Source: Holophagales bacterium UBA5704 (GTDB lineage: Bacteria > Acidobacteriota > Thermoanaerobaculia > Multivoradales > UBA5704). From it: 64,000 bases of DNA. The notes below the pieces were generated by a model. That model was not told the origin of the DNA, searched no databases, and saw nothing but the letters and a program-made list of their open reading frames with translations. Of this stretch, positions 1-64,000 are shown one piece after another. Position 1 is the first letter of the stretch; every line of letters begins with the position of its first letter. The stretch lies in NCBI GenBank assembly GCA_002420005.1, contig DIHE01000147.1, positions 36,006-100,005 on the forward strand, in the 5' to 3' direction. The position numbers and the translations under genes are program-made.

Positions 1-7
1 GCGAGGC

Positions 8-805
8 TCAGACACGGGTTTGCTCCGCGGTCACGGTTCTCAGCTCCTTCAGGTGATGGCGGTACCAGTTGACGCCCGCCAGGTGCCGATTGCGGTCGGC
101 GAGGTCCGGCCGGGCGTCCAGCAGCTCCAGGATCTCCGGCAGCCGGAAGACCGGCCGCTCCGGCGACCACAGGACCTCGTAGACGGCGGTCACGAAGTCG
201 TAGTCCGCGGGCTCGTCGAGGGTGAAGCGGTGGCTCATCGAGAGATCGCGGCCGGTGTCCCAGGCCACGTTGCCCAGCCGGAAACGCTCCGGCCGCTCCC
301 AGAGGAACGGCGTCGTGTGCTCGCGCTCGAACAACCGGTCGGCCTCCCGCCAGGCGGTCTCCAGAACCGGCAGCGGGATGACCTCGACGTCGTTGCCGTC
401 CGGCCAGGTGGCCGGGTGGAGATTGCTCACGTAGTCGTAGCGCTCGGGGTCGGCGAGAAACGTGGCGAGAACGCGGTCGATCGCCTCCGGATCGATCAGC
501 GGGCAGTCCGAGGGGATCTTCACCACCACGTCCGCCTCATAGGCGCGGGCGGCCTCCATGTGGCGGTCGAGGAGGTCCGTCGGGTGCCCGGAGACGCAGG
601 GCACCCCGAGGCGGCGGCACAGCTCGCGGATCGGCTCGTCGAAGGAATACCGCGTGGTGGCGACGCACAGCTCGAACGGCGTGCGGGCCGCCTGGATGCG
701 CTCGATCTGCCGCTGCAGCAGCGGGGCGCCGAGCACCGGGAGCAGGACCTTGCCGGGGAGGCGGGTCGAGCCGGTGCGCGCCTGGACGACGACGAGGACC
801 CTCAT
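8..805 (-). CDS. CMP-sugar cytidylyltransferase (acylneuraminate cytidylyltransferase / SpsF-PseF-like), true start at internal Met
   Basis: C-terminal 265 aa of the 431-aa ORF begins MRVLVVVQARTGSTRLPGK (typical nucleotidyltransferase P-loop-like motif of CMP-KDO/NeuA family); GGAGGG RBS 5 nt upstream of ATG at 805; Arg-rich upstream extension is antisense artefact; 4-nt overlap with upstream gene. Confidence 0.6.
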   Translation of the reverse strand: MRVLVVVQARTGSTRLPGKVLLPVLGAPLLQRQIERIQAARTPFELCVATTRYSFDEPIRELCRRLGVPCVSGHPTDLLDRHMEAARAYEADVVVKIPSDCPLIDPEAIDRVLATFLADPERYDYVSNLHPATWPDGNDVEVIPLPVLETAWREADRLFEREHTTPFLWERPERFRLGNVAWDTGRDLSMSHRFTLDEPADYDFVTAVYEVLWSPERPVFRLPEILELLDARPDLADRNRHLAGVNWYRHHLKELRTVTAEQTRV

Positions 806-1848
806 TGCACCCTCCGCGGCAGGAGGGCGGGCCGGCGCCAACCGGCGGACGGCCGCTCGGCGGACGGCGCCCTCCGGGGCGCCGCCAGCAGCTCGCGGCA
901 GACCTCGGCGATGTTGCGGGCGGCCGAGCGGTTCTGCAACGGGAGGAGACGCCGCAGCTCCTCGCTCCCGTGATAGGAGTGGACCTCCTTGCCGAGCGCC
1001 AGGCCGACGAACGCCGTCGAGGACCATTGGGTGATGAGGACGTCGCAATTCGCGATCATGTGCTCGGCGATTCCTGTGGGATGGACGACCGCGCCGGGCG
1101 CATGCTCGCGGATCTCCCGGGTGGCGCGCTCGACGTTTTCGTTGGGGTGCAGCTTGAAGACCAGCGCCCGCCCGTCGGCGATCTCGACCGCCCGGCGCAG
1201 GAAGGCGGCGCGGTCGTCGCGTTTGAACGTCTCGCGGGCGTCCGAGGTGCAGACGAGGACGAAGCCGTGGAGAGGAAAATCGTTGGCCAGGTATTTCCGG
1301 CAATCGTCGAAGTTGGGGATGCCGGTGACCGCGATCCGCTCGGCCGGCACGCCGTGGGAGATGAAAAGATCGCGGTAGCCGTCGCTCGCCACGCAGAACT
1401 TCTCATACGCGAGGCTCAAACCGGTGGTGGTCGTCCCGGCCAGCCAGCGCGGCAGCAGGCGCAGGCGCCGGCAGAGATGGAACGGCCAGCTCACCGGATC
1501 GAGGATGCCTTCCTGCACCAGGACCACCCGCCGGTTCCGCAGATTGCGCGGGATGACGAGATCGGAGCAGGTGAGGACCAGATCGTAGGTGCCGTCGCGT
1601 CCGTGCGGGTCCACCGGCAGGCCATGGCGCGCCAGGTAGTCCTCACAACGGCGGCGCAGCTTGTCGCCCGCCACGGTGAACTCGGCCAGACCGACCTTGC
1701 GGCCGAGCTCGAGCCATCCATCCACGTAATAAGGAGTGAAAGCCGGCTCACATTCCGGCAGCTCGTCGGCGATCTGGTGCATCTGGGTCGTCTGATTGAT
1801 CGACCCGCCGATGAACAGGATGCGGGGACTGCGGCGTTCTCTTCGCAC
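802..1848 (-). CDS. GT-B-fold glycosyltransferase-like protein (MurG/PseG-like), polysaccharide/nonulosonic-acid pathway partner
   Basis: 348-aa ORF, LFIGGSINQTTQMHQIADEL N-terminal motif reminiscent of MurG/PseG-type GT-B enzymes; stop overlaps cytidylyltransferase start (operon). Confidence 0.4.
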   Translation of the reverse strand: MRRERRSPRILFIGGSINQTTQMHQIADELPECEPAFTPYYVDGWLELGRKVGLAEFTVAGDKLRRRCEDYLARHGLPVDPHGRDGTYDLVLTCSDLVIPRNLRNRRVVLVQEGILDPVSWPFHLCRRLRLLPRWLAGTTTTGLSLAYEKFCVASDGYRDLFISHGVPAERIAVTGIPNFDDCRKYLANDFPLHGFVLVCTSDARETFKRDDRAAFLRRAVEIADGRALVFKLHPNENVERATREIREHAPGAVVHPTGIAEHMIANCDVLITQWSSTAFVGLALGKEVHSYHGSEELRRLLPLQNRSAARNIAEVCRELLAAPRRAPSAERPSAGWRRPALLPRRVQ

Positions 1849-2005
1849 CCCGGCAGCATCGCCTGCCGGCGTGGCACCGCCGTGGCGGGTGCGTGAACAG
1901 ATGGAGACCTTGAGGCGCCCGGGGAAAACGTGACATCACCGCGACGCCGTCGCCACGAGGTTGCGCTTCCGCTCCCCTAAATTTTTCTGGCAAGGAGGAG
2001 CCACG

Positions 2006-3793
2006 GTGGCCCGAGCCGATCTGCACGTTCACAGCAAGCATTCGAACCAGCCGACCGAATGGCTCCTGCGCCAGGTCGGTGCTCCCGAGAGCTTCACCGA
2101 GCCCAAGGAGATCTACCGCCGGTGCCGCGAGCGGGGGATGGAGTTCGTCACCATCAGCGATCACGATTCGATCGCGGGCGCCCTGGAGATCCAGCATCTG
2201 CCCGGGACGTTTCTCTCCTGCGAGGTGACGGTCGAGTTTCCCGAAGACGGCTGCGAGATCCATCTCCTCGCCACCGGCATCGACGAGCGGCAGCACCGCG
2301 ACCTCCAGGAAATTCGCCGCAACGTCTACGAGGTGCGCGACTACGTCCGCGCGCAAGGCATCCTCCACTCCGTGGCCCATCCCCTGTTCCGGGTCAACGG
2401 CCGCCTGACCCTCGACCAGGTCGAGAAGCTGCTGGTGCTCTTCGACCGCTTCGAAGCGCGCAACGGCATGCACGACCGGCGGGCGAACGACCTGGTGCAC
2501 CGGATCTTCGGCTCCCTCACCCCGCAGATCATCGAGTCCCTCGCCGAGCGCCACCGGCTGGAGCCGTTCGGCTCCACGCCCTGGATCAAGAGCTTCACCG
2601 GCGGCAGCGACGACCACAGCGGGCTCTACCTCGGGACCACCTGGACCGAGACGCCGGAGGCCGCCACGGTCGAGGGCTTCCTCGGGCATCTGCGCGCCGG
2701 CCGCCACGCACCGGGCGGGGAGACCGGATCGAGCGCCCGCTTGTTGCAGAGCCTGTACACCATCACCTACGAGTTCTACCGCCGGCAGTTCCCCTTCGGT
2801 TGGGAGAGCCGCAAGGACCCCTTCTCCACCCTCCTGCGGGGGCTCGCCCTGCAAAGCCTGGAGACCCCGCCGCCCGCACCGGTGCCCGCCTGGCGCCGCC
2901 GTTTGTGGGGCTGGCGGGCGCCCCAGCCCCCCTGCCCGGCCGAGCGGGCCACCTTCGGCTCGGCGAGCCGGGCGAGCGAGAAGCACCTGACCCGGATGCT
3001 GCACGACTTCGTGCGCCATGCCCGCCGGGGGCGGCTGATGGAAGGTCTCGCCGCGGTCTCGCAGCTCGCCCCTCTCGCCTTGAGCATCGCGCCACATCTG
3101 GTGGCGGTGCATTCCCTCCACAAGGACGCCGACCTGCTCGACGCGGCCGGCGAGCGCTTTCTCGGTCACCGCCTCGAAGGGCGCGGCGGCAAGCGGGCCT
3201 GGTTCACCGACACGCTGACCACCGCCGGCGCCATGGCGCGGTTGCTCGCCGCGCTCCCCGGCCCGGTGCCCGGCGGGCGCGTCGACGCCGTCGAAGCGGT
3301 CACCTGCAGCCCGGCCGACGGCCGAGCCGCCCTGCCGGTCCATCGCTTCCGCACCCAGATGCGGGTGACCCTCCCCGGCTGGGAGCGCCGCAAGCTGCTT
3401 CTCCCTCCCCTCCTGGAGGTGATCGACCGCTGCGAGACCGAGCGCTATGCGGAGATCGTGATCAGCACACCGGGTCCTTTCGGCCTGCTCGGCGTCGCCG
3501 CCGGCAAGCTGCTCGGCATCCCGGTCACCGCGGTCTGGCAGGAGGACCTGCCGGCCCGCGTGCTCGCCGCCACCCGCAGCGAGACCCTGGAAGAGATGAC
3601 CTGGACCTACCTGCGCCGGCTGTTCGGCCAGGCCGGGCGGATCTGGGTGCCCAGCCGGCGGGAGCACGACGCCCTGGTCGCCCATGCGTTCGCTCCGGAG
3701 CGGATTTCCCTCCTGCCCGGACGCACGGCGCGCCCCGAGAGCGTCGTCCTTCCCCCCTCCTGGGACGGCGTCCGGGTCCAGGTGGCCGTCTGA
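2006..3793 (+). CDS. PHP-domain (polymerase/histidinol-phosphatase-like) protein fused to glycosyltransferase-4-like N-terminal domain
   Basis: HVHSKHS...ISDHDS...HPLF PHP metal-binding His motifs; C-terminal region resembles GT4 N-domain; AGGAGG RBS 6 nt upstream of GTG 2006 (track ORF begins at TTG 1961). Confidence 0.55.
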   Translation: MARADLHVHSKHSNQPTEWLLRQVGAPESFTEPKEIYRRCRERGMEFVTISDHDSIAGALEIQHLPGTFLSCEVTVEFPEDGCEIHLLATGIDERQHRDLQEIRRNVYEVRDYVRAQGILHSVAHPLFRVNGRLTLDQVEKLLVLFDRFEARNGMHDRRANDLVHRIFGSLTPQIIESLAERHRLEPFGSTPWIKSFTGGSDDHSGLYLGTTWTETPEAATVEGFLGHLRAGRHAPGGETGSSARLLQSLYTITYEFYRRQFPFGWESRKDPFSTLLRGLALQSLETPPPAPVPAWRRRLWGWRAPQPPCPAERATFGSASRASEKHLTRMLHDFVRHARRGRLMEGLAAVSQLAPLALSIAPHLVAVHSLHKDADLLDAAGERFLGHRLEGRGGKRAWFTDTLTTAGAMARLLAALPGPVPGGRVDAVEAVTCSPADGRAALPVHRFRTQMRVTLPGWERRKLLLPPLLEVIDRCETERYAEIVISTPGPFGLLGVAAGKLLGIPVTAVWQEDLPARVLAATRSETLEEMTWTYLRRLFGQAGRIWVPSRREHDALVAHAFAPERISLLPGRTARPESVVLPPSWDGVRVQVAV

Positions 3794-3821
3794 AGCCGGG
3801 CAGACCGACTAGAATGGCGAA

Positions 3822-5447
3822 GTGACGAAGCCGGTCGTGATCCAGCCCCTGACGTTCCCCTCTCTCCCCGCGGAGCCACCGCGCGACGAGGAGCCGGTAG
3901 GCCCCTCGGTGCCCGGGCGCCTCGCCGCGGTCGACATCGGGTCGAACTCGATCCACATGATCGTGGTCGCCCCCGAGCCCCAGGGGGGCTACCGCGTCCT
4001 CGGCCGCGAGCGCGACATGGTGCGGCTGGGCAAGACCGGCTTCCGCGGCACCTTCTCCGAAGCCGCCATCCGCGACGGGCTGGAAGCGCTGATCAAAATG
4101 ACCACGCTCGCCCGCTTCAAAGGTGCGGAGCGGGTGGTGGCGGTGGCCACCAGCGCGGTGCGCGAGGCCTCCAACGGCGCGGACTTCCTCGCCCGGGTGA
4201 AAGCGCAGACCGGGATCGACGTCCAGCTCCTCACCGGCGTCGAGGAGGGCCATCTGATCTACCGCGCCGTGCGCGAGGCGGTCGACCTGGGGCCCGGCCG
4301 GGCGGTGATCGTCGACGTGGGCGGCGGCAGCACCGAGTGGATCGCCACCCGCGCCGGCGAGGCGGAGCACGTGCTGAGCCTGGCGCTGGGATCGCTGCGC
4401 TGCGCCGCCGATCTGACCGGCGACCCGCCGACCGCCGCCACCCTCGACCGGCTGCGCCGCCGCATCCGCAAGGAGCTCGGCGCCAATGTCCCTGCGGAGA
4501 CCGCGGCCCGCCTCATCGCCACCTCGGGCACCGCCGCCTGCTGCGCCGACCTGGTCGACTTCTGGAGCGGTCGCGGCCCGCAGACCGTGGCCGGCGGCCT
4601 GCGCGAGGTCAAGCTGAAGGACCTCGCCCAGGTGGTCGAGCGCCTGCGCACCCTGCCGCGCGCCGCCATCGCCGATCTCCCGCCGGTGGGCGGCCCGCGC
4701 TCCGAGAGCCTGCTGGCGGGCGCCATCCTGCTCCAGGAGCTCGCCGCGCGCGCCGGCGCCGACCGCTTCCAGGTGAGCGACCGGGCGCTGCGCGAGGGCC
4801 TCGTCCTGGAAGCGCTCGGCCAACCGGCGCCGGCCGCCGCCCAGCCCGCGGACCTGCGCCGCCGCCAGGTCCTCCAGCTCGCCGAGCGCACCGAAGGCGT
4901 CTGGCGCCATGGCCAGCAGACCGCCCGCCTCGCCCTGCGCCTGTTCGACCTCACCACCTCGGTGCACGGCCTCGGCGAACGGGAGCGCGAATGGCTGGAG
5001 TATGCCGCCCTGCTCCACGACATCGGCTACGTCATCCAGTACCGCAACCACCACAAGCACGCCTACTACCTGATCACCAACGCCAGCCTGGACGCCTTCG
5101 ACCGGCGCGAGATCGAGATCGTCGCCCACGTCGCCCGCTACCACCGCGGGCCGACCCCGAAGGCGCACCGCCATCCCTCTCTCGCCGTGCTGGAGCCCTG
5201 GCAGCGCCGCACCATCCGCCAGCTCGCCGCCCTGCTCCGTCTCGCCGATGCCCTCGACCGCACCCATGCCTCCCGTGTCGACGAGCTGTTCTGCGCCATC
5301 CGCAAGAAACGGGTCACCCTGGAGGTCCTCTCGCGCTGGGACGTCGGCCTCGAGCTGGAGGCCGCCCGCGAGCGCGGCCGCTACTTCGCCAAGGTCTTCG
5401 ACTGCCGCCTGCGCCTGCGCCAAGGCCTGGAAACCGCCTCGTTGTAA
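3822..5447 (+). CDS. ppx: exopolyphosphatase / guanosine pentaphosphate phosphohydrolase (Ppx/GppA) with C-terminal HD domain
   Basis: AAVDIGSNSIHMIVV actin-like ATPase motif of Ppx/GppA family; HD-domain LLHDIGY; start codon uncertain (a GTG about 90 nt downstream is possible). Confidence 0.75.
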   Translation: MTKPVVIQPLTFPSLPAEPPRDEEPVGPSVPGRLAAVDIGSNSIHMIVVAPEPQGGYRVLGRERDMVRLGKTGFRGTFSEAAIRDGLEALIKMTTLARFKGAERVVAVATSAVREASNGADFLARVKAQTGIDVQLLTGVEEGHLIYRAVREAVDLGPGRAVIVDVGGGSTEWIATRAGEAEHVLSLALGSLRCAADLTGDPPTAATLDRLRRRIRKELGANVPAETAARLIATSGTAACCADLVDFWSGRGPQTVAGGLREVKLKDLAQVVERLRTLPRAAIADLPPVGGPRSESLLAGAILLQELAARAGADRFQVSDRALREGLVLEALGQPAPAAAQPADLRRRQVLQLAERTEGVWRHGQQTARLALRLFDLTTSVHGLGEREREWLEYAALLHDIGYVIQYRNHHKHAYYLITNASLDAFDRREIEIVAHVARYHRGPTPKAHRHPSLAVLEPWQRRTIRQLAALLRLADALDRTHASRVDELFCAIRKKRVTLEVLSRWDVGLELEAARERGRYFAKVFDCRLRLRQGLETASL

Positions 5448-5530
5448 GAAGGGGATGCCCCTCCTCCGCCGCCCTAAACCCCTCCGTCACAGAGAGTTAA
5501 CAGACATATCACAGGGAGTTGACAACCCTC

Positions 5531-5716
5531 CTGTGGAAAACTCTCCAGTCCCCCTTCCCCTCCGTCGGGGAACCCCCTTCGCAGACTTTGCAAACCCTGC
5601 CGAATCAGTGATTTGGCGATCTTGCACAATTCTCTGTTCAAAGCGGAGAAAGCAGCCTGGAACCAGGCTTCGGCGGACGGTTTCCGGGCGTTTTCCACAG
5701 AGTTTTCCACCTTCCC
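5531..5716. promoter_or_regulatory. Repeated TGTGGAAA-type operator motifs upstream of response-regulator gene
   Basis: GTGGAAAACTCT at 5533-5544 and its exact reverse complement AGAGTTTTCCAC at 5689-5700; perfect 9-bp inverted repeat TTTCCACAG(5682-5690)/CTGTGGAAA(5706-5714) 33 nt upstream of ATG 5749; TTGACA hexamer at 5519-5524. Confidence 0.35.
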
Positions 5717-5748
5717 TGTGGAAAGGCCATGGTACCCTCGGTGCCAAG

Positions 5749-6432
5749 ATGACACGTGAACGCATTCTGCTGATCGAAGACGAGCCGGACATTGCAGAGG
5801 TTTTGCAGTACAACCTCCAGAAGGAAGGCTTCCAGGTGGAGACGGCGCGCCGCGGTGACACCGGGCTGGAGGCGATCCGCCGCGATACGCCCGATCTTCT
5901 CCTGCTCGACCTCATGCTGCCCGGGATCGACGGCCTGGAGCTGACCCGCCTGCTGAAACGCGACAGCGCCACGGCGCGGCTGCCGATCGTGATGCTCACC
6001 GCGCGCGGCGAGGAGGTGGACCGCATCGTGGGCCTGGAGCTCGGCGCCGACGACTACATCAGCAAGCCGTTCAGCCCGCGCGAGGTGGTGTTGCGGGTCA
6101 AGGCGGTGCTGCGCCGCATCCAGCAGGAGGAAAGCGAGGCGGAGCGCCTGGAGGTCGGGGGCATCGAGCTCGACGTCTCCGGCCATCAGCTGCGGGTACG
6201 CGGCAAGGAGATTCCTCTGACCGCCACGGAGTTCCGCCTGTTGCGGCTGCTCCTCGAGCGCAGTGGCCGGGTGCAGACCCGCGGGCAGCTCCTTTCCGAC
6301 GTCTGGGGCTATGCGGAAGACATCGACAGCCGCACCGTGGACACCCACATCCGCCGCCTGCGCCGCAAGCTCGGGGCCGAGGCCGACCGGATCGAGACGG
6401 TCATCGGCGTCGGCTACCGGCTGAGGCCTTGA
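5749..6432 (+). CDS. OmpR/PhoB-family DNA-binding response regulator
   Basis: Receiver domain (LIEDEPDI...LLLLDLMLPGIDG...K) plus winged-helix trans_reg_C domain (TATEFRLLRLL...VIGVGYRL); next to ppx and a PhoR-like kinase. Confidence 0.88.
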   Translation: MTRERILLIEDEPDIAEVLQYNLQKEGFQVETARRGDTGLEAIRRDTPDLLLLDLMLPGIDGLELTRLLKRDSATARLPIVMLTARGEEVDRIVGLELGADDYISKPFSPREVVLRVKAVLRRIQQEESEAERLEVGGIELDVSGHQLRVRGKEIPLTATEFRLLRLLLERSGRVQTRGQLLSDVWGYAEDIDSRTVDTHIRRLRRKLGAEADRIETVIGVGYRLRP

Positions 6433-6433
6433 G

Positions 6434-8215
6434 GTGCGGCTCTTCCGGCTCCCTCCCAAGCTGCGCCTCGCCCCGCTCTGGCCGGCGCTGGCGGCGGTTC
6501 TCACCGCCACGGCGCTGCTCTGGGCGGTCCAGCCGAAGCTGCTGCAGAAAAGCGCCGAGGTTCAGCTCCTCGACACCCTGCGCACCCTGACCCCGGTCGT
6601 CGCCCAGGCACGCCTGCAACGGGCCGGCAGCGCCGATCCTCTGGCCCTCCAGCGCTGGGTCGAGAGCCTCTCCTCGCAAGGGGTCGAGACCGGATTGCGG
6701 ATCACCCTCGTCGAGAGCGACGGGCGGGTGATCGCCGACAGCTCACGCTCGGCCGCACAGATCGCAGCCATGGAAAATCACGCGGAGCGCGAGGAAATCC
6801 GCACCGCCTTCGCCACCGGAGAGGGCGTCGCCGTGCGCCGGAGCGCCACCACCGGGCGGCTGTACGTCTATGCCGCCCGCACGGCGACCGATCCGCAAGG
6901 CCGCCTTTTCGCGGTGCGCCTGGCCGAGCCCGTCGCGCATCTCGAGACGCTGCGCGGCCAGATCGCCGGGGCCATGCTGCTGGCGGCGCTGGCGGGAGGC
7001 CTGATCTCGCTCGTGATCTCCTGGTGGATCGACCGCAATGTGTTCCGGCCGTTCCGGCACCTGGTCGCCGGGGCCTCCGCCCTGGCAGACGGCCGGGAAC
7101 GGCGGGTCGAGATCCCGGAGGAGGAGGAGCTCGCCGCGCTGGCGCTCGCCTTGAATCGGCTCGCCGAGACCGCCGAAGCTCAGTTCGATGCCGTGCGCGC
7201 CGAGCGCGATCAGCTCAAGGCGATCCTCGCCAGCATGTCTGAAGGCGTGCTGGTGGTCGGCGGCAACGGCCGTGCGCTGCTCGCCAATCCCGCGTTTTCC
7301 TCGCTGTTCGACCTGCAAGGCGAGGTGACCGGGCAGACCGTTCTGGAGCTTCTCCGCCAACCGGAGCTGGTACGCCTGGTGGAGGACACCCTCCGGCTCG
7401 GCCGGCCGCAGAGCGGCCAGGTCGAGCTGGCCCCCGAGCGCCGCACCCTGCTCCTGGCGAGCGCCGCGCTGGCCGGCGGTGAACGGGGCGCCGTGGTGGT
7501 GGCGCGCGACATGACCGAGATGACCCGGGTGGCCGACATGCGGCGCGACTTCGTCGGCAACGTCTCGCACGAGCTCAAGACCCCGCTCGCCGCCATCCGC
7601 GGTTTCGCCGAAACCCTGCGCGACGGCGCGCTCGACGAGCCGGCCGTCGCCCAACGGTTCACCGAGCGCATCCTCGACCAATGCCGCCGCCTGCAGGCGC
7701 TGCTGGACGACCTGCTCACCCTGTCCCGCCTGGAGACGGTGGCCCTGCGCGAGCGCGAGCCGGTGCAGCTGGCCGACGTCGTGCGCCAGGCGGTCGAGAC
7801 CCTCACCCCCATGGCCCGGGAGAAGGACGTCCGGGTCGAAATCGCCGCCGGCGACATCCCGCCGGTGCCCGGAGAGACGGACGCCATCGAGCGGCTGGTG
7901 CTCAACCTGCTGGAGAACGGGATCAAGTACAACCGGCCCGGCGGACAGGTCACGGTGCACCTCGCCACCGCCGGAGCCTCGGTCCTCCTGGAGGTGAGCG
8001 ACTCCGGCATCGGGATCCCCGCCGAGGCGCTCCCCCGCATCTTCGAGCGCTTCTACCGCGTGGACAAAGGAAGGGCGCGCGAAGAAGGCGGGACCGGCCT
8101 CGGCCTCGCCATCGTCAAGCACGTGGCGCAGGCCCACGGCGGCCAGGTCGACGTCGAAAGCCGCCACGGCCGCGGCACCACCTTCCGGGTGCGGCTGCCG
8201 ATCCAGAAGAGCTGA
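6434..8215 (+). CDS. Sensor histidine kinase, PhoR-like (periplasmic sensor, HAMP, PAS, HisKA, HATPase_c)
   Basis: GTG 6434 two nt after RR stop; H-box FVGNVSHELKTPL, G-boxes GTGLGLAIVKHV; N-terminal TM segments. Confidence 0.85.
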   Translation: MRLFRLPPKLRLAPLWPALAAVLTATALLWAVQPKLLQKSAEVQLLDTLRTLTPVVAQARLQRAGSADPLALQRWVESLSSQGVETGLRITLVESDGRVIADSSRSAAQIAAMENHAEREEIRTAFATGEGVAVRRSATTGRLYVYAARTATDPQGRLFAVRLAEPVAHLETLRGQIAGAMLLAALAGGLISLVISWWIDRNVFRPFRHLVAGASALADGRERRVEIPEEEELAALALALNRLAETAEAQFDAVRAERDQLKAILASMSEGVLVVGGNGRALLANPAFSSLFDLQGEVTGQTVLELLRQPELVRLVEDTLRLGRPQSGQVELAPERRTLLLASAALAGGERGAVVVARDMTEMTRVADMRRDFVGNVSHELKTPLAAIRGFAETLRDGALDEPAVAQRFTERILDQCRRLQALLDDLLTLSRLETVALREREPVQLADVVRQAVETLTPMAREKDVRVEIAAGDIPPVPGETDAIERLVLNLLENGIKYNRPGGQVTVHLATAGASVLLEVSDSGIGIPAEALPRIFERFYRVDKGRAREEGGTGLGLAIVKHVAQAHGGQVDVESRHGRGTTFRVRLPIQKS

Positions 8216-8536
8216 GCCCTCTTCTTCGGGCGGACCTCGGGGTTGGCGAGCTGCCGCCCTGGGCGGGGAGCTACGGCGGGCTGGGCTGGCGCCGCGTCTG
8301 GCTGCTGCGGCGGCGCGAGTAGGCAGCCCGGGCCGTGGGGCCGCCCGGACCCGGAGCGTTCAACCGCTTCTCCTGCAACAGGTTGCGACGATTTTAGATT
8401 CTTTGAGGAGGTTTGAGGCGGGCAGTGAGGACATTGTAGAAGCCTTGCAGCTAATCTCCCCTTGTCGCGGGCGGAGGGGTTCCAAGGCTCGCCACTCTTT
8501 TTCTTTGATGTCTTGGTTCGGAGGGAAACAAGCGCA

Positions 8537-8574
8537 GGCCCGGAGAGGTGACTTTCCGGGCCTTCCGCTTTTCA
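8537..8574 (+). terminator. Putative intrinsic terminator (8-bp GC stem GGCCCGGA/TCCGGGCC + T-rich tail)
   Basis: Stem 8537-8544/8555-8562, loop 10 nt, followed by TTCCGCTTTTC. Confidence 0.35.
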
Positions 8575-8619
8575 GGCCAGGGTTTGCCCCTGCAGGTCCG
8601 TCTCGCCGTGCTTGTCGAG

Positions 8620-8660
8620 ACTATGCAGCAGGTACATAATGTTTCTGCTGCATAGTTTTC
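8620..8660. terminator. 12-bp perfect inverted repeat hairpin between convergent genes (bidirectional terminator-like)
   Basis: ACTATGCAGCAG(8620-8631)/CTGCTGCATAGT(8645-8656), AT-rich 13-nt loop, TTTC after stem on + strand. Confidence 0.4.
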
Positions 8661-8689
8661 CCAGCCCGGTGCCATGAAGCTCCCCTTTC

Positions 8690-10639
8690 TCACTCTCCCC
8701 GGAACCGGTAGATCCCTCCCTGCGAAGCGGCGAACAGAAGGTCCGGATCGCTTGGCGAGACGTTCAGGCCCATGAGCAGCGAAAAGGAGGTCGGCAGGCC
8801 GTCCTGGGACAGAGGAGCCCAGGAGGCTCCGGCGTCGGTGCTGCGATAGATCAGCCGCCCGAAGCCGGTGCCGTCGGAAAAGGCGTACAGGACGGAAGGG
8901 GCCGACGGCGCGGGCACGACGTTGAAGTCAGGACCGGCGGGCAACCCGGCCAGAGGGCTCCAGGTGACGCCGCCGTCCATGCTCCGGGAGGGGACGCTGC
9001 TCAGGCGGGCGTAGAGGACGTCCGGATCCTCGGAGGACACCGACAGCCCGGAGGCGAACGTCTGCCCCAGGTCCTTGACCACGTCCCAGGAAATCCCTCC
9101 GTCGACCGTCTTGAAGATCTGCTGGAAGGGGTAGCCGCCGAGGGCGTAGAGGGTTGACGGCTGCGAGGGCGCGATCCGGAGCGTACCCAGGTTCTGGGGA
9201 AGCCCCTGCATGCACGACCAGGTCGCCCCGTGGTCGGTGCTCTTGAGATGGTCGCAGACCGGGAGCGGCGCACACCCGATGACGAAGTCTCCGAGCGCGT
9301 AGAGATTCGCGGGCTCCTGCGGATCGATCACGACGTCCCTGATCCTCAGGCAGTCGAGGGTGGCCAGCTTCCGCCAGGTGGTGGCGGCGTCGCGGGTCTT
9401 CCAGAGGCCCCCGGCACCGGCGCCGAGAGCCACGCGGGGGAACTGCGGGTGCACCGCCAGCAGCTGGGCGGCGTGTCCGTCCCGCATCCAGGTGGCCCCG
9501 CCATCCAGGGAGTGCATCCCGACGCCGGTGGCATAGAGGACGTCCTGGGTGGCGGGGGCGAGGGTCAGGCTCTCGACACGGAGGGGAGGCAGGCCGCGGT
9601 TGGTTTCCTCCCAGGTGACGCCCCGATTCGTGCTCTTCAGGAGCCCCTGGCTGTCGGCGGCATGGATCACCGCGCCGCCGGCCGGGACGACGAGGAGCCG
9701 CGGAAAGCGCAGCGGCGTCGCCGCCGCCTGCCAGCGTCTCCCCTGGTTGGAACTGATGAACAGACCGTCCTCGGTGGCGGCATAGACGCGGGACGGCGAG
9801 ACGCCCGCCGCCAGGCCGAAGATCGTGCGGCCGCCGAGGCCTTTCGCCGCCGGCGACCAGGTCAGCCCACCGTCGAGGCTGCGGTACAGCGGCGCATCGT
9901 GGAGGCTGAGGATCTGCAGGAACAGGGCCGCCGGCGGGCCGGGCGCCATCGTCAAGCCGGTGAGCGGCGGCAGTGGCTCGGGTAGCCCGGAGTTGCGCGC
10001 GCTCCAGGTCGCGCCATCGTTCGTGCTCCGCAGGAAGCCCGCTTCGTCGTCGACGGCGTAGAGGGTTCCCGGCTTCCCGGGATGGAACCTGACCTCCGTC
10101 ACGTTGCTCCACCGCACAGTGCCCGCCTGGGCGCGCCAGGACGTTCCGCCGTCCGTGCTCTGGTAGATGCCGAGAACCGTGCCGGCGACGAGCCTCGCGG
10201 GGTTCCGCGGATCGATCGCGACGTCGTTCACCTGGCACGTGTCGAGACCGGTGAGGAGCTCCCAGGTCCGGCCGGCGTCGACCGTCCGGAACAGCCCGCC
10301 CACGGCCGGCTTGTCGTGGTACTCGGGATCGCAGACGACGGCGTAGGCCTTGGCGGGATTGCGCGGATCGACCTCCAGGTCGTCGACGGGCCGGCCGGCG
10401 GGAAAGTCGCCCGTCACCTCGCGCCAACCGGCTCCCGCGTCGACGCTCCGGAAGACCTTGCCGTCCCGGGTGCCGGCATAGAGGACCCGCGCGTTGCCCG
10501 GCGCCACCGTGAGCGCGCTCATCTCGGCGCCGAACGGTCCCAGGAGCTCCCAGCGGCCCTCCTGGGAGTGAGCCGGAGCCACGGCGGCCCCCAGAAGAAA
10601 GACCGCGGCGGCTGTACAAAGGATCGGTCGAGCGAACAT
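8690..10639 (-). CDS. Secreted BNR/Asp-box repeat beta-propeller protein (sortilin/Ycf48-like)
   Basis: Signal peptide MFARPILCTAAAVFLLGAAVAPAHS; multiple S-x-D-x-G-x-T-W BNR motifs (STDGGTSW, STNDGATW, SLDGGLTW, SMDGGVTW...); AAGGAG RBS. Confidence 0.8.
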   Translation of the reverse strand: MFARPILCTAAAVFLLGAAVAPAHSQEGRWELLGPFGAEMSALTVAPGNARVLYAGTRDGKVFRSVDAGAGWREVTGDFPAGRPVDDLEVDPRNPAKAYAVVCDPEYHDKPAVGGLFRTVDAGRTWELLTGLDTCQVNDVAIDPRNPARLVAGTVLGIYQSTDGGTSWRAQAGTVRWSNVTEVRFHPGKPGTLYAVDDEAGFLRSTNDGATWSARNSGLPEPLPPLTGLTMAPGPPAALFLQILSLHDAPLYRSLDGGLTWSPAAKGLGGRTIFGLAAGVSPSRVYAATEDGLFISSNQGRRWQAAATPLRFPRLLVVPAGGAVIHAADSQGLLKSTNRGVTWEETNRGLPPLRVESLTLAPATQDVLYATGVGMHSLDGGATWMRDGHAAQLLAVHPQFPRVALGAGAGGLWKTRDAATTWRKLATLDCLRIRDVVIDPQEPANLYALGDFVIGCAPLPVCDHLKSTDHGATWSCMQGLPQNLGTLRIAPSQPSTLYALGGYPFQQIFKTVDGGISWDVVKDLGQTFASGLSVSSEDPDVLYARLSSVPSRSMDGGVTWSPLAGLPAGPDFNVVPAPSAPSVLYAFSDGTGFGRLIYRSTDAGASWAPLSQDGLPTSFSLLMGLNVSPSDPDLLFAASQGGIYRFRGE

Positions 10640-10776
10640 TTCCAGCTCCTTCCAAGAGGAACCCGGGTGCCCCCGGTCTGTTGGAAGAGCGTACGGGCGG
10701 AGCTGGAACGACGTCTAGCGAGAACACTCCCGACTCTGCCGCCGGGCGATTCTGGCTGCCCGCTGTTCAGGCATGC

Positions 10777-12012
10777 TCAAGACACGGCCGCGGCGAGCGC
10801 CGGCTCTTCCAGCTCCGCCTCCTCCTCTTCGGCCACCGGCAGGGCGTCCGGAAAGCCCTTCCACCCGTCCGGCCCGAGGCGCATCTCGTCGTCGGTCAAC
10901 AGGCACTCCTCCAGCCGGCGGGTCAGCGCCTCCCGGTCCATGCCGATGCCGATCAGCACCAACTCCTGGCGCCGGTCGCCAAAGTCGGGGTGCCAGGTCT
11001 CCGCCAGCTCGCGGCGGAAATCCTCGTCCTCCGGCCAGTCCTCGGAGGGCATCGCGGCCCACCAGACGCCGCCGGGCGCCAGGGTCGAGCACCGGCCGGC
11101 GTGGGACCAGACGAAGATCTCGTCCATCCGCGAGGCCACCCACAGAAAACCCTTGGAGCGCACGACGCCGGGCCACTCCTCCAGGGCATACCGGCGGAAG
11201 CGCTCCGGATGGAACGGCCGCGCCGAGCGGAAGACGAAGCTCGCGATCCCGTACTCCTCGGTCTCGGGCACGTGCTCGCCGGCCAGCTCGCGCATCCAGC
11301 CCGCCGACGCGGAGGCCTTCTCCATGTCGAACAGACCGGTGTCGAAAATCGCCTCCAGCGGCACGCGCCCGTGCTCGCTGCGCACGATCCGCGCCGTCGG
11401 ATTGAGATGGCGCAGCAGACCCTCGATGCGGCCCAGCTCCTCCTCGGTCGCGAGATCCGCCTTGTTGAGCACCAGGACGTTGCTGAATTCGATCTGATCC
11501 ACCAGCAGATCGGCGATGGTCCGCTCATCCTCGGCGCCGGCGGTCAGTCCGCGCGCCAGGAGATCCTCGCCGCGCTCGATCTCGGCCAGGACGTTGGCCG
11601 CGTCCACCACCGTCACCAGGGTGTCCAGGCGGGCGAGGTCGCCCAGGCTCACGCCGTCGCCGTCGGTGAAGCTGAAGGTCATGGCCACCGGCAGAGGCTC
11701 GGAAATGCCGGTGGACTCGATGAGCAGGTAGTCGAAGCGCCCCTCGCGGGCCAGGCGGGACACCTCCAGCAACAGGTCTTCCCGCAAGGTGCAGCAGATG
11801 CAGCCGTTGGTCATCTCCACCAGCCGCTCCTCGGTGCGATCGAGACGGGCGTCGCCGTCGCGCACCAGCCGGGCGTCGATGTTGACCTCGCTCATGTCGT
11901 TGACGATCACCGCGACACGGCGCCCGCTGCGCTGGGCCAGGACATGGTTGAGAAGCGTCGTCTTCCCCGCGCCGAGGAAGCCGGAGAGGACGGTGACAGG
12001 GAGCTGGCTCAT
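10777..12012 (-). CDS. COG0523 G3E-family GTPase metallochaperone (CobW/ZigA/YjiA-like), putative zinc chaperone
   Basis: Walker [14 protein letters not shown] metal motif [10 protein letters not shown], His/acidic C-terminal region; AGGAGG RBS 9 nt upstream of ATG 12012; upstream part of track ORF is in-frame read-through. Confidence 0.85.
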
Positions 12013-12070
12013 GAGTGCGGTACCTCCTTCAAGTGAGAGGCCATTCTCAACAAGCCGACCCTGCCGGGTT

Positions 12071-12271
12071 GTGCGAAATCGCACCGCCCGAGGTCCCGCG
12101 GCGAGAGATGCTGGAGCCGCCAACGCCGCGCCCTCCGCGATAGGGCGCGGTGCCCATGATGCGTCCGCCGGGGCCAGAATCCCTCCGGCGGCGCCTTTTT
12201 TCCTTCAGCGCCCTGCACCCTCCCTCCTCCCTCGGAATTCTTTCTGTGCCTGTGCCGAATCGCACCGGTGC
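12071..12271. promoter_or_regulatory. Divergent promoter region with two copies of an imperfect-palindrome motif GTGC(C)GAA(A)TCGCAC and an 8-bp hairpin
   Basis: GTGCGAAATCGCAC 12071-12084; GTGCCGAATCGCACCGGTGC 12252-12271 (contains perfect palindrome GCACCGGTGC); CGCGCCCT-N7-AGGGCGCG 12127-12149; lies between divergent COG0523 gene and RiPP precursor. Confidence 0.3.
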
Positions 12272-12409
12272 AGGGGTGAAAAGCGGACAAACCGAACCGG
12301 CCGGGGCTCTCTATCCTCCCGCTCATTCGGCAGGCCTGCCGGAGACCCCGGTGCGGCGACGTGCCGCCGTGCCGATGCCGATCAACCCGTTTTCAGGAGG
12401 ATTACGCCC

Positions 12410-12553
12410 ATGGACTTCAAGAACGACATCTTCGAAGCCGTCTCCGCCACCCTCTCCGAGGATCCGGTCCACAGCAACACCCACAACCACGCTCTCGTCC
12501 ACAACCCCTTCGCCTGGGAAGAGGACGAGACCTCCACCCCCGACGCCGAGTAG
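12410..12553 (+). CDS. RiPP precursor peptide candidate (47 aa, Cys-free, His/Asn-rich): MDFKNDIFEAVSATLSEDPVHSNTHNHALVHNPFAWEEDETSTPDAE
   Basis: AGGAGG RBS 7 nt upstream of ATG; strong GC3 codon bias consistent with genuine coding; positioned immediately upstream of E1-like/YcaO/SagB operon; followed by stem-loop attenuator. Confidence 0.6.
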   Translation: MDFKNDIFEAVSATLSEDPVHSNTHNHALVHNPFAWEEDETSTPDAE

Positions 12554-12577
12554 CCCCACCCACGTCCTCGTTCCTCC

Positions 12578-12610
12578 GGGGGAGGCGGCACGTCGCCTCC
12601 CCCTTTCTTG
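12578..12610 (+). terminator. Stem-loop attenuator between precursor and modification genes (perfect 10-bp GC stem + TTTCTTG)
   Basis: GGGGGAGGCG(12578-12587) loop gcacgt CGCCTCCCCC(12594-12603) then TTTCTTG; typical of RiPP precursor-enzyme stoichiometry control. Confidence 0.5.
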
Positions 12611-12635
12611 CGACCTGGAGCTTGCAGGAGGCACC

Positions 12636-13460
12636 TTGAACGAAGCCCTGCGCGATGGTTGGCACCTTTGCCCCTCACCGGAGGGACGCTGGATGCTGGT
12701 CTCCCCCGAAGAGCGGTTCGTGCGGTTGCGCATCGAGCCGGAGCAGGCCGCCCGGCTGGCCCATCGGTTGACCGGCGGGACCACGGGCGGAGAGCCGGAG
12801 GGCGACCTGCTCCCGATCCTGGAGACGTTCGCGCAGCAGGGGCTGCTGGCCGACCGGCCGGCTGCGGTGTCCCCGCTCACCGGCCGCCATGTTCTGGTGC
12901 GCGGCGGCGGACCTGTCGCCGCCACGGTGACCCGCCTGCTGCGCGCGGCCGGCGTGGGACGGGTGACGGAACGCGACGCCGGAGCCCTTCCCGTCTCCAC
13001 GGTCGACGCGCCGCACGCGGTCATCGCCTGCGCCGGCTGGCTTCCCGATGCGGACTGGCTTCGGCTGGACGCCTGGTGCGCCGGGCACGGCATCGTCTGG
13101 ACCGGCTGCCACGCCGAGGGGCTGCGCTTTCATCTCGGCCCGCTGGCGATTCCCGGACGCACCGCGGGCTATGCCGATGTCCGCGCGCGGCGGCTCGCCG
13201 CGGCGCGCCATCCCGCGGAGCTCGAAGCCTGGTGGCGCCATCTGGACGGAGGCCGGGACGTTCCGGCGGTCCCCTGGCCGGAGCCGGCCGCCCTCGCCGC
13301 CCTCGCCGCCGCCCTCGCCGCCGACGTCCTGGCCTGGCTGAGCGGCAGGCCGCTCCCGCACGAAGGGGTGCAGCTCGCGTTCGATCCGGTGCGCTGGGAC
13401 TGGACGCGCCATCCGGTCCTGCCGGTGCCGCGCAACCTGATGCAGGAGCCCGCCGCATGA
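12636..13460 (+). CDS. E1-like (ThiF/MoeB-fold) YcaO partner protein with N-terminal RRE-like region (TOMM 'C'-type protein)
   Basis: Degenerate Rossmann HVLVRGGGPVAATVTRLLRAAGVGRV and ThiF-like HAVIACAGW..CAGHGIVW pattern, no catalytic CxxC; candidate starts TTG 12636 (AGGAGG upstream) or ATG 12693 (GGAGGG upstream); stop overlaps next start (ATGA). Confidence 0.55.
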   Translation: MNEALRDGWHLCPSPEGRWMLVSPEERFVRLRIEPEQAARLAHRLTGGTTGGEPEGDLLPILETFAQQGLLADRPAAVSPLTGRHVLVRGGGPVAATVTRLLRAAGVGRVTERDAGALPVSTVDAPHAVIACAGWLPDADWLRLDAWCAGHGIVWTGCHAEGLRFHLGPLAIPGRTAGYADVRARRLAAARHPAELEAWWRHLDGGRDVPAVPWPEPAALAALAAALAADVLAWLSGRPLPHEGVQLAFDPVRWDWTRHPVLPVPRNLMQEPAA

Positions 13461-14041
13461 ACGCCCAGGGACCGATCCTCGCCCTCTGCGGCAGCCTGCG
13501 CCACCCGTCGCGCACCCGCCAGGCCCTGGAACGCGCGCTCGCCGCAGCGGCGCGCCTGGGGGCCGCCACCGAGCTCCTCGCCGGGGAGCCGTTGCGCCTC
13601 CCCCTCTGCGACGGCCGCCCGGAGGCCGAGATCCCGCCCGCGGTGGCGGAGCTGCGGCACCGGGCGCGGGCCGCCGCGGCCCTGCTCCTCGGCTCGCCGG
13701 AGTACTGCGGCACCTACTCGGCGGTGATCAAGAACGTCGTCGAATGGCTCGGCCCCTCGATCCTGCAGGGCAAGGTGGTGGGCGTGGTCACCGTCGCCGA
13801 GGGGCCGAGCGCGCAGGGGTCCTTGCGCGCGCTGCGCGAGCTGTGCCTGCTCGAAGGTGCCTGGGTGGTGCCGGCCGCCGCGGCCATCCCGCTGGTCGAG
13901 CAGGTGTTCGCACAGCCGTCCGCGCCGCTGGCGGTCTCGGTGCTGCGCCACCTCGACGCCCTCGGCAAAGCCCTGCCGGGCGCCCTCCGCCGCCTGCACG
14001 GCCCTTCCGGCCGGCCTCCCGCGGAGGGTCTGCCGGCATGA
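13457..14041 (+). CDS. NAD(P)H-dependent FMN reductase (flavodoxin-like fold, SsuE/ArsH-like)
   Basis: ILALCGSLRHPSRT...LLLGSPEYCGTYSAVIKNVVEW motif of NADPH-dependent FMN reductase family; ATGA overlaps both neighbours. Confidence 0.7.
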   Translation: MNAQGPILALCGSLRHPSRTRQALERALAAAARLGAATELLAGEPLRLPLCDGRPEAEIPPAVAELRHRARAAAALLLGSPEYCGTYSAVIKNVVEWLGPSILQGKVVGVVTVAEGPSAQGSLRALRELCLLEGAWVVPAAAAIPLVEQVFAQPSAPLAVSVLRHLDALGKALPGALRRLHGPSGRPPAEGLPA

Positions 14042-15627
14042 GGGGGCGCAACGTCCCCTGCGTGCACGCCGGGCTCCGAGTGGAGGCGCCGGACGGGGTG
14101 CGGCTCGCGACGGACGTCTACCGGCCCGGCGCCGGACGGCCGGTGCCGGCGGTCCTGCTGCGCACCTACCTGGGCAAGGCGCGGCACCAGGAGGAGGCGC
14201 TGGCCTGGGTGCGCGAAGGCTTCGCCTGCGTGGTTCAGGACGTGCGGGGCCGCTACGACTCGGACGGCTCCTGGGAACCCTATGTCCACGAGCGGGCGGA
14301 TGGCGCCGCGGCGGCGCGCTGGACCGCCGGGCAGCCCTGGTGCGACGGCCGCGTGGTGGTGGCCGGCGGCTCGTATGGCGCCTTCACCGCCTGGGCGGCG
14401 GCCCTGGAGAGCCCGGTGGTGCGGGCGGCGGCGGTCTCCGTCCCCGCCATGCACCGGGTGAATTTCGCACCCGGCGGGGTGCTCAAGCTGCTCAATCACA
14501 CCGCCTGGTGGATGGCGCACGGAGACGCCCGCACCGAGCGGACCCGTCTGTTCGAGGCGATGTGCAGAGCCTGCCCGGATCTCCTCGCACGCCTGCCGGT
14601 CTGCGCTCTGCCACCGAATGTCTGGGCCGCGCTGCCCGGTTGGCTCCCCGCAGCCCTCGCCGGCCCCGGACGGCCCGCGGTCTCCGACGCGGATCTCGCC
14701 GGGCTCGCCCTGCCGGTGCTCCACATCGGAGGCTGGCACGATCCGTTCATCGCCCAGACGATCCACCAGCAGGCGACCGCCGGATCGGCCGTGGCGCCTC
14801 GGCCCATCCGCCGGATCATCGTCGGCCCCTGGACCCACGAGCTGCACAGCCACGTGCCCGCGGTCTATGGCGCGCGCACCTACGGGCCGGCCTCCCGCCT
14901 GCCGCTGGGGCGCCTGCAGGCCGAGTTCTTCCGCGGAGCCCTCGCGGATTGCACCGCGCCGGCGGCGCAGCTTTTTCTCACCGGTGCGAACCGCTGGCTC
15001 ACAGGGGACGGCTGGCCGCCGGTGCCGGTCGCGCCGTGCACCTGGTTTGCCTCCGCGGGCGGCGCTCTCGCTCCGGAGCCGCCCCGCGCCGGGGGCTCCG
15101 TCTCGTTCTCCTACGATCCCCTCTCCCCCTATCCCGGCCGCAACGGCCCGGTCGACCAGAGCGATCTGCTGCGCCGGCCGGACACCACCGCGTTCACCTC
15201 CCCACCGCTCGCCGCGCCGCTCACCTGGATCGGCGGACCGCGGGTGATCCTCCACGCCGCCACCGACGCCCCCGGCACCGACTGGGTCGCCCGCCTGCAT
15301 GAGGTCTTGCCGGATGGCCGCAGCCTCTACCTCGGCCATGGCCTGGTGGACGCGGCGCAGGAGCTCGCCCGCGACGGCGGAAAGCTCGTGCCGGGCGAGG
15401 CTCACCGGGTGGAGATCGACCTGCCCCCGCTCGCCATCACCCTCCCGGCAGGGCACCGGCTCCGCCTGGAGATCACCAGCAGCGACTTCCCGGCCCATGC
15501 GCGCAACCTGAACACCGGTGCCTGCCGCCTGACCACCTCGGCGACCCGGGTGGCGCGGCAGACGATCCTCCATGGACCCTCGGCTCCCACGGCCCTGGTG
15601 CTGCCGGTGGCACAGGAGCTCCCGTGA
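14038..15627 (+). CDS. CocE/NonD-family alpha/beta hydrolase (S15 X-Pro dipeptidyl-peptidase-like)
   Basis: Nucleophile elbow VVAGGSYGAF, S15-family N-terminal region (DGVRLATDVYRP), C-terminal beta-sandwich; translationally coupled within RiPP operon. Confidence 0.7.
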   Translation: MRGRNVPCVHAGLRVEAPDGVRLATDVYRPGAGRPVPAVLLRTYLGKARHQEEALAWVREGFACVVQDVRGRYDSDGSWEPYVHERADGAAAARWTAGQPWCDGRVVVAGGSYGAFTAWAAALESPVVRAAAVSVPAMHRVNFAPGGVLKLLNHTAWWMAHGDARTERTRLFEAMCRACPDLLARLPVCALPPNVWAALPGWLPAALAGPGRPAVSDADLAGLALPVLHIGGWHDPFIAQTIHQQATAGSAVAPRPIRRIIVGPWTHELHSHVPAVYGARTYGPASRLPLGRLQAEFFRGALADCTAPAAQLFLTGANRWLTGDGWPPVPVAPCTWFASAGGALAPEPPRAGGSVSFSYDPLSPYPGRNGPVDQSDLLRRPDTTAFTSPPLAAPLTWIGGPRVILHAATDAPGTDWVARLHEVLPDGRSLYLGHGLVDAAQELARDGGKLVPGEAHRVEIDLPPLAITLPAGHRLRLEITSSDFPAHARNLNTGACRLTTSATRVARQTILHGPSAPTALVLPVAQELP

Positions 15628-16988
15628 GCGATCCCCTGAAGCTCCTGGTCGATCCGCGCTTCGGCATCGTCACCGCGCTGGAGCGGCGCATGCATCCGCC
15701 GGAGGTGCCGCCGGCCCTGATCTCCTACACGGCACGGGTCGCCGACACCCGGCGGCTGGGTGCCTGGCAAGGGGACCGGGTGGCCCTCGGCTCCGCCTTC
15801 TGGGACGAGGACCGGGCGCGCCGCGCGGCGCTCGGCGAAGCGGTGGAACGCACCTGCGGCAACTTCGTCCCCGCCGGGCTGCTGCGCGCCTCGCACCGCG
15901 ACCTGCGCACGGCCGGCGAGCCGGCCCTCGATCCCGCCGCGATGGTGCTCTATGCGGACTCGCAGTACGACCACCGCGGCTTCCCCTTCGTCCGCTTCAC
16001 CGACGACCTGCGGGTGCTCTGGACGACCGGCCGCGATCTCGCGACCGGAGAGGCGGTGCGGGTGCCCGCGTCGTTCGTCTACATCAACTACTACGGCGGC
16101 GCCCTGGCCGGCGAGCCGAGGACGAACTTCGTCCTCTACTCCGGAATCGCCACCGGGCCGAATCGGGAGGCGGCGGAGGAGGCGGCCCTGGAGGAGCTCA
16201 TCGAGCGCGACGCCACCATGATCTGGTGGATGTCCGGCAGCCCGGCCGTCGGCATTCCTCTGGAAAGCGCACCGATGGTCCGCGCCGCTCTCGCCCATCC
16301 CGCCGACCACGGTACGCTGCACCATCACCTGATCCAGATCCGCACCCCTTTCGACGTGCCGGTGGTCGGCGCCCTGGTGCAGGACACGGAGCTGTCCCTG
16401 ATCGGGCTCGGCGTGGCCTGCCGCCCCGATCCCGGACAGGCCGCTCTCAAGGCGCTGGTCGAGGCGATCCACCTGCGCTGCTTCAGCCGCCAGATGCTCG
16501 ATCCCGGCGGCAGCGTCTGGCGCTCCATGCGCTCCGGAATCCTCGACCCCCGCGCCTACAAACCCTTCCGCGCCGACCGCGCCTACCGGGATGCGTACCG
16601 CGCCGACTTCCGCGACGTGACCGACCTCGGAGCCCAGTCGCAGATCTATCTCGACCCCCGGATGCACGTCCACGCCGACCGCATCCTCCACCCTGCCGCC
16701 TGGGCCCCCCTGGATCGGCTGCCCGCCGTCCCGGGCCGCGCCGCCTACCGGCAACGGCTCGCCGCGCGCGGCTTCCGGGCGATCTCGGTGGACGTCACCA
16801 CGCCGGACGTGCAGGCCGCCGGCTTGTGCGTCGTGCGGGTGATCGTCCCGGGGCTCTACCCGAACGCGCCCGCCGCCTTCCCGTTCCTCGGCGGGCGCCG
16901 GCTGTATGAAGAGCCGGCGGCGCTCGGCTGGCTCCCGGCGCCGCTCACCGAGGCCGACCTGGTCCGCGTCCCCCTGCCGCACACATGA
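15624..16988 (+). CDS. YcaO-domain cyclodehydratase (azoline-forming type, C-terminal Pro-rich motif)
   Basis: YcaO ATP-binding glutamate motifs (LGEAVERTCGN, LEELIERDA), C-terminal VRVPLPHT PxP motif; GTGA/ATGA overlaps. Confidence 0.85.
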   Translation: MSDPLKLLVDPRFGIVTALERRMHPPEVPPALISYTARVADTRRLGAWQGDRVALGSAFWDEDRARRAALGEAVERTCGNFVPAGLLRASHRDLRTAGEPALDPAAMVLYADSQYDHRGFPFVRFTDDLRVLWTTGRDLATGEAVRVPASFVYINYYGGALAGEPRTNFVLYSGIATGPNREAAEEAALEELIERDATMIWWMSGSPAVGIPLESAPMVRAALAHPADHGTLHHHLIQIRTPFDVPVVGALVQDTELSLIGLGVACRPDPGQAALKALVEAIHLRCFSRQMLDPGGSVWRSMRSGILDPRAYKPFRADRAYRDAYRADFRDVTDLGAQSQIYLDPRMHVHADRILHPAAWAPLDRLPAVPGRAAYRQRLAARGFRAISVDVTTPDVQAAGLCVVRVIVPGLYPNAPAAFPFLGGRRLYEEPAALGWLPAPLTEADLVRVPLPHT

Positions 16989-18292
16989 GCGAGCCGCCCG
17001 TCCTCGCCTACCACCGGCGGAGCAAGAACCGTCCGGGCCGCCCCGCCGCGGCACCCCGGAGGCTCGACCGCTCCATCGAGCCGGTCCCCTTCCGGCGCTA
17101 CCGCGGTGCCGCCCTGCTCCCCCTGCCGGAGATCCCGCCGGTGGACGGCCCGGCCTGGGGGGAGCTGTTCATCCCCGGCGCCGTCGCCCCTGCACCGCTC
17201 GACCGGGAGGCCGTGGCCCGCCTGTTCTTCGACTCCCTGGCGATCTCCGCCTGGCGCGAGGAGGCCGGCGCCCGCTTCTCGTTCCGGGTGAACCCCTCCG
17301 CCGGCAACCTCCATCCGACCGAGGCCTATCTCCTCGCCGGCCCCCTGCCCGGGCTGCACGACCGGGCCGCCCTCTACCACTACTCACCGTTCGACCACGC
17401 CCTGGAGATCCGCGCCGATCTGCCGGACGGCGGCGTGCCGCCCGGCACCCTCCTTCTCGGATTCACCTCGATCCTCTGGCGCACCGCCTGGAAATACGGC
17501 GAGCGCGCCTTCCGCCTCGCCCGGCTCGACGCGGGGCATGCCCTCGCCGCGGTCACCTGGGCCGCCGCGGCCCTGGGCTGGGAAGCGCGGCAGGTGGAGA
17601 TCGGCGACGCGGCGCTGGCGCGCCTGCTGGGTGTCGCCGCGCAGGAAGGGCCGGAACGCGAGGAACCGGTGGCCCTGCTCGCCCTCGGAGCCCCGCCCGA
17701 CGCCCGGCCCGGGGCGCCGGGGGACGGCGGCCGTCCGAACCGGATCAGCCCCGGCCACCGGAGCTGGCCGGCGCTCGACGCCGTCACCGCGGCCACCCGC
17801 CACCCGGGTGCGGAGCGGCAGGCCGCACCGGGTGCGGAGACGGCGCGCGCCGTCCTGCGCGGCCGGCGAAGCCCGGCGGCGTTCGCGGGCGCCTTGGGAG
17901 CGGAGGAAATTTCCCGGGTTTTTGCCGGTGGACTTTCTCGCCCGTTCGTGCAGCGGCCCCTGCTGCGGGTCGAACGTCTGCTCCCGGGCGACGGCGTGGA
18001 CCTTCGCCGCCTGGCCGGCCACCAGAGCTTCGCGGCCGGCGCCTCCTGCCTCGCGGTGCTGCTGGGTGACCTGGAGCCGGCGCTCGCCCCCGGCGGCGCC
18101 TGGCTCTACCGCCGGCTGCATGAGGAGGCCGGAGCGATCGGGCACGCGCTCTCCCTGGAGGCGGCGGCGCAGGGCCTGGGAGCGCGGGGCATCGGCGGAT
18201 TTCTCGACGACGAGGTTCTGGCCGCTCTCGGGTTGCCGGCGGAGGGCCGGTGGCAGGCCCTGTATCTGTTGGCGGTGGGGCGGCCGGCGTGA
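16985..18292 (+). CDS. SagB-type (McbC-like) FMN-dependent dehydrogenase, nitroreductase superfamily
   Basis: FSFRVNPSAGNLHPTEAYL signature of SagB/ThcOx dehydrogenases; two nitroreductase-like halves. Confidence 0.8.
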   Translation: MSEPPVLAYHRRSKNRPGRPAAAPRRLDRSIEPVPFRRYRGAALLPLPEIPPVDGPAWGELFIPGAVAPAPLDREAVARLFFDSLAISAWREEAGARFSFRVNPSAGNLHPTEAYLLAGPLPGLHDRAALYHYSPFDHALEIRADLPDGGVPPGTLLLGFTSILWRTAWKYGERAFRLARLDAGHALAAVTWAAAALGWEARQVEIGDAALARLLGVAAQEGPEREEPVALLALGAPPDARPGAPGDGGRPNRISPGHRSWPALDAVTAATRHPGAERQAAPGAETARAVLRGRRSPAAFAGALGAEEISRVFAGGLSRPFVQRPLLRVERLLPGDGVDLRRLAGHQSFAAGASCLAVLLGDLEPALAPGGAWLYRRLHEEAGAIGHALSLEAAAQGLGARGIGGFLDDEVLAALGLPAEGRWQALYLLAVGRPA

Positions 18293-19602
18293 AGGCCTTC
18301 GGTCGCCTCGTCGATCCCCGGCTGGGCCTCCTGCGCCGCCTCGCCCTGGAGCCGCTGCCGCCGCACCTCCCCCCCGGCCTCTGCCAGGCCCGCGCCGAGA
18401 TCGCCGACAGCCGCGCCTTCTCCCCCTGGACGAGCGACGCCGCCGCGGCCGGGCTCGCCTGGTGGAACGCGGAGGCGGCCCGCGCCGCGGCGGTTGGTGA
18501 GGCGGTCGAGCGCTATTGCGGCAACGTCGTGCCCACCGGGCTGCGGCGCGCTTCCTACGCCGAGCTCGCCGCCGGTGGTGGGGCGGCCCTCGATCCGGCG
18601 GATCTCGCCCTCTATGCCCCGGAGCAGTATCGCCGGCGCGGTTTCCCCTTTGTGCCGTTCACCCGCGACCTGCAGGTGCTGTGGACCACGGGCTTCGATC
18701 TGGCCACCGGGGACTCCGTGGCCGTCCCGGCCTCCTGGGTGTGGACCTCGTGGAGCACCGGGCCGGCGGCCGGCGAGCCGAAGACCCACGGCACGATCTA
18801 CGCAGGCATCGCGGCCGGCCCGTCCCGGGAGGAGGCCGAGCGCAGCGCTCTCGCGGAGCTCGTGGAACGCGATGCGGTCCACCTCGCCTGGACGGCCGGC
18901 GTCCCCCTCCCCCGGCTCACGCCACCGGCCTGGATGGAGCCCTTGCTCACCGCTGCGCGCGGGGCGGTCACCGCCGAGCTGTACCTCTTCCCCAACGCCT
19001 TCGGCCTGCCGGTCGTCGGCGCCCTCCTGCGCGACCGGGAGGCCGGCGTGGTGACCCTGGGCCAGGCCTGCCGCACCACACCCGTCGACGCGGCCCTCAA
19101 AGCGGTGGCCGAGGCCGCCCAGCTCAACCTGGTCGCCCGCGCCCTGGCCGACCCGCAAACCGGCCTCGCCGACCGCCTCGCCGCCGTCCCCGGCGCCGCG
19201 CTCCATCCCTGGCGGGCCGACCGCGGCTACGCCGCGCTCTACGGTCCCCTCTGGCGCGGCGCCCGCGATCTCCTGTGCCATCTCCAGCTCCATCTCGATC
19301 CGGCTCTGCACAAGCCCCTCGCCGATCGGCTCGCCACCGGAGGCACCCGGCCCCTGGCCGACCTCCCCGCCGCCGGCCCCGAAACCCGGGAGACCTACCT
19401 GACGCGCCTGCACGCCCGCGGCTTCCGCGCCGTCTCGGTCGACGTCACCACCTCCGACGTCGCCCCGACGGGCCTGCGCGTCGTCCGGGTCGTGGTCCCC
19501 GGGCTCTACGCCAATGCCCCCGCCGCCTTCCCCTATCTGGGAGGACGGCGGCTGGCGGAGGCGGGCGGGGTGCGCTGCACCCTGCCGCCTCCCTATGCGT
19601 GA
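18289..19602 (+). CDS. Second YcaO-domain protein, paralogue of 15624-16988
   Basis: GEAVERYCGN / LAELVERDA motifs; C-terminal block VSVDVTTSDVAPTGLRVVRVVVPGLYANAPAAFPYLGGRRL nearly identical to first YcaO; GTG 18289 overlaps SagB stop; ends LPPPYA. Confidence 0.85.
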   Translation: MKAFGRLVDPRLGLLRRLALEPLPPHLPPGLCQARAEIADSRAFSPWTSDAAAAGLAWWNAEAARAAAVGEAVERYCGNVVPTGLRRASYAELAAGGGAALDPADLALYAPEQYRRRGFPFVPFTRDLQVLWTTGFDLATGDSVAVPASWVWTSWSTGPAAGEPKTHGTIYAGIAAGPSREEAERSALAELVERDAVHLAWTAGVPLPRLTPPAWMEPLLTAARGAVTAELYLFPNAFGLPVVGALLRDREAGVVTLGQACRTTPVDAALKAVAEAAQLNLVARALADPQTGLADRLAAVPGAALHPWRADRGYAALYGPLWRGARDLLCHLQLHLDPALHKPLADRLATGGTRPLADLPAAGPETRETYLTRLHARGFRAVSVDVTTSDVAPTGLRVVRVVVPGLYANAPAAFPYLGGRRLAEAGGVRCTLPPPYA

Positions 19603-19676
19603 GGTGGACCACGCTAGAGCAGGAGCGCCGCGGGGTCGCTTGCGTGCCGTAGGTGCGTGAGTGCGATGACTCAGCT

Positions 19677-19706
19677 GCGGGAGCTTACTGTATAATAGGG
19701 GAGAAT
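19677..19706 (+). promoter_or_regulatory. Putative sigma70-type promoter (TGACTC-N18-TATAAT) for island genes
   Basis: Perfect TATAAT at 19701-19706 in locally AT-rich DNA, 150 nt upstream of lipoprotein ATG. Confidence 0.35.
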
Positions 19707-19857
19707 GAAATCGCTCCTGAAGGGCACCCTACCAACTCCCAAGCTCTCGGAGGGGCGTTCTGATACAGGAGTGTAGCCAGAGCCTTCTTCTCGCCGCAAA
19801 TAGAACTCGGCGAAGCCTGGGCAATGCTGGGCGTCGCCACCATGAGGGAGAAACGCT

Positions 19858-20277
19858 ATGCGTAAATCGTTGGCACTGATCCCCATCCTGGCCATCCTGG
19901 AAGCACTCAGCTCGTGCGCAAGTGCAAACTTCACGCCTGCTCAACAGGCTTGGATGGCCAAGAGAGACCAGCAGCCGCTGAGCTTCGTCGTCCCCGCCGC
20001 CGAGGCCAATGCCGCTTGGGCGCGAGCACAAGAGTGGATTGCACGGTTCGGCCAACTGCCGATTCTCACTACCAACGAGAGTGTAATCCAAACACAGCAA
20101 CCCGAGTATCCCGCTGCTGAGGTAGGAATGAAAGCCGTTCGGAGTCAGCTTCCGAACGGGGACTATCAGTTTTATGTCGACGCACTGAGTGCCAACGTCT
20201 TCTCGCGACCTCAGATGATGCGAATGGCTCAAGCCTGTGCCTATTACATTGCGAGCGGAATTCCCTATCCCGAATGA
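19858..20277 (+). CDS. Small lipoprotein of unknown function (lipobox ALSSC)
   Basis: Signal peptide MRKSLALIPILAILEALSSC; GAGGGAG RBS; lower-GC codon usage than flanks. Confidence 0.55.
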   Translation: MRKSLALIPILAILEALSSCASANFTPAQQAWMAKRDQQPLSFVVPAAEANAAWARAQEWIARFGQLPILTTNESVIQTQQPEYPAAEVGMKAVRSQLPNGDYQFYVDALSANVFSRPQMMRMAQACAYYIASGIPYPE

Positions 20278-20389
20278 CCCCGCTGAGCCTGGCAAGGGCG
20301 GTGCCCCCCATTCATCACAGGCGCGAGGTTCGCCCCTCCGGGAAGACTTCTCGCGGAGAACGGTCGCTCACACTCAAGGGGTTCTTGGA

Positions 20390-21205
20390 ATGAAGACGCA
20401 CCTTGGAATTCTACTCGGCCTTGCGTACATTGCTGGATTTCTTTCTGTTCAGGTTCACCTGCTCCGCTTTGGTATCCTGGAGATTTCTGCCCTTCAGGCC
20501 TACTACATTCTCGTGGGTTTCTGGTTCCTTCTGTGCATAGCGCCCGCACTGGCGACCATCCTCGCCTTGGAGTACGCGCTTTCGCCTTCGGACTCGCGGC
20601 GAGTCAGGGTCCTTGTCGTGCTCACCGGAGGTACAATTGCCGCAGCCGCAATCGCGGGAGGAAGCCGATTCGCTGCTCATCAGATGATTCTTAACTTCAA
20701 CGCCTATCCATACCCTTCTTGGTATGCAGTTGCAAACCTCGCAAATATGAATTTTTCCCTGGTTTTAGTCTGGGTTCTATCATTCGCCTACTCCAGGTTT
20801 ACGGGCTCCAAGAGAACAGCACGAAAGATTGGAGCCGCAGCCGGGGCGATCGCCTTATCTAGTGCAATTATATTCTTTGGTCGCACCATCTATCCTGCAT
20901 TGGATCATGGCGTGGGTGGAGGGGCGCCGCAGTTCGTCGAAATCATGGAAGACAACGGCCACCGCCGCATCGCGATGCAGATCCACGCTGGCGAAAATTA
21001 TCTCTACCTTCTAGAGCTTACGGCACTACCGGCGAAATTCGAGAGTCGCTTAGCCATAACGCAGTTCACAACAGATTCAGGTGGCCCCGTCTTCCGCGCC
21101 CTCGCCGACAACCAGATTCTTAAACTGAGAAACAGTCGCATAGATATTGTTAGAATCTTCGGACTCAGTCAGAGAGGAACCATTGGTAGCTACCTCGGCA
21201 AGTGA
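20390..21205 (+). CDS. Polytopic inner-membrane protein of unknown function
   Basis: Start MKTHLGILLGLAYIAGFLSV; at least 6 hydrophobic segments; located in lower-GC island. Confidence 0.5.
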   Translation: MKTHLGILLGLAYIAGFLSVQVHLLRFGILEISALQAYYILVGFWFLLCIAPALATILALEYALSPSDSRRVRVLVVLTGGTIAAAAIAGGSRFAAHQMILNFNAYPYPSWYAVANLANMNFSLVLVWVLSFAYSRFTGSKRTARKIGAAAGAIALSSAIIFFGRTIYPALDHGVGGGAPQFVEIMEDNGHRRIAMQIHAGENYLYLLELTALPAKFESRLAITQFTTDSGGPVFRALADNQILKLRNSRIDIVRIFGLSQRGTIGSYLGK

Positions 21206-21550
21206 AACACTTACCCTACCTCAGGCACGCCACCGAGCGGAGAGCCCCGCGTTGTTCTCCAGCTGGCGCCGTGAATAGGAATGGTCCGAGGGATCGGTAG
21301 ATCGGCCCAAGCGAGAGAAGATCGGCGAGACCGCCTGGCGGGTGGATAATCCGGACCTTGGACCGTAGGGTCCTGCCTTGCGTTCCAGCGACTCCCGCCC
21401 ACATGTGCCTGCCGGACCTTGATCTGAGTGAGGCTCGCCACCCAAGGACCGGGAGCCTCCGCCCGCGGGCGGGGTACCCCCGCATCTCGGGTATTGGCGC
21501 TATACTTCCGTGCGTCCAGCCCTTCTTGCGGGCTGGCAGAGGAGTTTTGA

Positions 21551-21790
21551 ATGTACGCTGTCTACACGCTCCGTGCCGAAGAGCTCGACCTGCGCTTTCT
21601 CGAGACACTCAAGAGTCAGTTCCGTGATCGTGAAATCGAGATCGCGATCTGTGAGGTCGCAGGGCGGGCCGAGGATGAGACCGCCTACCTCCTCCGCTCC
21701 CCCGCCAATCGGGAGCGCCTCCTGGACGCCATCGAGAACGTGAGCCAAGGCAGGGAGATCGTGACCCTCGACCCCGCCGAGCTTCGATGA
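21551..21790 (+). CDS. yefM: YefM/Phd-family antitoxin
   Basis: C-terminal [25 protein letters not shown] closely matches E. coli YefM [31 protein letters not shown] RBS. Confidence 0.85.
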   Translation: [79 protein letters not shown]

Positions 21791-22044
21791 AGAAGATCGC
21801 TTTCGAGCGGCGCGCCTTCGAGGACTTCACCGACTGGGCAACTACCGATCGGCAGACCCACAAACGCATCGTCGCCCTCATCGCCGACATTCTGCGAGAG
21901 CCTTTTTCGGGCCTGGGAAAGCCTGAGCCCTTGCGCCATGAGATGCAGGGGTACTGGTCCCGCCGGATCGACCAGGAGCATCGACTGGTCTACAGAGTGG
22001 ATCCGGACGCGGTGACCATCATCGCCTGCAAGTACCACTACTGA
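21787..22044 (+). CDS. yoeB: YoeB/Txe-family mRNA interferase toxin (RelE superfamily)
   Basis: PFSGLGKPEPLRHEMQGYWSRRIDQEHRLVYRVD...IIACKYHY matches YoeB catalytic C-terminus (RYHY); ATGA overlap with yefM. Confidence 0.88.
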   Translation: MKKIAFERRAFEDFTDWATTDRQTHKRIVALIADILREPFSGLGKPEPLRHEMQGYWSRRIDQEHRLVYRVDPDAVTIIACKYHY

Positions 22045-22080
22045 CTCCTCGAACGGCGGACGGCGCCCGGGGCCGGTGCC

Positions 22081-22827
22081 TCAGTGCCGGACGCAGAACC
22101 GCTCCCCGCCCGGGGTGCGCACCACGCTGAGCACGCCCCGGCGGCGGAGCTGGCTGAGCAGGCGGGTGACGGTGGCCCGGGTGCCTCCGACCGCCGAGGC
22201 GATCTGCGCGTGGGTCAGCCGGACGTCGAGCAGCAGGCCGCGGGGATGCGGCCGGCCGAAGGGCTCGGCGAGCAGATGGAGGATGCCCAGCACCCGCTGC
22301 TCCATGTGCGGCCGGGCCTGCATGGAGGCCCAGGCCTCCATCTGCCGCAGCCGGTACCGCAGCCGCTCGGCCAGCTCGGGCTGACGGATCGCCTCGACCC
22401 AGGTGTGGGTGCGGACCTCGACCTCGGTGTGGGCGGTCAGCTCGAGGGCGCAGCCATGGGCCGGATGCCCCGGCAGAAGCCGGCCGGGGCCGAACAGGCC
22501 CAGCAGGACCTCCGCGCCGTCCGCATGCAGCGCGGTAAGCGCCACCACCCCCTCCTTCACTTCGAGAACCGCGTCGTCCGGCAACGAGATGAGCTGCCCC
22601 TGGCGATAGCGGTGCCGGCGGTGGGCCGCCGGGGCCGGAGCGGGGGGCGGCGGGGCCGGCGCCACGGCCGGGCCGGCGGCCATCGACGACAGCACGCTGC
22701 GCACCGTGCGTTCCATCTGATCCGGCGGCAGGTCGTCCGACACGAGGGTGATGCAGCACTCGCCGCCGAGCAGGCCGGCGAGATCGGTGGCGCGTTCTTT
22801 CGGGCCGAGAAACACCAGATGATGCAT
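22081..22827 (-). CDS. Crp/Fnr-family transcriptional regulator with ~60-aa N-terminal extension
   Basis: cNMP-binding beta-roll region followed by HTH THAQIASAVGGTRATVTRLLSQLRRRGVL; GAGGAG RBS. Confidence 0.75.
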   Translation of the reverse strand: MHHLVFLGPKERATDLAGLLGGECCITLVSDDLPPDQMERTVRSVLSSMAAGPAVAPAPPPPAPAPAAHRRHRYRQGQLISLPDDAVLEVKEGVVALTALHADGAEVLLGLFGPGRLLPGHPAHGCALELTAHTEVEVRTHTWVEAIRQPELAERLRYRLRQMEAWASMQARPHMEQRVLGILHLLAEPFGRPHPRGLLLDVRLTHAQIASAVGGTRATVTRLLSQLRRRGVLSVVRTPGGERFCVRH

Positions 22828-22839
22828 GACGACATCTCC

Positions 22840-25278
22840 TCACTCGTTGCGCAGGGCGACCTGGGGGTCCACCCGCATCGCCCGTCGCGCCGGCACCCAG
22901 CCGGCGACGAGAGCCACCGCGGCCAGCAGGCACGCCACCGCGGCGAAGGTCCATGGATCGACCGGCTGCACGCCGTAGAGCAGCCCCGCCAGGGTCCGGG
23001 AGAGCAACAACGCTCCCAGCCCACCGGCCACCAGGCCCACACCGGTGAGCCGCAGGGCCTCGCCCAGCACCTCGCGCCGGACCTCCCCCGGCGCCGCGCC
23101 GAGGGCCATGCGGACACCGATCTCCCGCGTCCTCCGCCCCACCGAGAAGGCCAGGACGCCGTAGAGGCCGGTCGCCGCCAGAGCCAGGGCGAGAAGGGCG
23201 AAGCCGCCAAACAGAAGGCCCGCGAGACGCTGCCGCCAGACCGTGTCCAGCACCCGCCGGCGCAGGGTGCGGAAGTCGTCGACCGGCTGGTCGGGATCGA
23301 CCGCGGCCACGGCGCGGCGCACCGGCTCGATCAGCGCCTCCGGCCTCCCCGCGCCCGGACGCAGGCGCACCGCCACGTGAAACCAGCCGTCCGGCACCTG
23401 CCGCGCCGAGAGGTACACGGCGTACCCCGGCGGCTGCAGCAGATCGTCGTGGCGCACGTCGCCCGCGATCCCGACCACCGTCAGCCAGGGCGACTCCTCC
23501 ACCCGGCCGTCGATCCGGCGCAGCCGGCGGCCCAGAGCGGAGCCGTCCGGCCAGAGGAGGCGGGCCAGCCGGTGACCGATCACGGCGGTGCGCGGCGCCC
23601 CCTCGCGGTCCTCCTCGCCGAGCGGACGCCCGCTCTCCAGAGGGATGCGCAGCGTGGCGAAGTAGCCCGGGGTGACGGTCTGGAAATGCACATAGGGGTT
23701 GCGGGTCCCGGCCTCCGCAGGCTGCCCTTCGGCCAGAACCAGCCCGCGGTCGGGCCGGTCGGCGCCGGCCAGGGGGAGGTTGGTGTTGAGCGCCGCCGAG
23801 GCGACTCCGGGAAGCGCTTCGACCTTCGCCAGCAGGTCACGCTGGAAGGGGACGATCCGCTCCTCCGGGTAGGTCCAGGGCAACGCCAGGCGGAAGGTGA
23901 GCACGCCGTCGGGATCGAAGCCCGCCGGCACCTGCCAGATCGCCACAAAGGTCCGCGTCAGGAGGCCGGCTCCCACCAGAAGCATCAAGGAGAGCGCCAC
24001 CTCGACGACGACCAGGGCGGCGCGCAGCCGGCGGTGCTCCACGCCGCCGACGGCCCCCTTGGCCGTACCCGCCTGGAGGGCGGCCAGCAGCCGCCCGGAG
24101 CCGGCGCGGACGGCCGGGAGAAGCCCGGCTCCGAGACCCACCAGAAACGCCACCAGGAAGGTGAACGCCACCACCCGACCATCCAGGCGGGCCTCCATCC
24201 AGAGAGGAAGGTCGAGGCGCACGGCCGCGGCGATCCCGCGCAAGCACCCGAAGGCGACCAGGAGGCCCAAGGCGCCGCCGAGGAACGAGAGCAACAGGCT
24301 CTCCGCCAGGAGCTGCCGGAGCACCGCGCCCCGCCCTGCGCCGAGCGCAAAGCGCAGCGCGATCTCCCGCTCCCGCTCCAGAGCCCGGGCCAGCAGGAGG
24401 TTCGCCACGTTGACGCAGGCGATCAGCAGAACCAGCAGAACCGCCCCGGCGATCAGCAGCAGATACGGCCGGATCGGCCCGACAGAGCTCTCGCGCAGAG
24501 AGAGGAGCCGCAGCTCCACCCCGCCATTGGTGGCCGGCTCGGTGCGCTGCAACGTCTTGCCCAGCGCCGCCACGGCGGCGGCGGCCTGCTCCAGCGAGAC
24601 GCCGGGGCGCAACCGCGCCAACACCACCACCCGGCGCACCGAGCGGTCCTCCAGGTTGGGGAAGAACCGGCTGATGTAGAGCGAGCGGTAGAGGTCGGTC
24701 TGCGCCGGCAGCTCGATGCCCTCGGGAAGGACGCCGAACACGGTATAGGACGGGCGCTGTGCCGGCGAGGCGTCGAGGGTCACCGTACGCCCCACCACTG
24801 CGGGATCGCCGCCGAGCTTCCGCTTCCAGACACGATGGCTGAGCACGATGCCGAAGTTGCGGGAGCGGTCGAACTCCTCCGGCCAGGGGCCGCCGTGGAG
24901 AAACGAGACGCCGAGCACCCGGAAGAGGTTCTGGCTCGCCACGATGGCCGGGAGCTTCTCGGGATCGCCCGCGCCGGAGAGCGTATAGGCCGAGTCGGGA
25001 ACGTAGGCCGCCACCTCGGTGAACACGGAGGTCCGCTCGCGCAGGTCGAGCACCTCGCGCATCGCGAGCGGCCCGCGCTCGCCACCGCGCACCGTCTCCA
25101 GCCGCACCAGCCGGTCGGGGTCGCGAAAGGGCGGAGGCTGAAGCAGGACGGCGTCGATCACACTGAACACGGCGGCGTTCGCGCCGATCCCCAGGCCGAG
25201 CGTGACGAGGATCAAGGCGGTGACCGCCGGCCGCCGGGCCAGGGATCGCCAGGCGGCCCGCAGCAGCGGCGGGGTCAT
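22840..25278 (-). CDS. ABC transporter permease, FtsX/MacB-like, duplicated FtsX (4+4 TM) with large periplasmic domains
   Basis: 813 aa; two MacB_PCD/FtsX modules (LLARALEREREIALRFALGA..., VGRRTREIGVRMALGAAPG...); ATG 25278 overlaps upstream ATPase stop. Confidence 0.8.
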   Translation of the reverse strand: MTPPLLRAAWRSLARRPAVTALILVTLGLGIGANAAVFSVIDAVLLQPPPFRDPDRLVRLETVRGGERGPLAMREVLDLRERTSVFTEVAAYVPDSAYTLSGAGDPEKLPAIVASQNLFRVLGVSFLHGGPWPEEFDRSRNFGIVLSHRVWKRKLGGDPAVVGRTVTLDASPAQRPSYTVFGVLPEGIELPAQTDLYRSLYISRFFPNLEDRSVRRVVVLARLRPGVSLEQAAAAVAALGKTLQRTEPATNGGVELRLLSLRESSVGPIRPYLLLIAGAVLLVLLIACVNVANLLLARALEREREIALRFALGAGRGAVLRQLLAESLLLSFLGGALGLLVAFGCLRGIAAAVRLDLPLWMEARLDGRVVAFTFLVAFLVGLGAGLLPAVRAGSGRLLAALQAGTAKGAVGGVEHRRLRAALVVVEVALSLMLLVGAGLLTRTFVAIWQVPAGFDPDGVLTFRLALPWTYPEERIVPFQRDLLAKVEALPGVASAALNTNLPLAGADRPDRGLVLAEGQPAEAGTRNPYVHFQTVTPGYFATLRIPLESGRPLGEEDREGAPRTAVIGHRLARLLWPDGSALGRRLRRIDGRVEESPWLTVVGIAGDVRHDDLLQPPGYAVYLSARQVPDGWFHVAVRLRPGAGRPEALIEPVRRAVAAVDPDQPVDDFRTLRRRVLDTVWRQRLAGLLFGGFALLALALAATGLYGVLAFSVGRRTREIGVRMALGAAPGEVRREVLGEALRLTGVGLVAGGLGALLLSRTLAGLLYGVQPVDPWTFAAVACLLAAVALVAGWVPARRAMRVDPQVALRNE

Positions 25279-26063
25279 GACACCCTCCCGGGCAGGGCGA
25301 CCATCTCGGCCACCGCGGAGCCGAACGTCCGCTCGAAGACGCCGGACTCGATCAGCTCCCCGGCGCCGCCGGCCACCAGCGGCCCTCCCTTGGGCAGCAG
25401 CCAGAGGCGGTCGGCGTTGCGCAGGGCCAGCTCCAGATCGTGGGTCGACAGGAGGACGGCCTTGCCTTCGTCGTGCGCCAGCCGGCGCAGGATGCGCAGA
25501 ACCTCCACCCGGTGCGGCAGGTCGAGGAACGCCGTCACCTCGTCGAGGAGCAGCACCTCCGGCTCCTGCGCCAGGGCGCGCGCGATCATCACCTTTTGCC
25601 GCTCGCCGTCCGACAGCTCGGCGACGCTGCGGCCGGCCAGGTCCTGCGCTCCCACGGCGGCGAGGGACCGTTGGACGATCGCGTGATCGGCCGCGGCGAG
25701 CCGCCCCGACCAACCGGTGTACGGGTAGCGGCCGAGCTCCACCAGGGCGGTGGCGGTGAGCGCCTCGACGACGATGCGGTCGGTGAGCACCACGGCGAGA
25801 TGGCGGGCCAGCCGCCGCGGCCCCAGCTCCCGCAGATCCTCGCCGGCGACCACCACCCGCCCGGCGAGCGGCGGCTGCATGCCGGCCAGCGTGCGCAGCA
25901 AGGTGGACTTGCCGGCGCCGTTCGGCCCCAGGAAACAGACGAGCTCGCCGCGGCGCAGCACCGTCTCGATACCCTCCAGCACCGGCCGCGGCCGGCGATG
26001 CCGGACATAGCCGACCGCAAGCCCTTCGACGCGGAGCGGGGGCCGGTTTGCGTCGTCTCTCAT
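25275..26063 (-). CDS. ABC transporter ATP-binding protein (FepC/FecE/BtuD-like)
   Basis: Walker A GPNGAGKST, signature LSDGERQKV, Walker B LLLDEVT; ATGA overlaps on both sides. Confidence 0.85.
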   Translation of the reverse strand: MRDDANRPPLRVEGLAVGYVRHRRPRPVLEGIETVLRRGELVCFLGPNGAGKSTLLRTLAGMQPPLAGRVVVAGEDLRELGPRRLARHLAVVLTDRIVVEALTATALVELGRYPYTGWSGRLAAADHAIVQRSLAAVGAQDLAGRSVAELSDGERQKVMIARALAQEPEVLLLDEVTAFLDLPHRVEVLRILRRLAHDEGKAVLLSTHDLELALRNADRLWLLPKGGPLVAGGAGELIESGVFERTFGSAVAEMVALPGRVS

Positions 26064-27091
26064 AGCTCCAGGGCCCTCCCGCGGCGTTGGCGCAGGATCA
26101 CCCAGAGGACGACCGGCGCTCCGACCAGCGCGTTGACGGCGTTCAGATGCAGAAAATGGCGGTCCCAGGGGAGATGGACGATCAGGTCCGCGCCCAGGGC
26201 GAGGAGCGCCCCCAGGAGAGCCACCCCCGGCACCAGCCGCCGGTGGTCCGAGGTGCGCAGCAGGCCCCGGCCGAGATGGGGGACGGCGATGTCGAGAAAC
26301 GCGATGGCCCCGCAATACGCCGTCACGGTGCCGGCGAGGACGACCGTCCCCAGGAGCGCCGCGGTGCGCACGCCACCCACCGCGGCCCCCAGCGACCGCG
26401 CGTAGCGCTCGCCGAGCAGGAGCGCATTGAGCGGCTTCACCAGGAGCACCGCACCGAGGAGACCCGCCAGCAGAGCGGGGACGAGCACCCCCAGCCGCGC
26501 CGGGGTGACGCCGCCGAAGCTGCCATCCAGCCAGTTGGAGAAGATCCGGCTCTGGGTCTCGGTGGTGAAGTGGAGGACCAGGCTGACCAGACCCTGCGAC
26601 AAATACCCGAACATCAACCCGACGATGAGCAAGGTGACCGCGCTCACCTGCCGCGCAGCCGCGGTGACCGCCAGCAGCACCAGAGACGCACCGAGGAAGG
26701 CCCCGGCGGTCAGCGACAGCTCGCCGAGCCAGGCGAGGCGCGCCAGGAGCTCCGAGCCCACCGCCGCCGCCGCGGTCACCACCAGGGCCACGCCGAGCTG
26801 CGCCCCGGCCGTGACGCCGAGCGCCCAGGGGCCGGCGAGGGGATTGCGGAAGAGTGTCTGCATCTGGAGCCCCGCGACCGCCAGGGCGGCGCCGGACAAC
26901 GCCGCCGCCAACGCCCGCGGCAGGCGCAGCTCGAAGAGGATGGTCGACCAGGTGGCCTTCGCCGCCGCACCGCCACCGAGAAGGGAGAGCACGTCGCGCA
27001 GCGGAATGGCCACCGAGCCGATCGACAGGCTGAGCAGAAACAGGGCCACCACCGCGACGGCCAACAGCAGGAGCAAGGCGCCGGATCGCAT
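26060..27091 (-). CDS. FecCD-family iron-siderophore/cobalamin ABC permease
   Basis: ~10 TM segments, BtuC/FhuB-like motifs; ATG overlapping SBP stop. Confidence 0.8.
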   Translation of the reverse strand: MRSGALLLLLAVAVVALFLLSLSIGSVAIPLRDVLSLLGGGAAAKATWSTILFELRLPRALAAALSGAALAVAGLQMQTLFRNPLAGPWALGVTAGAQLGVALVVTAAAAVGSELLARLAWLGELSLTAGAFLGASLVLLAVTAAARQVSAVTLLIVGLMFGYLSQGLVSLVLHFTTETQSRIFSNWLDGSFGGVTPARLGVLVPALLAGLLGAVLLVKPLNALLLGERYARSLGAAVGGVRTAALLGTVVLAGTVTAYCGAIAFLDIAVPHLGRGLLRTSDHRRLVPGVALLGALLALGADLIVHLPWDRHFLHLNAVNALVGAPVVLWVILRQRRGRALEL

Positions 27092-28293
27092 CACCCTCTC
27101 TCCACCGCGGCGAAGAACAACGGCCGATGGCCGGGCAGCAGGTCCGGATGGAGCACCGCCACCAGATCGGCCAGCACCAGGTCCGGCCGCACCAGGGCGG
27201 TCTCGTTCCAGTCGTAGGCCCCGGTGGCGAGATCGACCCGCCGGTGGTAGTGCCAGGCGCGTCCCTCGCGCCAGGCGCGCAGCGCGTTCAGATCGAACCG
27301 GGCGTTCCACTCCCGCTCGCTCCGCGCGTTGGTGATCCACACCTCGGCGCTCCCCGCCCGATCGAGCAGGGCTCCGGTGTCCAGCGCCGCCCAGGGGCCG
27401 GCCGTGGGGTCGGCGAGCACGTTCACCGCCCCCGCCTCGGCGAGCAGCCGCGCCTCCGGCCCGCTGCGCTCCACCCACCAGCGGTCGCCGTCCGTGGGAC
27501 CGCCCCAGAAGGCCGTCCGCGGGGCCGGCACGGTGCGCGCCGTCTCCGCCAGCTCCTGATAGCGGCTTTCCACGCCGGCATAGAAGCGCTCCGCCGCGGC
27601 CTCCGCATTGAAGAAGAGGGCGACATATTTCACCCATTCCGCCTGGGCGAGCACGTCCGACTCCGACCACGCATAGGTGGGCGCGGCGGCGAGACCCAGC
27701 GCGCGGAGCCGCCGTGGCCCTTCGGCGCGGGCCGGATCGGCCGCGAAGAGAAGCGTCAGGTCCGGCCGCAGCTCGACGAGCGTCTCGTAGTTGGGTGCCC
27801 CGTGCGAGGCGTCGCCGATCAGCGGCAGCTCCCCCGCCTCCCAACGCCGCCGCAGAACCGGATCGAAGATCTTCTCGCTGCCCAGGGCGACGATCCGCTC
27901 CGCCAGCCCCAGGGCCGTGAGCCGGGCCGCGTCGCTCGGCGCCCCCACCGCCACCGTCCGCGCCGGCACCTCGACCACCGACGCCCCGGCGAGCTCTCCG
28001 GTGAGCGGCGGCGCCGGCGTGCCGCATTGGACCAGGACCAGCGTCTCCTCGCCGCGCCCTCCGCCGTGCCCGTCGCGCGCCCGCAGCCGCACCACCTTGT
28101 AGTGGCCGGCATAAGTCACCGAGAAGTGGGCCGCGTGGCGAATCTCCACCTTGTCCGGGAAGAGATCGGCTCCCACCTCGAACCGCTCGACACACCCCGC
28201 CCGGATCGGCTCCGCCGCGGGAGCACCCACAACACCGCCCCGGCCGCAACCGGCCAACGCGAGGGTCCCCAGCACCAGGAGGGCACGCCTCAT
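27091..28293 (-). CDS. Periplasmic substrate-binding lipoprotein (TroA/BtuF-like class III SBP)
   Basis: Lipobox LALAGCG; conserved PBP fold residues; start ATG 28293 (MRRALLVLG) overlapping TBDR stop. Confidence 0.7.
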   Translation of the reverse strand: MRRALLVLGTLALAGCGRGGVVGAPAAEPIRAGCVERFEVGADLFPDKVEIRHAAHFSVTYAGHYKVVRLRARDGHGGGRGEETLVLVQCGTPAPPLTGELAGASVVEVPARTVAVGAPSDAARLTALGLAERIVALGSEKIFDPVLRRRWEAGELPLIGDASHGAPNYETLVELRPDLTLLFAADPARAEGPRRLRALGLAAAPTYAWSESDVLAQAEWVKYVALFFNAEAAAERFYAGVESRYQELAETARTVPAPRTAFWGGPTDGDRWWVERSGPEARLLAEAGAVNVLADPTAGPWAALDTGALLDRAGSAEVWITNARSEREWNARFDLNALRAWREGRAWHYHRRVDLATGAYDWNETALVRPDLVLADLVAVLHPDLLPGHRPLFFAAVERG

Positions 28294-30347
28294 GGGCGCG
28301 GCCCCATCTGCCAACGGACACCGCCGAAGATCTGGCGCGGCGCACCGAGCGTCCGGCCGCCGAACGTGCCGATGGCGTAGCGCTCCCCCGCCAGGTTCTC
28401 GACGAGCGCGAACAGCTCGAGCCCGTGCCCCACGGGAACCGAGGCGAACAGGTCGACCACCTGGTGGGCGTCGAGCGCCGTGCGGTTCTGACCGTCGACG
28501 AACCGCTCGCCGAGATGGCGACCGCGCACCGTCACGCCGCCCCCCCGGGCGGGGGCATAGCGCAGCGAGAGCGACGCGGCCTCCTCGGAGACGCCGGGAA
28601 GCCTCTTCCCTTCGAGCGTCCGGTTCACCGGGTTCTCCCGGATCACCGCATCCGTCCAGGTGTAGGAGGCCGTCGCCGACCAGGACTCGCCGAAGCGCAG
28701 GTCGAGCATCGTCTCCACCCCGTCGCTGCGGCTGCGGTCGACGTTCTGCGCCTCCAGCGTGAAGACCGGGACGAAGCGGGTGGCCACGTAGGTGATCCGA
28801 TCGCCCACCTCGTTGCGGAAGGCGTTGACCTGCGCGCGCAGCGGGCCGGCTGTGAGGTCGATCCCCACCTCGGCGCCTTCCAGGATCTCGGGCTTCAGGT
28901 CCGGATTGGCCAGCAGCTCCGAGCCGGTGAGCGAGGTGGACCGGTAGAGCTCATCCAGATTGGGGGCACGAAACGCCCGGTAGGCGGAGCCCCGCAGGGC
29001 GAACCCGGGCCGAAGCTGCCAGCGCAGGGCCAGACGCGGATTGACCTCCGTGGCGGTCTGGTCCGGAAAGCGGATCGAGCCCCCCGGACGCAGCGTCTGC
29101 TGGCCGTCACGGTTGCGCCAATGGTCGAGCCGGGCACCCAGAAGGATTTCAAAAGTGGCAGCAGGGAAGACGCTCACCTCGGCGAACAGACCCGCGGACT
29201 CCTGCGTGCCACCGCCGATCTGGAGCCGGTCGAACACCCCCGGGGCCTTGAAGTTGCGCGACCGGTCCTCGCCTTCGATACGGCGCAGGTCGACGCCGGC
29301 CACCACCGAAGAGACGCGGGGACCCGGCGCTCCGGTCCACACCGCCGAGAGGCCCGCGTCCCGGCTCGGCGTCACGTGCGCGTTCGACACGTACTCGCTC
29401 GTCCGGCCCCCGAAGAACGGCACCTCCACGTTGTCCGTCCGCATCTCACGGTCGCGGAAGAAGAAGCGGGCGTCGAGCAGCCCGTCCTCCCCCAAGCGGC
29501 TCCGACCGCCGGCCGCGAGGTCCCAACCCTCCCGGGAGTGGCGGCTCAAACGGGTACCGGCATTCCCCTCCTGGTCGAGCGCCCCGCCCCGCACGAACCA
29601 GCTCAGAGAGGGCGTCGCCTGGCCCTCCACCCGAACCTGAAGATCCAGCGCCTCGGAACGCGACGGCACGTCGATCGGTCCGCGCGCCGCGGGCTCCAGG
29701 GTCAGATAGCCGTCGGTGTCGGAGCGGTTTGCGTTGACGCTCCAGCCGAGGTCGTCGCGCAGCCTCCGGGCTCCGTAGAGGTTGAGCTGCGACGTCCCGT
29801 GCGAGCCGTAGAGCGCCCGTGCGGTGAGCGCCCGGCCGGCGATGGGACGGGTGAGCAGCTGGATGGTCCCGCCCAGGGCATAGCTGCCGTACAGGCTGGA
29901 GCCGCCACCGCGCGCCACCTCCACCCGGTCCAGCGCTTCGAGCGGAGCGGCATCGAACGCGGTGAATCCGAAAAACGGATCGTTCATCGGCTCGCCGTCG
30001 AGCAGCACCAGGGCACGCCCGCCGCCCAGACCGCGCATCGAGACGAAGCTCGCGAGCGGATGGAGCACCACACTGCTGCCGAGCGGCAGGCTCACCCCCG
30101 CCACCGTGCGCAACAGGCCGTCCGTGGTGAGCGCCGGAGCGGTTTCGATGTCCTCGCGGCCGATCACCGACACGCTCACCGGCACCGTCTCGGCCGACCG
30201 TTCGCTGCGCGTCGCCGTCACCGTGATCTCCTCGCGCAGCTCTCCTTGCGGCTCTCTGCGCGGCTCCTGTGCAAAAGCCCCGGCCGCCAACAGCAACCCC
30301 ACGCCGGCCGCGAGGCGGCCGGCCCTCCACGTTCTGCTTTTCGTCAT
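28290..30347 (-). CDS. TonB-dependent outer-membrane receptor
   Basis: Signal peptide, TonB box-like EEITVTATR, plug domain then beta-barrel repeats; heads the ABC importer operon. Confidence 0.85.
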   Translation of the reverse strand: MTKSRTWRAGRLAAGVGLLLAAGAFAQEPRREPQGELREEITVTATRSERSAETVPVSVSVIGREDIETAPALTTDGLLRTVAGVSLPLGSSVVLHPLASFVSMRGLGGGRALVLLDGEPMNDPFFGFTAFDAAPLEALDRVEVARGGGSSLYGSYALGGTIQLLTRPIAGRALTARALYGSHGTSQLNLYGARRLRDDLGWSVNANRSDTDGYLTLEPAARGPIDVPSRSEALDLQVRVEGQATPSLSWFVRGGALDQEGNAGTRLSRHSREGWDLAAGGRSRLGEDGLLDARFFFRDREMRTDNVEVPFFGGRTSEYVSNAHVTPSRDAGLSAVWTGAPGPRVSSVVAGVDLRRIEGEDRSRNFKAPGVFDRLQIGGGTQESAGLFAEVSVFPAATFEILLGARLDHWRNRDGQQTLRPGGSIRFPDQTATEVNPRLALRWQLRPGFALRGSAYRAFRAPNLDELYRSTSLTGSELLANPDLKPEILEGAEVGIDLTAGPLRAQVNAFRNEVGDRITYVATRFVPVFTLEAQNVDRSRSDGVETMLDLRFGESWSATASYTWTDAVIRENPVNRTLEGKRLPGVSEEAASLSLRYAPARGGGVTVRGRHLGERFVDGQNRTALDAHQVVDLFASVPVGHGLELFALVENLAGERYAIGTFGGRTLGAPRQIFGGVRWQMGPRP

Positions 30348-30507
30348 GACCCCATCCTCGTGAGCGAAACGTTCTTTCGATCACGGCGGGCAGGCACACC
30401 TCGGCCCTGGACGCGAACGCCCTTTTCAGCGCGCAGCTTGACCAGGCGGGCGCAAAGCTCCGCCATCGCCGTGCCAACGGCACCACCAACGAAACGTTTT
30501 TATCGGG

Positions 30508-30891
30508 TCAAACGAGCAGAGAGGGGGGACCGCGGGAGGCGAGGAGCCCAACGGCGCCGGGGGAAGGGCGCAGCTCTCCGCCCAACAGGAGAACGCCGAC
30601 GGGAGCGATCCGCGGCGCCAACGCAGCCGGTGCCGCTTGTGTACCGATCGAGCGGAGCAGATGGAGGCAGGCCGGGCAGGGGTGCGCGTGCGAGGCGACC
30701 CCCGCCTCTTCCAGGTGCAGCGGCGCAAAGGGATGCGCCGCCGCGGCAAACACTTCCTGCCGTCCGGAGAGCGACTCCGTCTGGAACGGGTGGTCGCTGT
30801 GCCGGTCGATCCCTCCGAGCAGCGACACCACCGCGATCACCAGCGCCAAGCTGGCTCGCATCGCAGAGTGGAGTCGGAACGGAGACGACAT
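30508..30891 (-). CDS. Hypothetical small secreted His-rich protein
   Basis: Predicted signal peptide MRASLALVIAVVSLLGG, His-rich HSDHPF / AAAHPFAPLHLEE / SHAHPCPAC; GC3 bias decays toward 3' end so partly uncertain. Confidence 0.3.
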   Translation of the reverse strand: MSSPFRLHSAMRASLALVIAVVSLLGGIDRHSDHPFQTESLSGRQEVFAAAAHPFAPLHLEEAGVASHAHPCPACLHLLRSIGTQAAPAALAPRIAPVGVLLLGGELRPSPGAVGLLASRGPPSLLV

Positions 30892-30975
30892 AGCCCTTTT
30901 TGATACCACGGGGCCGGAGGAATGTCAACGTTTTGCCGGCCTCCGGCATCCCTTTCTAAAAACCCCCGAACGCTT

Positions 30976-32376
30976 CTAGGGGCAGCTCGGCACGCCGGCG
31001 GTCGGCTTCACGCCGTTGCCGCCCAGCAGGTCGTCGCTGCCGGCGAAGGCCAGAAAGTCGATCTGGTACGCCTGGACCGCCGGCTCCCCCTCGCAAACGT
31101 TCTGCTGCAACAGGTCATAACCGTTCTGAGCCGTCCACGTCGTCCCCTGGAAGGCGGCATCCACCCGCAGCTTGAACAGGCTCAGGTGTCCGCCGTCCGC
31201 GGCCCCGCCCTCGGAGTGGAGGTCCCAGAAGAAGCGCAGCCAGTCGAGCTCCGTGCCCTCATTGTCGGCGGTGTCGTCGCACACCCGCTGGGCGAACCGG
31301 TTGGACTCGTAAGGCGCCACCATGTTGAAAGCGGTCTGCCCCTCGAGGCGGATGTCGCGGGGAAAGCCGAGGTCGTCCTTGTAGTAGGTGAACCGCCCCG
31401 TGGCCTGGTTGTGGTCGTTGTAGGCGTCCGCGGAAAGGAAGTGTCCGAAGCCCTCCATGATCGCGTCGCTGGTGTACTCCAGCGAGGTCAACGCATGGAG
31501 CTCGCCGGCGCTGTCGCAGGCGGCGCCCCCGCCGGCCAGGGTGTAGGCCGCCAGGCCCCCGTGAAGGTACTTCTTCGTGCCGAACGTGGCGAACTGGTGG
31601 CTCTCCTCCAGAGTATGCCCCACCTCGTGACCGACCAGGAACTTCTGCCGGTACTTATGCTCGGTCGTGTCGTCGATGTTGACCAGGATCTCGTCGCCGC
31701 CCAGATTCGGGTGCCAGCCGGCGTTCGAGCACGGCGTGTCCAAGGTGGGGCAACCGTCCGCATGGCGCACGGTGACCGTGAAGTCGTGGTCGAGCGCCGC
31801 CGGGTCGAAGTGGTGCCACCAGTAGAGCGGATAGGCGGCCAGGGCCTGGAGGGTTACCTCGGCCGCGGCGCAGGGGATGTCGAAGTATTTCTTGCCAGGC
31901 CCCGAGAGCACGCCGCTCAGGCCGGTGCAGACGATCGGCTTGCAGTAGTCGGCCTCCCCGCTGTGATCGGCGAACGGATCGTCGTTGCAGCTCGTCGGCG
32001 TGCCGCTGCGGGTGCGCACCCGGATGTGGTCCAGGATCAGCGAGTCCAGGTAGAACGCGATCGCCACCTTGCCACCGGCGGGGACGTCCGCCTCGGGCAG
32101 CAGGAAGCAGCCGTTGAGGTTGCTGGCGTAGCCCTGCTGGATGACGTCCATCGTGTCGGGATCGAGCACCTGGTACGCCGCCCCGCGGGCCTTCCAGTAG
32201 GGCCAGACCTCGTCGTTGACGGCGTAGTAGTCCTCGAAGTCGACGCCCAGGCCGCTGTCGACCGTCTCCACCGGATAGCGCAGGCAGACCTCCTGATCGG
32301 CCGCCTGGGCCGCGACCGCCGAAGCGAGCAGGGTGATCGCCGCTCCCAAGAGCGCCTTCCTCGTTCGATCTCTCAT
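30976..32376 (-). CDS. Secreted zinc metalloprotease-like protein (HExxH zincin motif)
   Basis: Signal peptide ending AQA; FLVGHEVGHTLEE zincin motif; many Cys (probable disulfides); GGAGGG RBS. Confidence 0.65.
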   Translation of the reverse strand: MRDRTRKALLGAAITLLASAVAAQAADQEVCLRYPVETVDSGLGVDFEDYYAVNDEVWPYWKARGAAYQVLDPDTMDVIQQGYASNLNGCFLLPEADVPAGGKVAIAFYLDSLILDHIRVRTRSGTPTSCNDDPFADHSGEADYCKPIVCTGLSGVLSGPGKKYFDIPCAAAEVTLQALAAYPLYWWHHFDPAALDHDFTVTVRHADGCPTLDTPCSNAGWHPNLGGDEILVNIDDTTEHKYRQKFLVGHEVGHTLEESHQFATFGTKKYLHGGLAAYTLAGGGAACDSAGELHALTSLEYTSDAIMEGFGHFLSADAYNDHNQATGRFTYYKDDLGFPRDIRLEGQTAFNMVAPYESNRFAQRVCDDTADNEGTELDWLRFFWDLHSEGGAADGGHLSLFKLRVDAAFQGTTWTAQNGYDLLQQNVCEGEPAVQAYQIDFLAFAGSDDLLGGNGVKPTAGVPSCP

Positions 32377-33041
32377 GGAATGGTTCCCTCCTGCGGACCG
32401 CCGTCGTTGTCGGTGAGCGCCAGCCCGGCACCGAGGCTGCCGACGCCGCCCAGCCGCAGCCCCCGGGCGGTGGCCCAGCGGCGCAGCGCGACGGCCCGGC
32501 CGGCGAAATCTCCGGCACCGAACTGATCGAGAAAGGCGCCGGTTCGGTAGACCGCGATCCCGCCCCCCTGCGGGTGCAGGTAGGCATGGGGCGAATAGGC
32601 GACATGGGCGACCGGTCCTGTGCTCTCCCGCCGGGCGATGCCCTTGGCCACCAGCCGGCCGGCGAGCTGCAGCGAGGTGAAGCTGTACTGGAAGGCCGCG
32701 AGGTTCACGGTCACGACCGCGGTCGATTTCGCCTTGACGACGACCTCACCCGCATCGATCGTCTTGCGAACCGCGTCGAGGGCGCCGCCGACCCGCACCC
32801 GCACCCGCAGGGTGGCCTTCGTGTTGTTGGTGACGGCGAGATGGACGAGCGGCACCGAGAGGTTGACGATCGAGGCCTCGCTCGGCAGCTCCTGCCAGGT
32901 GAGCCCGAGCGGAGGCGTTCCGGTCCCCTCGTTGCAGGCCGCTCCGGACGCTCCGGCCGTGAGCTGCCCCTGCGCCGAACCGGCGGGCAGGAAGGCGAGG
33001 AGCCCTGTCAGGAAAAGGGTTGGGATTCTGGGCGTTTTCAT
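32373..33041 (-). CDS. Secreted hypothetical protein co-transcribed with metalloprotease
   Basis: Signal peptide MKTPRIPTLFLTGLLAFLPAGSAQG; ATGA overlap with downstream metalloprotease gene. Confidence 0.5.
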   Translation of the reverse strand: MKTPRIPTLFLTGLLAFLPAGSAQGQLTAGASGAACNEGTGTPPLGLTWQELPSEASIVNLSVPLVHLAVTNNTKATLRVRVRVGGALDAVRKTIDAGEVVVKAKSTAVVTVNLAAFQYSFTSLQLAGRLVAKGIARRESTGPVAHVAYSPHAYLHPQGGGIAVYRTGAFLDQFGAGDFAGRAVALRRWATARGLRLGGVGSLGAGLALTDNDGGPQEGTIP

Positions 33042-33061
33042 GCCCAGTCAGGCGATTGACC

Positions 33062-33073
33062 ACGAACGTTCGT
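33062..33073. promoter_or_regulatory. Perfect 12-bp palindrome ACGAACGTTCGT in promoter/5'UTR of secreted-protein/metalloprotease operon
   Basis: Self-complementary 12-mer about 20-30 nt upstream of ATG 33041 (minus strand), adjacent TTGACC. Confidence 0.3.
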
Positions 33074-33085
33074 TACTTGCCGGCC

Positions 33086-35662
33086 TCAGCCCTCACCCTT
33101 CACCGCAATCCCCTGCCCCCGCCGCCGGTCATAGCCCCAGCTCAGCAGGGCCGGCAACAGGGTGATCGCCACGAGCGAGGTCGCGAGGGCACCCAGGATC
33201 GCGGCCTTGCCGGTCGTCTGCAACCCGGGATAATGCGAGAAGGTGATCGAGCCGAAGCCCACGATGGTCGAGAGCGCCGCCGCCACCACCGCCTTGCCGG
33301 TCTCCAGCATGCCTTTCTCAAAACCCTCGCGCGGCAGATCGCGCACCTCGCGGTAGCGGTGCAGGACGTGGACGCCGTAGTCCACGCCGATGCCGATGAT
33401 CATGGTGGTGACAAAAATGTTGATGAAGTTCATCGGCGTGCCGATCGCCACCAGACCGCCCACCATCCAGAGAATGCCGACGGTGAGCGGTGCCAGGGCC
33501 ATGAAGGTCAGGCGCAGGTTGCGAAAATCGACCTGGAGGATGGCGGCGACCAGGAAGAAACCCAGGATGCCGGCGATCCAGGCGTCGCGCAGCACCAGCT
33601 CGCGAACCCGCTGGTTGACCACGTTCGTCCCGGCCAGCGCCGCCCGAGGCCCAAGCTCCTCCGCCAGCCGCAGGACCTCCGGCGGTGCCTCGCGCCGCCA
33701 GCGGTTGTCCGGCGGATACAGGTAGACGACCGCCTTCCAGCCGCGCGCCGTCTTGCGGAGGTAGCGGTCGAGCAACAGGCGGGTCTGCTCGTTCCCCTGG
33801 AAGTCCTGATAGCCGATGGGACCCGGCAGGCTCACCGCGTCCGCCAGAAGATCCAGCCCCGGCGCGAAGGCCTCCGGGCGCAAACCCTCCGCCTGCGCTG
33901 CCTGGTTGAAGGTGGTGCGGATGCGCTCCAGGTCGAGCGCCCCCCGGCGCTGCCGTTCCAGCCAGGCGAGCGCCTCGCGCTGCTGCGCCGGCGGAGGAAT
34001 GATCGAGGTCACCCCGCTGAAGCCGTAGAGCGTGCCGGTCTCGACCAGGCGGTGCGCCCCTTCCGCAGCCTTCGCCGCCAGATCGAGCGCCGCTTCGGGA
34101 GTGTCGCCGGTCGCCACCAGCATCATCGAGTCGAAGCCGGAGCCGAAGGCCTTGCCCACCTCCTCCGCCACGTCGATGCCCCGGTTGCCCTTCGGCCGCA
34201 TGGTCTTCATGCTCTCGTCGAACTCGAGGTGGACGGCGAGCCCGAGCGCCGCCGCGGTGATCGCTGCGCCGGCGAGAAGGGCGATGCGCCGGTGCTGCAT
34301 GCACAGGCGCATCAGGCGGTCGGAGCCGAAGCTGTGGATGTAGAGGTTCGGCTCGGTCTGCCGCTTCCGGTGGTGGTCCTCGCTCCAGGCGAGCAGCGCC
34401 GGCAGCAGGAACACCACGGCCAGGGCACAGAAAAGAATGCCGGTCCCGGTGAGCAGGCCCATCTGCCGCAAACCGGTGAAATCCGTGAAGGTGAAGGCCC
34501 AGAAGGTCGCCGTCGTGGTCACCGCCCCCACCAGAACCGCCCGGCCCGAGGAGCCGGACATCGCCATCAGCGCCTCCTCCAGCGTCGCACCGGCTCGCCG
34601 TTCTTCGACGAAACGGCCATAGCCGACGATGGCGAAATCGATCCCCAGGCCCACCAGGAGAGCCGCCACGATGCTGGTCGCCGAGCTCAGGGAGCCGACG
34701 GTCACCTTGGCGAAGCCGAAGGTGAGGATCAGGCCGGAGAGGAGCGGCAGGAATGTATAGGCCAGCGCAGCGGGGCGCCGGAACGCCACCAGGATGAGGA
34801 TCAGGACGCCGAGCAACGAGGTCACGATGTTGACCAGCATGTCGTTGCGGATGAGCGACGCATCCCCCAGAGCCGTGTGGTACGCACCGCCCACCACCAC
34901 CTGCGGCGCCGCGCCTCCCTGGGGTCCCGCCAGCTCGCCCCACTCGGCCACCGAGGCCGCGATCTCACGGTCCACCGCGGCGGCGAGCCGCTCGTTGAAC
35001 TTGATGTCCTGCGGCGGTTTCACCGGCTCGGCCAGGAGGAGCAGCAGGCGGTGGTCGACCGAGAGGTAATACCCGCTCGCCCAATCGACCTTGAGAGCAC
35101 CGCGCGAGCTCTGCACCCGGCCGAGGAAGACATCCGACAGACCCAGCGGATCGACGACGAGCAGGTTCTTCGCCGCCATCCCTTGCAGCGTGCCCGCCTG
35201 GAGGCGCAGCTCGCGCACCCTTGCACGGAGCGCTTCGTCGGTCAGCCGCTCTTCCAGCCGCCGCCGGCCCTCGTCATCGAGAAAGAGGACCGACTTGGGA
35301 AAGAACGTGTGCATCAGCTCTTCGGGATCGCCGAACCGATGCTGCACGCTCTTCAGCTCGGGCAGGCGGGAGAGCCGCCCGGCCAGCCGATCCGCCAGCG
35401 TCTCGTACGGGTCGATCACCGCCCCCTCGGGGATGCGGATCGCGACCAGGAGGTAGGTGTTGCTGCCGAAGTCCTCCAGCGTCTCGACATAGGCGCGCAC
35501 CGCCTTGTCGCTCTGCGGCAGCAGGCTCAGCATGTCGTTGTTGAAGGTGAGCAGCAGAGTGAGGATCAGCGACAGGGCCACCAGGGCCGCGACCACGGTG
35601 AACACCAACCGGTAGCGGTGCCGCGCGAAGAGCGCGATCCGCTGCAGCAAGGACATCTGCAT
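33086..35662 (-). CDS. RND-superfamily MMPL transporter (HpnN-like lipid/hopanoid exporter)
   Basis: 858 aa, two 6-TM bundles each followed by periplasmic domain, MMPL motifs (GIDFAIVGYGRF..., GIGVDYGVHVLHRY). Confidence 0.75.
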   Translation of the reverse strand: MQMSLLQRIALFARHRYRLVFTVVAALVALSLILTLLLTFNNDMLSLLPQSDKAVRAYVETLEDFGSNTYLLVAIRIPEGAVIDPYETLADRLAGRLSRLPELKSVQHRFGDPEELMHTFFPKSVLFLDDEGRRRLEERLTDEALRARVRELRLQAGTLQGMAAKNLLVVDPLGLSDVFLGRVQSSRGALKVDWASGYYLSVDHRLLLLLAEPVKPPQDIKFNERLAAAVDREIAASVAEWGELAGPQGGAAPQVVVGGAYHTALGDASLIRNDMLVNIVTSLLGVLILILVAFRRPAALAYTFLPLLSGLILTFGFAKVTVGSLSSATSIVAALLVGLGIDFAIVGYGRFVEERRAGATLEEALMAMSGSSGRAVLVGAVTTTATFWAFTFTDFTGLRQMGLLTGTGILFCALAVVFLLPALLAWSEDHHRKRQTEPNLYIHSFGSDRLMRLCMQHRRIALLAGAAITAAALGLAVHLEFDESMKTMRPKGNRGIDVAEEVGKAFGSGFDSMMLVATGDTPEAALDLAAKAAEGAHRLVETGTLYGFSGVTSIIPPPAQQREALAWLERQRRGALDLERIRTTFNQAAQAEGLRPEAFAPGLDLLADAVSLPGPIGYQDFQGNEQTRLLLDRYLRKTARGWKAVVYLYPPDNRWRREAPPEVLRLAEELGPRAALAGTNVVNQRVRELVLRDAWIAGILGFFLVAAILQVDFRNLRLTFMALAPLTVGILWMVGGLVAIGTPMNFINIFVTTMIIGIGVDYGVHVLHRYREVRDLPREGFEKGMLETGKAVVAAALSTIVGFGSITFSHYPGLQTTGKAAILGALATSLVAITLLPALLSWGYDRRRGQGIAVKGEG

Positions 35663-36285
35663 CAGGACCTCGGAGAGGACGGAGGGGACGAGTCAGGGTC
35701 CGGCGCGGCCAGCGACGCCGGCACCTCTCCCAGCAGGATCAGGCGGCCGAACCGCACGAAGTACTCAATGCCGGAGTAGACCGTGATGAGCATCGCCACC
35801 CAGAGCGAGAGCGGCGCCAGGTGCTGAAACGGGGCCAGGTGCTGCAGCTCCGCGAGCTTGTTGTGGATGATGATCAGCGAGATCGAGACGATCTGGACCG
35901 TTGTCTTGACCTTGCCCGAGAGGCCGGCAGGGATCACCAGGGTCTCGGCCGCCGCGAAGCTGCGCAGCGACCCGACGGCGAACTCGCGGGCGATGATCAC
36001 CACCACCATCCAGGACGGCACCACGTGCGGGTTCTGCTCGACCAGCGAGATGAACGCCGCCGAGATGAGGATCTTGTCCGCCGCGGGATCGAGCAGGGTG
36101 CCGAGCCGCGTCACCTGCTTGCGGCGCCGCGCCAGGTAGCCGTCGAGGAAGTCCATCAGGGCCGCCAGCAGAAACAGGGCGAGCCCCCACCACTCCTTGT
36201 CCTCAAACTTGGTGAGCAGTACCACCACCAAGGGAGGGACCAGGAGGATCCGGAAGATCGAGAGAAGGTTCGGCAGATTCAGCAT
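35662..36285 (-). CDS. pgsA: CDP-alcohol phosphatidyltransferase (CDP-diacylglycerol--glycerol-3-phosphate 3-phosphatidyltransferase-like)
   Basis: CDP-OH_P_transf motif DFLDGYLARRRKQVTRLGTLLDPAADK; 4-nt overlap with MMPL gene. Confidence 0.7.
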   Translation of the reverse strand: MLNLPNLLSIFRILLVPPLVVVLLTKFEDKEWWGLALFLLAALMDFLDGYLARRRKQVTRLGTLLDPAADKILISAAFISLVEQNPHVVPSWMVVVIIAREFAVGSLRSFAAAETLVIPAGLSGKVKTTVQIVSISLIIIHNKLAELQHLAPFQHLAPLSLWVAMLITVYSGIEYFVRFGRLILLGEVPASLAAPDPDSSPPSSPRS

Positions 36286-36360
36286 CGGCGATGTCCGGCC
36301 CGGTTCAGGCTCGGCGCATTGTATGACAGACCGGGGCCGGCGGGCGTACGCGCTCCTCAC

Positions 36361-36403
36361 AACAAAACGGCCGGCCCGGGGGAGCACCCCGCAGCCGGCC
36401 GCC
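36361..36403 (-). terminator. Rho-independent terminator downstream of groEL
   Basis: GC-rich nested stem (GGCCGGC/GCCGGCC) followed on minus strand by GTTTTGTT. Confidence 0.5.
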
Positions 36404-36432
36404 GAATCCTCAGAGCGAGGACGCGGGTGGGA

Positions 36433-38127
<1,695 letters not shown>

Positions 38128-38160
38128 TCAGTCGTTCAGGGACGGGGGATGCGGCAGGGG

Positions 38161-38457
38161 TCACTTGCCGACGACGGCGAGGATCTCGTCCTCGCGCAGG
38201 ATCACGTAGTCCTGGTCGTTCAGCTTGATCTCGCTCCCGGAGTACTTGCCCATCAAGACGCGGTCGCCCGCCTTGACGTCCATCGGGGAACGCTTGCCGT
38301 CCTCGAGGAGCTTGCCGGGACCGACGGCGATGACTTCCGCTTCCTGCGGCTTCTCTTTGGCGGTGTCCGGGATGATGATGCCCCCACGGACCTGCTCCTG
38401 GGCCTCGATGCGCTTCACCAGCACCCGATCGTGCAGCGGACGAATGTCAATGCTCAC
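38161..38457 (-). CDS. groS: Co-chaperonin GroES (10 kDa)
   Basis: [12 protein letters not shown]...[21 protein letters not shown] canonical. Confidence 0.95.
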
Positions 38458-38513
38458 GGCTCTCTACCTCCTTGAAGGCGTTTGGGAAAAAGTCGGGGTC
38501 GGCATCGCCGTTG

Positions 38514-38540
38514 TTAGCACTCGGCGGCGATGACTGCTAA
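38514..38540. promoter_or_regulatory. CIRCE element (HrcA operator) upstream of groES
   Basis: TTAGCACTC-ggcggcgat-GACTGCTAA vs consensus TTAGCACTC-N9-GAGTGCTAA (one mismatch). Confidence 0.8.
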
Positions 38541-38654
38541 CAGTCTAGGAAGGCGGCGGCGGGTTGTCAAGCGGGGGCTACCGAAGGGGGCCGGGTCTGT
38601 CGTAGGATGCCCGCGTATCCATTGCATCCGTTCCCATCCTGGAGGAGAGAGGCG

Positions 38655-39065
38655 ATGCCCGAGATTCATCGTATCGGTGCACACATCACCTGGATCGAAG
38701 AACCCGACCTGATCGTCCTGCGGTTGTCCGGCGACGTGTCGGTCGAAGACGCCGAGGCGATCAACGTCCGGCACTTCGCGCTGATCGAGGACCGTGCCCA
38801 CATCTTCATGCTCGTCGACATGGCCGGCCTGCGCACGGACACCCCGGCCGGCCGCAAGCTCACGTCCGAGGCGCTGACCCGCATGCCGCTGCACGGCCTC
38901 GCGATCAGCCATGCCCATCTCGAAGCCCGGGTGATGGCCAAGATGGTCATCACCGGCTCCGAGCTGTTCAAGACCGAAGACAGCGGGAAGTTCCCCGTCA
39001 AGTTTTTTGACGACGAGCCGGCGGCCCGCGCCTGGATCGCGGAACGCCGCCAGGCCCTCGCCTGA
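38655..39065 (+). CDS. STAS-domain protein (anti-sigma-factor-antagonist-like)
   Basis: LRLSGDVSVEDAEAI...IFMLVDMAGL STAS pattern; GGAGGAG RBS; paralogue of 39722-40141. Confidence 0.55.
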   Translation: MPEIHRIGAHITWIEEPDLIVLRLSGDVSVEDAEAINVRHFALIEDRAHIFMLVDMAGLRTDTPAGRKLTSEALTRMPLHGLAISHAHLEARVMAKMVITGSELFKTEDSGKFPVKFFDDEPAARAWIAERRQALA

Positions 39066-39078
39066 AGGAGAGACCCCG

Positions 39079-39609
39079 ATGACCCTCCCGGCCCTGCTCT
39101 GCGCCGCCGCCCTGCTCGCCACCAACCCGGCCCCGGCAGCCGAGCCGGCAGCACCCCCGCCGATCCCTCCGGCCTCGGTCACCGTGGCCGATCTCGCCTG
39201 GCTGACCGGCACCTGGCAGGGCGACGTGGAGGGCGACTTCGCCGAGGACCAATGGAGCGAGCCGGTGGGCGGGGTGATGATGGGGATGTTCCGCTGGGTG
39301 GCGGGCGGCCGGGAGGGCAAGCTCGCGCTCTATGAATTCCTCGCCCTGGAGCCGAGCCCCGAAGGCCCCGTTCTCTGGCTCCGCCATTTCGGCAACCGGC
39401 TCGTCGCCCGCGAAGACAAGGACGGCGCCCTCGCCTTCCACCTCGCCTCCTACCGGCCGGGAGCGGCCACCTTCGACAACCGGGACCCCGCCAATCCCCT
39501 GCTCCTCTCCTACCGCCGCGAAGGAGACGACCGCCTCATCGCCACCCTCGAGCGGGTCGAGAACGGCAAGAAGGTGGTCACCGACTTCGTGTACACACGG
39601 CGGAGGTAG
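39079..39609 (+). CDS. Secreted hypothetical protein (lipocalin/beta-barrel-like DUF)
   Basis: Signal peptide MTLPALLCAAALLATNPAPAAEP; AAGGAG RBS. Confidence 0.5.
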   Translation: MTLPALLCAAALLATNPAPAAEPAAPPPIPPASVTVADLAWLTGTWQGDVEGDFAEDQWSEPVGGVMMGMFRWVAGGREGKLALYEFLALEPSPEGPVLWLRHFGNRLVAREDKDGALAFHLASYRPGAATFDNRDPANPLLLSYRREGDDRLIATLERVENGKKVVTDFVYTRRR

Positions 39610-39721
39610 GCCCCTCCTCCGTAATCGACTTCGCAACACATCGCACCGAAAATACCGGAAACCACCGGCCGGCTCGGAAAACGCGGCGGACCACCGGCCG
39701 ACCACGATGGGGAGGGACGCC

Positions 39722-40141
39722 ATGTCCGAGGTCTTCCGGTACGGAGCCCAGAGCACCTGGTTCGAGGAGCCCGATGTGATCGGCCTGAAGATGGTCGGCG
39801 TCGTCAGCGCGGAGGAATCGCGCGACTTTCATGCCAAACAGGTGGAGCTGAGCCAGGGCCGCAAGCATGTCTTCCTGCTGGTCGACATGTCCGACTTCTC
39901 CTCGGTCTCCTCCGCGGGCCGCAAATACGCCTCGGAAGGCCTGCACCAGACGCCCATCCGCGGCATCGCCGTCCACCAGGCGGGTATCACGGCCCGCGTG
40001 CTCGGCAAGCTGGTGGTCGCCGGTGTCCAACTCTTCACCAAGGACGAGACCAAGCACTTTCCCCTGGAGTTCTTTCCGACGGAGGCGGAGGCGCGGGCCT
40101 GGATCGACCAACGCCGCCGGGAGCTCACCTCCGCGGCGTGA
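39722..40141 (+). CDS. STAS-domain protein, paralogue of 38655-39065
   Basis: Shares WIEEPD.I.L, FLLVDMSDFS and C-terminal FFxxExEARAWIDQRRR with first copy; GGGAGGG RBS. Confidence 0.55.
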   Translation: MSEVFRYGAQSTWFEEPDVIGLKMVGVVSAEESRDFHAKQVELSQGRKHVFLLVDMSDFSSVSSAGRKYASEGLHQTPIRGIAVHQAGITARVLGKLVVAGVQLFTKDETKHFPLEFFPTEAEARAWIDQRRRELTSAA

Positions 40142-40194
40142 GCCGGCCCGAGGGCTCCGAGGCCGGGGTGGGAACCCCCGGCCCCCTGAGGAGA

Positions 40195-41622
40195 TCAGCC
40201 CGCGCTCGGTGCCGGCGCCGCTTTCGCAGGGGGCGGCGACGCAACCACCACCGTCTGCCCGGCCAGCGTGGCCTGCCCCTTGCGGGAGAAGTCGAGCGAC
40301 TCGGCCAGGATGCGCGCCGCTTCCTGCGGCGCATGGAAGCCCATGGAGTTCTCCGCCTCGATGAAGTCGAGATAGAACTGGGCCTTGCGCTGGAAGTCGC
40401 GCGCCTGGGCGAGCTTCTCGGCCGAGGCACCGGCGGCCTGGGCGGCCTGGATGTCCCGGATCAGGGCGATCACCGCATCGAGCGCCAGACCGCGCAGCTT
40501 GTGCGTCCGCTCCTGGATCGTCTCGATCCGCGCCTTGAGCTCCTCCTCCGGCCACTTGTGGCAGGTCTGGCAGGCGTTGTTGATGTTGAGCACGGGGCTC
40601 CGCACGTGATGGTCGCTGATCTTCATCGCCCCGACCCGCTGGTAGGGCATGTGGCAGTCCGCACAGGTCACCCCCGAACGGGCGTGGATGCCCTGGTTCC
40701 ACAGCTCGAACTCGGGGTGCTGCGCCTTGAGCGCCGGCGCGCCGCTGTCGGCATGCTCCCAGTCCTTGAAGCCTTCTTCGTCGTAATAGGCCAGCATGTC
40801 CTCGACCTTGAGGCCGTTCTTCCAGGGATAGGTCAGCCGCTTCTCCTTCCCCTTGAAGTGATACTCCACGTGGCACTGGCCGCAGACGAAGGCGCGCATC
40901 TCCTGGCGGGTGGCCATGGCGTTCACGTCGTAGTCCGGGATGCCCTGCGAGGCCTTGAGCGCGCGGATGCCTTCGATGAAACCGGGGCGCGTCACGCGCA
41001 GCTGCATCGTCTCCGGGTCGTGGCAATCGATGCAGGACACCGGATGCTCGACCAGCTTGCGGGCCTCGAAGAAGGGCATGGGGTTCATCGTCTCGAACCC
41101 TTTGATCAGGTCGCCGTTGCCCGCCTTCTTGTAGGGGACGTAGACCGAGGCGTGGCAATGCAGACAGGTGCCCGGTTGCGGTTTGTACTGCTGCCGGCCG
41201 GTGAAGGTCTGGTCGTCGAGCATGTAGGCATGGCCGCGCTCCTCGCGGAAGTCGAAGGCGAAGGCATAGCCGTTCCACAAGGTCTTGAGGCGCGGGTCCT
41301 CCTCCAGGCGGGAGGCGGCCACGATCGAACGCGGATCGGCCGAGGTCGGCGTGCGGGGCACGGCTTCGCTGCCGCCGAAGCGGGTGCGGACCTGATCGAC
41401 CGTACGCTTGTAACCGTCGTACTGAAGAGGGAAGTTCTTGCCCCAGACCGCCGGGTCGACCGTGGTGTCGTCGATCTCCACCACCCGGTAGAAGGTGTTG
41501 CGGGCCTCCTGCTTGTGCTCGAAGATGTTGACCAGGAGGGCGGTGACCCCCGCGGCGGCCAGGGCGGCGATGCCGGCCGCGGCGGCGATCAGCTTCCAGC
41601 CGGATTTCGTTTCATTGCTCAT
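40195..41622 (-). CDS. nrfA: Pentahaem cytochrome c nitrite reductase NrfA (all-CXXCH variant)
   Basis: Five CXXCH motifs (CLHCH, CIDCH, CGQCH, CADCH, CQTCH), N-terminal TM/signal anchor, NrfA-type Ca-site residues; GAGGTG RBS. Confidence 0.85.
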   Translation of the reverse strand: MSNETKSGWKLIAAAAGIAALAAAGVTALLVNIFEHKQEARNTFYRVVEIDDTTVDPAVWGKNFPLQYDGYKRTVDQVRTRFGGSEAVPRTPTSADPRSIVAASRLEEDPRLKTLWNGYAFAFDFREERGHAYMLDDQTFTGRQQYKPQPGTCLHCHASVYVPYKKAGNGDLIKGFETMNPMPFFEARKLVEHPVSCIDCHDPETMQLRVTRPGFIEGIRALKASQGIPDYDVNAMATRQEMRAFVCGQCHVEYHFKGKEKRLTYPWKNGLKVEDMLAYYDEEGFKDWEHADSGAPALKAQHPEFELWNQGIHARSGVTCADCHMPYQRVGAMKISDHHVRSPVLNINNACQTCHKWPEEELKARIETIQERTHKLRGLALDAVIALIRDIQAAQAAGASAEKLAQARDFQRKAQFYLDFIEAENSMGFHAPQEAARILAESLDFSRKGQATLAGQTVVVASPPPAKAAPAPSAG

Positions 41623-41627
41623 CGCAT

Positions 41628-42092
41628 TCACCTCGTCGGATGTCCCACGTCGGAATGGCAGCGCAGGCAGGAGGTCTCCTGACCGGCCCGGTGCGGCCCT
41701 TCGGGCCCTTCGATCGCCAGGACCAGGTCCTGGTGGCATTTGCGGCATGACTGCTCGGTGACCCGTTCATTGCGCCCCTTGATCCGGATCGGCTCCTTGA
41801 AATCACCGGTGGTGAAGGCATAGGAGTGCCAGAACCCGTTGAGCGCCTTGGTGGTGTACTTGGGGAGGAAGCCCGGGGGCGTGTGGCAGTCGTTGCACAC
41901 CGCGACCGACCGGTGGGGCCCGGTGAGCCAGCCGTCGTACTCGGCCTGCATGACGTGACAATTGGCACAGGCCGCCGGATCGTTGGTCAGATAGGCGGCC
42001 CCCCGGGCATAGACGAACGTGTAGAGACCGATCCCGACGGTGAGCCCGAGGAGCGTTCCGAGAAAGATGAAGCCGGCTGTCCGGTTGCGCAT
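41628..42092 (-). CDS. nrfH: NapC/NirT-family tetrahaem membrane quinol dehydrogenase NrfH
   Basis: N-terminal TM helix then four CXXCH (CANCH, CNDCH, CRKCH, CLRCH); immediately upstream of nrfA. Confidence 0.8.
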   Translation of the reverse strand: MRNRTAGFIFLGTLLGLTVGIGLYTFVYARGAAYLTNDPAACANCHVMQAEYDGWLTGPHRSVAVCNDCHTPPGFLPKYTTKALNGFWHSYAFTTGDFKEPIRIKGRNERVTEQSCRKCHQDLVLAIEGPEGPHRAGQETSCLRCHSDVGHPTR

Positions 42093-42209
42093 ACGTGGGG
42101 AGATCTCCACCCCGCGGGCCGGCAAAGGTCGTCCCGCGGGGTCCGGGAAGGCTACCGCAGGCAAGGCCGAGGATCGCCTACCCGGCGGGGTGGGTCGATG
42201 GCGGGAGGG

Positions 42210-43247
42210 TCACACGCCCTTGCGCTGCAGCTCGTCGTCGATCACTTCGGTGATCTGCTCGAGCGGCACGGCGCCGTTGATGAAGCGACCATTGATGAAC
42301 AGGGCCGGCGTGCCGCTCACGCCCGCAGCCGTCCCCGCCTCCATGTCCTCCGAGACCTTGGAGGCGTACTTGCCGGAGTCGAGGCAGGTGTTGAACGCCT
42401 CCGCGTTCAGCCCCAGCTCCGTCGCCTTGGCCTTGAGGGCGTCCACGGCGAGCTGCTGCTGGTTCTTGAACATGGAGTCGTGCATCTCCCAGAACTTGCC
42501 CTGGTCATTGGCGCAGAGAGAGGCCTCGGCGGCCTTCTGGGCGTTGGCGTGCATGCCGAGCGGGAACTGGCGGAACACGAGCCGCACCTTGTCGCCGTAC
42601 TTGGCCTTGACCTGGTCGAGGGTCGGGATCAGGCGGGCACAGAACGGGCACTCGAAGTCGGAGAACTCGACGATGGTCACAGGCGCACCCTCGGGTCCCT
42701 TGGCCGGGCCGACCGCCGCGACCTCGGTGCGCATCGGCTCGAGCTTCATCTCGACCTTGTACTTGCTCTCCAGGCCCTTGAAGAAGCTCTCGCGCGCCTC
42801 GAACTGCCCCTTCTGCTCCAGATACTGCCGAATCTGCCCGGCGATCTGGTCCTTGGGCTGCGGGATGCGCGCCTTGTTCTCTTCATAGAAGGCATCGATG
42901 GCCGCATCGGTCACCGCAGCCGGCTTGATGTCGGCGAGGAGCTGCTCCTTGGTGACGCCCTTGGCCGCGGCCTCGGTGTCCAGGAGGCGATCCTGGACCG
43001 CCTGCTGCAGCTGCCCCTGGAGGAGCTGGTACTTCTGCATCTCGTAGTCGCGCTCCAGCTGCTTGAACTGGGCGGCGCTGCTGGCCCGCACGTCCGCCTC
43101 GGTGATGGGCTTGCCGTTGACCACGGCGAGGACGTTGTCCTCCGGCTTGGCCTTGGCCTGGTCGGCGCACGCCGGCAGCCAGACGCCCAGGCCGAGCGCC
43201 AGGGCCAGAAAGCCCGGGAAGGTGCGGTGACGAAAGATCGATTTCAT
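42210..43247 (-). CDS. DsbA-family thiol:disulfide oxidoreductase lipoprotein with coiled-coil N-domain
   Basis: Lipobox LPAC; thioredoxin active site FECPFC; AAGGAG RBS. Confidence 0.75.
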   Translation of the reverse strand: MKSIFRHRTFPGFLALALGLGVWLPACADQAKAKPEDNVLAVVNGKPITEADVRASSAAQFKQLERDYEMQKYQLLQGQLQQAVQDRLLDTEAAAKGVTKEQLLADIKPAAVTDAAIDAFYEENKARIPQPKDQIAGQIRQYLEQKGQFEARESFFKGLESKYKVEMKLEPMRTEVAAVGPAKGPEGAPVTIVEFSDFECPFCARLIPTLDQVKAKYGDKVRLVFRQFPLGMHANAQKAAEASLCANDQGKFWEMHDSMFKNQQQLAVDALKAKATELGLNAEAFNTCLDSGKYASKVSEDMEAGTAAGVSGTPALFINGRFINGAVPLEQITEVIDDELQRKGV

Positions 43248-43358
43248 CGGTTCAAACTCCTTTTCGCTGTGTCCCTGCGGATGAGCCAAACGCATCGAAG
43301 GGCTCCAAAAACAAGGGGAAACTTTAGCACAGGGGTACGTCCCCCAGAGAGAAGGTGC

Positions 43359-44222
43359 TCACGGGGCCAGAAAGCGCGCCACCAGCCCTTCGAGGATGCG
43401 ATCCGCCGGCACCGATCGCAGGCGCAGGGCGGGCCCGCCGAGCAGCGCCTCGGCGAGCGCCAGGCGCGCCTGCCGGGCCGGGGCCGCCGCGGGAGGATCG
43501 AGATCCAGGGAACGGACGACGGCCGCCGCCACGGTGGCCCAGGGGCGCGCCGCGCGCGGGTCCTCCCAGCCTCCGGCGCGCGACAGGGCGTCCGCCGCAG
43601 CCAGCAGGTAGATGGCGGCACCGCTCTGCACCCAGCCGGACGCCGCAGCATGGAAGGCGCGCGCCAGCGGCTCCACCGCCGCCGCGTCCACCGGCTCGGC
43701 CGGGCCGAGGAAGACGGCCAGGGACCTGCTGCGCAAGGTGCGCAGCAGGTCGTGGGCCGAGGGGGCGAGGAGGAAGAAGTGGCGCGGCGCCGAGACGTGC
43801 GGCTCCTCCAGGGTCTTGAGCAGCGCGTTCGCCGCCTCGCCGGAGAGGGTCTCGGCGCTGGCGACCGCGAACACCTGGCCACGCGCCTCGAAAGGGGAGA
43901 CCTGGGCGGTGCGAAGGAGCTCGCGCGTGGCCTCCACCGAGGTGGCGGTCTTGAGATCGCGCTCCAGGACCTGGAAGTCCGGGTGGAAGGGCGCCTCCCC
44001 TTTCGCCTTGGCGCCGGCCTCCGCAGCGTCGGGCCAGACGATCCGACGGCAATGGCGGCAGACGCCGCACGGGCGGTCCTGCGCCACCACGGCCTCGCAG
44101 AGCAGGGTGCGGGCGAGCTCCAGGGCCGCCTGCTGCCGCGCCGGGGCGTCCCGGCCGTGCAGGATGACCGACGGATAGAGCCGGCCCGCCCGGGCCGACC
44201 GCAGGGCCACCGCGTAGCTCAC
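43359..44222 (-). CDS. holB: DNA polymerase III delta-prime subunit
   Basis: AAA+-like clamp-loader motifs, Zn-module CGVCRHCRR; GTG start overlapping tmk stop (GTGA). Confidence 0.7.
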   Translation of the reverse strand: MSYAVALRSARAGRLYPSVILHGRDAPARQQAALELARTLLCEAVVAQDRPCGVCRHCRRIVWPDAAEAGAKAKGEAPFHPDFQVLERDLKTATSVEATRELLRTAQVSPFEARGQVFAVASAETLSGEAANALLKTLEEPHVSAPRHFFLLAPSAHDLLRTLRSRSLAVFLGPAEPVDAAAVEPLARAFHAAASGWVQSGAAIYLLAAADALSRAGGWEDPRAARPWATVAAAVVRSLDLDPPAAAPARQARLALAEALLGGPALRLRSVPADRILEGLVARFLAP

Positions 44223-44875
44223 GCCTCCTCCTCCAGGCCGAGCCAGCGGGCCAGCTCGGCGCGCACCCGGGCCTGGGTCTCCTCGAAGGCTCCGGAGGAA
44301 TCCACCTGGCGGAAGCGCCCGGCCTCCGCGCGGGCCACCTCCTGGAAGCCGTGGCGCACCCGCTCGTAGAAGGCGAGGCCCTCGGCGTCCAGGCGATCCG
44401 CCGCGCCGCGCTCGCGGCGCGAGGGCGAGTGGCCGCGCGTGCGGGCCTCGCCGGCGGGAAGGTCGAACAGCAGGGTGTGGTCGGGCGTGCGCCCGCCGGT
44501 CGCCACCCGGTTCACCTGCTCGATCAGCGGCAGGGGCACGCCCCGGCCGTAGCCCTGGTAGGCGCGGGTCGAATCGGTGAACCGGTCGCACAGCACGTGG
44601 CGGCCGGCGGCGAGCGCCGGCTCGATGACCTCCAGCAGATGCTGGCGGCGGCTGGCGAAAACCAGGAGAAGCTCCACCGTCCCATCCATCGCGCCGCGGC
44701 TCGGGTCGAGAAAGATGGCGCGCAGCGCATCGCCGAGCGGCGTCCCGCCCGGCTCATGGGTCACGAGGTGGGGGACCCGGTGCTCCTCCAGCCAGGCGGA
44801 GGCACGCCGCAGGTGGGTCGACTTGCCGCTGCCGTCGAGTCCCTCGAAGGTGATGAAGAGGGGGGGTGGAGCCAT
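44219..44875 (-). CDS. tmk: Thymidylate kinase
   Basis: P-loop FEGLDGSGKST, DRF motif LCDRFTDSTRAYQG. Confidence 0.9.
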   Translation of the reverse strand: MAPPPLFITFEGLDGSGKSTHLRRASAWLEEHRVPHLVTHEPGGTPLGDALRAIFLDPSRGAMDGTVELLLVFASRRQHLLEVIEPALAAGRHVLCDRFTDSTRAYQGYGRGVPLPLIEQVNRVATGGRTPDHTLLFDLPAGEARTRGHSPSRRERGAADRLDAEGLAFYERVRHGFQEVARAEAGRFRQVDSSGAFEETQARVRAELARWLGLEEEA

Positions 44876-45012
44876 GGCGGTGAAAGTTAGCACGAGCCGG
44901 GTGTGAACCCATCCCTTGCGGCGAGGCGGGCGGATGTGCAAGTGTCAGGGAAATGTCGGCGAACACCCGCGCCGGCAGTCTTATCCCAACTTCGAAGAGG
45001 AGAGCACATCAC

Positions 45013-45300
45013 ATGGCCGACAAGAAGACCGCGAAGACCAGCACGAAGCCGTCCGAAGGAGGATTCTCGGCCCCCATGAAGCCGGACGCCATCCTCGCCG
45101 CGGTGATCGGCTCCGACCCGATGCCGCGCACCGAGGTGACCAAGCGCATCTGGGATTACGTCAAGAAGAACAACCTCCAGGACCCGGCGGACAAGCGGAC
45201 CATCCGTGCCGACGCCAAGCTGAAGCCGGTGTTCGGCGGCAAGGATGCGGTCAGCATGTTCGAGATGACCAAGCTGGTCAACGGCCACCTCAAGAAGTAG
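45013..45300 (+). CDS. SWIB/MDM2-domain protein
   Basis: PMKPDAILAAVIGSDPMPRTEVTKRIWDYVKKNNLQDP...KLKPVFGG classic SWIB; GAGGAG RBS. Confidence 0.8.
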   Translation: MADKKTAKTSTKPSEGGFSAPMKPDAILAAVIGSDPMPRTEVTKRIWDYVKKNNLQDPADKRTIRADAKLKPVFGGKDAVSMFEMTKLVNGHLKK

Positions 45301-45448
45301 CGGGCGGCCCGCCGAGCCCCCGCCCGTCCGGCCGGGCGGGGTGCCTCTCACAGCAGCCGGTCCTTCCCACCCCCCGGCGCCCCGCGCATTCGGTTAGACT
45401 TCGCCAGCCCGGATCCATCATGACGTCCGGGATAAAGGACGAACCCGC

Positions 45449-46486
45449 ATGGAAACGCTCGGCACACCCCTGCAATGGGGTGCCTTTCTGGCCCTCGTCT
45501 TCGGCCTGCTGGCCCTGGACCTGGGAGTGTTCAACCGCAAGGCGCACCGGGTGGAGCTGCGCGAAGCCGTCTTCTGGAGCATCTTCTGGACGATTCTGGC
45601 GTTGATCTTCAACGCCTGGGTCTATTGGCGCGGCGGCTCCCAGCCGGGCCTCGAGTTCCTCACCGGCTATGTCATCGAACGCTCCCTGAGCTTCGACAAC
45701 ATCTTTGTCTTCATCGTGATCTTCAATTACTTCGCCGTCCCGGCGGAGTACCAGCACCGGGTCCTGTTCTGGGGCATCCTCGGTGCGCTCATCTCGCGCG
45801 GCCTCTTCATCTGGATGGGGACGGCCCTGCTGACGCGCTTCGAGTGGCTGATCCTGGTCTTCGGCGCCTTCCTCGTGTACACCGGCGTGAAGATTCTGCT
45901 CCAGAAGGAAACCGAGGTGCATCCGGAGAAGAATCCGGTGCTGCGCCTCTTCCAGCGGCTCGTCCCGCTGACCACCCGCTACCACGGCACGCGCTTCTTC
46001 GTGCGCGAGGACGCCCGCTGGGTGGCGACCCCGCTGATGCTGGTGCTGGTGGTGGTGGAGGCGACCGACGTGGTGTTCGCGGTGGATTCGATCCCCGCCG
46101 TCTTCGGCGTCACCCGCGACCCGTTCATCGTGTTCACCTCGAACATCTTCGCGATCCTCGGCCTGCGCGCCCTGTACTTCCTGCTCGCCGGCCTGATGCA
46201 CAAGTTCCATTACCTGGGGTTCGGCCTCGGCCTGGTGCTGGTCTTCGTCGGTTCCAAGATGCTGCTCCACGAGTGGGTGCCCATCCCCACCAACTGGTCG
46301 CTCGGCATCGTCATGGCGATTCTCACCGTGGCCATCGCCGCCTCGCTGCTGCGCCCGATTCCTCCCGAAGAGCTGGCAGGCACCGGCGTGGCCCCGGGGG
46401 ATTTCGTCCATTCCCCGGCGGCGCACGACCTGCACCTCGACACCACCACAACCAACGAACCGGCCTCCGGCGAGCCGGGGGCCTGA
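45449..46486 (+). CDS. TerC-family integral membrane protein
   Basis: SLSFDNIFVFIVIF and duplicated TerC motifs with DSIPAV. Confidence 0.85.
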   Translation: METLGTPLQWGAFLALVFGLLALDLGVFNRKAHRVELREAVFWSIFWTILALIFNAWVYWRGGSQPGLEFLTGYVIERSLSFDNIFVFIVIFNYFAVPAEYQHRVLFWGILGALISRGLFIWMGTALLTRFEWLILVFGAFLVYTGVKILLQKETEVHPEKNPVLRLFQRLVPLTTRYHGTRFFVREDARWVATPLMLVLVVVEATDVVFAVDSIPAVFGVTRDPFIVFTSNIFAILGLRALYFLLAGLMHKFHYLGFGLGLVLVFVGSKMLLHEWVPIPTNWSLGIVMAILTVAIAASLLRPIPPEELAGTGVAPGDFVHSPAAHDLHLDTTTTNEPASGEPGA

Positions 46487-46510
46487 ACCGCCGAACGGCG
46501 GAGGCGACCG

Positions 46511-47638
46511 ATGCCGAACGTCTTCATTCCCCGCGAACAACGGCCCGGCGAAACGCGCGTGGCCGCCACCCCCGAGACCGTCAAGCGCATGACGAAGGCC
46601 GGTCTCACCGTCACCCTCGAGCGCGGCGCCGGCGCCGCCGCGTTCTTTCCCGACAGCGAGTACGAGGCGGCGGGAGCCCGCCTGGAGGACGACGCCGCCC
46701 GCGGCTGGAGCGGTGCGGACGCCGTCCTCGCCGTCACCCCGCCCTCCCCGGAGGCCGTGGCCGGGCTGCGCAAGGACGCCCTGCTGGTGAGCTTCCTGGC
46801 GCCCCACCGCGAGACCGGGCTGGTGCGCGCCCTGGCCGCCGGAGGCGCGTCCTCGCTCGCCATGGAGCTCATCCCGCGCATCACCCGCGCGCAGTCGATG
46901 GATGCGCTGTCGTCGCAGGCCAACATCGCCGGCTACAAGGCGGTGCTCCTGGCGGCGGTCCACCTGCCCAAGTACTGCCCACTGCTGATGACCGCCGCGG
47001 GCACCGTCAAGCCGGCGCGCTTCGTGATCATGGGCGCCGGGGTGGCCGGGCTGCAGGCGATCGCCACGGCGCGGCGCCTCGGCGCCATCGTCGAGGTCTC
47101 GGACATCCGGCCGGCGGTCAAGGAGCAGGTGCAGTCGCTCGGCGCCCGCTTCATCGACCTGCCCACCGCGGAGAGCGGCGAGGGGACCGGCGGCTATGCC
47201 CGCGAGATGGGCGAGGACTTCCTGCGCCGGCAGCGGGAGATCGTGCTGCAGCACGTCTCCCAGGCGGACGCGGTGATCACCACCGCCCTCATCCCCGGCA
47301 AGCCGGCCCCACGGCTGGTGACGCGGGAGATGGTGGAGGCGATGCGCCCCGGCTCGGTGATCGTCGATCTCGCGGTCGAGCAGGGGGGCAACTGCGAGCT
47401 GTCCAAGGCGGGGGAGGACGTGGTGCACGGCGGCGTCACCCTCCTGGGACCGGCGAACCTGGCGGCCACCCTGCCGCACGATGCGAGCGCGCTCTATGCG
47501 CGCAACGTCTGGGCCCTTCTTCAGCTGCTCTGGAAGGACGGCCAGCTGGTGGTGGACACGGCCGACGAGGTGATCGCCGGATGCCTCCTCACCCATGAGG
47601 GACGTGTGGTGCACGGACCGACCGCCGAGCGGTTGTGA
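46511..47638 (+). CDS. pntAA: NAD(P) transhydrogenase alpha subunit part 1 (dI domain), PntAA
   Basis: AMELIPRITRAQSMDALSSQANIAGYKAV and GAGVAGLQAIATARRLGA Rossmann match PntAA rather than alanine dehydrogenase; no pntAB/pntB seen downstream. Confidence 0.75.
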   Translation: MPNVFIPREQRPGETRVAATPETVKRMTKAGLTVTLERGAGAAAFFPDSEYEAAGARLEDDAARGWSGADAVLAVTPPSPEAVAGLRKDALLVSFLAPHRETGLVRALAAGGASSLAMELIPRITRAQSMDALSSQANIAGYKAVLLAAVHLPKYCPLLMTAAGTVKPARFVIMGAGVAGLQAIATARRLGAIVEVSDIRPAVKEQVQSLGARFIDLPTAESGEGTGGYAREMGEDFLRRQREIVLQHVSQADAVITTALIPGKPAPRLVTREMVEAMRPGSVIVDLAVEQGGNCELSKAGEDVVHGGVTLLGPANLAATLPHDASALYARNVWALLQLLWKDGQLVVDTADEVIAGCLLTHEGRVVHGPTAERL

Positions 47639-47652
47639 GCCGTCGGTCTTAG

Positions 47653-48396
47653 ATGGAGGTCCCTCTTTTCCGTCCGCGCGGCACCTTGGAGAAAGGAACG
47701 ACGCGGATGAATGGAGGACGGAAAATAACCGAGCCCGGAGACTCGGCGCTCACCGCCTGCCTGACCGCCCCACCGGGTGACGGGCACGGCGGAGAAGCCT
47801 TCCCCTGGGAAGGACAGCTCCTCGCCAGCCTGCAGCAGGCGCGGGAGAGCCTCGCCCGCGAGCGCGAGGAGGCGCCCGGTCTCTGTGCGGAGCTGTTCGC
47901 CCTGGCTCCGGAAGCCCGCGCCGCCCGCATCCGGGGCGACGCCCGTTTCCGGACCTGGGGCGTCTGCGAAGAGCTGCTGCACCGCGGCGGCCGGGAGGTG
48001 GAGGCCGCCCGGGCCGGCCACCTCGCGGCGCTCGCCCTCGCCGCCGCCGACGGGCTCGCGGAGGTCCACCAGCCCCCTCTGGTCCAGGATCTTTCGGCGC
48101 GCGCCTGGGCCGCCCTGGGCACCGCCCGGCTCCGCACCGGGAATCTGGCCGGAGCCGAGGAAGCGCTCCGCGCCGCCGCCTTCCGCCTGGAAACGGGGAC
48201 CGGCGACCTGCTCGTCGATGCGACCCTGCTAGAATTCGAGGCGGAGGTCTGCGAGGCCCGCGGCGATCTGCGCGAAGCCGCCAGCCTGCTGTCCCAGGCC
48301 GAGGTCCGCTACCGGGAGGTCGGTGAAAGCGTCTACTGTGCCCGCGCCGGGCAGAGGCGCGAGCGCATCCGCAGCGCCCTCAACCGGTCGCGGTGA
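47653..48396 (+). CDS. Hypothetical protein (helical/TPR-like); start possibly ATG 47707
   Basis: Consistent GC3 bias, no recognisable domain. Confidence 0.35.
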   Translation: MEVPLFRPRGTLEKGTTRMNGGRKITEPGDSALTACLTAPPGDGHGGEAFPWEGQLLASLQQARESLAREREEAPGLCAELFALAPEARAARIRGDARFRTWGVCEELLHRGGREVEAARAGHLAALALAAADGLAEVHQPPLVQDLSARAWAALGTARLRTGNLAGAEEALRAAAFRLETGTGDLLVDATLLEFEAEVCEARGDLREAASLLSQAEVRYREVGESVYCARAGQRRERIRSALNRSR

Positions 48397-48441
48397 TCCG
48401 GCCGATCCCGTCTTTTTTCTTGTTCCTGGAGGTTTTGCAGC

Positions 48442-48732
48442 ATGTCCAAAGAGGCGATGGTCCTTTCCCGCAGCTCGTCCGATGCCCCCCCGGCGGTCCA
48501 GGAGTGGCTCCACCTGGCCCTTTCCGCCCCCGTCCGGCGCCGCGCCCTCAGGTACGTCCTCATCGTGGGGGCCATCCTGATCACGATCAATCACGGCGAC
48601 GCCCTGCTGCATGGCGACGTCTCCACCGGGCGGTTGATCCGGATCGGGTTGACCCTGCTGGTCCCCTATCTCGTGTCCACGTTCTCCAGCGTCGCCGCGA
48701 TGCTGGAGGCGCAGCGTCCCAAGGGAGAGTAG
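48442..48732 (+). CDS. Small two-TM membrane protein of unknown function
   Basis: GGAGG RBS; hydrophobic segments YVLIVGAILITI and LIRIGLTLLVPYLV. Confidence 0.5.
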   Translation: MSKEAMVLSRSSSDAPPAVQEWLHLALSAPVRRRALRYVLIVGAILITINHGDALLHGDVSTGRLIRIGLTLLVPYLVSTFSSVAAMLEAQRPKGE

Positions 48733-48735
48733 CGG

Positions 48736-50469
48736 ATGCGAACCCCGCCGCGGTTTCTGCCACGCCTTCTGCAAGGTCTTCTGATGATCACCTCCCTGCT
48801 TTCGTCGTTCCCCGTCGGAGCCGCCTCGACGCCGGCGCCGATCGGCACCGGGGGCGCCGTCGCCTCCGGGGACGCCGCCGCCACCGAGGCGGGGCTCGCG
48901 ATCCTGCGCGCGGGAGGCAATGCGGTGGACGCCGCGGTGGCCACCGCCCTCGCCCTCGCGGTGACCTATCCGGAGGCGGGCAACCTGGGCGGCGGCGGTT
49001 TCGCCGTGGTCAAGCTCGGCGACCGCGTGCTCACCCTCGACTTCCGGGAGGTCGCCCCGGCCGCGGCGTACCACGACATGTTCCTCGACGCCCAGGGGAA
49101 CCCGGTGCCGGGCGCCTCGGTGGCGGGACCGCTCGCCGCGGGGGTCCCCGGCTCGCCGGCCGGCCTCTGGGAGCTGCACCGCACGCTCGGCCGCCTGCCC
49201 TGGGAGCGGGTGGTCGCCCCGGCCCGCCAGCTGGCCGCCGACGGGTTCCGGGTGGATCGCCATCTTCACGAGCTGCTCGACGCGGAGGAGACCCGCAAGC
49301 TCCTCCTGCGTTTCCCGGAGACCGCGGAGACCTGGTACCCGGGGGGCGCGCCGCCCGCCATCGGCACCGTGCTGCGCCTGCCCACCCTGGCGGCGACCCT
49401 CGCCCGCTACGCCGAGCAGGGGCCCGCCGGCATCGCCTCCGGCCCGGCCGCCGCCGCCATCGAGGCCGCCTCCGTGCGCCATGGCGGCGTGCTCAAGGCG
49501 TCCGACCTCGCCGCCTACCGGCCGGAGTGGCGCGAGCCGCTGCGCCTGGAGGCCTTCGGCTGGCAGATCGCCTCCATGCCCCTCCCCTCGTCGGGCGGCA
49601 TCCTGCTCGGCCTGACGCTCGGGCAGCTCGAACGCCGTGGATGGAAGGACCTGCCGCGCTTCGGCGCCGAGCGCAGCCATCTGCTCACCGAGGCCTTCCG
49701 CAACGCCTACGCCGACCGCTTCCAGCTCGGCGATCCGGCCACCACCCAGGCCACCGCGGCCCAGCTTCTCGCGCCGGACTGGATCGCCCGCCGGGCCGGC
49801 GAGATCGACGCCGCCAAGGCCACCCCGTCGCCGAAGGTCCGGCCCTGGCCGGGCGACAAGGAGCTGCAGCTCCCCGGCTCCGGCGAGACGACGCACCTCT
49901 CCACGATCGACGCGGACGGCAACCTGGTCGCCTTGACCACCACGCTCAACGGACTGTTCGGCTGCGGCCTGTATGTGCCCGAGGCCGGGTTCTTCCTGAA
50001 CAACGAGATGGATGACTTCGCCGCCGCTCCGGGCCGGCCGAACATGTTCGGCCTGGTGCAGGGAGAGGCGAACGCCGTCGCCCCCGGCAAGCGGATGCTC
50101 TCGTCGATGACGCCCACCCTCGCCTGGAAGGGGGAGGAGGCGATCGCCCTGGGCGGGCGCGGCGGCTCGCGCATCCCCACGAACACCATCGCCGTCCTGC
50201 TGAACCTGATCGTCGACGGCGATCCGCTGCAGACCGCGCTCGACCGCCCGCGCCTCCACCACCAGTGGATGCCGGATCAGCTGGAGGTCGAGCCCGACAC
50301 GCTCTCCCCCGAGACCCGCACCGCCCTGGAGCAGCGCGGCCATCTGATCAAGGTGAACACCCTGACCGCCAAGGTGCACGCCGTGCGCCGCCGCGCCGAC
50401 GGCCGCGTCGAGGCCGGCTCCGACCCCCGCGGCACGGGACGGGGCGGGATTGTGAATCCGGAAGGGTAG
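48736..50469 (+). CDS. ggt: Gamma-glutamyltranspeptidase
   Basis: Signal peptide; autoprocessing Thr nucleophile region GETTHLSTIDADGNLVALTTTLNGLFG; small-subunit GG motif. Confidence 0.9.
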   Translation: MRTPPRFLPRLLQGLLMITSLLSSFPVGAASTPAPIGTGGAVASGDAAATEAGLAILRAGGNAVDAAVATALALAVTYPEAGNLGGGGFAVVKLGDRVLTLDFREVAPAAAYHDMFLDAQGNPVPGASVAGPLAAGVPGSPAGLWELHRTLGRLPWERVVAPARQLAADGFRVDRHLHELLDAEETRKLLLRFPETAETWYPGGAPPAIGTVLRLPTLAATLARYAEQGPAGIASGPAAAAIEAASVRHGGVLKASDLAAYRPEWREPLRLEAFGWQIASMPLPSSGGILLGLTLGQLERRGWKDLPRFGAERSHLLTEAFRNAYADRFQLGDPATTQATAAQLLAPDWIARRAGEIDAAKATPSPKVRPWPGDKELQLPGSGETTHLSTIDADGNLVALTTTLNGLFGCGLYVPEAGFFLNNEMDDFAAAPGRPNMFGLVQGEANAVAPGKRMLSSMTPTLAWKGEEAIALGGRGGSRIPTNTIAVLLNLIVDGDPLQTALDRPRLHHQWMPDQLEVEPDTLSPETRTALEQRGHLIKVNTLTAKVHAVRRRADGRVEAGSDPRGTGRGGIVNPEG

Positions 50470-50646
50470 AGGGGGCCAGGCAGGCATCGGACGGATCCGA
50501 CCGATCGGACGGATCTGGCGGATCACCTGTCTGCTTTGGCATACACCCGGTGTCCGGTGCCGACGACAGCTCCTCCTCCTCCCTTCTCCCGCTTGCGGGG
50601 GAAGGGAGGAGGAAGGCCGGGCACGCACCTTGCCTTCACGGGCTTC

Positions 50647-52134
50647 ATGCGCCTGCGCTTCGCCGCCCTCGCCCTTCTCGTTCCCGCCGCCCTCACCCTC
50701 GCCCAGGAGACTCCTCCCCGGGAGACCTTCACGGAGGAGATGGAGGTGCGCGAGGTCGGCCTTCTCGTCGAGCCTCCGGGCTCCCTCTTGAAGCAGGTCG
50801 GCCTCGATTCGCAGGATCTCCTGGTGAGCGTGGACGGCCTGTTGCGGCCGGTCACCCGCCTCTCCGGCGAAGCCGCCGAGGATTGGACGGTGGCGGTGTA
50901 CGTCGATCGGGTCCTCGCCCCTCCGGAGACGGTGTTCCTCGCCTCCCTGGCTCTCGCGAAGCGCGCGGAGTCCCTCGCCGGGCTGGGCTCCGTCGAGGTG
51001 ACGGTGGCCGATCCCGCGCCGTGGGCCGAGCTGGCGGCGAGCCGCGAGCCGATCCGCATCCGCCAGGTGTTGTCGGAGATCGCCGCCCGCGCACGCCCGG
51101 AGCGCGGCGGCGCTCCCCCCACCGCCTCGTTTCCCGAGGCCGCCCTGCTGCGCCGGCAGTGCGACCGCCTCCTCGCCTGGGCCACGGCGCCCCGCCCGCC
51201 CGGCCCACGGGTGCTCTTCCTGGTGATCGACGGCTTCCCGCTGACCCCCGACGAGCAGAAGGACCTGGCGACCGAAGGGGGCGAGGGCGTGCAGGAACGC
51301 ACCGCCGTGCTCCGCGAGACCGCCCGGCTGCTCGCCGCCTACGGCTGGATCACCATCCCGCTCCCGCTGCGCGAAACTCGGGAGGCTCTCGGCAGCGATC
51401 CTGCGCGGCCCGACAGTGATCTCGACCGCTTCCGGGTCGATCACCAGGCAGGCGGCAAGTACAACATCAACGTTCCTCACCTCCTCCCGTTTCTCAAGCG
51501 GAGCTCTCCCTTCCGGGGGGAGGCCGCGGTGACCCTCCAGGTCGCGCCGGACCTCGCTCCCCTGCGCGCCCTGCTCGATCCCTCCGGCGGCAAGCTGGTG
51601 GGGATCGAGGCGCTGCTCGACCCGGTGATCGAAAGCCTCGATGGCCGCTGGCAGGTCTGGTTTCAAGCCTCCGAGCCTCACGAAGGGCGGTTGCGTCCGG
51701 TCGAGGTCCGGCTGCGCGACGGCACGGCGCTGCGCACGCGGGCCTGGCTGCGCTCCTCGACGCCCGTGGATGCCGCGGCGGCCCGCGTCCGCGCCCTCCT
51801 CCTCGGCGCCACCGGACGCCCCGAGGGGACCCTGCCGGTGCGCATCGAGGCCGTCCGCACCGAGGGCGACGCGATCGCCCTCCGCCTCACCGTGGCGCCG
51901 TTCACCGATCCGGTGCCGGTCCAGCCCGCTCCTCTGCGCCTCTCCTGGGCCTTCGCGGGCGACGGGACCCCCGTGGTCCGCCATCAGCTCCTGCCCGGCA
52001 ACCCGCAGCCGGACCTGGGCTGGAGCACCACCCTGCCCCTCCCCGCGGTCCCGGCCGGCCACCGGATGGCGGTCGCCGTCGACGATCTGGCGCGCGAAAG
52101 GTGGAGCGGAATCGTCCTGAATCTGCCAAAATAG
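50647..52134 (+). CDS. Secreted hypothetical protein
   Basis: Signal peptide MRLRFAALALLVPAALTLAQE; no confidently recognised domain (possible VWA-like fold). Confidence 0.5.
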   Translation: MRLRFAALALLVPAALTLAQETPPRETFTEEMEVREVGLLVEPPGSLLKQVGLDSQDLLVSVDGLLRPVTRLSGEAAEDWTVAVYVDRVLAPPETVFLASLALAKRAESLAGLGSVEVTVADPAPWAELAASREPIRIRQVLSEIAARARPERGGAPPTASFPEAALLRRQCDRLLAWATAPRPPGPRVLFLVIDGFPLTPDEQKDLATEGGEGVQERTAVLRETARLLAAYGWITIPLPLRETREALGSDPARPDSDLDRFRVDHQAGGKYNINVPHLLPFLKRSSPFRGEAAVTLQVAPDLAPLRALLDPSGGKLVGIEALLDPVIESLDGRWQVWFQASEPHEGRLRPVEVRLRDGTALRTRAWLRSSTPVDAAAARVRALLLGATGRPEGTLPVRIEAVRTEGDAIALRLTVAPFTDPVPVQPAPLRLSWAFAGDGTPVVRHQLLPGNPQPDLGWSTTLPLPAVPAGHRMAVAVDDLARERWSGIVLNLPK

Positions 52135-52160
52135 AGCGCTTCCAGGAAGGACACGCTCGC

Positions 52161-52523
52161 ATGCCCATGACGTTTCACGATCGCACCGGGAAACCGGCCG
52201 CCTATACCGAGGACGATGTTCACATCTTCTTCTATTCCGGGGCTCCCGCAGGGTATTCCTTCGACGGCGCCGTCTACACCTACCCGGGGCGCCACCTGGG
52301 GACGATCCGCACCGGCTGGGTACGCGACCACGACGGCCGCTGCGTCTTCTTCACCGACGAGGCGCTGAACAGCAGCCTGCCGCAGCCCGAGAAGCTCGCC
52401 AAGCCCCCCAAGCTGATCAAGAAGCCGAAGCCGGCCAAAGGCCGCCGCGAGACGCCGCCCCCCCGGCCCGCGGACCTGGATGAGTGGTCGGAGCTGTCGG
52501 GGGAGGGGTTCTTCAAGCCTTGA
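52161..52523 (+). CDS. 4-fold beta-flower domain protein with Lys/Pro-rich C-terminal tail
   Basis: HIFFYSGAPAGY...GRHLGTIRTGWVRDHDGRCVFFTDEA matches 4-fold beta flower family pattern. Confidence 0.5.
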   Translation: MPMTFHDRTGKPAAYTEDDVHIFFYSGAPAGYSFDGAVYTYPGRHLGTIRTGWVRDHDGRCVFFTDEALNSSLPQPEKLAKPPKLIKKPKPAKGRRETPPPRPADLDEWSELSGEGFFKP

Positions 52524-52610
52524 GGACAAGGACTTCAAGGACAACAGGGACAACCAGGACGCGCGTCCTTTTGTCCTTGCAGACCTTGGCGTCCTTGGTG
52601 TCCTCTTCTT

Positions 52611-55600
52611 CTAGCCCACCACCCGATCCGCCCGCAGAAACCACAGCTCGAACCGCGGCGGCTGCGGCAGCTCCAGGGCCTCCTGGAGGGCCCGCACGTA
52701 GATGGCGCCCTGGGGGGCGTAGACGGCGGCGCGGCGGGCGAGGTCTTCCGGATCGTCGACCTCGTCGGTCTTGTAGTCGGCGATCACCAGATGGCCGGTC
52801 TCCGGGTCCCGGTAGACCAGATCGACGGCTCCGGTGACCACGCCGACCGGGGCATGGTCGCCGTCGCGCGGCGGCAAGAGGACCGGGAGCTCGCGGGCGA
52901 CCAGGTGGCCGGCGAGGCCGCGCAGGCGCTCCAGGAGGCGGCCGGCGGCGAAGCGGTCGAGCAGCTCCTCGGCGCGCGGCAGAGTGCGCTCCACCACCTC
53001 GCCGCGGGCGAGGGGCGCGAGGTAAGCCGGCAGATGGATGCGCTGGCGCGCCAGCTCCTCGCGCGGATCGGCGGCCAGGTCCCACTCCTCCAACGCCCTG
53101 TGCACCGCTCCCCCGAGGGCCATCGCCGCCTCGCGATCGATCTCATTTCCCCCGCCGGGTGCGGGGCGCCCGCGCCGCGGCTCCTCGTCACCCTCGGCCA
53201 GACGGCGGGCGGCCAGCTCTTCGCGTAGACGCTCGTGCGCCTCCTCCGACGCGGCGCCTCCCCAGGTGCGGTCCATGCGGCGGCCGGCCGCGGCCTGGTG
53301 CTCACGCAGCCGGATCGAGGCGCGGGCGATCTCCTCCACGGCGGGCGGCTCGGCCTCCCCGCGCTCGGCCTCACCGGCCGCGGCCTCCGTCCCGCCCCGG
53401 AGGGCCGGAAACGTCCACAGGGCACCCGTCGCATCCAGCACCCCTGCTCCCCCCGACGCCTCGGCGGCGGCCCACAGCTCCACCAGAGGGGCCTCCGGCC
53501 GCTCCGGCCGCCAGGCGAGGAGCTCCAGGTGGGTGCGCGCCTGCTCCGGCGGGCGCGGCGCGGCGCCGCCGTCCGGCCAGTTGCCGAGCAGGACCAGGCG
53601 GTCCTTGGCGCGCGTCATCGCCACGTAGAGGGTGCGCACCCGCTCGGCGGCCTCGACGGCGCGGCGCTCCGCCTCCACCCGGTCGAAGCCGAGCGTCGGC
53701 ACCCCGAAGAGGCGCATCTCGAACCGTCCCTCCGCCAGCCGGCCCACCTCGGTGCCGAGGCCGCCCTCCCCGCCCGGCGGCTTGTGGAGCTGCAGCAGGT
53801 AGACATGGCCGAAGTCGAGCCCCTTGGCGCCGTGGATCGTCATCACCTGCACCGCGTCCTCGGCGCCGTCCTTCGGACGTCCCTCCTCCGCCTCGCGCGA
53901 CTCGGCGACGCTGCGGCGCAGGGCGCGCAGGATGGCGGTGGGGTCGCCACCCCCCTCTTCGAGCGCGGCCGAGAGCTGGCGGAAGAAGCGGTCGAGGTTG
54001 GCCAGCCGGTACGGCCCTAGGTAGCGCGCCGCCTCCAGCGCCTCGGGCAGGAACAGCCTTCGCAGGCGCTCGATGAAGACGTCGGCGGCCTCGCTCTCGA
54101 AAGCGATGCGCAGGACGGCCAGATGCTCCATCGCGGCGAGCAGCCCGGCCTCCCAGCCGCGCAAGCCGTCGAGCCCCGGAACGTCCCCCGGCAGCTCGGC
54201 GGCGGCGGCTTCGATGCGGCTCTTCAGCTCGGCCAGCCGCTCCCCCCGCTGCTCCCCGTCGAGGCGCGCCGGGGTCAGGTCCGTCATCAACCCGGGGAAG
54301 CCGTGCCGCCAAAGCGGGATCAGCGCCGCATCCGGCACCCCGACCAGCACCGAGCGCAGGACGGTCAGCAGGGCCAGATGATCGCCCGGATCGAGCACGG
54401 CGCGCACCAGGGCCGCGGCTTCGATGACCTCGCGGCGGCGGTAGTAGTGCTTGTCGCGGCCGACGACGAAGGGGATGCGCGCCCGCCGCAGGGCTTCGAG
54501 ATAGAGGTCGAGATCACCGGTGCCGCGCAGGAGGAGCACGGCCTCCTTCCAGGCGACCCCCTCCTCGTCGTGGAGCGCGCGCAGGTCCGCGGCGAGCGCC
54601 GCCGCCTCCAGCTCCGCCGCCTCGACGGCCGCGGTCTTGCCGTCCGGCCGCCGCCAGGAGACCCAGTGCTCCACCGCGGCCCGGCCGGCGCGGACGAAAC
54701 CCGGATCGCCCTGGCGCCGCTCGCAGGCGAGGAGCGGCTCGAACGGGGGCTGGAGGCCCGGCGTCTCCTGCATGACCGGTGCGATGACCCGCGCCACCTC
54801 GGCGAGGATCGAGGGGACGGAGCGGAAGTTTTCCACCAGCCGCTCGACCGCGCCGCCCTGCTTGCGCGCCAGGTCCACGAACCCGTCGTAGGCGCGCAGG
54901 TCGGCGCTGCGCCAGCCGTAGATCGATTGTTTGGGATCTCCGACCAGGAAGAGGCCGGGCCGCTCGTCGCGCGGGCCGTCCAGGGCGAGCCAGCGCAGCA
55001 GCTCGCACTGCACGCGGTCGGTGTCCTGGAACTCGTCCACCAGGAGCTGGTCGATCTGCCGCCGGATGCGCGCCCGCACCTCCGGATGCCGGGCGAGGAG
55101 CGCCTCGGCGCCGGCGAGCAGGGCGTCGAAGGTGGCGATGCCGCGCGCCCGCAGCTCGCGCTCGACCGCGGCGAGCAGCGGGGCCAGGGCGCGCCGCGCC
55201 GCCTCCAGGAGGACGGTATCGATCCGCCGCAGGTGCGCGACCAGCCGCGCGAGCGCGCCGGCCTGGACCCCCAGCTCGCCGCCGACCTCGCCGAACAGGC
55301 TCGTCTCGGTGGCGCCGAGCTGTCCCTTCTCCCACTTGCCGAGGTGCGCCACGAGCTTCTCCGGCAGCGCCTCGTCGACCCACTGGCGCAGCGTCTCCAG
55401 ATCGGGGCCGTCGTCGATCTCGCGCAGGCGGTCGAGCAGGAGGCCCAGGCCTTTTTCGAGCGAACGGGCATTCGGCGCCCGCCCGCCGCGCAGGCGCGGC
55501 ATGATCAGGTCGAAGACGCCGGTCGCCGCCGTGGTGAGCCGGTCGAGGAAGGCGCGCAGCGGTGCCGGACCCAGCGGGTCCTCGTCGAGCGCGCGCGCCG

Positions 55601-56297
55601 GCAGGCCGGAGGTGGCGAGGACGGCCAGGGCTTCGATGATCTCCTGCGGCCCGAACCCGCGCACGGCGAGCGCCAGCAGATGCGGATCGCCCGGCGCGCC
55701 GTACCCCTCCCGCAGCGCCACCTCCACGGTCTCGCGCACCACCTCTTCGAGCAGGCGGCCGTCGGCGTCCACGGTCAGCCGCGGGTGGACGCCGGCCTCC
55801 AGCGGATGGCTCGCCAGGAGACCCAGACAGAAGGCATGGATGGTGCGTACCTGCAGATGGTCCAGCGCCCCGAGCAGGGCGCGGGCGCGCGCGGCGGTCT
55901 CCTCCGGCGGGGGCAGGACCTCCGGGTCGAGCCAGTCCGGCCGGGCCGCGCCGCGCGCCAGCGCCTCCAGCTCCTTGGCGGTGCGGCCGGCCATCTCCGC
56001 CGCCGCGGCTTCGGTGAAGGTGATGGCCACGACGCCGCGCAGCACGTCCGCCGCGGTGCGCTCCGGAGAGCCTTCACCCTCGGGCCGCAGCACCGGCCGC
56101 GCGGCAGGGCGGGCGGCGCGGCGCGCGCGGGCCAGCTCCCAGCCGGCCCCCAGGCTCCAGGCGAGGAGGCGCGCCACCAGCGTCGTGGTCTTGCCGGTCC
56201 CGGCGCCCGCCTGGAGCACCAGCGGGCGGTCGAACCGCCGCTGCGCCTCCTTGCGCGCGGCGCGGTCGGCGGCGCGCAGGATCTCGTCGCTCGGCAT
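52611..56297 (-). CDS. addA: ATP-dependent helicase/nuclease subunit A (AddA; UvrD-type SF1 helicase + C-terminal PD-(D/E)XK nuclease)
   Basis: Walker A AGAGTGKTT, helicase motifs, C-terminal nuclease DLVYRD...IADYKTD; true ATG 56297 (Gly/Arg-rich extension upstream is artefact). Confidence 0.8.
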   Translation of the reverse strand: MPSDEILRAADRAARKEAQRRFDRPLVLQAGAGTGKTTTLVARLLAWSLGAGWELARARRAARPAARPVLRPEGEGSPERTAADVLRGVVAITFTEAAAAEMAGRTAKELEALARGAARPDWLDPEVLPPPEETAARARALLGALDHLQVRTIHAFCLGLLASHPLEAGVHPRLTVDADGRLLEEVVRETVEVALREGYGAPGDPHLLALAVRGFGPQEIIEALAVLATSGLPARALDEDPLGPAPLRAFLDRLTTAATGVFDLIMPRLRGGRAPNARSLEKGLGLLLDRLREIDDGPDLETLRQWVDEALPEKLVAHLGKWEKGQLGATETSLFGEVGGELGVQAGALARLVAHLRRIDTVLLEAARRALAPLLAAVERELRARGIATFDALLAGAEALLARHPEVRARIRRQIDQLLVDEFQDTDRVQCELLRWLALDGPRDERPGLFLVGDPKQSIYGWRSADLRAYDGFVDLARKQGGAVERLVENFRSVPSILAEVARVIAPVMQETPGLQPPFEPLLACERRQGDPGFVRAGRAAVEHWVSWRRPDGKTAAVEAAELEAAALAADLRALHDEEGVAWKEAVLLLRGTGDLDLYLEALRRARIPFVVGRDKHYYRRREVIEAAALVRAVLDPGDHLALLTVLRSVLVGVPDAALIPLWRHGFPGLMTDLTPARLDGEQRGERLAELKSRIEAAAAELPGDVPGLDGLRGWEAGLLAAMEHLAVLRIAFESEAADVFIERLRRLFLPEALEAARYLGPYRLANLDRFFRQLSAALEEGGGDPTAILRALRRSVAESREAEEGRPKDGAEDAVQVMTIHGAKGLDFGHVYLLQLHKPPGGEGGLGTEVGRLAEGRFEMRLFGVPTLGFDRVEAERRAVEAAERVRTLYVAMTRAKDRLVLLGNWPDGGAAPRPPEQARTHLELLAWRPERPEAPLVELWAAAEASGGAGVLDATGALWTFPALRGGTEAAAGEAERGEAEPPAVEEIARASIRLREHQAAAGRRMDRTWGGAASEEAHERLREELAARRLAEGDEEPRRGRPAPGGGNEIDREAAMALGGAVHRALEEWDLAADPREELARQRIHLPAYLAPLARGEVVERTLPRAEELLDRFAAGRLLERLRGLAGHLVARELPVLLPPRDGDHAPVGVVTGAVDLVYRDPETGHLVIADYKTDEVDDPEDLARRAAVYAPQGAIYVRALQEALELPQPPRFELWFLRADRVVG

Positions 56298-56326
56298 GCC
56301 GAAGCGCCCCAGGACCAGCCGTCCGC

Positions 56327-59300
56327 TCACGGCTCCTCCTCCTCTTCCCGCTCCTCCTTGGCCGCCAGACGCCAGACGCCCAGGAGCGCCTCCTCCGCCG
56401 CCCCGGCCGGCGGAGCCTCGCGCGCCCGCCCGGCCCATTCGAACAGGCGCAGGCGGGCGCCCGAATCACCGCGCAGGCAGGCCTCCGCGACCGCGCAGTA
56501 GCTGCAACGAGGCGGCTCGTTGCGCCCGGCCGGATCGACCACCCGCGGAAAGAACGCGCCGGCATCCCACACCGCCAGGGTCGCGCCCACCGCGTGCGCG
56601 AACGCCGCCGTGGCCTCGCGGTCGTCGGTGGTCACCGCGTGCTCGCGCGCCGCGGGATCGTCGATCTCCGGCTTCAGATACAGGTAGCGCCCCAGCGCCG
56701 GCGCCCCCCCGGCGGCGAGCAGATAGGCGGCGGCCTGGAGGAGCGTCCCCTGCCGCAGGCGCTCCAGGAAATGCCGGCGGCGCACCTCCGGCTTGCGGGC
56801 GGAGGACAACGGCCGGCCGGTCTTGTAATCGGTGAAACGGAGCCCCTCCGGCAGGGAGTCGACGCGGTCGGAGCGGAAGCGCAGGCTCCGCGGACGCCCC
56901 GTGGCGTCGAGCACCTCGACGGTGTCCACCGTCTCGGCGTGGAGCACGGGCACCGCGGCGCCGCCCGGCCAGTCCATCTCCGCGGCCACGGCGAGAAACG
57001 GCCGCGCACGCTCGGCGAGCGCCCGGGTGAGCCCCGGCAGGGTGATCCCTTCCAGGGCCAGGAGCCGCCGCGACTCCGCGAGCAGCAGCTCCTCCAGGCG
57101 CCCGGCGGCCGGCCAGGTGACGGCCGCCGGCTCCGCGGCCTCGCGGACGATCCGTTCCAGCACCGCGTGGATCACGTTGCCGAGCAGGAGCGGATCGGTC
57201 CCGGGGAGGGCGGCGAGCGGATCGGGCGTCGGCTCCAGCCGCAGGACCCGGCCGAGGAAGACCTGCCAGGGGCAGCTCGCCAGATTCTCCAGGTGGGTCA
57301 CGTAGAGGTCCCGGTGGACGCCCCCGAGGCCGCCGACGAACCCGTAGTACGGCCCCAGCCGTGCGCGCACCGCCCGCCCCTCGGGCAGGCGCAGGTCGGG
57401 GTCCATCTCGTCGAGGACGGCGATGCGGACCTCGGCCAGGCGTTGCGGATCGAGATCGAACGCCCCCGCCAGCTCCGCGCGCGCCTCGCCGAGCGCCACC
57501 GCGAGCACCCGGCCGAACGCCCGGCGCGGCGCCTGCAGCGCGGCGATCACCGCCTGCTCGTCCGCCGGGCGCAGGGCGTCCGTCCCCGCCCACAGCGAGG
57601 GAGCGCGCTGCACCTCGCGCGGGCCGCGCAGGAGCGGCGACGGCGACCGCGGCTTGCCCTCCTCGTCCGCCATCTGCCACGACAGGGTGACCGCCGGGCT
57701 TCCCGACAGGAGCCAGGCGAACAGATACCGCTCCTCGTCGAACCCGGCGCGTTTGATCGGCACGTCGGGCAGCACCCGCCGCAGCACCTGGCGCAGGTCG
57801 TCCGGCAGCAGCGGGTCCTCGCGGATGCCGCGCGGAAAGACGTCGCGGTTGAGGCCGAGGACGAACAGATGGTCGAACGTGCGACCGCGCGCCTCGGTGA
57901 CGTTCAACACCTGGGCGCCGCCGCCCGAGCCGCCGAGCGGGGAGAGGCCCACCGCGCCGCACGCCCGCACCACCAGCGGGCGCAGCTCCTCGCGGGTGAG
58001 CGGAAAATCCTCCGGCACCTCCCGCTCCAGCTCGGCCAGCGCGGCGAGGACCGCCCCGGTGTCCGCCGCCTCGCGGTCCCACCCGAGGTCGCTCACCAGC
58101 AGCGCGCGCAGCAGCCGGAAGTGCTCGTCCGCCCGCGCCTCCTCGGGCCAGGAGGCCAGCCGCTCGCGCACCCGTCCGGCCGTGCGCACCGCGGCGCGGA
58201 TCTGCGCCCCGTCCACCCGTCGGCGGGCCGCATAGGTCTCCCCTTCGTCGCCCCCCTCCTCCGCAGCGGCGGCGGTGCGCAGGCCCTGGCGGATCGGCAA
58301 GGCATAGCGGTCCTCGCGCAGAAACGCCGCGGGATCGAGATCCGCCACGTCGCGCAGCCGGCCGGCACCGAGGGAGTAGAACGCCAAGCGCAGATCGACC
58401 AGCAGACCGGCCATCGGACGCCGCCGGGCTCCCGCGGGGCCGGGCAGGCCGAGCGCGGCGACCGTGTCGAGCCAGCGGTCGGCGGGGACCTCCTCGCCGC
58501 GGCGCAGCAGCTCGAGAAACGCGCGGGCGCGCCGGCCCGCGGGCTCCAAGGAGCCGGTGGCCGCGACGCCCGAAAACGGCACCCCGAGCCGGCCGAGGTG
58601 GCGGCGCAGGGCGAGCGCATACGGCGCGAGATCGCGCCCGACGATCCCGATCCCCTCCGCCCGCGCTCCGCCGTCGAGCAGGGCGCGCACCCGGCGGGCC
58701 ACCTCGCGCGCCTCCGCCTCCGCCCCCACCGCCTCCACCCGCTCGATCCGCGGCGGCGGCGGGTCCGTCTCGCGCGGCGGCGGGGCCGGCACGAACCGGG
58801 AGACCATGGCCAGCCGCTCCGCGAACCTCTCGGTGAACGCGCGCTCCATCCCGCCGGTCGAGGACCCCGGAGCCGGCGGATGGTCGAGGATCAGGCGCGC
58901 CCCCTGGCGCAGCAGCTCCTGGAGGAAATCGGTGGCCACCCCGGTGGCGTCGGAAAAGCCGTAGATGAAGAGGGCGCGGTACGGCAGGACCCGTGCGGGA
59001 TCGGCGGCGAACAGCTCGGTGGCCCGCCGCAGCAGGGTCGACGCCCGGCCGAGCCCGAGCGCCGGGGCGAGCGCCTCGGTGCGGGCGGCGACGCGGACCA
59101 GGGCACGGGCGCGCTCCACCTCGGCCTTGGAGGCCACGCGCGGGCCGTCGGTCGCCAGCGCCTCGTCGATGGCCTCGGCCAGGTCGAGCTCCAGCCCGGC
59201 ATCGAGCAGGTCGCGCACCGTGCCGGCCACCGCGCCGTAGCCGTCCACCAGATCGTCGAGCCCCTTGCGCAGCACCGGCTCGAAGCGGGCGAGGCGCTGG

Positions 59301-59641
59301 GCGAGCACGTCGAAGAGGGGAGTCCCGCGCGGCACCGTCTCGCCGGCCCGCTCCAGGATCTCGCAGGCCAGCGCGTGCAGCGTCTGCACCGTCACCCCGG
59401 CGACCGACCGCCCCCGCCGCCGCACCAGCGCCGCCCCCAGATGCGCCCGCAAGCTGCGCGACGGCACCAGCAGACGCACCGGCCGCGCGAGCAGCCCCGG
59501 ATTCTTGCGCGCCTCGGCGAGCAGGGCATCGACCCGCGTCCACAGCAGAGCCTCGGCCGCCCGCGCCCCCCGCGCCACCCACACCTCCCCCGGGGCGCGC
59601 GGCGGCTCAGGGGCTTCGAACAGGCGGAGCTGCTGGGACAC
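56327..59641 (-). CDS. addB: ATP-dependent helicase/nuclease subunit B (AddB; inactivated helicase-like + PD-(D/E)XK nuclease with Fe-S Cys cluster)
   Basis: C-terminal FTDYKTG nuclease motif and CSYCAVAEAC Cys cluster; GTG start just downstream of ABC exporter stop; upstream part of track ORF overlaps neighbouring gene. Confidence 0.7.
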   Translation of the reverse strand: MSQQLRLFEAPEPPRAPGEVWVARGARAAEALLWTRVDALLAEARKNPGLLARPVRLLVPSRSLRAHLGAALVRRRGRSVAGVTVQTLHALACEILERAGETVPRGTPLFDVLAQRLARFEPVLRKGLDDLVDGYGAVAGTVRDLLDAGLELDLAEAIDEALATDGPRVASKAEVERARALVRVAARTEALAPALGLGRASTLLRRATELFAADPARVLPYRALFIYGFSDATGVATDFLQELLRQGARLILDHPPAPGSSTGGMERAFTERFAERLAMVSRFVPAPPPRETDPPPPRIERVEAVGAEAEAREVARRVRALLDGGARAEGIGIVGRDLAPYALALRRHLGRLGVPFSGVAATGSLEPAGRRARAFLELLRRGEEVPADRWLDTVAALGLPGPAGARRRPMAGLLVDLRLAFYSLGAGRLRDVADLDPAAFLREDRYALPIRQGLRTAAAAEEGGDEGETYAARRRVDGAQIRAAVRTAGRVRERLASWPEEARADEHFRLLRALLVSDLGWDREAADTGAVLAALAELEREVPEDFPLTREELRPLVVRACGAVGLSPLGGSGGGAQVLNVTEARGRTFDHLFVLGLNRDVFPRGIREDPLLPDDLRQVLRRVLPDVPIKRAGFDEERYLFAWLLSGSPAVTLSWQMADEEGKPRSPSPLLRGPREVQRAPSLWAGTDALRPADEQAVIAALQAPRRAFGRVLAVALGEARAELAGAFDLDPQRLAEVRIAVLDEMDPDLRLPEGRAVRARLGPYYGFVGGLGGVHRDLYVTHLENLASCPWQVFLGRVLRLEPTPDPLAALPGTDPLLLGNVIHAVLERIVREAAEPAAVTWPAAGRLEELLLAESRRLLALEGITLPGLTRALAERARPFLAVAAEMDWPGGAAVPVLHAETVDTVEVLDATGRPRSLRFRSDRVDSLPEGLRFTDYKTGRPLSSARKPEVRRRHFLERLRQGTLLQAAAYLLAAGGAPALGRYLYLKPEIDDPAAREHAVTTDDREATAAFAHAVGATLAVWDAGAFFPRVVDPAGRNEPPRCSYCAVAEACLRGDSGARLRLFEWAGRAREAPPAGAAEEALLGVWRLAAKEEREEEEEP

Positions 59642-59658
59642 GCCGAGCCTCTGAGCGG

Positions 59659-61563
59659 CTACACGTTCACCGTCAACGACGGATGCGGCTTCTCGCGCCG
59701 CTCCATCTCCTGGTCCTTGTACTGGAGGAGATAGAGGCGGTAGTAGATGCCGCGCAGGGCGAGCAGCTCCTGGTGGGTGCCGATCTCGCGGATCTCCCCT
59801 TTGTGCAGGACGAGGATGCGATCGGCCTTCTGGATGGTCGAGAGGCGGTGGGCGATGACGATGCTGGTGCGGCCTTCGAGCAGCCGGTCGAGGGCTTGCT
59901 GGATGAGCTGCTCGGTCTCGGTGTCGATCGACGAGGTCGCCTCGTCGAGGATGAGGATCCTGGGATCGAAGGCGAGGGCACGGGCGAAGGCGATGAGCTG
60001 CTTCTGGCCCACCGAGAGACCGGCGCCGCGCTCGCGCACCGGGGCGCCCAGGCCTCCCGGGAGGCGCTCGATGAACGGCAGGGCGTTCACCTCCGCCGCC
60101 GCCCAGCGCACGCGCGCGTCGTCGATGTCCGGATCGCCGAGCCGGATGTTGCCTTCGATCGTGCCGGCGAACAGGAAGACGTCCTGGAGGACCATGGCGA
60201 TGCTGCGCCGCAACCGCGCCAGATCCCACTCCCGCACGTCGACGCCGTCCACCTTCACCGCGCCCGCGTCCACGTCATAGAAGCGCAGCAGGAGATTCGC
60301 CAGGGTGCTCTTGCCGGCGCCGGTGTGGCCCACCACGGCCAGGGTCTCGCCCGGCTTCAGGTGGAACGAGACCCCGCGCAGCACCGGCTCCCCTTCCTTG
60401 TAGCTGAAACGCACCTGGTCGAGCTCGATCTCGCCGCGCACCTCGGCCGGCCGCCAGGCGTTCTCGGGGGAGGCCAGGCTCACCGGCGTGTCGAGAAGCT
60501 TGAACACCCGCTCCGAGCTCGCCATCGCCTGCTGCAGAAGGTTGTACTTCTCGGACAGGTCCGCGAGCGGCTGGTAGAAGCGCTGGGCATACTGGAGGAA
60601 GGCGATCAGCGCACCGACCGAGATCGCCTGCCCGATGACCTCCCGGCCGCCGACCCAGAGGATCAGGCCGAGGCCGATGGAGGTAATCAGCTCGACGCCG
60701 GGGAAGAACACCGCGTAGTAGAAGATGCCGCGCACGTTGGCGTCGCGGTGGTCGGCGTTGATCCCGTCGAACTCCTGGAACGCCCGGGCCTCCCGGTTGA
60801 ACAGCTGGACGACCGGCATGCCGGTCACGTGCTCCTGGAGAAAGGCGTTGATGCGGGCGATCTTCACCCGCACCTCGCGAAAGCTGTCGCGGACCTTGCG
60901 CTTGAACCAGAAGGTCAGCAGGAGGAGCAGGGGCACGATCGAGAACGCGGTCACGGCGAGGCGCCAGTCGAGCCAGAAGAGGACGCCCACGATGCCGGTG
61001 AGGAGCAGGACGTCGCCGAAGATCGTCACCACGCCGGAGGAGAGCATCTCGTTGAGCGCATCCACGTCCGTGGTCACCCGGGTCACCAGGCGGCCGATCG
61101 GGTTGCGGTCGTAGAACGAGACGGGCAGCCGCAGCAGGTGGCCGAAGATCTGCTGGCGCATGTCGTTCATCACGTACTGCCCCATGAGCTGCATGACATA
61201 GCCCTGGACGTACAGCACGATGAAAGTGAGAACGAGGGCGGCGAAGAAGATCCCGGAGACCACACCCAGGCCTTCCATGCGCACCGCCACCGGATCGATG
61301 CCACGCGCCAGCAGGGCGTCGCGGACCTGCACGCTCACCCGCGAGAGCTGCCCTTCGGCGCCCGCGGGGCGGATGAACAGGTCGAGCGCCACCGCCATGG
61401 TGAGCGGCCCGACGAGCTGCAGCAGGGAGGAGAGGAGGATCAGCGCCAGGGCGCCGGCCGTCATCCCCCGGTACGGGCGCAGATAGGCCAGCAGGCGGCG
61501 CATCAGCCGGCCGTCGTACGCCTTGCCCAGCGCCTCCTCTTCCTGATGGGACGGTTCGCTCAT
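59659..61563 (-). CDS. ABC exporter, fused 6-TM permease + ATPase (MsbA/type I exporter family)
   Basis: TMD then Walker A GHTGAGKST, signature LSVGQKQLIA, Walker B ILILDEATS. Confidence 0.9.
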   Translation of the reverse strand: MSEPSHQEEEALGKAYDGRLMRRLLAYLRPYRGMTAGALALILLSSLLQLVGPLTMAVALDLFIRPAGAEGQLSRVSVQVRDALLARGIDPVAVRMEGLGVVSGIFFAALVLTFIVLYVQGYVMQLMGQYVMNDMRQQIFGHLLRLPVSFYDRNPIGRLVTRVTTDVDALNEMLSSGVVTIFGDVLLLTGIVGVLFWLDWRLAVTAFSIVPLLLLLTFWFKRKVRDSFREVRVKIARINAFLQEHVTGMPVVQLFNREARAFQEFDGINADHRDANVRGIFYYAVFFPGVELITSIGLGLILWVGGREVIGQAISVGALIAFLQYAQRFYQPLADLSEKYNLLQQAMASSERVFKLLDTPVSLASPENAWRPAEVRGEIELDQVRFSYKEGEPVLRGVSFHLKPGETLAVVGHTGAGKSTLANLLLRFYDVDAGAVKVDGVDVREWDLARLRRSIAMVLQDVFLFAGTIEGNIRLGDPDIDDARVRWAAAEVNALPFIERLPGGLGAPVRERGAGLSVGQKQLIAFARALAFDPRILILDEATSSIDTETEQLIQQALDRLLEGRTSIVIAHRLSTIQKADRILVLHKGEIREIGTHQELLALRGIYYRLYLLQYKDQEMERREKPHPSLTVNV

Positions 61564-61666
61564 CGGGCTACGATATCAAAGGGCGGGGTCCCCCTGCTTA
61601 TGCCCTTTCATCTATTCCGCACAACGGTGTAGACTACGCCCCAGTTTTCAACTCGGGAGTCCGTGC

Positions 61667-62791
61667 ATGCCGCCGACACTGAACCAGCTCCTCAAGGAAA
61701 TGGTCACCCAGGGAGGGTCCGACCTCCACCTCACCACCAACTCGCCGCCGCAGATCCGGGTGCACGGCCACTTGAAGCCGCTCGACGGGGTCAATCCCCT
61801 CACCCCGGCGGAGACCAAGCAGCTCGCCTACTCGATCCTGACGGACAACCAGAAGCACCGCCTGGAAGAGGACCTGGAGATCGACCTGTCGTTCGGGATC
61901 AAGGGGCTCGCCCGGTTCCGCGCCAACATCTTTCACCAGCGCGGCGCGATCGCCGGGGTGTTCCGGCAGATCCCGTTCGAGATCAAGGGGTTCAAGGAGC
62001 TGAACCTGCCGGCGGTGGTCGAGAAGCTGTGCGAGAAGCCGCGCGGCCTGATCCTGGTCACCGGGCCGACCGGCTCGGGCAAGTCGACGACGCTCGCCTC
62101 GATGCTCGACAAGATCAACCGCGAGCGGGCGGAGCACATGATCACCATCGAGGACCCGGTCGAGTTCCTGCACTCGCACAAGAAGTGCCTGGTCAACCAG
62201 CGCGAGGTGCACGCCGACACCCATGGTTTCTCGGCCGCCCTGCGATCGGCCTTGCGGCAAGACCCGGACGTGGTGCTGATCGGCGAGATGCGGGACCTGG
62301 AGACGATCGAGTCGGCCCTGCGCATCGCCGAGACGGGCCACTTGACGTTCGCCACCCTGCACACCAACTCGGCGGCGCAGTCGATCAACCGCATCATCGA
62401 CGTCTTCCCCGCCCACCAGCAGGGGCAGATCCGCGCCCAGCTCTCCATGGTGCTGGAGGGGATCCTTTGCCAGGCGCTGCTGCCCAAGGCGGACGGCAAG
62501 GGCCGGGTGATGGCGATGGAGATCCTGGTGCCGACCTCGGCCATCCGCAACCTGATCCGCGAGGACAAGGTGCACCAGATCTACGGCATGATGCAGACCG
62601 GCCAGGCGAAGTACGGGATGCAGACGTTCAATCAGACCCTGGCCTCGCTCTACTTCAAGCGGCTGATCACCTTGGAGACCGCGATCACCCGCTCCTCGCT
62701 GCCCGATGAGCTGCAGGAGATCATCAACCGGGGACCGGCCGCCCTGAACCCCACCGTGGGAGGAGCCCCGAGCGCCCCGGGGAGGAGTTGA
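61667..62791 (+). CDS. pilT: Type IV pilus retraction ATPase PilT
   Basis: Walker A GPTGSGKSTT, Asp box, His box HLTFATLHTN, near-identical to PilT over full length. Confidence 0.93.
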   Translation: MPPTLNQLLKEMVTQGGSDLHLTTNSPPQIRVHGHLKPLDGVNPLTPAETKQLAYSILTDNQKHRLEEDLEIDLSFGIKGLARFRANIFHQRGAIAGVFRQIPFEIKGFKELNLPAVVEKLCEKPRGLILVTGPTGSGKSTTLASMLDKINRERAEHMITIEDPVEFLHSHKKCLVNQREVHADTHGFSAALRSALRQDPDVVLIGEMRDLETIESALRIAETGHLTFATLHTNSAAQSINRIIDVFPAHQQGQIRAQLSMVLEGILCQALLPKADGKGRVMAMEILVPTSAIRNLIREDKVHQIYGMMQTGQAKYGMQTFNQTLASLYFKRLITLETAITRSSLPDELQEIINRGPAALNPTVGGAPSAPGRS

Positions 62792-62794
62792 GAC

Positions 62795-64000
62795 ATGCCC
62801 AGCTTCGAATGGAAAGGCCGCACCCGCGCCGGCAGCACCCAAGAGGGGGTCCTCCTCGCGGACAACCGCGACGCCGCCCTCTCCGTGCTGCGCCGGCAGC
62901 AGATCCAGGTCACCAACATCCGGGAGAAGGGGCGGGAGATCAAGCTGATCCCGCGGCTCGGCGGCTCGGTCAACCGCAAGCGCATCTCCATCTTCACCCG
63001 CCAGTTTTCGGTGATGCTGGACGCCGGCCTGCCCCTCGTGCAGTGCCTGGAGATCCTCGGCGGCCAGGAGGAGAACAAGACCTTCGCCGCGATCATCAAC
63101 GACGTGCGCAGCGACGTGGAGTCCGGCGCCACCATCGCCGACTCGATGCGCAAGCATCCGAAGGCGTTCGACAACCTCTACACCAACATGGTGGCGGCCG
63201 GCGAGGCCGGCGGTATCCTCGACATCATCCTGCAGCGCCTCTCGACCTACATCGAGAAGATCGTCAAGCTGAACAGCCAGGTGAAGTCGGCCCTGATCTA
63301 CCCGGTGGCGGTCATCGTCATCGCCGCCCTGGTGGTCTTCATCATCTTGTGGAAGGTCATCCCGGTGTTCGCCCAGCTTTTCGCCGGCCTCGGCGGCGAG
63401 ATGCCGCTCTTGACCCGGCTGGTCATCGGCGCCAGCAACTTCGTCGCCCGCTACTTCATCTTCGTGCTGATCGTCCTCGTCGCCGGCTTCTTCGCGATCG
63501 GCCGCTACCACCAGACCTACCGCGGCCGGCGGGTGCTGGACGGGCTGATGCTCAAGGTCCCGGTCATCGGCATGCTGCTGCGCAAGATCGCCGTGGCGCG
63601 GTTCTGCCGCACGCTGTCGACCTTGACCGCCTCGGGCGTGCCGATCCTCGACGGCCTGGAGATCACGGCGAAGACGGCCGGCAACGCGATCATCGAAGAC
63701 GCCGTGATGGCCGTGCGCAAGAGCGTCGAGGAAGGCCGGACGGTCAGCGAGCCGCTCGCCGAAACCAAAGTGTTTCCGGCCATGGTGGTGCAGATGATCA
63801 ACGTCGGTGAGCAGACCGGCGCCCTCGATCAGATGCTGTCGAAGATCGCCGACTTCTATGAAGAGGAGGTCGATACCGCGGTGGCCGGCCTCATGAAGCT
63901 GATCGAGCCGTTGATGATCTCCATCCTGGGCGTGGTCATCGGCACGATCGTGGCCGCCATGTACCTCCCCCTGTACTCGATCCTCACCAAGATCGGGTAG
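62795..64000 (+). CDS. pilC: Type IV pilus inner-membrane platform protein PilC (GspF family)
   Basis: Two GspF repeats, conserved motifs LDAGLPLVQCLEIL and TGALDQMLSKIADFYEEEVD; complete with TAG at 63998-64000. Confidence 0.92.
   Translation: MPSFEWKGRTRAGSTQEGVLLADNRDAALSVLRRQQIQVTNIREKGREIKLIPRLGGSVNRKRISIFTRQFSVMLDAGLPLVQCLEILGGQEENKTFAAIINDVRSDVESGATIADSMRKHPKAFDNLYTNMVAAGEAGGILDIILQRLSTYIEKIVKLNSQVKSALIYPVAVIVIAALVVFIILWKVIPVFAQLFAGLGGEMPLLTRLVIGASNFVARYFIFVLIVLVAGFFAIGRYHQTYRGRRVLDGLMLKVPVIGMLLRKIAVARFCRTLSTLTASGVPILDGLEITAKTAGNAIIEDAVMAVRKSVEEGRTVSEPLAETKVFPAMVVQMINVGEQTGALDQMLSKIADFYEEEVDTAVAGLMKLIEPLMISILGVVIGTIVAAMYLPLYSILTKIG

Follow-up and report, generated by a model that had tools for sequence, protein, structure and literature searches.

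Several described systems bear on the locus analysed here. Methanobactin, made with the MbnBC enzymes, is a RiPP metallophore, and the COG0523 metallochaperones ZigA of Acinetobacter and ZagA (YciC) of Bacillus are regulated by Zur. Sites for CRP/NtcA-family proteins are 16-bp elements with conserved outer half-sites, i.e. GTA-N8-TAC for NtcA and TGTGA-N6-TCACA for CRP; NtcA senses 2-oxoglutarate and PtrA, another named protein of this type, acts in phosphate stress. Few YcaO RiPP families are as widespread as that of streptamidine (ami), for which no biological role is known (PMC8442711). The idea of a metallophore was raised earlier for this family; streptamidine bound none of Fe, Co, Cu, Mg, Mn, Ni or Zn and had no phenotype under metal starvation (PMC8442711). 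The same paper describes hosts only among the Actinobacteria and Firmicutes, and contains neither a CRP-type operator or regulator nor any Zur-type box (PMC8442711). In actinobacteria the Zur box follows the consensus tGaNNatSatNNtCa (Choi et al. 2017, PMC5472717; PMC9371925). Our literature search found nothing relevant on RiPP zincophores, on CRP-family zinc regulators or on YcaO genes with COG0523 or Zur.

The window, i.e. the whole 64-kb stretch of acidobacterial DNA analysed, carries a RiPP operon that is a member of the streptamidine family, with the following parts.

12410-12553, + strand: RiPP precursor of 47 aa, streptamidine-family (...HSNTHNHALVHNPFAW...), matching the Network 1 peptides of Russell et al. 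2021
12578-12603, + strand: terminator-like hairpin 3' of the precursor gene, 11 pairs then TTTCTT (terminator scan)
12636-13460, + strand: AmiB-like E1-like/leader-binding partner protein (weak TIGR03882 match, no Pfam hit)
13463-14041, + strand: NADPH-dependent FMN reductase (Pfam)
14041-15627, + strand: CocE/NonD (S15) hydrolase, AmiC-like (Pfam, NCBIfam)
15624-16988, + strand: YcaO cyclodehydratase 1 (Pfam, NCBIfam)
16985-18292, + strand: SagB-type flavin dehydrogenase (Pfam, NCBIfam)
18250-19602, + strand: YcaO cyclodehydratase 2 (Pfam, NCBIfam)

The precursor has the signature ALV-x-NPF near a YcaO gene, as HNHALVHNPFAW; the precursor datasets of Russell et al. 2021 hold NALVENPFD and NALVHNPFAW (PMC8442711). 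As in the streptamidine family, it mixes motif A (..H-x-S-x-T-H..) with motif B (..ALVHNPFAW). Profile matches and gene neighbourhood identify the family's gene set of AmiB-like partner (Pfam-less here as in streptamidine clusters), hydrolase, YcaO and flavin dehydrogenase, and a FecBCD-like importer and ABC exporter are present at 22840-28263, together with a TonB receptor. Homologues of the AmiB-like protein adjoin YcaO genes in 57 loci, and with its two YcaO genes the window cluster belongs to a subset already described among motif B clusters. A product of this family would be expected to have an N-terminal six-membered amidine ring. It differs from the published streptamidine clusters in its acidobacterial host (the family was also found here in Chloroflexota), in the addition of a Gram-negative TonB receptor and a MacB pump, in an extra FMN reductase and in a core richer in His. 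The HxxxHxHxxxH array that a sequence-only reading had seen in the precursor is indeed there, within ...PVHSNTHNHALVHNPFAW..., and all close relatives of the peptide likewise have a predicted core rich in His. As with methanobactin, a ribosomal peptide cluster is here accompanied by genes for an exporter, a TonB-dependent receptor and a regulator of its own; the enzymes are YcaO, E1-like and SagB in place of MbnBC, and metal binding was negative in its characterised relative streptamidine. The gene content, with biosynthesis, export and TonB-dependent re-import, would suit a metallophore system, and gene associations hint at metal responsiveness; a metallophore role of the window peptide is at most possible.

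Divergent from the RiPP operon lies a COG0523 gene, separated from it by a spacer of 397 bp (12013-12409), exactly as first read, in which the following elements were located.

10777-12012, - strand: gene for a ZigA-type COG0523 zinc metallochaperone GTPase, 411 aa (Pfam, NCBIfam, motifs)
12043-12048, - strand: candidate -10 hexamer GAGAAT of the ZigA gene, from reading the sequence
12070-12085, no strand: motif copy 1, TGTGCGAAATCGCACC, GTG-N8-CAC geometry, centre 65.5 nt 5' of the ZigA start codon
12126-12134 and 12142-12150, no strand: perfect 9-bp hairpin with arms CCGCGCCCT and AGGGCGCGG, present in the MFE fold
12161-12201, + strand: hairpin then TTTTTT, terminator-like (MFE fold and sequence reading)
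12251-12266, no strand: motif copy 2, TGTGCCGAATCGCACC, conserved operator 151.5 nt 5' of the precursor ATG, recurring in orthologues
12312-12317, + strand: candidate -10 hexamer TATCCT of the precursor promoter, spacing kept in orthologues
12326-12368, + strand: conserved 5'-UTR with two hairpins (orthologue comparison)

The COG0523 protein matches cobW (PF02492, 3.9e-54) and CobW_C (PF07683, 7.2e-25), only just passes the NCBIfam ZigA equivalog profile NF038288 (603.9 bits, cutoff 600) and is identical (100%) to a 411-aa protein annotated in an Acidobacteria MAG. Like Acinetobacter ZigA and Bacillus ZagA (YciC), it is a G3E GTPase with a Walker A motif, a CxCC motif and a CobW_C domain; its translation contains GFLGAGKTT (GxxGxGKT) and GCICCT, so that the GAGKTT and CXCC (as CICC) of the sequence-only reading were accurate. 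The 'His/acidic C-terminus' of that reading was only half right, because the C-terminus is acidic (EEEEAELEE) and has no His. The protein differs from known ZigA and ZagA proteins in having no His-rich tract and no obvious partner enzyme, and its gene, unlike Zur-regulated COG0523 genes, has a CRP-type palindrome upstream and no Zur-like box.

The two copies of a 14-mer proposed for the shared spacer are real: TGTGC(G/C)(A/G)AATCGCACC occurs twice there and nowhere else in the window. Their cores, GTGCGAAATCGCAC (copy 1, 12071-12084) and GTGCCGAATCGCAC (copy 2, 12252-12265), have 12 of 14 positions in common, and 15 of 17 when lengthened to TGTGC..AATCGCACCG, and the observed number of matches was reached by 0 of 100 dinucleotide shuffles. 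In 1.01 Mb of unrelated loci, a search allowing up to three mismatches found the 16-mer only four times, and all four hits had the full three. Of 11 related loci spanning Acidobacteriota, Chloroflexota and Actinomycetota, nine have a GTG-N8-CAC palindrome 127-157 nt 5' of the precursor ATG, against a background of 0.11 per 300 bp; the precursor-proximal motif is at the equivalent position in L058, L059, L060, L062, L006, L009, L040 and L083, and in the first four of these it is kept while its flanks have diverged. Five acidobacterial orthologues have TATCCT, TACTCT or TATTCT 52.5-53.5 bp from the motif centre, the intervening sequence having diverged with the spacing kept, and L006 has TACAAT at 54.5 bp. 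By this comparison copy 2 is a phylogenetic footprint. Recurrence at the same position in orthologous loci and rarity in unrelated DNA argue against a random motif, and the alignments identify the 14-16 base element as a real, evolutionarily conserved DNA control site. It is not a Zur box, as had been supposed from its unlikeness to such boxes: its sequence is rich in G and C, its layout is 7-2-7 and it does not look like a Fur site, and neither a Fur/Zur-type box in the window or the acidobacterial loci nor a Fur-family gene in the window was found. The palindromic extension of copy 2, GCACCGGTGC, is present at 12262-12271 and is conserved in none of the orthologues, and we dismiss it as chance.

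The hairpin noted as 8-bp is a perfect 9-bp one (12126-12150), and that at 12161-12201 was not called by the terminator scan, its loop being too long. Overall, RNA structure in the spacer is not unusual (z = -1.07). A search for a riboswitch or sRNA was negative (no Rfam match above noise in 11900-12700, with E up to 10), as were Rfam at gathering scores and a tRNA search over the whole window. Residues 12355-12368 of the 5'-UTR are complementary to 12584-12597. A 19-nt direct repeat (12050-12068 and 12287-12305) was rejected, being inconsistent in orientation to the two genes and not conserved. A scan for consensus sigma-70 promoters found nothing in the spacer or upstream of the TonB receptor gene, and the -10 hexamers of the spacer, which are weak, were chosen by eye; GAGAAT as the ZigA -10 hexamer would put motif copy 1 at -41.5.

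Downstream of the RiPP operon, the window encodes a candidate regulator and a transport operon.

22081-22827, - strand: CRP/FNR-family (NtcA-like) regulator, candidate motif binder (HTH_Crp_2 and Crp domains)
22840-30347, - strand: transport operon upstream of the regulator gene, 55-68% identical to the motif-carrying operon of L062, consisting of the next five entries
22840-25320, - strand: MacB/FtsX
~25275-26000, - strand: ABC ATPase
~26063-27031, - strand: FecCD
~27100-28263, - strand: binding protein
28290-30347, - strand: TonB receptor

The regulator, of 248 aa, has a C-terminal Crp-type HTH (PF13545 and PF00325), a beta-barrel sensor domain and a long dimerisation helix joining both. Its nearest solved homologue is NtcA (AF2 model with pLDDT 89; Foldseek E = 5e-18, TM 0.62-0.78), and the recognition helices are nearly identical (TRATVTRLL, compared with TRVTVTRLL in NtcA). 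Two residues, H121 and C126, are invariant in 16 orthologues, at least 90% conserved in 53 homologues and align with the effector-binding loop of CRP/NtcA, giving a pocket with invariant His and Cys rather than the 2-oxoglutarate or cAMP ligands of NtcA and CRP. The N-terminal extension is, unlike that of NtcA/CRP, variable; many orthologues have an N-terminal receiver-like domain, a sign that phosphorylation, and not metal sensed directly, may carry the signal. The genomic company also differs, being metal transport rather than nitrogen or carbon genes. With respect to the DNA site, the motif is, like NtcA and CRP sites, a 16-bp palindrome of equal half-site spacing, with conserved outer GTGC/GCAC, an AT-rich variable centre and half-sites 8 bp apart; the half-site GTGC itself differs from the GTA of NtcA and the GTGA of CRP.

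The regulator gene stands beside the RiPP cluster in the window and in at least six other lineages: in L058 (75% identity), L006, L010, L040 and L083 and on the Egibacteraceae contig of L009; among the 57 genome loci a clear orthologue is present in three only (L006, L010 and L040), with a weak hit in Pseudonocardia (L056). In L064/L065 an orthologue is the gene immediately downstream of a ZigA (70% identity), and in six loci orthologues adjoin znuABC, with motif-type sites 5' of znuABC in L066, L067, L069 and L070; related palindromes are thus also found next to regulator orthologues in loci that lack a RiPP cluster. In L062 the TonB-receptor/binding-protein/FecCD operon faces the precursor with one motif copy on each side, including one 5' of that operon, and L063 has an extra motif 67.5 nt before its MacB/FecCD/ABC operon. 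The additional copy precedes transporter operons in the relatives and ZigA in the window. No such motif was found upstream of the transport/regulator operon of the window, which leaves the circuit incomplete. Another candidate, CGAAACGTTTCG, found 5' of the TonB receptor and of one regulator orthologue, was rejected as not enriched over background.

The actinobacterial relatives present a different picture. Zur-box-like palindromes lie 5' of the precursor in 24 of the 57 loci, mostly actinobacterial (7-1-7 palindromes in eight and GAAAAC-N7-GTTTTC in 16), and fit the published consensus, including G2, C8 and C14. Examples of such boxes are TGAAAACCGTTTTCA and the 21-bp GAAAAC-N7-GTTTTC box. 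Actinoplanes has a further box, in the interval that separates an MFS exporter gene from a FecCD/binding-protein operon. Where an actinobacterial locus has a Fur-type palindrome, both the regulator gene and the GTG-N8-CAC motif are missing, i.e. in the sequences compared the two types of control are complementary in distribution. Co-location, site geometry and this complementarity together make the CRP/NtcA-type regulator encoded nearby, and not Zur, the most likely binder of the motif. The window arrangement resembles the actinobacterial Zur regulon in having a metal-linked regulator with sites before uptake genes and a secondary-metabolite cluster, and the family-wide context suggests metal handling, probably zinc scavenging.

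The explanation we favour, with some confidence but by no means as settled, is co-control of the RiPP operon and ZigA through two GTG-N8-CAC operators bound by the NtcA-like protein and triggered by metal limitation. The 397-bp spacer would be a divergent control region with operators TGTGCGAAATCGCACC and TGTGCCGAATCGCACC, and the proposed binder a dimeric CRP/FNR-family NtcA-like factor encoded by the last gene of the TonB-receptor/FecBCD/MacB operon. Predicted near -65 and -41.5, the sites are placed like those of class I and class II activation by CRP/NtcA, and we propose activation rather than repression. Copy 2, ~65 bp 5' of the predicted precursor transcript start (class-I-like), would switch on the RiPP operon, a leaky hairpin 3' of the precursor gene keeping precursor mRNA in excess over enzyme mRNA. 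Copy 1, ~41.5 bp 5' of the predicted ZigA transcript start (class-II-like), would place ZigA under the same regulator. The trigger is most likely metal limitation, the metal probably being zinc; peptide, exporter, importer and ZigA would then form one acquisition module. The sharing of the motif by divergent genes is a reasonable ground for co-regulation, and the metal-handling gene context agrees with the role of metal availability suggested by the sequence-only reading; motif conservation, regulator and transporter neighbours and the Zur-box-like operators of relatives support co-regulation and the metal link only indirectly.

A COG0523 gene adjoins the RiPP cluster in 2 of the 57 loci, so the pairing is not a trait of the family; in the closest relatives its position is taken by an AraC-family gene or by a TonB receptor operon. 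As an independent check on whether ZigA belongs to the regulon, its orthologues in L079 and L080/L081 (66-68% identity) were inspected, and they have no motif upstream and no regulator nearby; in L063 the contig ends within the upstream region. With the rarity of the adjacency, this means that copy 1 could be an ancestral relic: only the precursor-proximal copy would work, copy 1 being left from a layout with TonB operon and precursor facing each other, and ZigA would be a chance neighbour with unrelated control. The arrangement in L062 would be the older one, the orthologous TonB operon of the window now being elsewhere (22840-30347), and a different element (12088-12109) is common to the ZigA upstream regions of the window, L064 and L079; the conserved leader 5' of ZigA in L064 and L079 had no match in Rfam. 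Against a decaying relic, copy 1 has no mismatch to the L058 site and fits the consensus better than copy 2, its 65.5 nt from the ZigA start is near the functional-looking 67.5 nt of L063, and in L064/L065 the regulator gene adjoins a ZigA orthologue. We consider a relic rather unlikely; membership of ZigA in the motif regulon is suggested by one locus, the window.

The nature of the signal may also be questioned. With regulator and motif real, the input could be nitrogen/2-oxoglutarate, phosphate stress, redox or a two-component system, and the peptide would then serve in signalling or competition and not as a metallophore. NtcA and PtrA are the closest characterised relatives of the regulator, its neighbours in L064 include the phosphate-scavenging genes for a PstS-like protein and a phosphodiesterase, and the receiver-like domains and the negative metal-binding and metal-starvation results for streptamidine would fit such a role. 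However, znuABC and ZigA/COG0523 genes recur in the company of the regulator, motif copies precede TonB/FecCD and znuABC operons, Zur-box-like operators hold the same place in actinobacterial relatives and the core is His-rich throughout the close relatives, and we hold a non-metal signal to be a tentative alternative, less probable than metal limitation. That the motif is the operator of another protein (AraC, ArsR/SmtB, TetR or Fur-family), the CRP-like gene being unrelated, is improbable: many HTH dimers bind 14-16 bp palindromes, the CRP assignment comes from co-location and site geometry only and a divergent AraC/cupin regulator gene adjoins the motif in L060, but this AraC gene is in one locus only, Fur-type boxes are missing from the window and acidobacterial loci, the outer GTG/CAC with an 8-bp centre suits the CRP family, and the CRP-like gene and the motif co-occur in three phyla, are both missing from the actinobacterial loci with Fur palindromes and, as related palindromes beside regulator orthologues, persist even without the RiPP cluster.

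Metal limitation acting through the NtcA-like regulator remains our preferred reading. A bolder form of it, which we regard as speculative and on balance doubtful, is that the regulator, with its invariant His and Cys, is a zinc-limitation switch that stands in Zur's place in Acidobacteriota, Chloroflexota and some Actinomycetota, driving a His-rich peptide as a secreted zinc carrier together with the TonB/FecBCD importer, the MacB exporter and ZigA.

The results give the streptamidine family a concrete, testable regulatory context. The acidobacterial and chloroflexal clusters with CRP-type operators and the loci with Zur-box-like palindromes (24 of 57) both suggest zinc limitation as the condition under which to seek expression and function. 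The box-carrying cultured actinomycetes, among them Streptomyces antibioticus DSM 40234, Actinoplanes subglobosus and Amycolatopsis anabasis, make the idea directly testable. If zinc limitation holds, a large orphan RiPP family would be tied to metal homeostasis, and a member of the CRP/FNR family would do the job that is usually Zur's.

The operon that diverges from the COG0523 gene (ZigA) is a member of the known streptamidine (ami) family. Few homologues of its E1-like partner protein occur in the protein database (22, top identity 70%); scanning one genome for each species gave 57 loci with a partner homologue, mostly in Actinomycetota and some in Acidobacteriota and Chloroflexota, with partner, S15 hydrolase, YcaO and YcaO as their common gene order. 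The streptamidine set comprises the precursor AmiA, the hypothetical E1-like AmiB, the hydrolase AmiC, the YcaO AmiD and the flavin dehydrogenase AmiE (Russell et al. 2021, PMC8442711); ami clusters also have FecBCDE-like importers and ABC exporters, and a two-YcaO subset exists (PMC8442711). Among the peptides tabulated in that study are ...HLSATHSNALVENPFD (motif A) and ...TNALVHNPFAW (motif B) (PMC8442711), both of which are fitted by the ...HSNTHNHALVHNPFAW of the window precursor. Gene set and peptide signatures therefore place the operon in the known family, the difference being its host phylum, not reported for the family in Russell et al. 2021 (PMC8442711). The features of the window (G+C 70%) are as follows, the plus-strand gene order being backed by codon-position G+C and by Pfam and NCBIfam scans.

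10777-12012, minus: ZigA, G3E GTPase (COG0523), 411 aa; cobW and CobW_C domains, GAGKTT Walker A, CICC metal motif
12410-12553, plus: RiPP precursor, 47 aa, MDFKNDIFEAVSATLSEDPVHSNTHNHALVHNPFAWEEDETSTPDAE
12578-12603, plus: terminator-like hairpin after the precursor gene
12636-13460, plus: E1-like partner protein, without a Pfam domain
downstream of the partner gene, plus: FMN reductase
downstream of the FMN reductase, plus: CocE/NonD S15 hydrolase
downstream of the S15 hydrolase, plus: first YcaO
between the two YcaO genes, plus: SagB-type dehydrogenase
ending at 19602, plus: second YcaO
21551-21790: likely antitoxin gene, in a low-G+C island
21787-22044: YoeB toxin gene, in the same island
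22081-22827, minus: Crp-family regulator
22840-30347, minus: transport operon ending in the regulator gene
30557-30891, minus: 111-aa ORF preceding the transport operon; signal-peptide-like start, HAHPCPACLH motif, without a Pfam match

Against the NCBIfam ZigA equivalog model, the COG0523 protein scores 603.9 bits, barely above the cutoff of 600; an Acidobacteria MAG has an annotated protein of 100% identity to it. The sequence-only reading described its Walker A and metal motifs correctly, but the proposed His/acidic C terminus is only half right, because the tail is acidic and has no His. The low-G+C island (19603-22080; 58% versus ~72%) between the RiPP operon and the regulator gene also has two ORFs without a family match; at its position, the related metagenome locus L058 has a UPF0175 antitoxin-like gene.

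The intergenic region is, as first described, exactly 397 bp (12013-12409) and holds both motif copies, GTGCGAAATCGCAC on the ZigA side (copy 1, 12071-12084) and GTGCCGAATCGCAC on the precursor side (copy 2, 12252-12265), together with the GCACCGGTGC palindrome and a 9-bp hairpin (12126-12150). Extended to 17 nt, the copies are identical at 15/17 positions; no further match lies in the 64 kb, and the observed match count was reached by 0/100 shuffles. Rfam gave no known RNA family in the spacer region.

Comparison with metagenome contigs encoding partner proteins of 53-70% identity, and with more distant loci, revealed the following sites.

L058: copy-2 equivalent, TGTGCGAAATCGCACC
L059: copy-2 equivalent, TGTGCCAAATCGCACC
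L060: copy-2 equivalent, GGTGCGAAATCACACC
L062: copy-2 equivalent, TGTGCGAAATCGCACA
L006 (Roseiflexaceae): distant same-class site, TGTGCTCAATCACACA; TACAAT at 54.5 bp
L009 (Egibacteraceae): distant same-class site, GGTGTCGGATCGCACA
L040 (Acidobacteriota): distant same-class site, TGTGACATAAGCCACG
L083: distant same-class site, TGTGTCGAATCGCACG

The four close sites are centred 151.5-154.5 nt upstream of the precursor ATG, and the four distant ones lie 127-157 nt upstream. In the alignment of close relatives the motif stands out as a block of identical sequence, followed by ~35 unalignable nt, then by TATCCT, TACTCT or TATTCT, -10-like and constantly 52.5-53.5 bp from the motif centre, and by a conserved 5'-UTR. 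The precursor-side copy is thus a phylogenetic footprint. A same-class site precedes the precursor in 9/11 loci, with a background of 0.11 GTG-N8-CAC per 300 bp. The two exceptions, the Thermoanaerobaculia loci L003 (5487-5500) and L001 (equivalent position), have GTCCGATTTCGGAC at -125 in place of GTGCGAAATCGCAC; it keeps the 6-2-6 layout with both half-sites altered symmetrically, which suggests that operator and regulator co-evolved in these relatives. Beyond the spacer the upstream neighbour varies, being an AraC-family gene in L060 and, with a Uma2 gene in between, a TonB-receptor operon in L062; the precursor-side site is therefore part of the RiPP promoter rather than of the COG0523 gene.

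Several other repeats occur around the precursor gene. A strong hairpin followed by TTTTTT (12161-12201, plus) lies mid-spacer between the motif copies, with no upstream gene to terminate, and is absent from orthologues. A perfect 14-nt inverted repeat, a length reached by 0/300 shuffles, flanks the precursor ORF, with arm GGCGACGTGCCGCC (12355-12368) in the 5'-UTR and arm GGCGGCACGTCGCC (12584-12597) within the terminator hairpin. The pairing is retained over 11 nt in L058 and 8 nt in L059 and L060, and through a compensatory change in the Roseiflexaceae locus (GATGTGCC / GGCACATC); the MFE fold of 12324-12612 includes it, in competition with the terminator, and its role may be to regulate read-through or the stability of the mRNA.

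Conservation within the site falls on the outer GTGC...GCAC, the AT-rich centre between them being variable. Outer half-sites around a variable centre are the geometry of CRP/NtcA-family sites. In L058 a Crp-family protein gene directly follows the RiPP operon, and its window orthologue (75% identity) is the regulator at 22081-22827, with HTH_Crp_2 and Crp domains. NtcA is its closest solved relative, with recognition helices TRATVTRLL and TRVTVTRLL, respectively, and its confident AF2 model (pLDDT 89) matches NtcA with E = 5e-18. Regulator orthologues lie within or adjoining the RiPP cluster in L006, L010, L040 and L083, and the Egibacteraceae contig carrying L009 also encodes one. Among the 57 genome loci, just three (L006, L010, L040) have a clear orthologue, with a weak match in Pseudonocardia L056, whereas both the regulator gene and the motif are absent from the 24 loci that carry Fur-type palindromes. 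Mainly because of this complementary distribution, we consider the regulator the likely binder of the motif. H121 and C126, invariant in 16/16 orthologues and at least 90% conserved among 53 homologues, align with the loop where CRP binds cAMP and NtcA binds 2-oxoglutarate; that they bind metal is speculation. Most orthologues (L064, L066-L077) are of 300-345 aa with an N-terminal receiver-like alpha/beta domain, of which the window regulator retains only ~50 residues.

The regulator gene is the last of a minus-strand run encoding a TonB receptor, a binding protein, FecCD, an ABC ATPase and a MacB/FtsX pump, proteins 55-68% identical to those of the L062 operon. No CRP-type motif is present upstream of this window operon; a promoter-like TTGACA-17-TATCAA (30928-30900) was spotted by eye, and the promoter scan made no call there. 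The L062 locus has a second, perfect motif copy 92.5 nt upstream of the TonB-receptor start, and in L063, whose contig also has an 83%-identical ZigA, a copy lies 67.5 nt upstream of a MacB/FecCD/ABC operon. A metagenome scan with the regulator as query gave 13 loci, six with znuABC within a few kb; in 4/6 of these, GGTGCGATTAAGCACC or TGTGCGATTAAGCACC lies ~130 nt upstream of znuA, and the regulator gene itself has related palindromes on its flanks. In L064/L065 a 70%-identical ZigA is directly followed by the regulator gene, and in L077 a COG0523 gene lies 3.5 kb from it.

Whether copy 1 controls ZigA is finely balanced. Copy 1 is centred 65.5 nt upstream of the ZigA start, a promoter-like distance that favours function; GAGAAT (12048-12043), if the -10 hexamer, would place it at -41.5, as is classic for class II sites. 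The perfect consensus match and the ZigA-regulator adjacency in L064 likewise favour function. Three observations speak against membership in the regulon: just 2/57 family loci have an adjacent COG0523 gene, neither motif nor regulator occurs at the ZigA orthologues L079 and L080/L081, and L062 shows the second copy originally serving the TonB operon. We give a recruited operator and a relic roughly even odds. An element, CTCTCGCYGCGG..CYTCGG, is common to ZigA upstream regions of three lineages (window 12088-12109, minus; L064 ~9900-9925; L079 ~9740-9765); the leader that comes after it in L064 and L079 ends in a terminator-like CCCCCCCTTTTT and has no Rfam match. The 68%-identical ZigA of L080 (4148-10794) belongs to a typical zinc island, which also has DUF3299, MacB/FtsX, ABC ATPase, ZIP transporter and second COG0523 genes and lacks the CRP-type motif.

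When the sequence upstream of the partner gene was searched for palindromes across the 57 genome loci, two elements recurred. The first, TG[AG]NAANNNTTN[TC]CA (e.g. TGAAAACCGTTTTCA), is a 7-1-7 box in 8 loci, with 8/13 occurrences in 1.01 Mb falling in the 450-bp upstream window (2.4% of the sequence); the second, GAAAAC-N7-GTTTTC, has 16/16 occurrences in that window, in 16 loci, and in our own reading may represent two overlapping imperfect boxes. Across L004-L057, Zur-box-like palindromes lie ~20-320 nt upstream of precursor genes. Element one fits both published Zur boxes, tGaNNatSatNNtCa of S. coelicolor and the actinobacterial consensus TGaNAANNNTTNtCA (PMC5472717; PMC9371925), including the signature G2, C8 and C14. 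In Actinoplanes (L013 6777, L017 6787), a second Zur-like box separates a divergent EntS-like MFS exporter gene from a FecCD/binding-protein operon immediately upstream of the RiPP precursor. The box of Streptomyces sp. MBT53 is 20-38 nt upstream of the precursor ATG, and a nearby COG0523 gene there comes after an apparent Cys-less L32 paralogue gene (by eye), which we take to be a classic Zur target. Iron control in Actinobacteria uses IdeR/DmdR, and a Fur-type 7-1-7 box there thus points to zinc, not iron. Two unrelated regulator types, CRP-type and Zur-like, thus appear to occupy equivalent positions before one peptide-plus-transporter module. Three single-YcaO actinobacterial loci (L023 9693, L027 9722, L038 1664) have a different palindrome, TGCGAAT-N3-ATTCGCA, upstream of the partner gene; it and the window motif have the half-site TGCGA in common, but its half-sites are separated by 3 bp more.

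From the observed sites, their conservation, spacing and gene associations, we infer binding, direction of control, signal and chemistry as follows. A regulator dimer would occupy both operators, activating the precursor promoter from about -65 and controlling ZigA from about -41.5, and the hairpin after the precursor gene would set the precursor to enzyme transcript ratio. The trigger would most likely be zinc limitation, sensed directly or indirectly via expression of the transport-regulator operon from its own, motif-less promoter; the peptide would be exported by MacB and imported through the TonB receptor and FecBCD. The metal link suggested from the sequence alone finds indirect support in the znuABC, ZigA, FecCD and Zur-box-like contexts. 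The RiPP may also be metallophore-like, and a metal-import role had already been proposed for the family (PMC8442711), but streptamidine bound no Fe, Co, Cu, Mg, Mn, Ni or Zn and metal starvation gave no phenotype (PMC8442711).

The RiPP family, ZigA and CRP-type operators were already known separately. New are, for the streptamidine family outside Actinobacteria, the conserved operator together with an NtcA-like regulator linked to the cluster, then the repeated znuABC/ZigA association of this regulator, and the Zur-box-like operators of actinobacterial clusters; our literature searches gave no hits for any of the three. An orphan, widespread RiPP family gains a testable physiological context.

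What the first reader, a model, noticed from the sequence alone, without database searches (positions are those of the whole stretch)
12410..19602. Uncharacterised YcaO-type RiPP biosynthetic operon with two paralogous YcaO enzymes and a Cys-free precursor
Seven genes run head-to-tail on the + strand, each overlapping the next by 4 nt (ATGA/GTGA), which marks a single translationally coupled operon. The genes are: a 47-aa peptide, an E1-like (ThiF-fold) YcaO partner, an NAD(P)H-dependent FMN reductase, an S15 CocE/NonD peptidase, a YcaO, a SagB-type dehydrogenase and a second YcaO. The C-partner / YcaO / SagB-dehydrogenase trio is the hallmark of azol(in)e-forming TOMM machinery. Both YcaOs end in the Pro-rich motif seen in cyclodehydratase-type YcaOs. 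Three things are atypical. The candidate precursor has no cysteine at all. A second YcaO is present, and in bottromycin and klebsazolicin clusters an extra YcaO performs amidine chemistry rather than azoline formation. The accessory enzymes (FMN reductase, S15 peptidase) are not those of known TOMM, thiopeptide, bottromycin or thioamitide clusters. I could not match the gene set to any described RiPP class from memory.
Basis: partly seen in the sequence, partly recalled or inferred. Interest (0 to 1): 0.9.

Follow-up and report, generated by a model that had tools for sequence, protein, structure and literature searches.

The report
Streptamidine-family peptide operon, two-YcaO variant
This is a real operon for a ribosomally made, enzyme-modified peptide, but it is not an unknown class: it is a new variant, from an Acidobacteriota genome, of the published streptamidine family, whose product and biological role are still unknown.

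Summary
The seven + strand genes at 12410-19602 are real. Five of the six junctions are 4-nt overlaps. The precursor-to-next-gene junction is an 82-nt spacer holding a conserved hairpin.

The operon does match a described class, the streptamidine family (Russell et al. 2021, PMC8442711). The 47-aa peptide carries the family's invariant ALVxNPF motif. Five genes match amiA-E in content and order:
- the "E1-like" protein matches AmiB;
- the S15 hydrolase matches AmiC;
- a YcaO matches AmiD;
- the dehydrogenase is distantly related to AmiE.

That paper already noted a two-YcaO subset with unknown products.

What is new here:
- The host is an Acidobacteriota MAG.
- The precursor belongs to a distinct, strongly conserved subfamily, VH[STA]N[ST]HNH-ALVxNPFAWE.
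- An FMN reductase is inserted. In a relative it is fused to the YcaO.
- The SagB-type dehydrogenase has the canonical Lys-Tyr motif.
- The second YcaO belongs to an old paralogue clade (85% bootstrap).

The cluster is larger than reported:
- a divergent COG0523/CobW gene;
- two Crp-type boxes;
- a Crp-family regulator;
- a TonB-receptor/FecBCD-like importer.

In actinobacterial relatives, including the type ami locus, a Zur-box-like operator sits just upstream of the precursor. This points to a zinc-starvation role.

Verdict: new variant of a known kind, moderate interest.

The parts
10777..12012 (-). COG0523/CobW-family GTPase (putative metallochaperone), divergent from the precursor gene
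   Evidence: PF02492 cobW 183 bits and PF07683 CobW_C 87 bits. The public call gives 411 aa. CobW homologues lie within 10 kb in 8 other family loci from several genera.
12071..12084 (.). Crp/Fnr-type box GTGCGAAATCGCAC (perfect copy), about 59 bp upstream of the cobW start
   Evidence: Only two sites with 2 or fewer mismatches exist in the 64-kb window, both in this intergenic region; 0.59 are expected by chance. The same 14-mer lies about 146-166 bp upstream of the precursor in L084, L060 and L005.
12252..12265 (.). Second Crp/Fnr-type box GTGCCGAATCGCAC, 158 bp upstream of the precursor start
   Evidence: It is positionally conserved with L084 (-161), L060 (-166), L005 (-146) and the L006 variant (-150).
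12323..12343 (+). Conserved upstream block TCATTCGGCAGGCCTGCCGGA containing the palindrome CGGCAGG/CCTGCCG; function unknown
   Evidence: It is 100% identical in L084 while the surrounding non-coding DNA diverges. There is no Rfam match.
12410..12553 (+). Precursor peptide (AmiA-family): leader MDFKNDIFEAV.., predicted core around VHSNTHNH, follower/recognition ALVHNPFAWEE plus an acidic tail
   Evidence: NF040715 24 bits, E 2.5e-5, below the cutoff of 45. A28 L29 V30 N32 P33 F34 are invariant across 15 family peptides including motif A. The core DPVHSNTHNHALVHNPFAWEE is identical in L084. About 35 subfamily members were found.
12578..12603 (+). GC-rich hairpin with a T-rich tail between the precursor and the enzyme genes (attenuator or transcript-stabilising element)
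   Evidence: Terminator-like hit. The inverted repeat is 10/10 complementary. The sequence is 100% conserved in L084. Analogous strong hairpins follow the precursor in 11 of 13 loci folded, including the S. albidoflavus ami locus.
12636..13460 (+). AmiB-like E1-like / leader-binding partner of the YcaO (alternative start ATG 12693)
   Evidence: 30% identity over 209 aa to AmiB, E 2e-10. TIGR03882 31 bits, below the cutoff of 36.9; 19 of 20 homologues hit only this model. The top PDB hit of the profile is the TruD E1-like region, E 0.067.
13457..14041 (+). NAD(P)H-dependent FMN reductase family flavoprotein (not present in the ami cluster)
   Evidence: PF03358 99 bits. Nearest solved structures are azoreductases, ChrR and ArsH. 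It is conserved in L084, L005, L060, L007 and L079, and fused N-terminally to the YcaO in L001/L004.
14038..15627 (+). AmiC-like CocE/NonD (S15) serine hydrolase; predicted leader/follower peptidase
   Evidence: 35% identity over 531 aa to AmiC, E 2e-58. TIGR00976 280 bits. It aligns full length with cocaine esterase, and GGSYG, GGWHD and GPWTH align with the CocE Ser/Asp/His triad positions (triad positions from memory).
15624..16988 (+). YcaO 1 (upstream-type paralogue; groups with the single-YcaO relatives)
   Evidence: TIGR03604 278 bits, above the cutoff of 219. 38% identity to AmiD, 243 bits. Nearest solved structures are MusD, TruD and LynD. The ExxER and ExxERD motifs are invariant.
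16985..18292 (+). SagB/ThcOx-type FMN dehydrogenase with a WKYGERAFR (Lys-Tyr) motif; distant AmiE homologue of the same length
   Evidence: PF00881 57 bits; TIGR03605 73 bits, below the cutoff of 78.4. AmiE matches at 36% over 105 aa (E 1e-7) and 34% over 76 aa at the C-terminus. The alignment shows KY here against HY in AmiE. PDB 3eo7 E 2.5e-28.
18289..19602 (+). YcaO 2 (member of the separate 'second YcaO' clade)
   Evidence: TIGR03604 245 bits. 48% identity to YcaO 1. 39% identity to AmiD. The second-YcaO clade has 85/100 NJ bootstrap support.
19650..22050 (.). Low-GC (about 58%) insertion: lipoprotein-like ORF 19858-20277, hypotheticals, antitoxin-like ORF 21551-21790, YoeB toxin 21787-22044; probably not part of the pathway
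   Evidence: GC is 0.579 here against about 0.73 in the flanks. YoeB_toxin 122 bits. No RNA family or tRNA was found.
22081..22839 (-). Crp/Fnr-family transcription regulator; candidate binder of the two boxes
   Evidence: HTH_Crp_2 and Crp. Homologues sit next to the cluster in L084 (74%), L008, L060, L001, L007, L074, L075, L079 and L012.
22840..25270 (-). MacB_PCD/FtsX-type ABC permease (candidate exporter); the start is approximate
   Evidence: MacB_PCD 120 bits and FtsX 95 bits, two copies each. The same family flanks the cluster in L093.
25275..26060 (-). ABC transporter ATPase; the start is approximate
   Evidence: ABC_tran 98.5 bits.
26060..27090 (-). FecCD-family permease; the start is approximate
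   Evidence: FecCD 209 bits, covering the full profile. This is the same family as AmiF2/F3.
27091..28314 (-). Peripla_BP_2 substrate-binding protein (same family as AmiF1)
   Evidence: PF01497 45.7 bits. See for the same family beside relatives.
28290..30347 (-). TonB-dependent outer-membrane receptor, first gene of the minus-strand transport operon
   Evidence: TonB_dep_Rec_b-barrel 173 bits and Plug 81 bits. A TonB receptor is also adjacent in L001 and L093.

Best explanation
The locus is a biosynthetic gene cluster of the streptamidine (AmiA) family of ribosomally synthesised, post-translationally modified peptides. It sits in an Acidobacteriota MAG, in a two-YcaO / FMN-reductase / canonical-SagB variant.

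SHOWN BY SEQUENCE
- The 47-aa gene encodes an AmiA-type precursor. It has a conserved leader (..DIFE..), a conserved His-rich segment VHSNTHNH, and the family's follower ALVHNPFAWEE.
- Downstream lie homologues of AmiB (E1-like leader-binding partner), AmiC (S15 serine hydrolase, catalytic triad intact), AmiD (YcaO, two old paralogues that both keep the ATP/Mg motifs) and, distantly, AmiE (FMN dehydrogenase, here with the Lys-Tyr motif).
- An extra FMN reductase is inserted.
- A strong hairpin after the precursor gene separates it from the enzyme genes.

INFERRED BY ANALOGY WITH STREPTAMIDINE, KLEBSAZOLICIN AND TOMM ENZYMOLOGY
1. The AmiB-like protein docks the precursor on the YcaO(s).
2. A YcaO phosphorylates a backbone amide with ATP.
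3. The S15 hydrolase trims the leader, and probably the follower, exposing an N-terminal amine.
4. That amine attacks the activated carbonyl to give a six-membered N-terminal amidine, as in streptamidine.
5. The second YcaO performs a second backbone activation. The likeliest is cyclodehydration at the invariant Ser/Thr four residues before ALV.
6. The KY-containing SagB enzyme can then oxidise the resulting azoline to an azole.
7. The FMN reductase partners the YcaO/flavin chemistry.

CONTEXT
- The hairpin probably keeps precursor mRNA in excess.
- Two Crp-type boxes shared with a divergent COG0523 gene, a linked Crp-family regulator and a TonB-receptor/FecBCD-like importer suggest a secreted, re-imported small peptide.
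- The function is probably metal-related, possibly tied to zinc limitation.
For: FAMILY MEMBERSHIP
- The precursor hits NF040715.
- ALVxNPF is invariant in an alignment with published motif A, motif B and Firmicutes peptides.
- A profile search retrieves 429 peptides. Many are named 'streptamidine family RiPP', and AmiA of S. albidoflavus is among them.
- Direct BLASTP against the ami locus L087:
  - AmiB E 2e-10;
  - AmiC E 2e-58, full length;
  - AmiD 38-39% identity for both YcaOs;
  - AmiE E 1e-7.
- Gene order matches Table S8 of PMC8442711.
- L044 carries a peptide identical to one published in that paper. It has AmiB, S15, YcaO1 and YcaO2 homologues of the window genes.

THE PRECURSOR IS REAL
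- Its core is identical in L084 while the leader and tail differ.
- About 35 subfamily members were found.

ENZYMES LOOK COMPETENT
- YcaO motifs are invariant, and both YcaOs score above the TIGR03604 cutoff.
- The CocE triad positions are aligned.
- The KY motif is present.
- 19 of 20 AmiB-like proteins hit TIGR03882.

PARALOGY AND ACCESSORIES
- The second-YcaO clade has 85% bootstrap support and is found in 52 loci.
- The FMN reductase is functionally linked: it is fused to the YcaO in L001/L004 and recurs in 6 loci.

ARCHITECTURE AND CONTEXT
- L084 has the same seven genes plus a methyltransferase and a Crp gene.
- Hairpin.
- Crp boxes.
- Transport genes.
- CobW linkage.
Against: - No chemistry was observed. 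Amidine, azole and the assignment of roles to the two YcaOs are inference.
- The precursor scores below the curated cutoff of NF040715 (24 vs 45 bits) and did not hit the 'streptamidine family RiPP' model.
- AmiD falls outside both YcaO paralogue clades in the NJ tree, so neither copy is a clear AmiD orthologue.
- The AmiE relationship is weak (E 1e-7 over 105 aa). The nearest relatives of the window's dehydrogenase are stand-alone ~550-aa SagB/ThcOx proteins in unrelated contexts.
- SagB and TIGR03882 scores are just below the curated cutoffs.
- In streptamidine the dehydrogenase leaves no oxidation in the product (PMC8442711), so a KY motif does not guarantee an azole.
- The transport genes are separated from the operon by a 2.4-kb low-GC insertion, and co-regulation is unproven.
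- Streptamidine showed no metal binding, including Zn(II), and no metal-starvation phenotype.
Confidence: 0.8

Rival explanations
1. Single-modification model. The two YcaO paralogues form an obligate heterodimer, or one is a non-catalytic scaffold. Together with the AmiB-like partner they install only one N-terminal amidine. The SagB-like protein has the same cryptic, non-oxidising role as AmiE. The product is then simply a short streptamidine analogue such as VHSNTH or HSNTH(NH) minus 18 Da.
For: - In the characterised pathway one YcaO suffices, and the essential dehydrogenase leaves no oxidation in the product.
- Paired YcaOs are almost always adjacent and co-inherited, in 52 loci.
- Motif B precursors of two-YcaO loci have little to heterocyclise.
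- Ser at -6 is replaceable by Ala in the subfamily.
Against: - Both window YcaOs keep all invariant ATP/Mg motif residues and Pro-rich C-termini.
- The two clades have stayed distinct across phyla (85% bootstrap), which suggests separate functions.
- The dehydrogenase here has canonical KY rather than AmiE's HY.
- Ser/Thr at -4, or Cys at -5, is invariant in the subfamily.
Confidence: 0.3
2. Classical azole-only TOMM/linear azol(in)e peptide. The trio of E1-like partner, YcaO and SagB makes an oxazole at Ser/Thr. No amidine is formed. The second YcaO is a redundant cyclodehydratase.
For: - Both YcaOs pass TIGR03604 (SagD family).
- The nearest solved structures are the cyanobactin heterocyclases MusD, TruD and LynD.
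- The SagB-type enzyme has KY.
- An oxazoline-containing shunt product was seen in the streptamidine pathway.
Against: - The conserved region holds only one or two heterocyclisable residues and no Cys, unlike TOMM cores.
- Precursor, partner and hydrolase are homologous to a pathway whose proven product is an amidine.
- Most two-YcaO relatives lack any SagB gene.
Confidence: 0.15
3. One reading: an entirely new RiPP class with no described counterpart.
For: - The exact seven-gene set, with FMN reductase, KY-type SagB and a second YcaO, is not that of any characterised cluster.
- The precursor falls below NCBIfam cutoffs and carries no name in the public record.
Against: - Five of the seven genes and their order match amiA-E.
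- The precursor motif is the family's defining motif.
- Two-YcaO members were already published.
Confidence: 0.04

Closest known systems
Streptamidine (ami) cluster of Streptomyces albidoflavus J1074, MIBiG BGC0002115 (Russell et al. 2021, PMC8442711)
   Same: - The order is the same: precursor, E1-like partner (no Pfam hit), S15 hydrolase, YcaO, 435-aa dehydrogenase.
- ALVxNPF lies after a short His-containing core, with S(-6), T(-4) and H(-3) in the same register as HLSATH.
- A hairpin follows the precursor.
- A Peripla_BP_2/FecCD/ABC_tran importer lies nearby.

   Different: - Protein identity is only 30-39%.
- There is a second YcaO and an inserted FMN reductase.
- The dehydrogenase has KY rather than HY, and is closer to stand-alone SagB/ThcOx proteins.
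- The follower is ALVHNPFAWEE (motif B/Firmicutes style), not SNALVENPFD.
- The host is a diderm with a TonB receptor.
- A Crp-type box and regulator replace the Zur-like box.
- There is no amiX, and a MacB/FtsX permease stands in place of AmiT1/T2.
Two-YcaO, motif B streptamidine-related clusters of Frankia, Rhodococcus, Clavibacter and Streptomyces (described bioinformatically in PMC8442711; product unknown)
   Same: - Both paralogous YcaOs are present, each in the same clade as the window's copy.
- AmiB-like and S15 genes lie upstream.
- The follower is ALVHNPFA(W/F).

   Different: - The actinobacterial precursors repeat an APQGPGTN-ALVHNPF unit two or three times and lack the VHxNxHNH segment.
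- They have no SagB and no FMN reductase.
- They carry Zur-like boxes and FecCD importers of monoderm type.

Firmicutes members (Bacillus sp. CPSM8 / B. paralicheniformis, Paenibacillus) listed in the same paper
   Same: These are the closest published precursors..DPHHHALVHNPFVWEEE... The Paenibacillus locus also has S15, YcaO, a Crp-like gene and an FMN reductase.
   Different: They have a single YcaO, a precursor on the opposite strand, and no SagB or AmiB hit at the thresholds used.
Klebsazolicin and bottromycin pathways (amidine-forming YcaOs)
   Same: Both use ATP-dependent YcaO chemistry to give amidines. Klebsazolicin uses an E1-like partner plus a dehydrogenase and makes an N-terminal six-membered amidine. 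Bottromycin uses two YcaOs with a division of labour (summarised in PMC8442711).
   Different: No sequence-level membership was found. The window has no Cys-rich core, no bottromycin tailoring genes, and its YcaOs depend on a partner.

Membership tests
Streptamidine-family RiPP cluster (Network 1 of PMC8442711) | Short precursor with the conserved ALV motif (ALVxNPF) after the core | tested here: met
   A28 L29 V30 N32 P33 F34 are invariant in a 15-peptide alignment with published motif A, motif B and Firmicutes peptides. A profile search returns named streptamidine-family RiPPs.
Streptamidine-family RiPP cluster (Network 1 of PMC8442711) | Precursor passes the curated NCBIfam models for the family | tested here: not met
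   NF040715 scores 24.1 bits against a cutoff of 45 (E 2.5e-5, residues 27-38 only). No hit to another streptamidine model at E<=0.01. The models were built on actinobacterial sequences.
Streptamidine-family RiPP cluster (Network 1 of PMC8442711) | YcaO belongs to the clade associated with these precursors | tested here: met
   Identity is 38-39% to AmiD and 46-51% to YcaOs of loci whose peptides are published members, such as L044. In the tree AmiD itself lies outside both paralogue clades.
Streptamidine-family RiPP cluster (Network 1 of PMC8442711) | AmiB-type E1-like partner next to the precursor | tested here: met
   BLASTP to AmiB gives 30% over 209 aa, E 2e-10. 19 of 20 homologues hit TIGR03882. 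The TruD E1-like region is the top PDB hit.
Streptamidine-family RiPP cluster (Network 1 of PMC8442711) | AmiC-type S15 (PF02129) hydrolase | tested here: met
   35% identity over 531 aa, E 2e-58. The residues at the triad positions are present.
Streptamidine-family RiPP cluster (Network 1 of PMC8442711) | AmiE-type dehydrogenase | tested here: inconclusive
   The proteins are collinear and of equal length (435 aa), but only E 1e-7 over 105 aa plus E 0.18 at the C-terminus. The closest relatives are stand-alone SagB/ThcOx proteins.
Streptamidine-family RiPP cluster (Network 1 of PMC8442711) | FecBCDE-like importer genes in the cluster (amiF1-F4) | tested here: inconclusive
   Peripla_BP_2, FecCD, ABC_tran and a TonB receptor lie at 25275-30347 on the minus strand. 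They are 5.7 kb from the operon, beyond a low-GC insertion, and co-function was not tested.
Streptamidine-family RiPP cluster (Network 1 of PMC8442711) | Product carries an N-terminal six-membered amidine | not testable with these tools
   This needs MS/NMR of the product.
TOMM / linear azol(in)e peptide machinery | SagD-type YcaO cyclodehydratase (TIGR03604) | tested here: met
   278 and 245 bits against a cutoff of 219.
TOMM / linear azol(in)e peptide machinery | SagB-type FMN dehydrogenase (TIGR03605) with a Lys-Tyr motif | tested here: inconclusive
   73.3 bits against a cutoff of 78.4. The WKYGERAFR motif is present.
TOMM / linear azol(in)e peptide machinery | Core peptide rich in Cys/Ser/Thr | tested here: not met
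   There is no Cys. Only S(-6) and T(-4) lie in the conserved segment, and S(-6) can be Ala in relatives.
Bottromycin-type two-YcaO pathway | Two partner-independent YcaOs plus radical-SAM methyltransferases, a P450 and BotP/BotH/BotAH-type hydrolases | tested here: not met
   Pfam and NCBIfam scans of all seven products show none of these. An E1-like partner is present.
Thioamide-forming YcaO/TfuA systems | A TfuA-like partner adjacent to the YcaO | tested here: not met
   No TfuA domain was found in the operon or its neighbours. The methan_mark_1 scores of 53-56 bits are far below the cutoff of 365.

The most novel reading that the evidence does not exclude
The streptamidine family, whose biological role was left open in 2021, may be a family of metal-starvation-controlled secreted peptides. 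The likeliest version is a zincophore-like peptide or a zinc-sparing signal.

In Actinobacteria:
- The precursor gene sits directly behind a Zur-box-like operator in 18 of 64 loci, spanning at least 9 genera.
- These include the type ami locus, with 1 mismatch, 73 nt before amiA.
- The positional enrichment gives P about 2e-15.
- Zinc-independent ribosomal paralogues and COG0523 genes sometimes lie alongside.

In this Acidobacteriota variant:
- The same logic appears to be rewired. A divergent COG0523 gene shares two Crp-type boxes with the precursor.
- A TonB-receptor/FecBCD importer is linked.
- The nearly invariant core VHxNxHNH supplies His ligands, with an amidine and/or azole nitrogen as possible further donors.
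Probability: 0.3. Interest if true: 0.75.

Novelty: new variant of a known kind. Interest (0 to 1): 0.5.

Why it matters
- It moves this operon from "unknown RiPP class" to a defined place in the streptamidine family.
- It extends that family from Actinobacteria and Firmicutes into Acidobacteriota, Chloroflexota and other diderm lineages.
- It defines a third, strongly conserved precursor subfamily, VH[STA]N[ST]HNH-ALVxNPFAWE.
- The variant combines features that were separate in the published subgroups: a dehydrogenase, and two YcaOs. It adds an FMN reductase that is fused to the YcaO in a relative.
- That makes it a good system for two open questions from the 2021 paper: what the second YcaO does, and what the puzzling dehydrogenase does.
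- The regulatory context gives a directly testable hypothesis for the family's unknown biological role. That context is Crp boxes shared with a COG0523 gene here, and Zur-like boxes in actinobacterial relatives including the type locus.

Tried and rejected
- Sigma-70 promoter scan of 11500-22500 found nothing.
- tRNA scan of the window found none.
- Rfam scans of 19400-22300 and 12100-12700 found nothing above noise. The best match was 22 bits against a gathering score of 40.
- Structure prediction of the AmiB-like protein:
  - the single-sequence model was unusable (pLDDT 36.6, pTM 0.24), so no fold search was run.
- The first bootstrap script timed out. It was redone with vectorised distances.
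- The 'first YcaO' group is not monophyletic on its own, because single-YcaO sequences nest inside it. I therefore claim only that the second-YcaO clade is distinct.
- The actinobacterial Zur consensus has no match in the window at 3 or fewer mismatches. The zinc link for this locus rests on the COG0523 neighbour only.
- I considered that the SagB-like gene is a true AmiE orthologue. I left this open, because its closest relatives are stand-alone ~550-aa SagB/ThcOx proteins in unrelated neighbourhoods.
- I considered thioamide, bottromycin and classical TOMM classes and rejected them on missing defining genes or core composition (see the membership rows).
- The GTDB species-representative scan did not contain the source genome. 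The best hit was 64%, in a Thermoanaerobaculaceae MAG. The source was identified through exact protein look-up instead.
- Literature searches found no paper that characterises a two-YcaO or motif B product, or that links Zur to YcaO RiPPs, within the held library. Subscription-only papers are not covered.

Full report
OBSERVATION

The window is about 70% GC. It is identical to part of NCBI contig DAIMFI010000002.1 (GCA_036724675.1), an Acidobacteriota MAG.

Their domain content is as described:
- FMN_red (PF03358, 99 bits);
- Peptidase_S15/CocE-NonD (136 and 280 bits);
- two YcaOs (PF02624, 186 bits each; TIGR03604 278 and 245 bits, cutoff 219);
- a nitroreductase/SagB-like protein.

Five junctions are ATGA or GTGA overlaps. 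The first junction is not an overlap:
- The peptide ends in TAG at 12553.
- An 82-nt spacer follows, with a perfect 10-bp GC stem (12578-12603) and a T-rich tail.
- The next gene most likely starts at TTG 12636. That start has a GCAGGAGG ribosome-binding site. Nearly invariant residues (W19, R30) lie upstream of the ATG at 12693 used in the public annotation.

WHAT IT IS

The 47-aa peptide hits one NCBIfam model, 'streptamidine-related RiPP repeat protein'. The hit is E 2.5e-5 but below the curated cutoff. This led to Russell et al. 2021 (PMC8442711).

That paper used RiPPER on actinobacterial stand-alone YcaOs and defined a family of more than 230 clusters. Its findings:
- The precursors share an 'ALV' motif.
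- The S. albidoflavus cluster amiA-E makes streptamidine. This is HLSATH with a six-membered N-terminal amidine.
- AmiB is an E1-like protein of 281 aa with no Pfam hit.
- AmiC is a PF02129 hydrolase of 508 aa.
- AmiD is a YcaO of 455 aa.
- AmiE is a dehydrogenase of 435 aa.
[quoted passage not shown] Its precursors carry motif B and its products are unknown.

The supplementary peptide lists contain sequences plainly related to the window's peptide. Examples are Frankia ..APQDPTTHALVQNPFAWDEEK and Bacillus ..DPHHHALVHNPFVWEEEKDNEEN.

In a 15-peptide alignment, A-L-V-x-N-P-F is invariant. A profile of that alignment retrieves 429 peptides. These include:
- many that NCBI names 'streptamidine family RiPP';
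- AmiA itself (P0334);
- the window's own peptide (P0253).

I fetched the type locus (L087) and compared proteins directly:

| Window protein | Ami protein | Result |
|---|---|---|
| Partner protein | AmiB | 30% over 209 aa, E 2e-10 |
| S15 hydrolase | AmiC | 35% over 531 aa, E 2e-58 |
| YcaO1 | AmiD | 38% identity, 243 bits |
| YcaO2 | AmiD | 39% identity, 207 bits |
| SagB-like | AmiE | 36% over 105 aa, E 1e-7, plus a weak collinear C-terminal match; both 435 aa |

The operon is therefore amiA-B-[FMN reductase]-C-D-E-[second YcaO].

CONSERVATION AND RELATIVES

A scan of one genome per species returned 80 loci. I mapped these with tblastn.
- AmiB-like, S15, YcaO, YcaO is the common actinobacterial layout.
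- 52 loci have two adjacent YcaOs. Of these, 46 have an AmiB-like gene and 41 an S15 gene.
- This differs from the paper's remark that such clusters generally lack amiB. The likely reason is that AmiB is too divergent for the search they used.

The nearest relative is the metagenomic contig L084. It has the same seven genes in the same order with the same overlaps, plus a methyltransferase and a downstream Crp-family gene. Protein identities are 60-80%.
- Its precursor differs in the leader and the tail.
- It is identical through DPVHSNTHNHALVHNPFAWEE.
- The post-precursor hairpin is 100% conserved at DNA level while the flanks diverge.

About 35 further peptides define a subfamily:

M..(D/E)IFE.. 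- variable - (T/P)VH[STA]N[ST]H[NC][HN]-ALV[EHQ]NPFAWE[ED]D - acidic tail

Variants carry xCNHNH. Their clusters come from Thermoanaerobaculia, Anaerolineae, Egibacteraceae and others, and include a 12-Mb genome. They vary in accessories:
- FMN reductase: L005, L060, L007, L079, and fused to the YcaO in L001/L004;
- methyltransferase: L084, L092, L093;
- SagB: between the YcaOs in the window and L084, downstream in L008 and L092.

With ALV as anchor, the window's V H S N T H N H lines up without gaps with AmiA's H L S A T H S N. S(-6), T(-4) and H(-3) are shared. The precursor thus combines a motif A-like core register with a motif B/Firmicutes-like follower. This mirrors the hybrid gene content.

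ENZYMES

Both YcaOs:
- keep the invariant GEAxER and ExxERD motifs; their assignment as ATP/Mg ligands is from my knowledge of E. coli YcaO;
- have Pro-rich C-termini;
- have the cyanobactin heterocyclases MusD, TruD and LynD as nearest solved structures.

They are 48% identical to each other. In an NJ tree of 139 YcaOs, the downstream copies form their own clade across phyla. That clade has 85/100 bootstrap support in a 46-taxon subset. The upstream copies group with single-YcaO relatives. AmiD lies outside both. The duplication is therefore old and maintained, which argues for distinct or interdependent roles.

The other enzymes:
- The S15 protein aligns full length with cocaine esterase. 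Residues at the Ser/Asp/His triad positions are present (triad positions from memory).
- 19 of 20 AmiB-like proteins hit only TIGR03882, 'TOMM precursor leader peptide-binding protein'. Their profile's top PDB hit is the E1-like part of TruD, at a weak E of 0.067.
- The dehydrogenase has WKYGERAFR where AmiE has AHYGHRAW. This is the canonical Lys-Tyr pair that the paper says AmiE replaces with His-Tyr.
- Its closest relatives beyond L084 are stand-alone ~550-aa SagB/ThcOx proteins in unrelated contexts, and PDB 3eo7. It may therefore be an independent recruitment rather than an AmiE orthologue.

LIKELY MECHANISM (INFERENCE)

1. The AmiB-like protein presents the precursor. The conserved leader DIFE and the follower ALVxNPFAW are candidate recognition elements.
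2. A YcaO phosphorylates a backbone amide.
3. The hydrolase frees the N-terminal amine, which closes a six-membered amidine as in streptamidine.
4. The second YcaO probably cyclodehydrates the invariant Ser/Thr at -4, or Cys at -5 in the variants.
5. The KY dehydrogenase can oxidise the azoline.
6. The FMN reductase works with the YcaO. This is supported by the fusion in L001/L004. It could supply or recycle flavin, or act as the reductase the 2021 authors invoked to explain AmiE's cryptic role.

Strong hairpins follow the precursor gene in 11 of 13 loci examined, including the ami locus. This fits partial termination or transcript stabilisation that keeps precursor mRNA in excess.

The main rival is that the two YcaOs act as one unit, and the product is a simple amidine peptide.

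CLUSTER LIMITS AND REGULATION

Upstream and divergent lies a COG0523/CobW GTPase.

The intergenic region holds the only two copies in 64 kb of a Crp/Fnr-type palindrome, GTGCGAAATCGCAC (0.59 expected by chance):
- one is about 59 bp from cobW;
- the other is 158 bp before the precursor.

The same box sits 146-166 bp before the precursor in L084, L060 and L005, with a variant in L006.

A Crp-family regulator lies at 22081-22839. Homologues accompany the cluster in nine other loci.

Between the operon and that regulator is a 2.4-kb low-GC insertion. It carries a lipoprotein-like ORF and a YoeB toxin pair.

Beyond it, on the minus strand, are:
- a MacB/FtsX permease;
- an ABC ATPase;
- a FecCD permease;
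- a Peripla_BP_2 protein;
- a TonB-dependent receptor.

This is a diderm counterpart of amiF1-F4, which were essential for streptamidine production. TonB receptors or Fec-like importers also flank L001, L092 and L093.

SIDE FINDING BEARING ON FUNCTION

COG0523 genes lie within 10 kb in nine family loci. In L002 the cluster abuts zinc-independent ribosomal-protein paralogues.

I scanned the loci for the S. coelicolor Zur operator consensus TGAAAATGATTTTCA. The consensus is quoted in PMC2823685. I allowed up to 3 mismatches.
- There are 40 hits in 1.15 Mb.
- 18 of them fall in the 700 bp before the AmiB-like gene. That zone is 3.9% of the sequence, so 1.6 hits are expected (binomial P 2e-15).
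- The 18 loci span at least nine genera, though some are close relatives.
- The type ami locus has TGAAAATCATATTCA (1 mismatch), ending 73 nt before amiA.
- The window itself has no such box.

The 2021 paper suspected a metal link. It found no metal binding and no starvation phenotype for streptamidine, so this remains a hypothesis.

Two further features fit a conserved physiological role rather than an arms-race antibiotic. The core is nearly invariant and His-rich across phyla. Dedicated importers are linked.

VERDICT

- The feature is real.
- The central claim of 'no known class' is wrong.
- It is a new variant of the streptamidine family, in a new phylum, with an uncharacterised product.
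- I found no later paper characterising two-YcaO members in the held library.
- Interest is moderate at 0.5. The higher-value reading is the possible zinc- or metal-starvation role of the whole family.

Noticed in passing
L087:9914-9928 (S. albidoflavus ami locus), and 17 other actinobacterial loci, e.g. L002:7238, L015:7453, L028:1936, L054:7200: A Zur-box-like 7-1-7 palindrome (consensus TGAAAATGATTTTCA, up to 3 mismatches) lies just upstream of the precursor gene in 18 of 64 AmiB-containing loci. 18 of the 40 hits fall in 3.9% of the sequence (P about 2e-15). In the type locus it has 1 mismatch and ends 73 nt before amiA. This was not reported in the 2021 paper as far as I could read.
   Followed up: partly
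window 10777-12012 (-); also L092:2825-3892, L002:19333-20484, L021, L035, L043, L058, L065, L081: A COG0523/CobW-family GTPase recurs within 10 kb of streptamidine-family clusters in several genera. In L002 it sits with zinc-independent ribosomal protein paralogues (S14, L28, L33, L31, S18).
   Followed up: partly
window 12071-12084 and 12252-12265: These are the only two copies in 64 kb of the Crp/Fnr-type palindrome GTGCGAAATCGCAC. Both lie in the cobW-precursor divergent region. The box is positionally conserved upstream of precursors in Acidobacteriota and Chloroflexota relatives.
   Followed up: yes
window 12323-12343: The block TCATTCGGCAGGCCTGCCGGA, containing the palindrome CGGCAGG/CCTGCCG, lies upstream of the precursor. 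It is 100% conserved with L084 although the neighbouring non-coding DNA diverges. There is no Rfam match and the role is unknown.
   Followed up: partly
window 30365-30377 and 30490-30502: Two copies of CGAAACGTTYTTW lie upstream of the TonB-dependent receptor gene. These are the only copies in the window (0.02 expected). They may be an operator for a metalloregulator.
   Followed up: no
L001:9391-11361 (= L004; Thermoanaerobaculaceae MAG): This is a natural fusion of an FMN_red domain to the N-terminus of a YcaO that is 64% identical to YcaO1. It sits in a minimal cluster with a 30-aa peptide (..HGNVSNHGLVQNSITWKK) and a short AmiB-like protein, and without hydrolase, SagB or a second YcaO. 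A Crp-family gene and a TonB receptor are adjacent.
   Followed up: partly
52 two-YcaO loci among L002-L083: 46 of the 52 two-YcaO loci encode an AmiB-like partner (30-48% identity to the window's). The published description says this subset generally lacks amiB.
   Followed up: yes
window 19650-22050: A low-GC (about 58%) island separates the operon from its probable regulator. It holds a lipoprotein-like ORF (19858-20277), hypotheticals and an antitoxin/YoeB toxin pair (21551-22044). It looks like a later insertion.
   Followed up: partly
window 12636/12693 and 18250/18289: The public gene calls start the AmiB-like gene at ATG 12693, cutting off conserved N-terminal residues. They start YcaO2 at GTG 18250, a 43-nt overlap. 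Homologue alignment and the L084 junctions favour TTG 12636 and GTG 18289.
   Followed up: yes
L084:3435-4271, L092:12809-13672, L093:12541-13416: A SAM-dependent methyltransferase is inserted between the hydrolase and the first YcaO in close relatives that share the same precursor subfamily. It is absent from the window, so relatives probably make a methylated congener.
   Followed up: no
window 52611-56465 (-) and 56327-60274: Very long, high-GC ORFs (about 1,280 aa and longer) lie at the far end of the window. I did not annotate them. They are unrelated to this finding as far as I looked.
   Followed up: no

Follow-up and report, generated by a model that had tools for sequence, protein, structure and literature searches.

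A streptamidine-family precursor gene flanked by complementary-loop hairpins in an Acidobacteria genome

A small open reading frame (ORF) in the window (the whole stretch of 64,000 nucleotides that was analyzed) had been proposed in an earlier note as the precursor gene of a RiPP operon of the E1-like/YcaO type. It translates to MDFKNDIFEAVSATLSEDPVHSNTHNHALVHNPFAWEEDETSTPDAE, a Cys-free peptide of 47 amino acids with eight Ser/Thr residues, histidines at positions 21, 25, 27 and 31, and an acidic tail. These properties, and the AGGAGG site in front of the gene, were found where the note had placed them. The gene and its neighborhood comprise the following features.

10777–12012, reverse strand: CobW/COG0523-type metallochaperone GTPase, divergent (PF02492, PF07683)
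12395–12400, forward strand: Shine-Dalgarno sequence AGGAGG, 9 nt 5' of the precursor ATG
12410–12553, forward strand: amiA-like precursor gene, 47 amino acids plus stop (ATG at 12410, TAG at 12551–12553)
12636–13460, forward strand: amiB-like gene, RRE plus E1-like partner (TIGR03882, 31 bits, under the cut-off)
13457–14041, forward strand: NADPH-dependent FMN reductase (PF03358, E = 2.4e-28), with an ATGA overlap with the amiB-like stop
14038–15627, forward strand: amiC-like CocE/NonD (peptidase S15) hydrolase (TIGR00976, 280 bits; PF02129, PF08530)
15624–16988, forward strand: YcaO number 1, SagD-type (PF02624, E = 1.9e-54; TIGR03604, 278 bits, cut-off 219; C-terminus ...VPLPHT)
16985–18292, forward strand: amiE-like SagB-type flavin dehydrogenase (PF00881; TIGR03605, 73 bits, cut-off 78)
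18250–19602, forward strand: YcaO number 2, SagD-type (PF02624, E = 1.3e-54; TIGR03604, 245 bits, cut-off 219; C-terminus ...LPPPYA)
22081–22827, reverse strand: Crp/Fnr-family transcription regulator at the cluster edge (PF13545, PF00325)
22840–25713, reverse strand: MacB/FtsX-type ABC permease, one of the transport genes at 22840–30347
26060–28345, reverse strand: FecCD-type permease, in the same group
28290–30347, reverse strand: TonB-dependent receptor, in the same group

The precursor ORF is translated, as the note had thought very likely, and the 47-amino-acid peptide is under protein-level selection. GC content at codon positions 1/2/3 is 0.60/0.36/0.91, as is characteristic of coding sequence in this genome of 70.5% GC, and change across loci falls mainly in third positions: pairwise comparisons of the conserved block between loci gave 43/37/196 differences at codon positions 1/2/3, and of the codons that differed 174 were synonymous and 71 non-synonymous. 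The ORF is kept in at least 16 syntenic loci, which answers the test of conservation in syntenic clusters that had been set for it, and homologous precursor ORFs have GGAGG or GGAG sites in the equivalent place before the start. The locus itself is present in four independent assemblies (L001–L004); the loci of P0004 and P0005 lie outside the DNA comparison. One NCBI record (GCA_036724675.1) already calls the ORF as an unnamed 47-amino-acid gene. A spurious-ORF reading was rejected: the frame is open from 11789, and the stretch up to the ribosome-binding site overlaps cobW on the opposite strand, yet conservation and GC3 bias appear only 3' of that site. Searches of the window with the ALV-x-NPF, NPFAW and His-array patterns found no second precursor and no Cys-containing one, a rival that the earlier note had raised.

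Downstream of the precursor, the gene order is AmiB-like protein, FMN reductase, S15 AmiC-like hydrolase, YcaO, SagB-like AmiE homolog and second YcaO. The enzyme genes overlap start to stop and are translationally coupled, and a gap of 82 nt separates them from the precursor; the YcaO genes, starting at 15624 and 18250, are on the same strand as the precursor ORF, 3.1 kb and 5.7 kb downstream of it, in keeping with the Network 1 precursors of PMC8442711, which are short ORFs on the strand of a standalone YcaO gene and no more than a few kb from it. The placement of a RiPP precursor ahead of an E1-like/YcaO operon is conserved in syntenic clusters (peptide-AmiB-[FMN_red]-S15-YcaO-[SagB]-YcaO in L005–L017), with gene order kept in 10 other loci. 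Two YcaO genes occur in every homologous locus of sufficient length. The FMN reductase gene is present in the window, L005, L007, L014, L017 and L023 and absent from L006, L012, L013, L015, L020 and L022. The amiB-like gene probably starts with the TTG at 12636, which has AGGAGG ahead of it at 12626–12631. A Pfam search with the 47-amino-acid peptide and the AmiB-like protein returned zero matches, and an AmiB profile compared with PDB by sequence only gave marginal matches to MccB and TruD (E about 0.003), so that fold comparison was required. The AlphaFold2 model of the AmiB-like protein (pLDDT 91) matched LynD (4v1t) in Foldseek with E = 2.6e-14, followed by TruD, MccB and McbB; its N-terminal LRxGWH motif is kept in L005 and L007. 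A sigma-70 promoter scan of 11900–20500 yielded 0 sites, and the host may use other promoter types.

The peptide has a family signature that runs from an (I/V)FE.. leader through a short His-containing core and ALV-x-NPF(AW) to the acidic tail. Among 19 aligned peptides, published ones included, the A, L, V and F of its A28-L29-V30-H31-N32-P33-F34 segment show no variation, and N and P almost none. Sequence similarity to the NCBIfam streptamidine models is significant, yet under the trusted thresholds: NF040715 ('streptamidine-related RiPP repeat protein') matches residues 27–38 with E = 2.5e-5 (24.1 bits, cut-off 45), and NF040714 (streptamidine family RiPP) gave 10 bits, far under its cut-off of 40. 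In a MAFFT alignment, HLSATH, the core that gives streptamidine from the motif A peptide ..LAHLSATHSNALVENPFD of the published lists (PMC8442711), falls on V20–H25, with Ser3, Thr5 and His6 matching. The alignment divides the peptide as follows.

12410–12466, forward strand: leader M1–P19, with the motif IFEAV
12467–12484, forward strand: predicted core V20–H25, VHSNTH
12485–12550, forward strand: follower N26–E47, with ALVHNPFAW and then the acidic tail

These boundaries come from one alignment and the core could extend beyond V20–H25; a longer core is possible because N26 and H27 are also invariant in the sub-family (HSNTHNHALV.NPFAW is invariant in seven close homologs). The core string is carried by none of 266 published peptides, and the strings HSNTH and NHNHALV have 0 occurrences in the peptide tables of PMC8442711. 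Two motifs have been published, A (..HLSATHSNALVENPF..) and B (..APQGPGTNALVHNPFA..), which have the ALV tripeptide in common, and 22 published family members have neither motif (PMC8442711). The window peptide appears to be a hybrid of the two, since its core retains Ser, Thr and His where motif A has them and its follower, ALVHNPFAW, is that of motif B. The small gene thus encodes the precursor of a modified peptide in the streptamidine family, a class known since 2021 and not a new one, and its core variant in an Acidobacteria genome is undescribed. That it is a variant within the family follows from the core string missing from the published list, the scores under both NCBIfam cut-offs, the Acidobacteria MAG host and an operon with two YcaO genes and an FMN reductase. 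Taken as a whole, the best explanation, which we consider highly probable, is that ORF 12410–12553 serves as the amiA-type precursor gene in a RiPP cluster of the streptamidine family, carried by an Acidobacteria MAG.

With V20–H25 as the aligned core, the expected chemistry would be an N-terminal amidine ring and not Ser/Thr azolines. By analogy with streptamidine, the AmiB-like protein, a predicted leader-peptide binder, would hold the leader, and the S15 hydrolase, presumed to be the leader peptidase, would cut it off to leave a free alpha-amine on V20. YcaO with ATP would then activate the H21 carbonyl, and attack by the free amine would give a six-membered N-terminal amidine beside the conserved Ser22. 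Trimming of the follower would leave roughly VHSNTH minus H2O (calculated [M+H]+ 676.316). Amidine formation here is an extrapolation, as no two-YcaO cluster of the streptamidine family has a characterized product; a search for later work on such clusters found none among the papers covered. The second YcaO, the dehydrogenase and the FMN reductase may add further modification.

A different chemistry, which we regard as unlikely, would make the peptide a substrate of a classical azol(in)e-forming (TOMM/LAP-like) system, in which one or both YcaOs cyclodehydrate Ser22 and/or Thr24, the SagB-like enzyme oxidizes the rings, and the His-rich product, possibly with an amidine too, binds metal and is re-imported. 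Such a system would give the second YcaO a job, and its parts are at hand: both YcaOs score above the SagD-family TIGR03604 cut-off and have Pro-rich C-termini, and an E1-like partner with confirmed fold and a SagB-type dehydrogenase are present. Oxazoline-containing shunt products also occur in the streptamidine pathway (PMC8442711). However, in the only characterized family member Ser and Thr are unmodified, the product having a six-membered amidine ring at its N-terminus and being free of azol(in)es, and the dehydrogenase is essential but the product shows no oxidation (PMC8442711). The eight Ser/Thr residues, all offered by the earlier note as possible cyclodehydration substrates, bear on both sides. 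S22 and T24 are invariant in close homologs and, over the wider loci, undergo no change other than Ser/Thr exchange; the other six (S12, T14, S16, T41, S42 and T43) occupy non-conserved leader or tail positions. The peptide also does not have the Cys/Ser/Thr-rich core usual in azole peptides, a feature noted as missing in the whole streptamidine family (PMC8442711).

The note had further suggested that the His array could make the mature product a metal-binding peptide. H21 and H25 alone lie within the aligned core; H27 and H31 belong to the follower, and H31 is replaced by E or Q in relatives. A metal-binding product is predicted only by gene context, namely the FecCD-type permease, the TonB-dependent receptor and CobW, which also speak for the azol(in)e-forming system with re-import. 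Against it, streptamidine bound no metal when assayed with seven metals or by the CAS assay (PMC8442711). Elsewhere, L008 has FecCD and Peripla_BP_2 genes next to it, and L020 and L023 have TonB-dependent receptors as neighbors. Transport linkage in the window is looser than in the ami cluster, as the genes are 3–10 kb from the operon and on the other strand. The Crp-family gene adjoins the cluster in L005 and L023 as well. Several elements flank the precursor.

12070–12085: second CRP/FNR-like palindrome copy TGTGCGAAATCGCACC, facing cobW
12251–12266, forward strand: CRP/FNR-like palindrome TGTGCCGAATCGCACC, 159 nt 5' of the precursor ATG
12349–12374, forward strand: 5'-UTR hairpin CGGTGCGGCG-ACGTGC-CGCCGTGCCG, hexaloop ACGUGC
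12578–12603, forward strand: 3' hairpin GGGGGAGGCG-GCACGT-CGCCTCCCCC, perfect 10 bp with a 6-nt loop (arms 12578–12587 and 12594–12603)
12604–12610, forward strand: T-rich tail TTTCTTG, a weak U-tract with 5 T in 7

The palindrome consensus TGTGCnnAATCGCAC recurs at -150 to -180 in L005, L007, L014, L017 and L020 and is degenerate in L021 and L015; we infer that the cluster-linked Crp-family regulator may use the copy at 12251–12266 as an operator.

What follows the stop codon is no chance palindrome: the hairpin there is conserved as an RNA structure. The perfect 10-bp stem, gcacgt loop and TTTCTTG described earlier are present at 12578–12610 and form the strongest terminator-like site in 11900–20500 (9 of 11 pairs GC; the surrounding 44-nt segment has a fold energy of -25 kcal/mol). 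An 87-nt fold with z = -1.67 is unexceptional alone in a GC-rich window, so it is conservation and covariation in other loci, not fold energy, that set the hairpin above chance. As the note had claimed for the window, the hairpin separates the precursor from the coupled enzyme genes, and it does so in every locus examined (16/16). In nine loci the loop GCACG(U/G) is invariant while the stems differ and covary, with a covariation score of 0.522 versus 0.240 in shuffles (0/500) and 85.6% of cells paired. The string GGCACGTC has 5 matches in the window with 5.0 expected and is not a dispersed repeat, so that it is telling only through its placement and conservation. Other GCACG(T/G)-loop hairpins away from the precursor flanks were two 5-bp background matches and one of 8 bp at about 30461–30482 on the reverse strand.

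Calling this hairpin an attenuator, as the note did, is plausible but not proven because the U-tract is not conserved. T-rich tails follow it in some homologs (TTTTTGG in L022, CTTTTTCC in L006), and no U-tract follows it in L005 (CCTCCTTCC), L021 (GCCTTC) or L014 (AGGGTTG), which argues against a canonical intrinsic terminator. An absent U-tract in several loci together with an invariant loop suggests a loop-specific role beside, or in place of, termination. Most likely, the putative attenuator would define and stabilize an abundant short precursor transcript and restrict read-through into the enzyme genes.

The 5'-UTR hairpin has the hexaloop ACGUGC, which matches the 3' loop exactly as its reverse complement. 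ACGTGC lies 47–99 nt upstream of the start codon in the nine loci with paired hairpins, among whose named members are MAGs of Acidobacteria and Anaerolineaceae; both sides of the 5' stem have changed in 7 of 10 pairs, with a covariation score of 0.444 versus 0.180 in shuffles (0/500). When a covariance model was built from the 3' hairpins, its best matches after these were the 5' elements, read on the opposite strand. With exactly complementary hexaloops, the two hairpins could kiss or form a long-range duplex.

It is conceivable, though we think it rather doubtful, that simple intrinsic termination is not the conserved function at all and that the two loops pair as RNA, in a kissing complex or, in the close relatives of the window, a 14–17-bp long-range duplex, which would close the precursor mRNA on itself and either stabilize that mRNA or toggle the 3' hairpin between terminating and read-through states. 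Stems and flanks diverge, yet in 8 of the 9 loci one loop is still the exact reverse complement of the other, the spacing between the hairpins is kept at 215–273 nt, and the U-tract varies as described. Whole-transcript folds, by methods that do not cover pseudoknotted kissing, join both elements in the window, L005, L021 and L007 (-100.3 kcal/mol paired versus -98.9 as two local hairpins in the window); both loops are unpaired in the folds of L017 and L020, and in those of L006, L014 and L022 the 3' loop is largely free and the 5' element partly paired. The pair matches no Rfam family, a scan of 11800–13000 having given sub-threshold, chance-level matches only (best P31 sRNA, 22 bits, cut-off 40, on the opposite strand). 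However, loop-loop pairing is not demonstrated, as the loops are essentially invariant, no loop-loop covariation was seen among the nine loci, and the GCACGG of L020 faces an unchanged ACGUGC. The 5' element of L014 is weakly structured, and L010–L013, L015, L016 and L023, outside the sub-clade, have unrelated 3' loops with no obvious complementary 5' partner.

Far less probable is a role of the 8-mers GACGTGCC (upstream) and GGCACGTC (downstream) as DNA sites, either Crp-family half-sites or inverted repeats of an invertible, phase-variable precursor segment: the same element does flank the gene in opposite orientations, a putative full Crp operator TGTGC-N6-GCACA contains GTGC and GCAC, a CRP-like palindrome with such half-sites lies about 100 nt further upstream and Crp-family genes adjoin three clusters, but the arms round each 8-mer change sequence and stay complementary, the signature of a single-stranded hairpin and not of a double-stranded protein site. 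The inverton form was rejected, as no recombinase gene lies near the cluster, orientation is identical in all nine loci and in L001–L004, and each copy is the apex of its own covarying palindrome.

A more far-reaching proposal joins these threads, and we advance it tentatively, with the odds against it. The precursor ORF would be flanked by a previously undescribed cis-regulatory RNA module, with invariant complementary hexaloops on covarying stems in at least nine loci, in which precursor-mRNA stability and read-through would both be governed by kissing, or by conversion to a long-range duplex with melting of the 3' hairpin; as a separate matter, the variant with two YcaOs and an FMN reductase could yield a metal-related peptide with two modifications (such as amidine plus azoline, or a second amidine). 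If true, the module would be a new way to fix precursor-to-enzyme stoichiometry in a RiPP operon, and the hairpin pair offers a concrete, mutationally testable model for over-production of precursor relative to enzymes. The finding of the precursor is not new in kind, as the class dates from 2021 and the ORF is already in an NCBI record. The streptamidine family is widespread, and its dehydrogenase is essential (PMC8442711); the locus extends the family to Gram-negative Acidobacteria, with relatives reaching Chloroflexota, and VHSNTH, as a link between motifs A and B, represents a third type of core. The TonB-dependent receptor, FecCD and CobW context sharpens the metal- or uptake-related hypothesis of PMC8442711, and the dedicated FMN reductase sharpens the hypothesis of the same paper that a reductase reverses the dehydrogenase step.

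The closest characterized system is the ami cluster of Streptomyces albidoflavus J1074 (Russell et al. 2021, Chem Sci), whose streptamidine precursor AmiA belongs to 'Network 1' and motif A (PMC8442711). The window peptide shares with AmiA a short Cys-free precursor, the (I/V)F leader motif, a core of the form x-x-S-x-T-H, ALV-x-NPF and an acidic tail; it differs in its core, VHSNTH(NH) instead of HLSATH, and in the motif B FAW of its follower. Both clusters have AmiB (RRE/E1-like), AmiC (hydrolase), YcaO and AmiE (SagB-like) after the precursor and Fec-type and ABC transport genes nearby (cf. amiF1-F4, amiT1-2), and the fold matches of the AmiB-like protein agree with the Phyre2 result for AmiB (PMC8442711). 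The window operon, however, has two YcaO genes and an extra FMN reductase, and it belongs to a MAG of the Gram-negative Acidobacteria in which a TonB-dependent receptor is encoded. The motif B clusters of Frankia, Rhodococcus and Clavibacter likewise have two YcaO genes and a follower of the form ALVHNPFA(W/F), as in the Frankia peptide ..PTTHALVQNPFAWDEEK of the published lists (PMC8442711), and AmiB-like homologs of Protofrankia, Micromonospora and Dactylosporangium are 39–45% identical to the window protein. Motif B has APQGPGTN before ALV and no Ser, Thr or His array, whereas the window peptide keeps Ser/Thr/His; many other two-YcaO clusters are without amiB or amiE (PMC8442711), whereas the window cluster has both. 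YcaO-dependent amidine chemistry is expected by analogy with klebsazolicin, which has an E1-like partner and a dehydrogenase, and bottromycin, which has two YcaOs (PMC8442711), but their precursors are unrelated in sequence and their products contain azoles or thiazoline from Cys or Ser. Finally, in the microcin C operon mccA and mccB are separated by a terminator hairpin, and the precursor transcript that results is abundant and monocistronic (PMC6495379). The window hairpin likewise lies directly 3' of a very short precursor ORF and 5' of the enzyme genes, and it differs from the mccA-mccB hairpin in its weak U-tract, absent in some homologs, its conserved loop and its complementary 5' hairpin.

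The 47-residue peptide that the earlier note had read as a RiPP precursor is encoded exactly as quoted (12200-12800 was read), with His at positions 21, 25, 27 and 31, eight Ser/Thr residues and no Cys. Its AGGAGG ribosome-binding site (RBS) and genome-typical codon bias are borne out by the sequence: GC at codon positions 1, 2 and 3 is 0.60, 0.36 and 0.91, matching the genome's coding pattern (window GC, 70.5%). Six same-strand genes lie downstream, with starts that overlap the preceding stops. The precursor is the sole gene set apart from this enzyme block, by an 82-nt gap that holds a hairpin. The features are as follows.

Upstream of the precursor, divergent: CobW/COG0523 GTPase
12070-12085: CRP/FNR-like palindrome, TGTGCGAAATCGCACC, one of two copies between the divergent cobW and precursor genes
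12251-12266: the other copy, TGTGCCGAATCGCACC, same region
12349-12374: 5' hairpin; hexaloop ACGTGC, the exact reverse complement of the 3' loop GCACGT
12395-12400, plus strand: AGGAGG RBS, 9 nt 5' of the ATG
12410-12553, plus strand: precursor ORF, ATG 12410, TAG 12551-12553, 47 residues
12578-12603, plus strand: 3' hairpin, GGGGGAGGCG-gcacgt-CGCCTCCCCC, with TTTCTTG directly after
12636-13460, plus strand: AmiB-like gene, weak "TOMM precursor leader peptide-binding" match
13457-14041, plus strand: NADPH-dependent FMN reductase, ATGA overlaps on both sides
14038-15627, plus strand: CocE/NonD peptidase-S15 hydrolase
15624-16988, plus strand: first YcaO
16985-18292, plus strand: SagB-type nitroreductase-fold dehydrogenase
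18250-19602, plus strand: second YcaO
Right of the operon: Crp-family regulator, MacB/FtsX permease, FecCD permease, TonB-dependent receptor

An identical 47-residue protein has already been called in NCBI, ENA and Logan assemblies, and the same word-indexed search returned six homologs of 46-49 residues, with an invariant HSNTHNHALV.NPFAW common to the set. Further relatives came from scans of GTDB genomes and JGI metagenomes, in MAGs of Acidobacteriota (including Thermoanaerobaculia), Anaerolineaceae, Egibacteraceae and Pseudonocardiales, and four more loci were reached through homologs of the AmiB-like protein. Only 18 relatives at E <= 0.001 came out of an exhaustive HMMER search against 1.84 billion representatives; about seven of them have the H-x-N-x-H-N-H core and one has a duplicated unit. 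The sub-family is small. When the small ORF was followed through syntenic clusters, as had been proposed, both peptide and gene order were found to be kept, and a search for an alternative precursor detected no other precursor-like ORF in the window. Among ten loci, differences in the conserved block fall mainly at third codon positions (43/37/196 for positions 1/2/3), and pairwise codon differences comprise 174 synonymous and 71 non-synonymous. Several variants were also seen: the related protein P0035 has the whole unit doubled, with two VHTNSHNHALVQNPFAW repeats within 70 residues (as in repeat precursors already published for the family), the peptide of homologous locus L013 (9986-10129) carries Cys inside the block (HSNTHCNALV), and ..ACNHNHALV is seen in several relatives of Chloroflexota type.

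The published streptamidine family consists of 237 short peptides adjoining one YcaO clade (Russell et al. 2021, PMC8442711). They bear motif A or motif B, with the ALV tripeptide as their only common element; the supplementary tables list a motif A peptide, ..EQLAHLSATHSNALVENPFD, and a Frankia-symbiont peptide, ..APQDPTTHALVQNPFAWDEEK (PMC8442711). The type cluster, amiA-F/T of S. albidoflavus, yields streptamidine, an HLSATH core in which a six-membered amidine joins the His1 amine and the Leu2 carbonyl, and AmiB (E1-like/RRE by Phyre2), AmiC (hydrolase), AmiD (YcaO) and AmiE (dehydrogenase) are each essential (PMC8442711). In a MAFFT alignment of 19 peptides, including published ones, HLSATH aligns over V20-H25 of the window peptide, with Ser3, Thr5 and His6 matched and ALV and F invariant; the predicted core is therefore VHSNTH, and the predicted follower is NHALVHNPFAW plus the acidic tail. 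The single NCBIfam match was NF040715 "streptamidine-related RiPP repeat protein" (residues 27-38, E = 2.5e-5), and against both NCBIfam streptamidine models the precursor scores under the curated cut-offs (24.1 versus 45 and 10 versus 40 bits). We are confident that the window ORF is a streptamidine-family precursor; this confidence covers identity, and mechanistic details are rated lower. The RiPP precursor claim proved genuine, the ORF being selected, syntenic and matched by NF040715. The proposed chemistry, Ser/Thr cyclodehydration, should be revised to N-terminal amidine formation, the class being the streptamidine family with its published HLSATH amidine product.

In Foldseek, the AlphaFold2 model of the AmiB-like protein (pLDDT 91) matched two heterocyclases, LynD and TruD, over their RRE and E1-like part, as well as MccB and McbB (E = 2.6e-14 and below); the sequence profile alone gave E ~0.003. 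Public annotation starts this protein at ATG 12693 (255 residues). A start at TTG 12636, which has AGGAGG in front of it, adds an N-terminal extension (NEALRDGWH...) whose protein sequence is conserved in L005 and L007; the 274-residue form is therefore probably correct. A partial, 100% identical copy is named by NCBI as originating in an Acidobacteria bacterium MAG, and the window matches contig DAIMFI010000002.1 (GCA_036724675.1). Across loci the gene order is peptide, AmiB-like gene, optional FMN reductase (window, L005, L007, L014, L017 and L023), S15 hydrolase and two YcaOs, the SagB-like gene being present in some loci only. In the close relatives L005 (3435-4271) and L020 (5408-6241), the S15 hydrolase gene is followed by one for a SAM-dependent methyltransferase, ahead of the first YcaO; the window cluster lacks it, which implies product diversification within the sub-family. 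FecCD with a periplasmic binding protein, or TonB-dependent receptors, flank related MAG clusters (L008/L010 1-1524, L020 1-1601, L023 497-2641), and these flanking genes reinforce the link between the family and uptake in Gram-negative hosts. The stretch from the last YcaO to the Crp regulator, 19600-21900, is low in GC (52-65% versus ~75% in the operon) and encodes a YoeB-type toxin pair besides small ORFs that lack annotation. Two assemblies of this locus disagree in gene content here (L001 has a 97-residue ORF in the place of a 271-residue ORF in L002), and the stretch looks like a variable insertion.

In the proposed pathway, the leader would be bound by the AmiB-like RRE and removed by the S15 hydrolase, a YcaO would form the amidine on V20-H21, next to Ser22, and the follower would then be trimmed; the second YcaO, the dehydrogenase and the FMN reductase may add or assist a further step. 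An azoline or azole on S22 or T24, giving a metal-binding product, would suit the YcaO types of the cluster, the oxazoline shunt products of the ami pathway and the metal-uptake gene context, but it is weakened by the published streptamidine structure and negative metal assays, and we regard it as rather unlikely.

The stem-loop described in the earlier note after the precursor stop is present, conserved across loci and covarying in its stems. It ranked first in a terminator scan of 11900-20500 (11 pairs, 9 GC). Its fold energy, which is ordinary for DNA this rich in GC (z = -1.67), is insufficient alone, and it is deemed real because of the comparison with other loci. A strong hairpin of differing sequence occurs shortly 3' of the precursor stop in all 16 loci, and nine (window, L005, L021, L007, L006, L022, L014, L017 and L020) share the hexaloop GCACGT (GCACGG in L020), which lies 31-51 nt past the stop in the eight where distance was measured. 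The stems of these nine differ from one another: GGGGGAGGCG in the window, and GGGGGAAGGGCG, GCAGGGGG, GGGGGGTGTG, GAGGGCTGGTG, GGCTGGTG and GGGGGAGC. In an ungapped alignment, 85.6% of cells pair, both sides change in 7 of 10 pairs, and the covariation score is 0.522, compared with 0.240 for shuffles (0/500) and <=0.358 for slid controls. Because the stems covary beyond both controls, the comparison indicates that the 3' hairpin is a selected structure. Of the U-tracts that follow, those of L022 and L006 are good and that of the window is weak; L005, L021 and L014 have none. Judged by this lack of conservation, canonical intrinsic termination cannot be the hairpin's whole conserved function. 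The hairpin would most likely define an abundant, stable precursor transcript and limit read-through, for which the mccA-mccB terminator after a short precursor gene is a precedent (PMC6495379).

The same nine loci carry ACGTGC 47-99 nt ahead of the start codon, as all or most of a local hairpin loop in seven. Outside the window these 5' hairpins lie at ~142-167 (L005), ~173-198 (L007), ~5310-5330 (L006), ~1024-1049 (L017), ~2748-2773 (L020) and ~1028-1053 (L021). Their stems also covary (7 of 10 pairs; score 0.444 versus 0.180 for shuffles, 0/500), and the two hairpins are spaced 215-273 nt apart. The next-best opposite-strand matches of a covariance model built from 3' hairpins only were the 5' elements (e.g., L007, 26 bits, E = 0.004), and a strict stem-GCACG(T/G)-stem scan of 218 kb (window plus loci) found almost nothing beyond the precursor-flanking hairpins. 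Rfam had no family matching them. Elsewhere in the window, an 8-bp hairpin with a GCACGG loop (~30461-30482, minus strand) lies ~115-135 nt 5' of the TonB-dependent receptor start (30347, minus strand), and AACGTTTCG occurs twice in that upstream intergenic region (30366-30374 and 30490-30498).

If what is conserved in the hairpins is RNA kissing or a long-range switch, this would be compatible with a streptamidine-family precursor. For the window and the three loci closest to it, whole-transcript folding predicted a long-range 5'-3' duplex; complementarity in these four reaches 14 nt (in the window, GGCGACGTGCCGCC / GGCGGCACGTCGCC), and the window energy is -100.3 kcal/mol, versus -98.9 with both hairpins folded locally. 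No such duplex was predicted for the five more distant loci: both hexaloops are unpaired in L017 and L020, and the other three (L006, L014 and L022) have a mostly open 3' loop and a 5' element that is partly paired. The common denominator, a G-C closing pair with complementary hexaloops, corresponds to kissing-complex geometry. The hexaloops hardly vary across the nine loci, and the sole change (L020, GCACGG) is uncompensated; we hold this role as a tentative one, with the odds against it. That the hairpin 8-mers are DNA-level sites or an inverton is very improbable, as the arms covary and orientation is constant.

In the window (12251-12266), L005, L007, L014, L017 and L020, a CRP/FNR-like palindrome, TGTGCnnAATCGCAC, occurs 150-180 nt 5' of the precursor start codon; the other window copy, at 12070-12085, faces cobW. 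A gene for a Crp-family regulator sits at the cluster's flank in the window (22081-22827, minus strand), L005 and L023. Together, the palindromes and these regulators suggest that the operon and cobW may be co-regulated via putative CRP/FNR-like operators. If the palindrome governs the operon, the 5' hairpin would lie inside the 5' UTR.

The precursor class is already known; the complementary-loop hairpin pair is undescribed and merits experiment. The strings HSNTH and NHNHALV are absent from the published peptide tables (PMC8442711), and the window peptide has the core Ser/Thr/His positions of motif A together with the motif B follower ALVHNPFAW. The published two-YcaO subset is associated with motif B (PMC8442711). 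The window cluster also has two YcaOs, yet it retains AmiB- and AmiE-like genes, and unlike the published family it has an added FMN reductase. With regard to the puzzling essentiality of AmiE, the authors of the family paper offered as a possible reason that "a reductase reverses this activity" (PMC8442711); we infer that the operon FMN reductase may be tied to this essential dehydrogenase. Reported hosts were only Actinobacteria and Firmicutes (PMC8442711), whereas the window host belongs to a Gram-negative phylum. What is new in this cluster, compared with the published family, is therefore the core motif, the phylum, and a two-YcaO and FMN reductase architecture with Gram-negative uptake genes.
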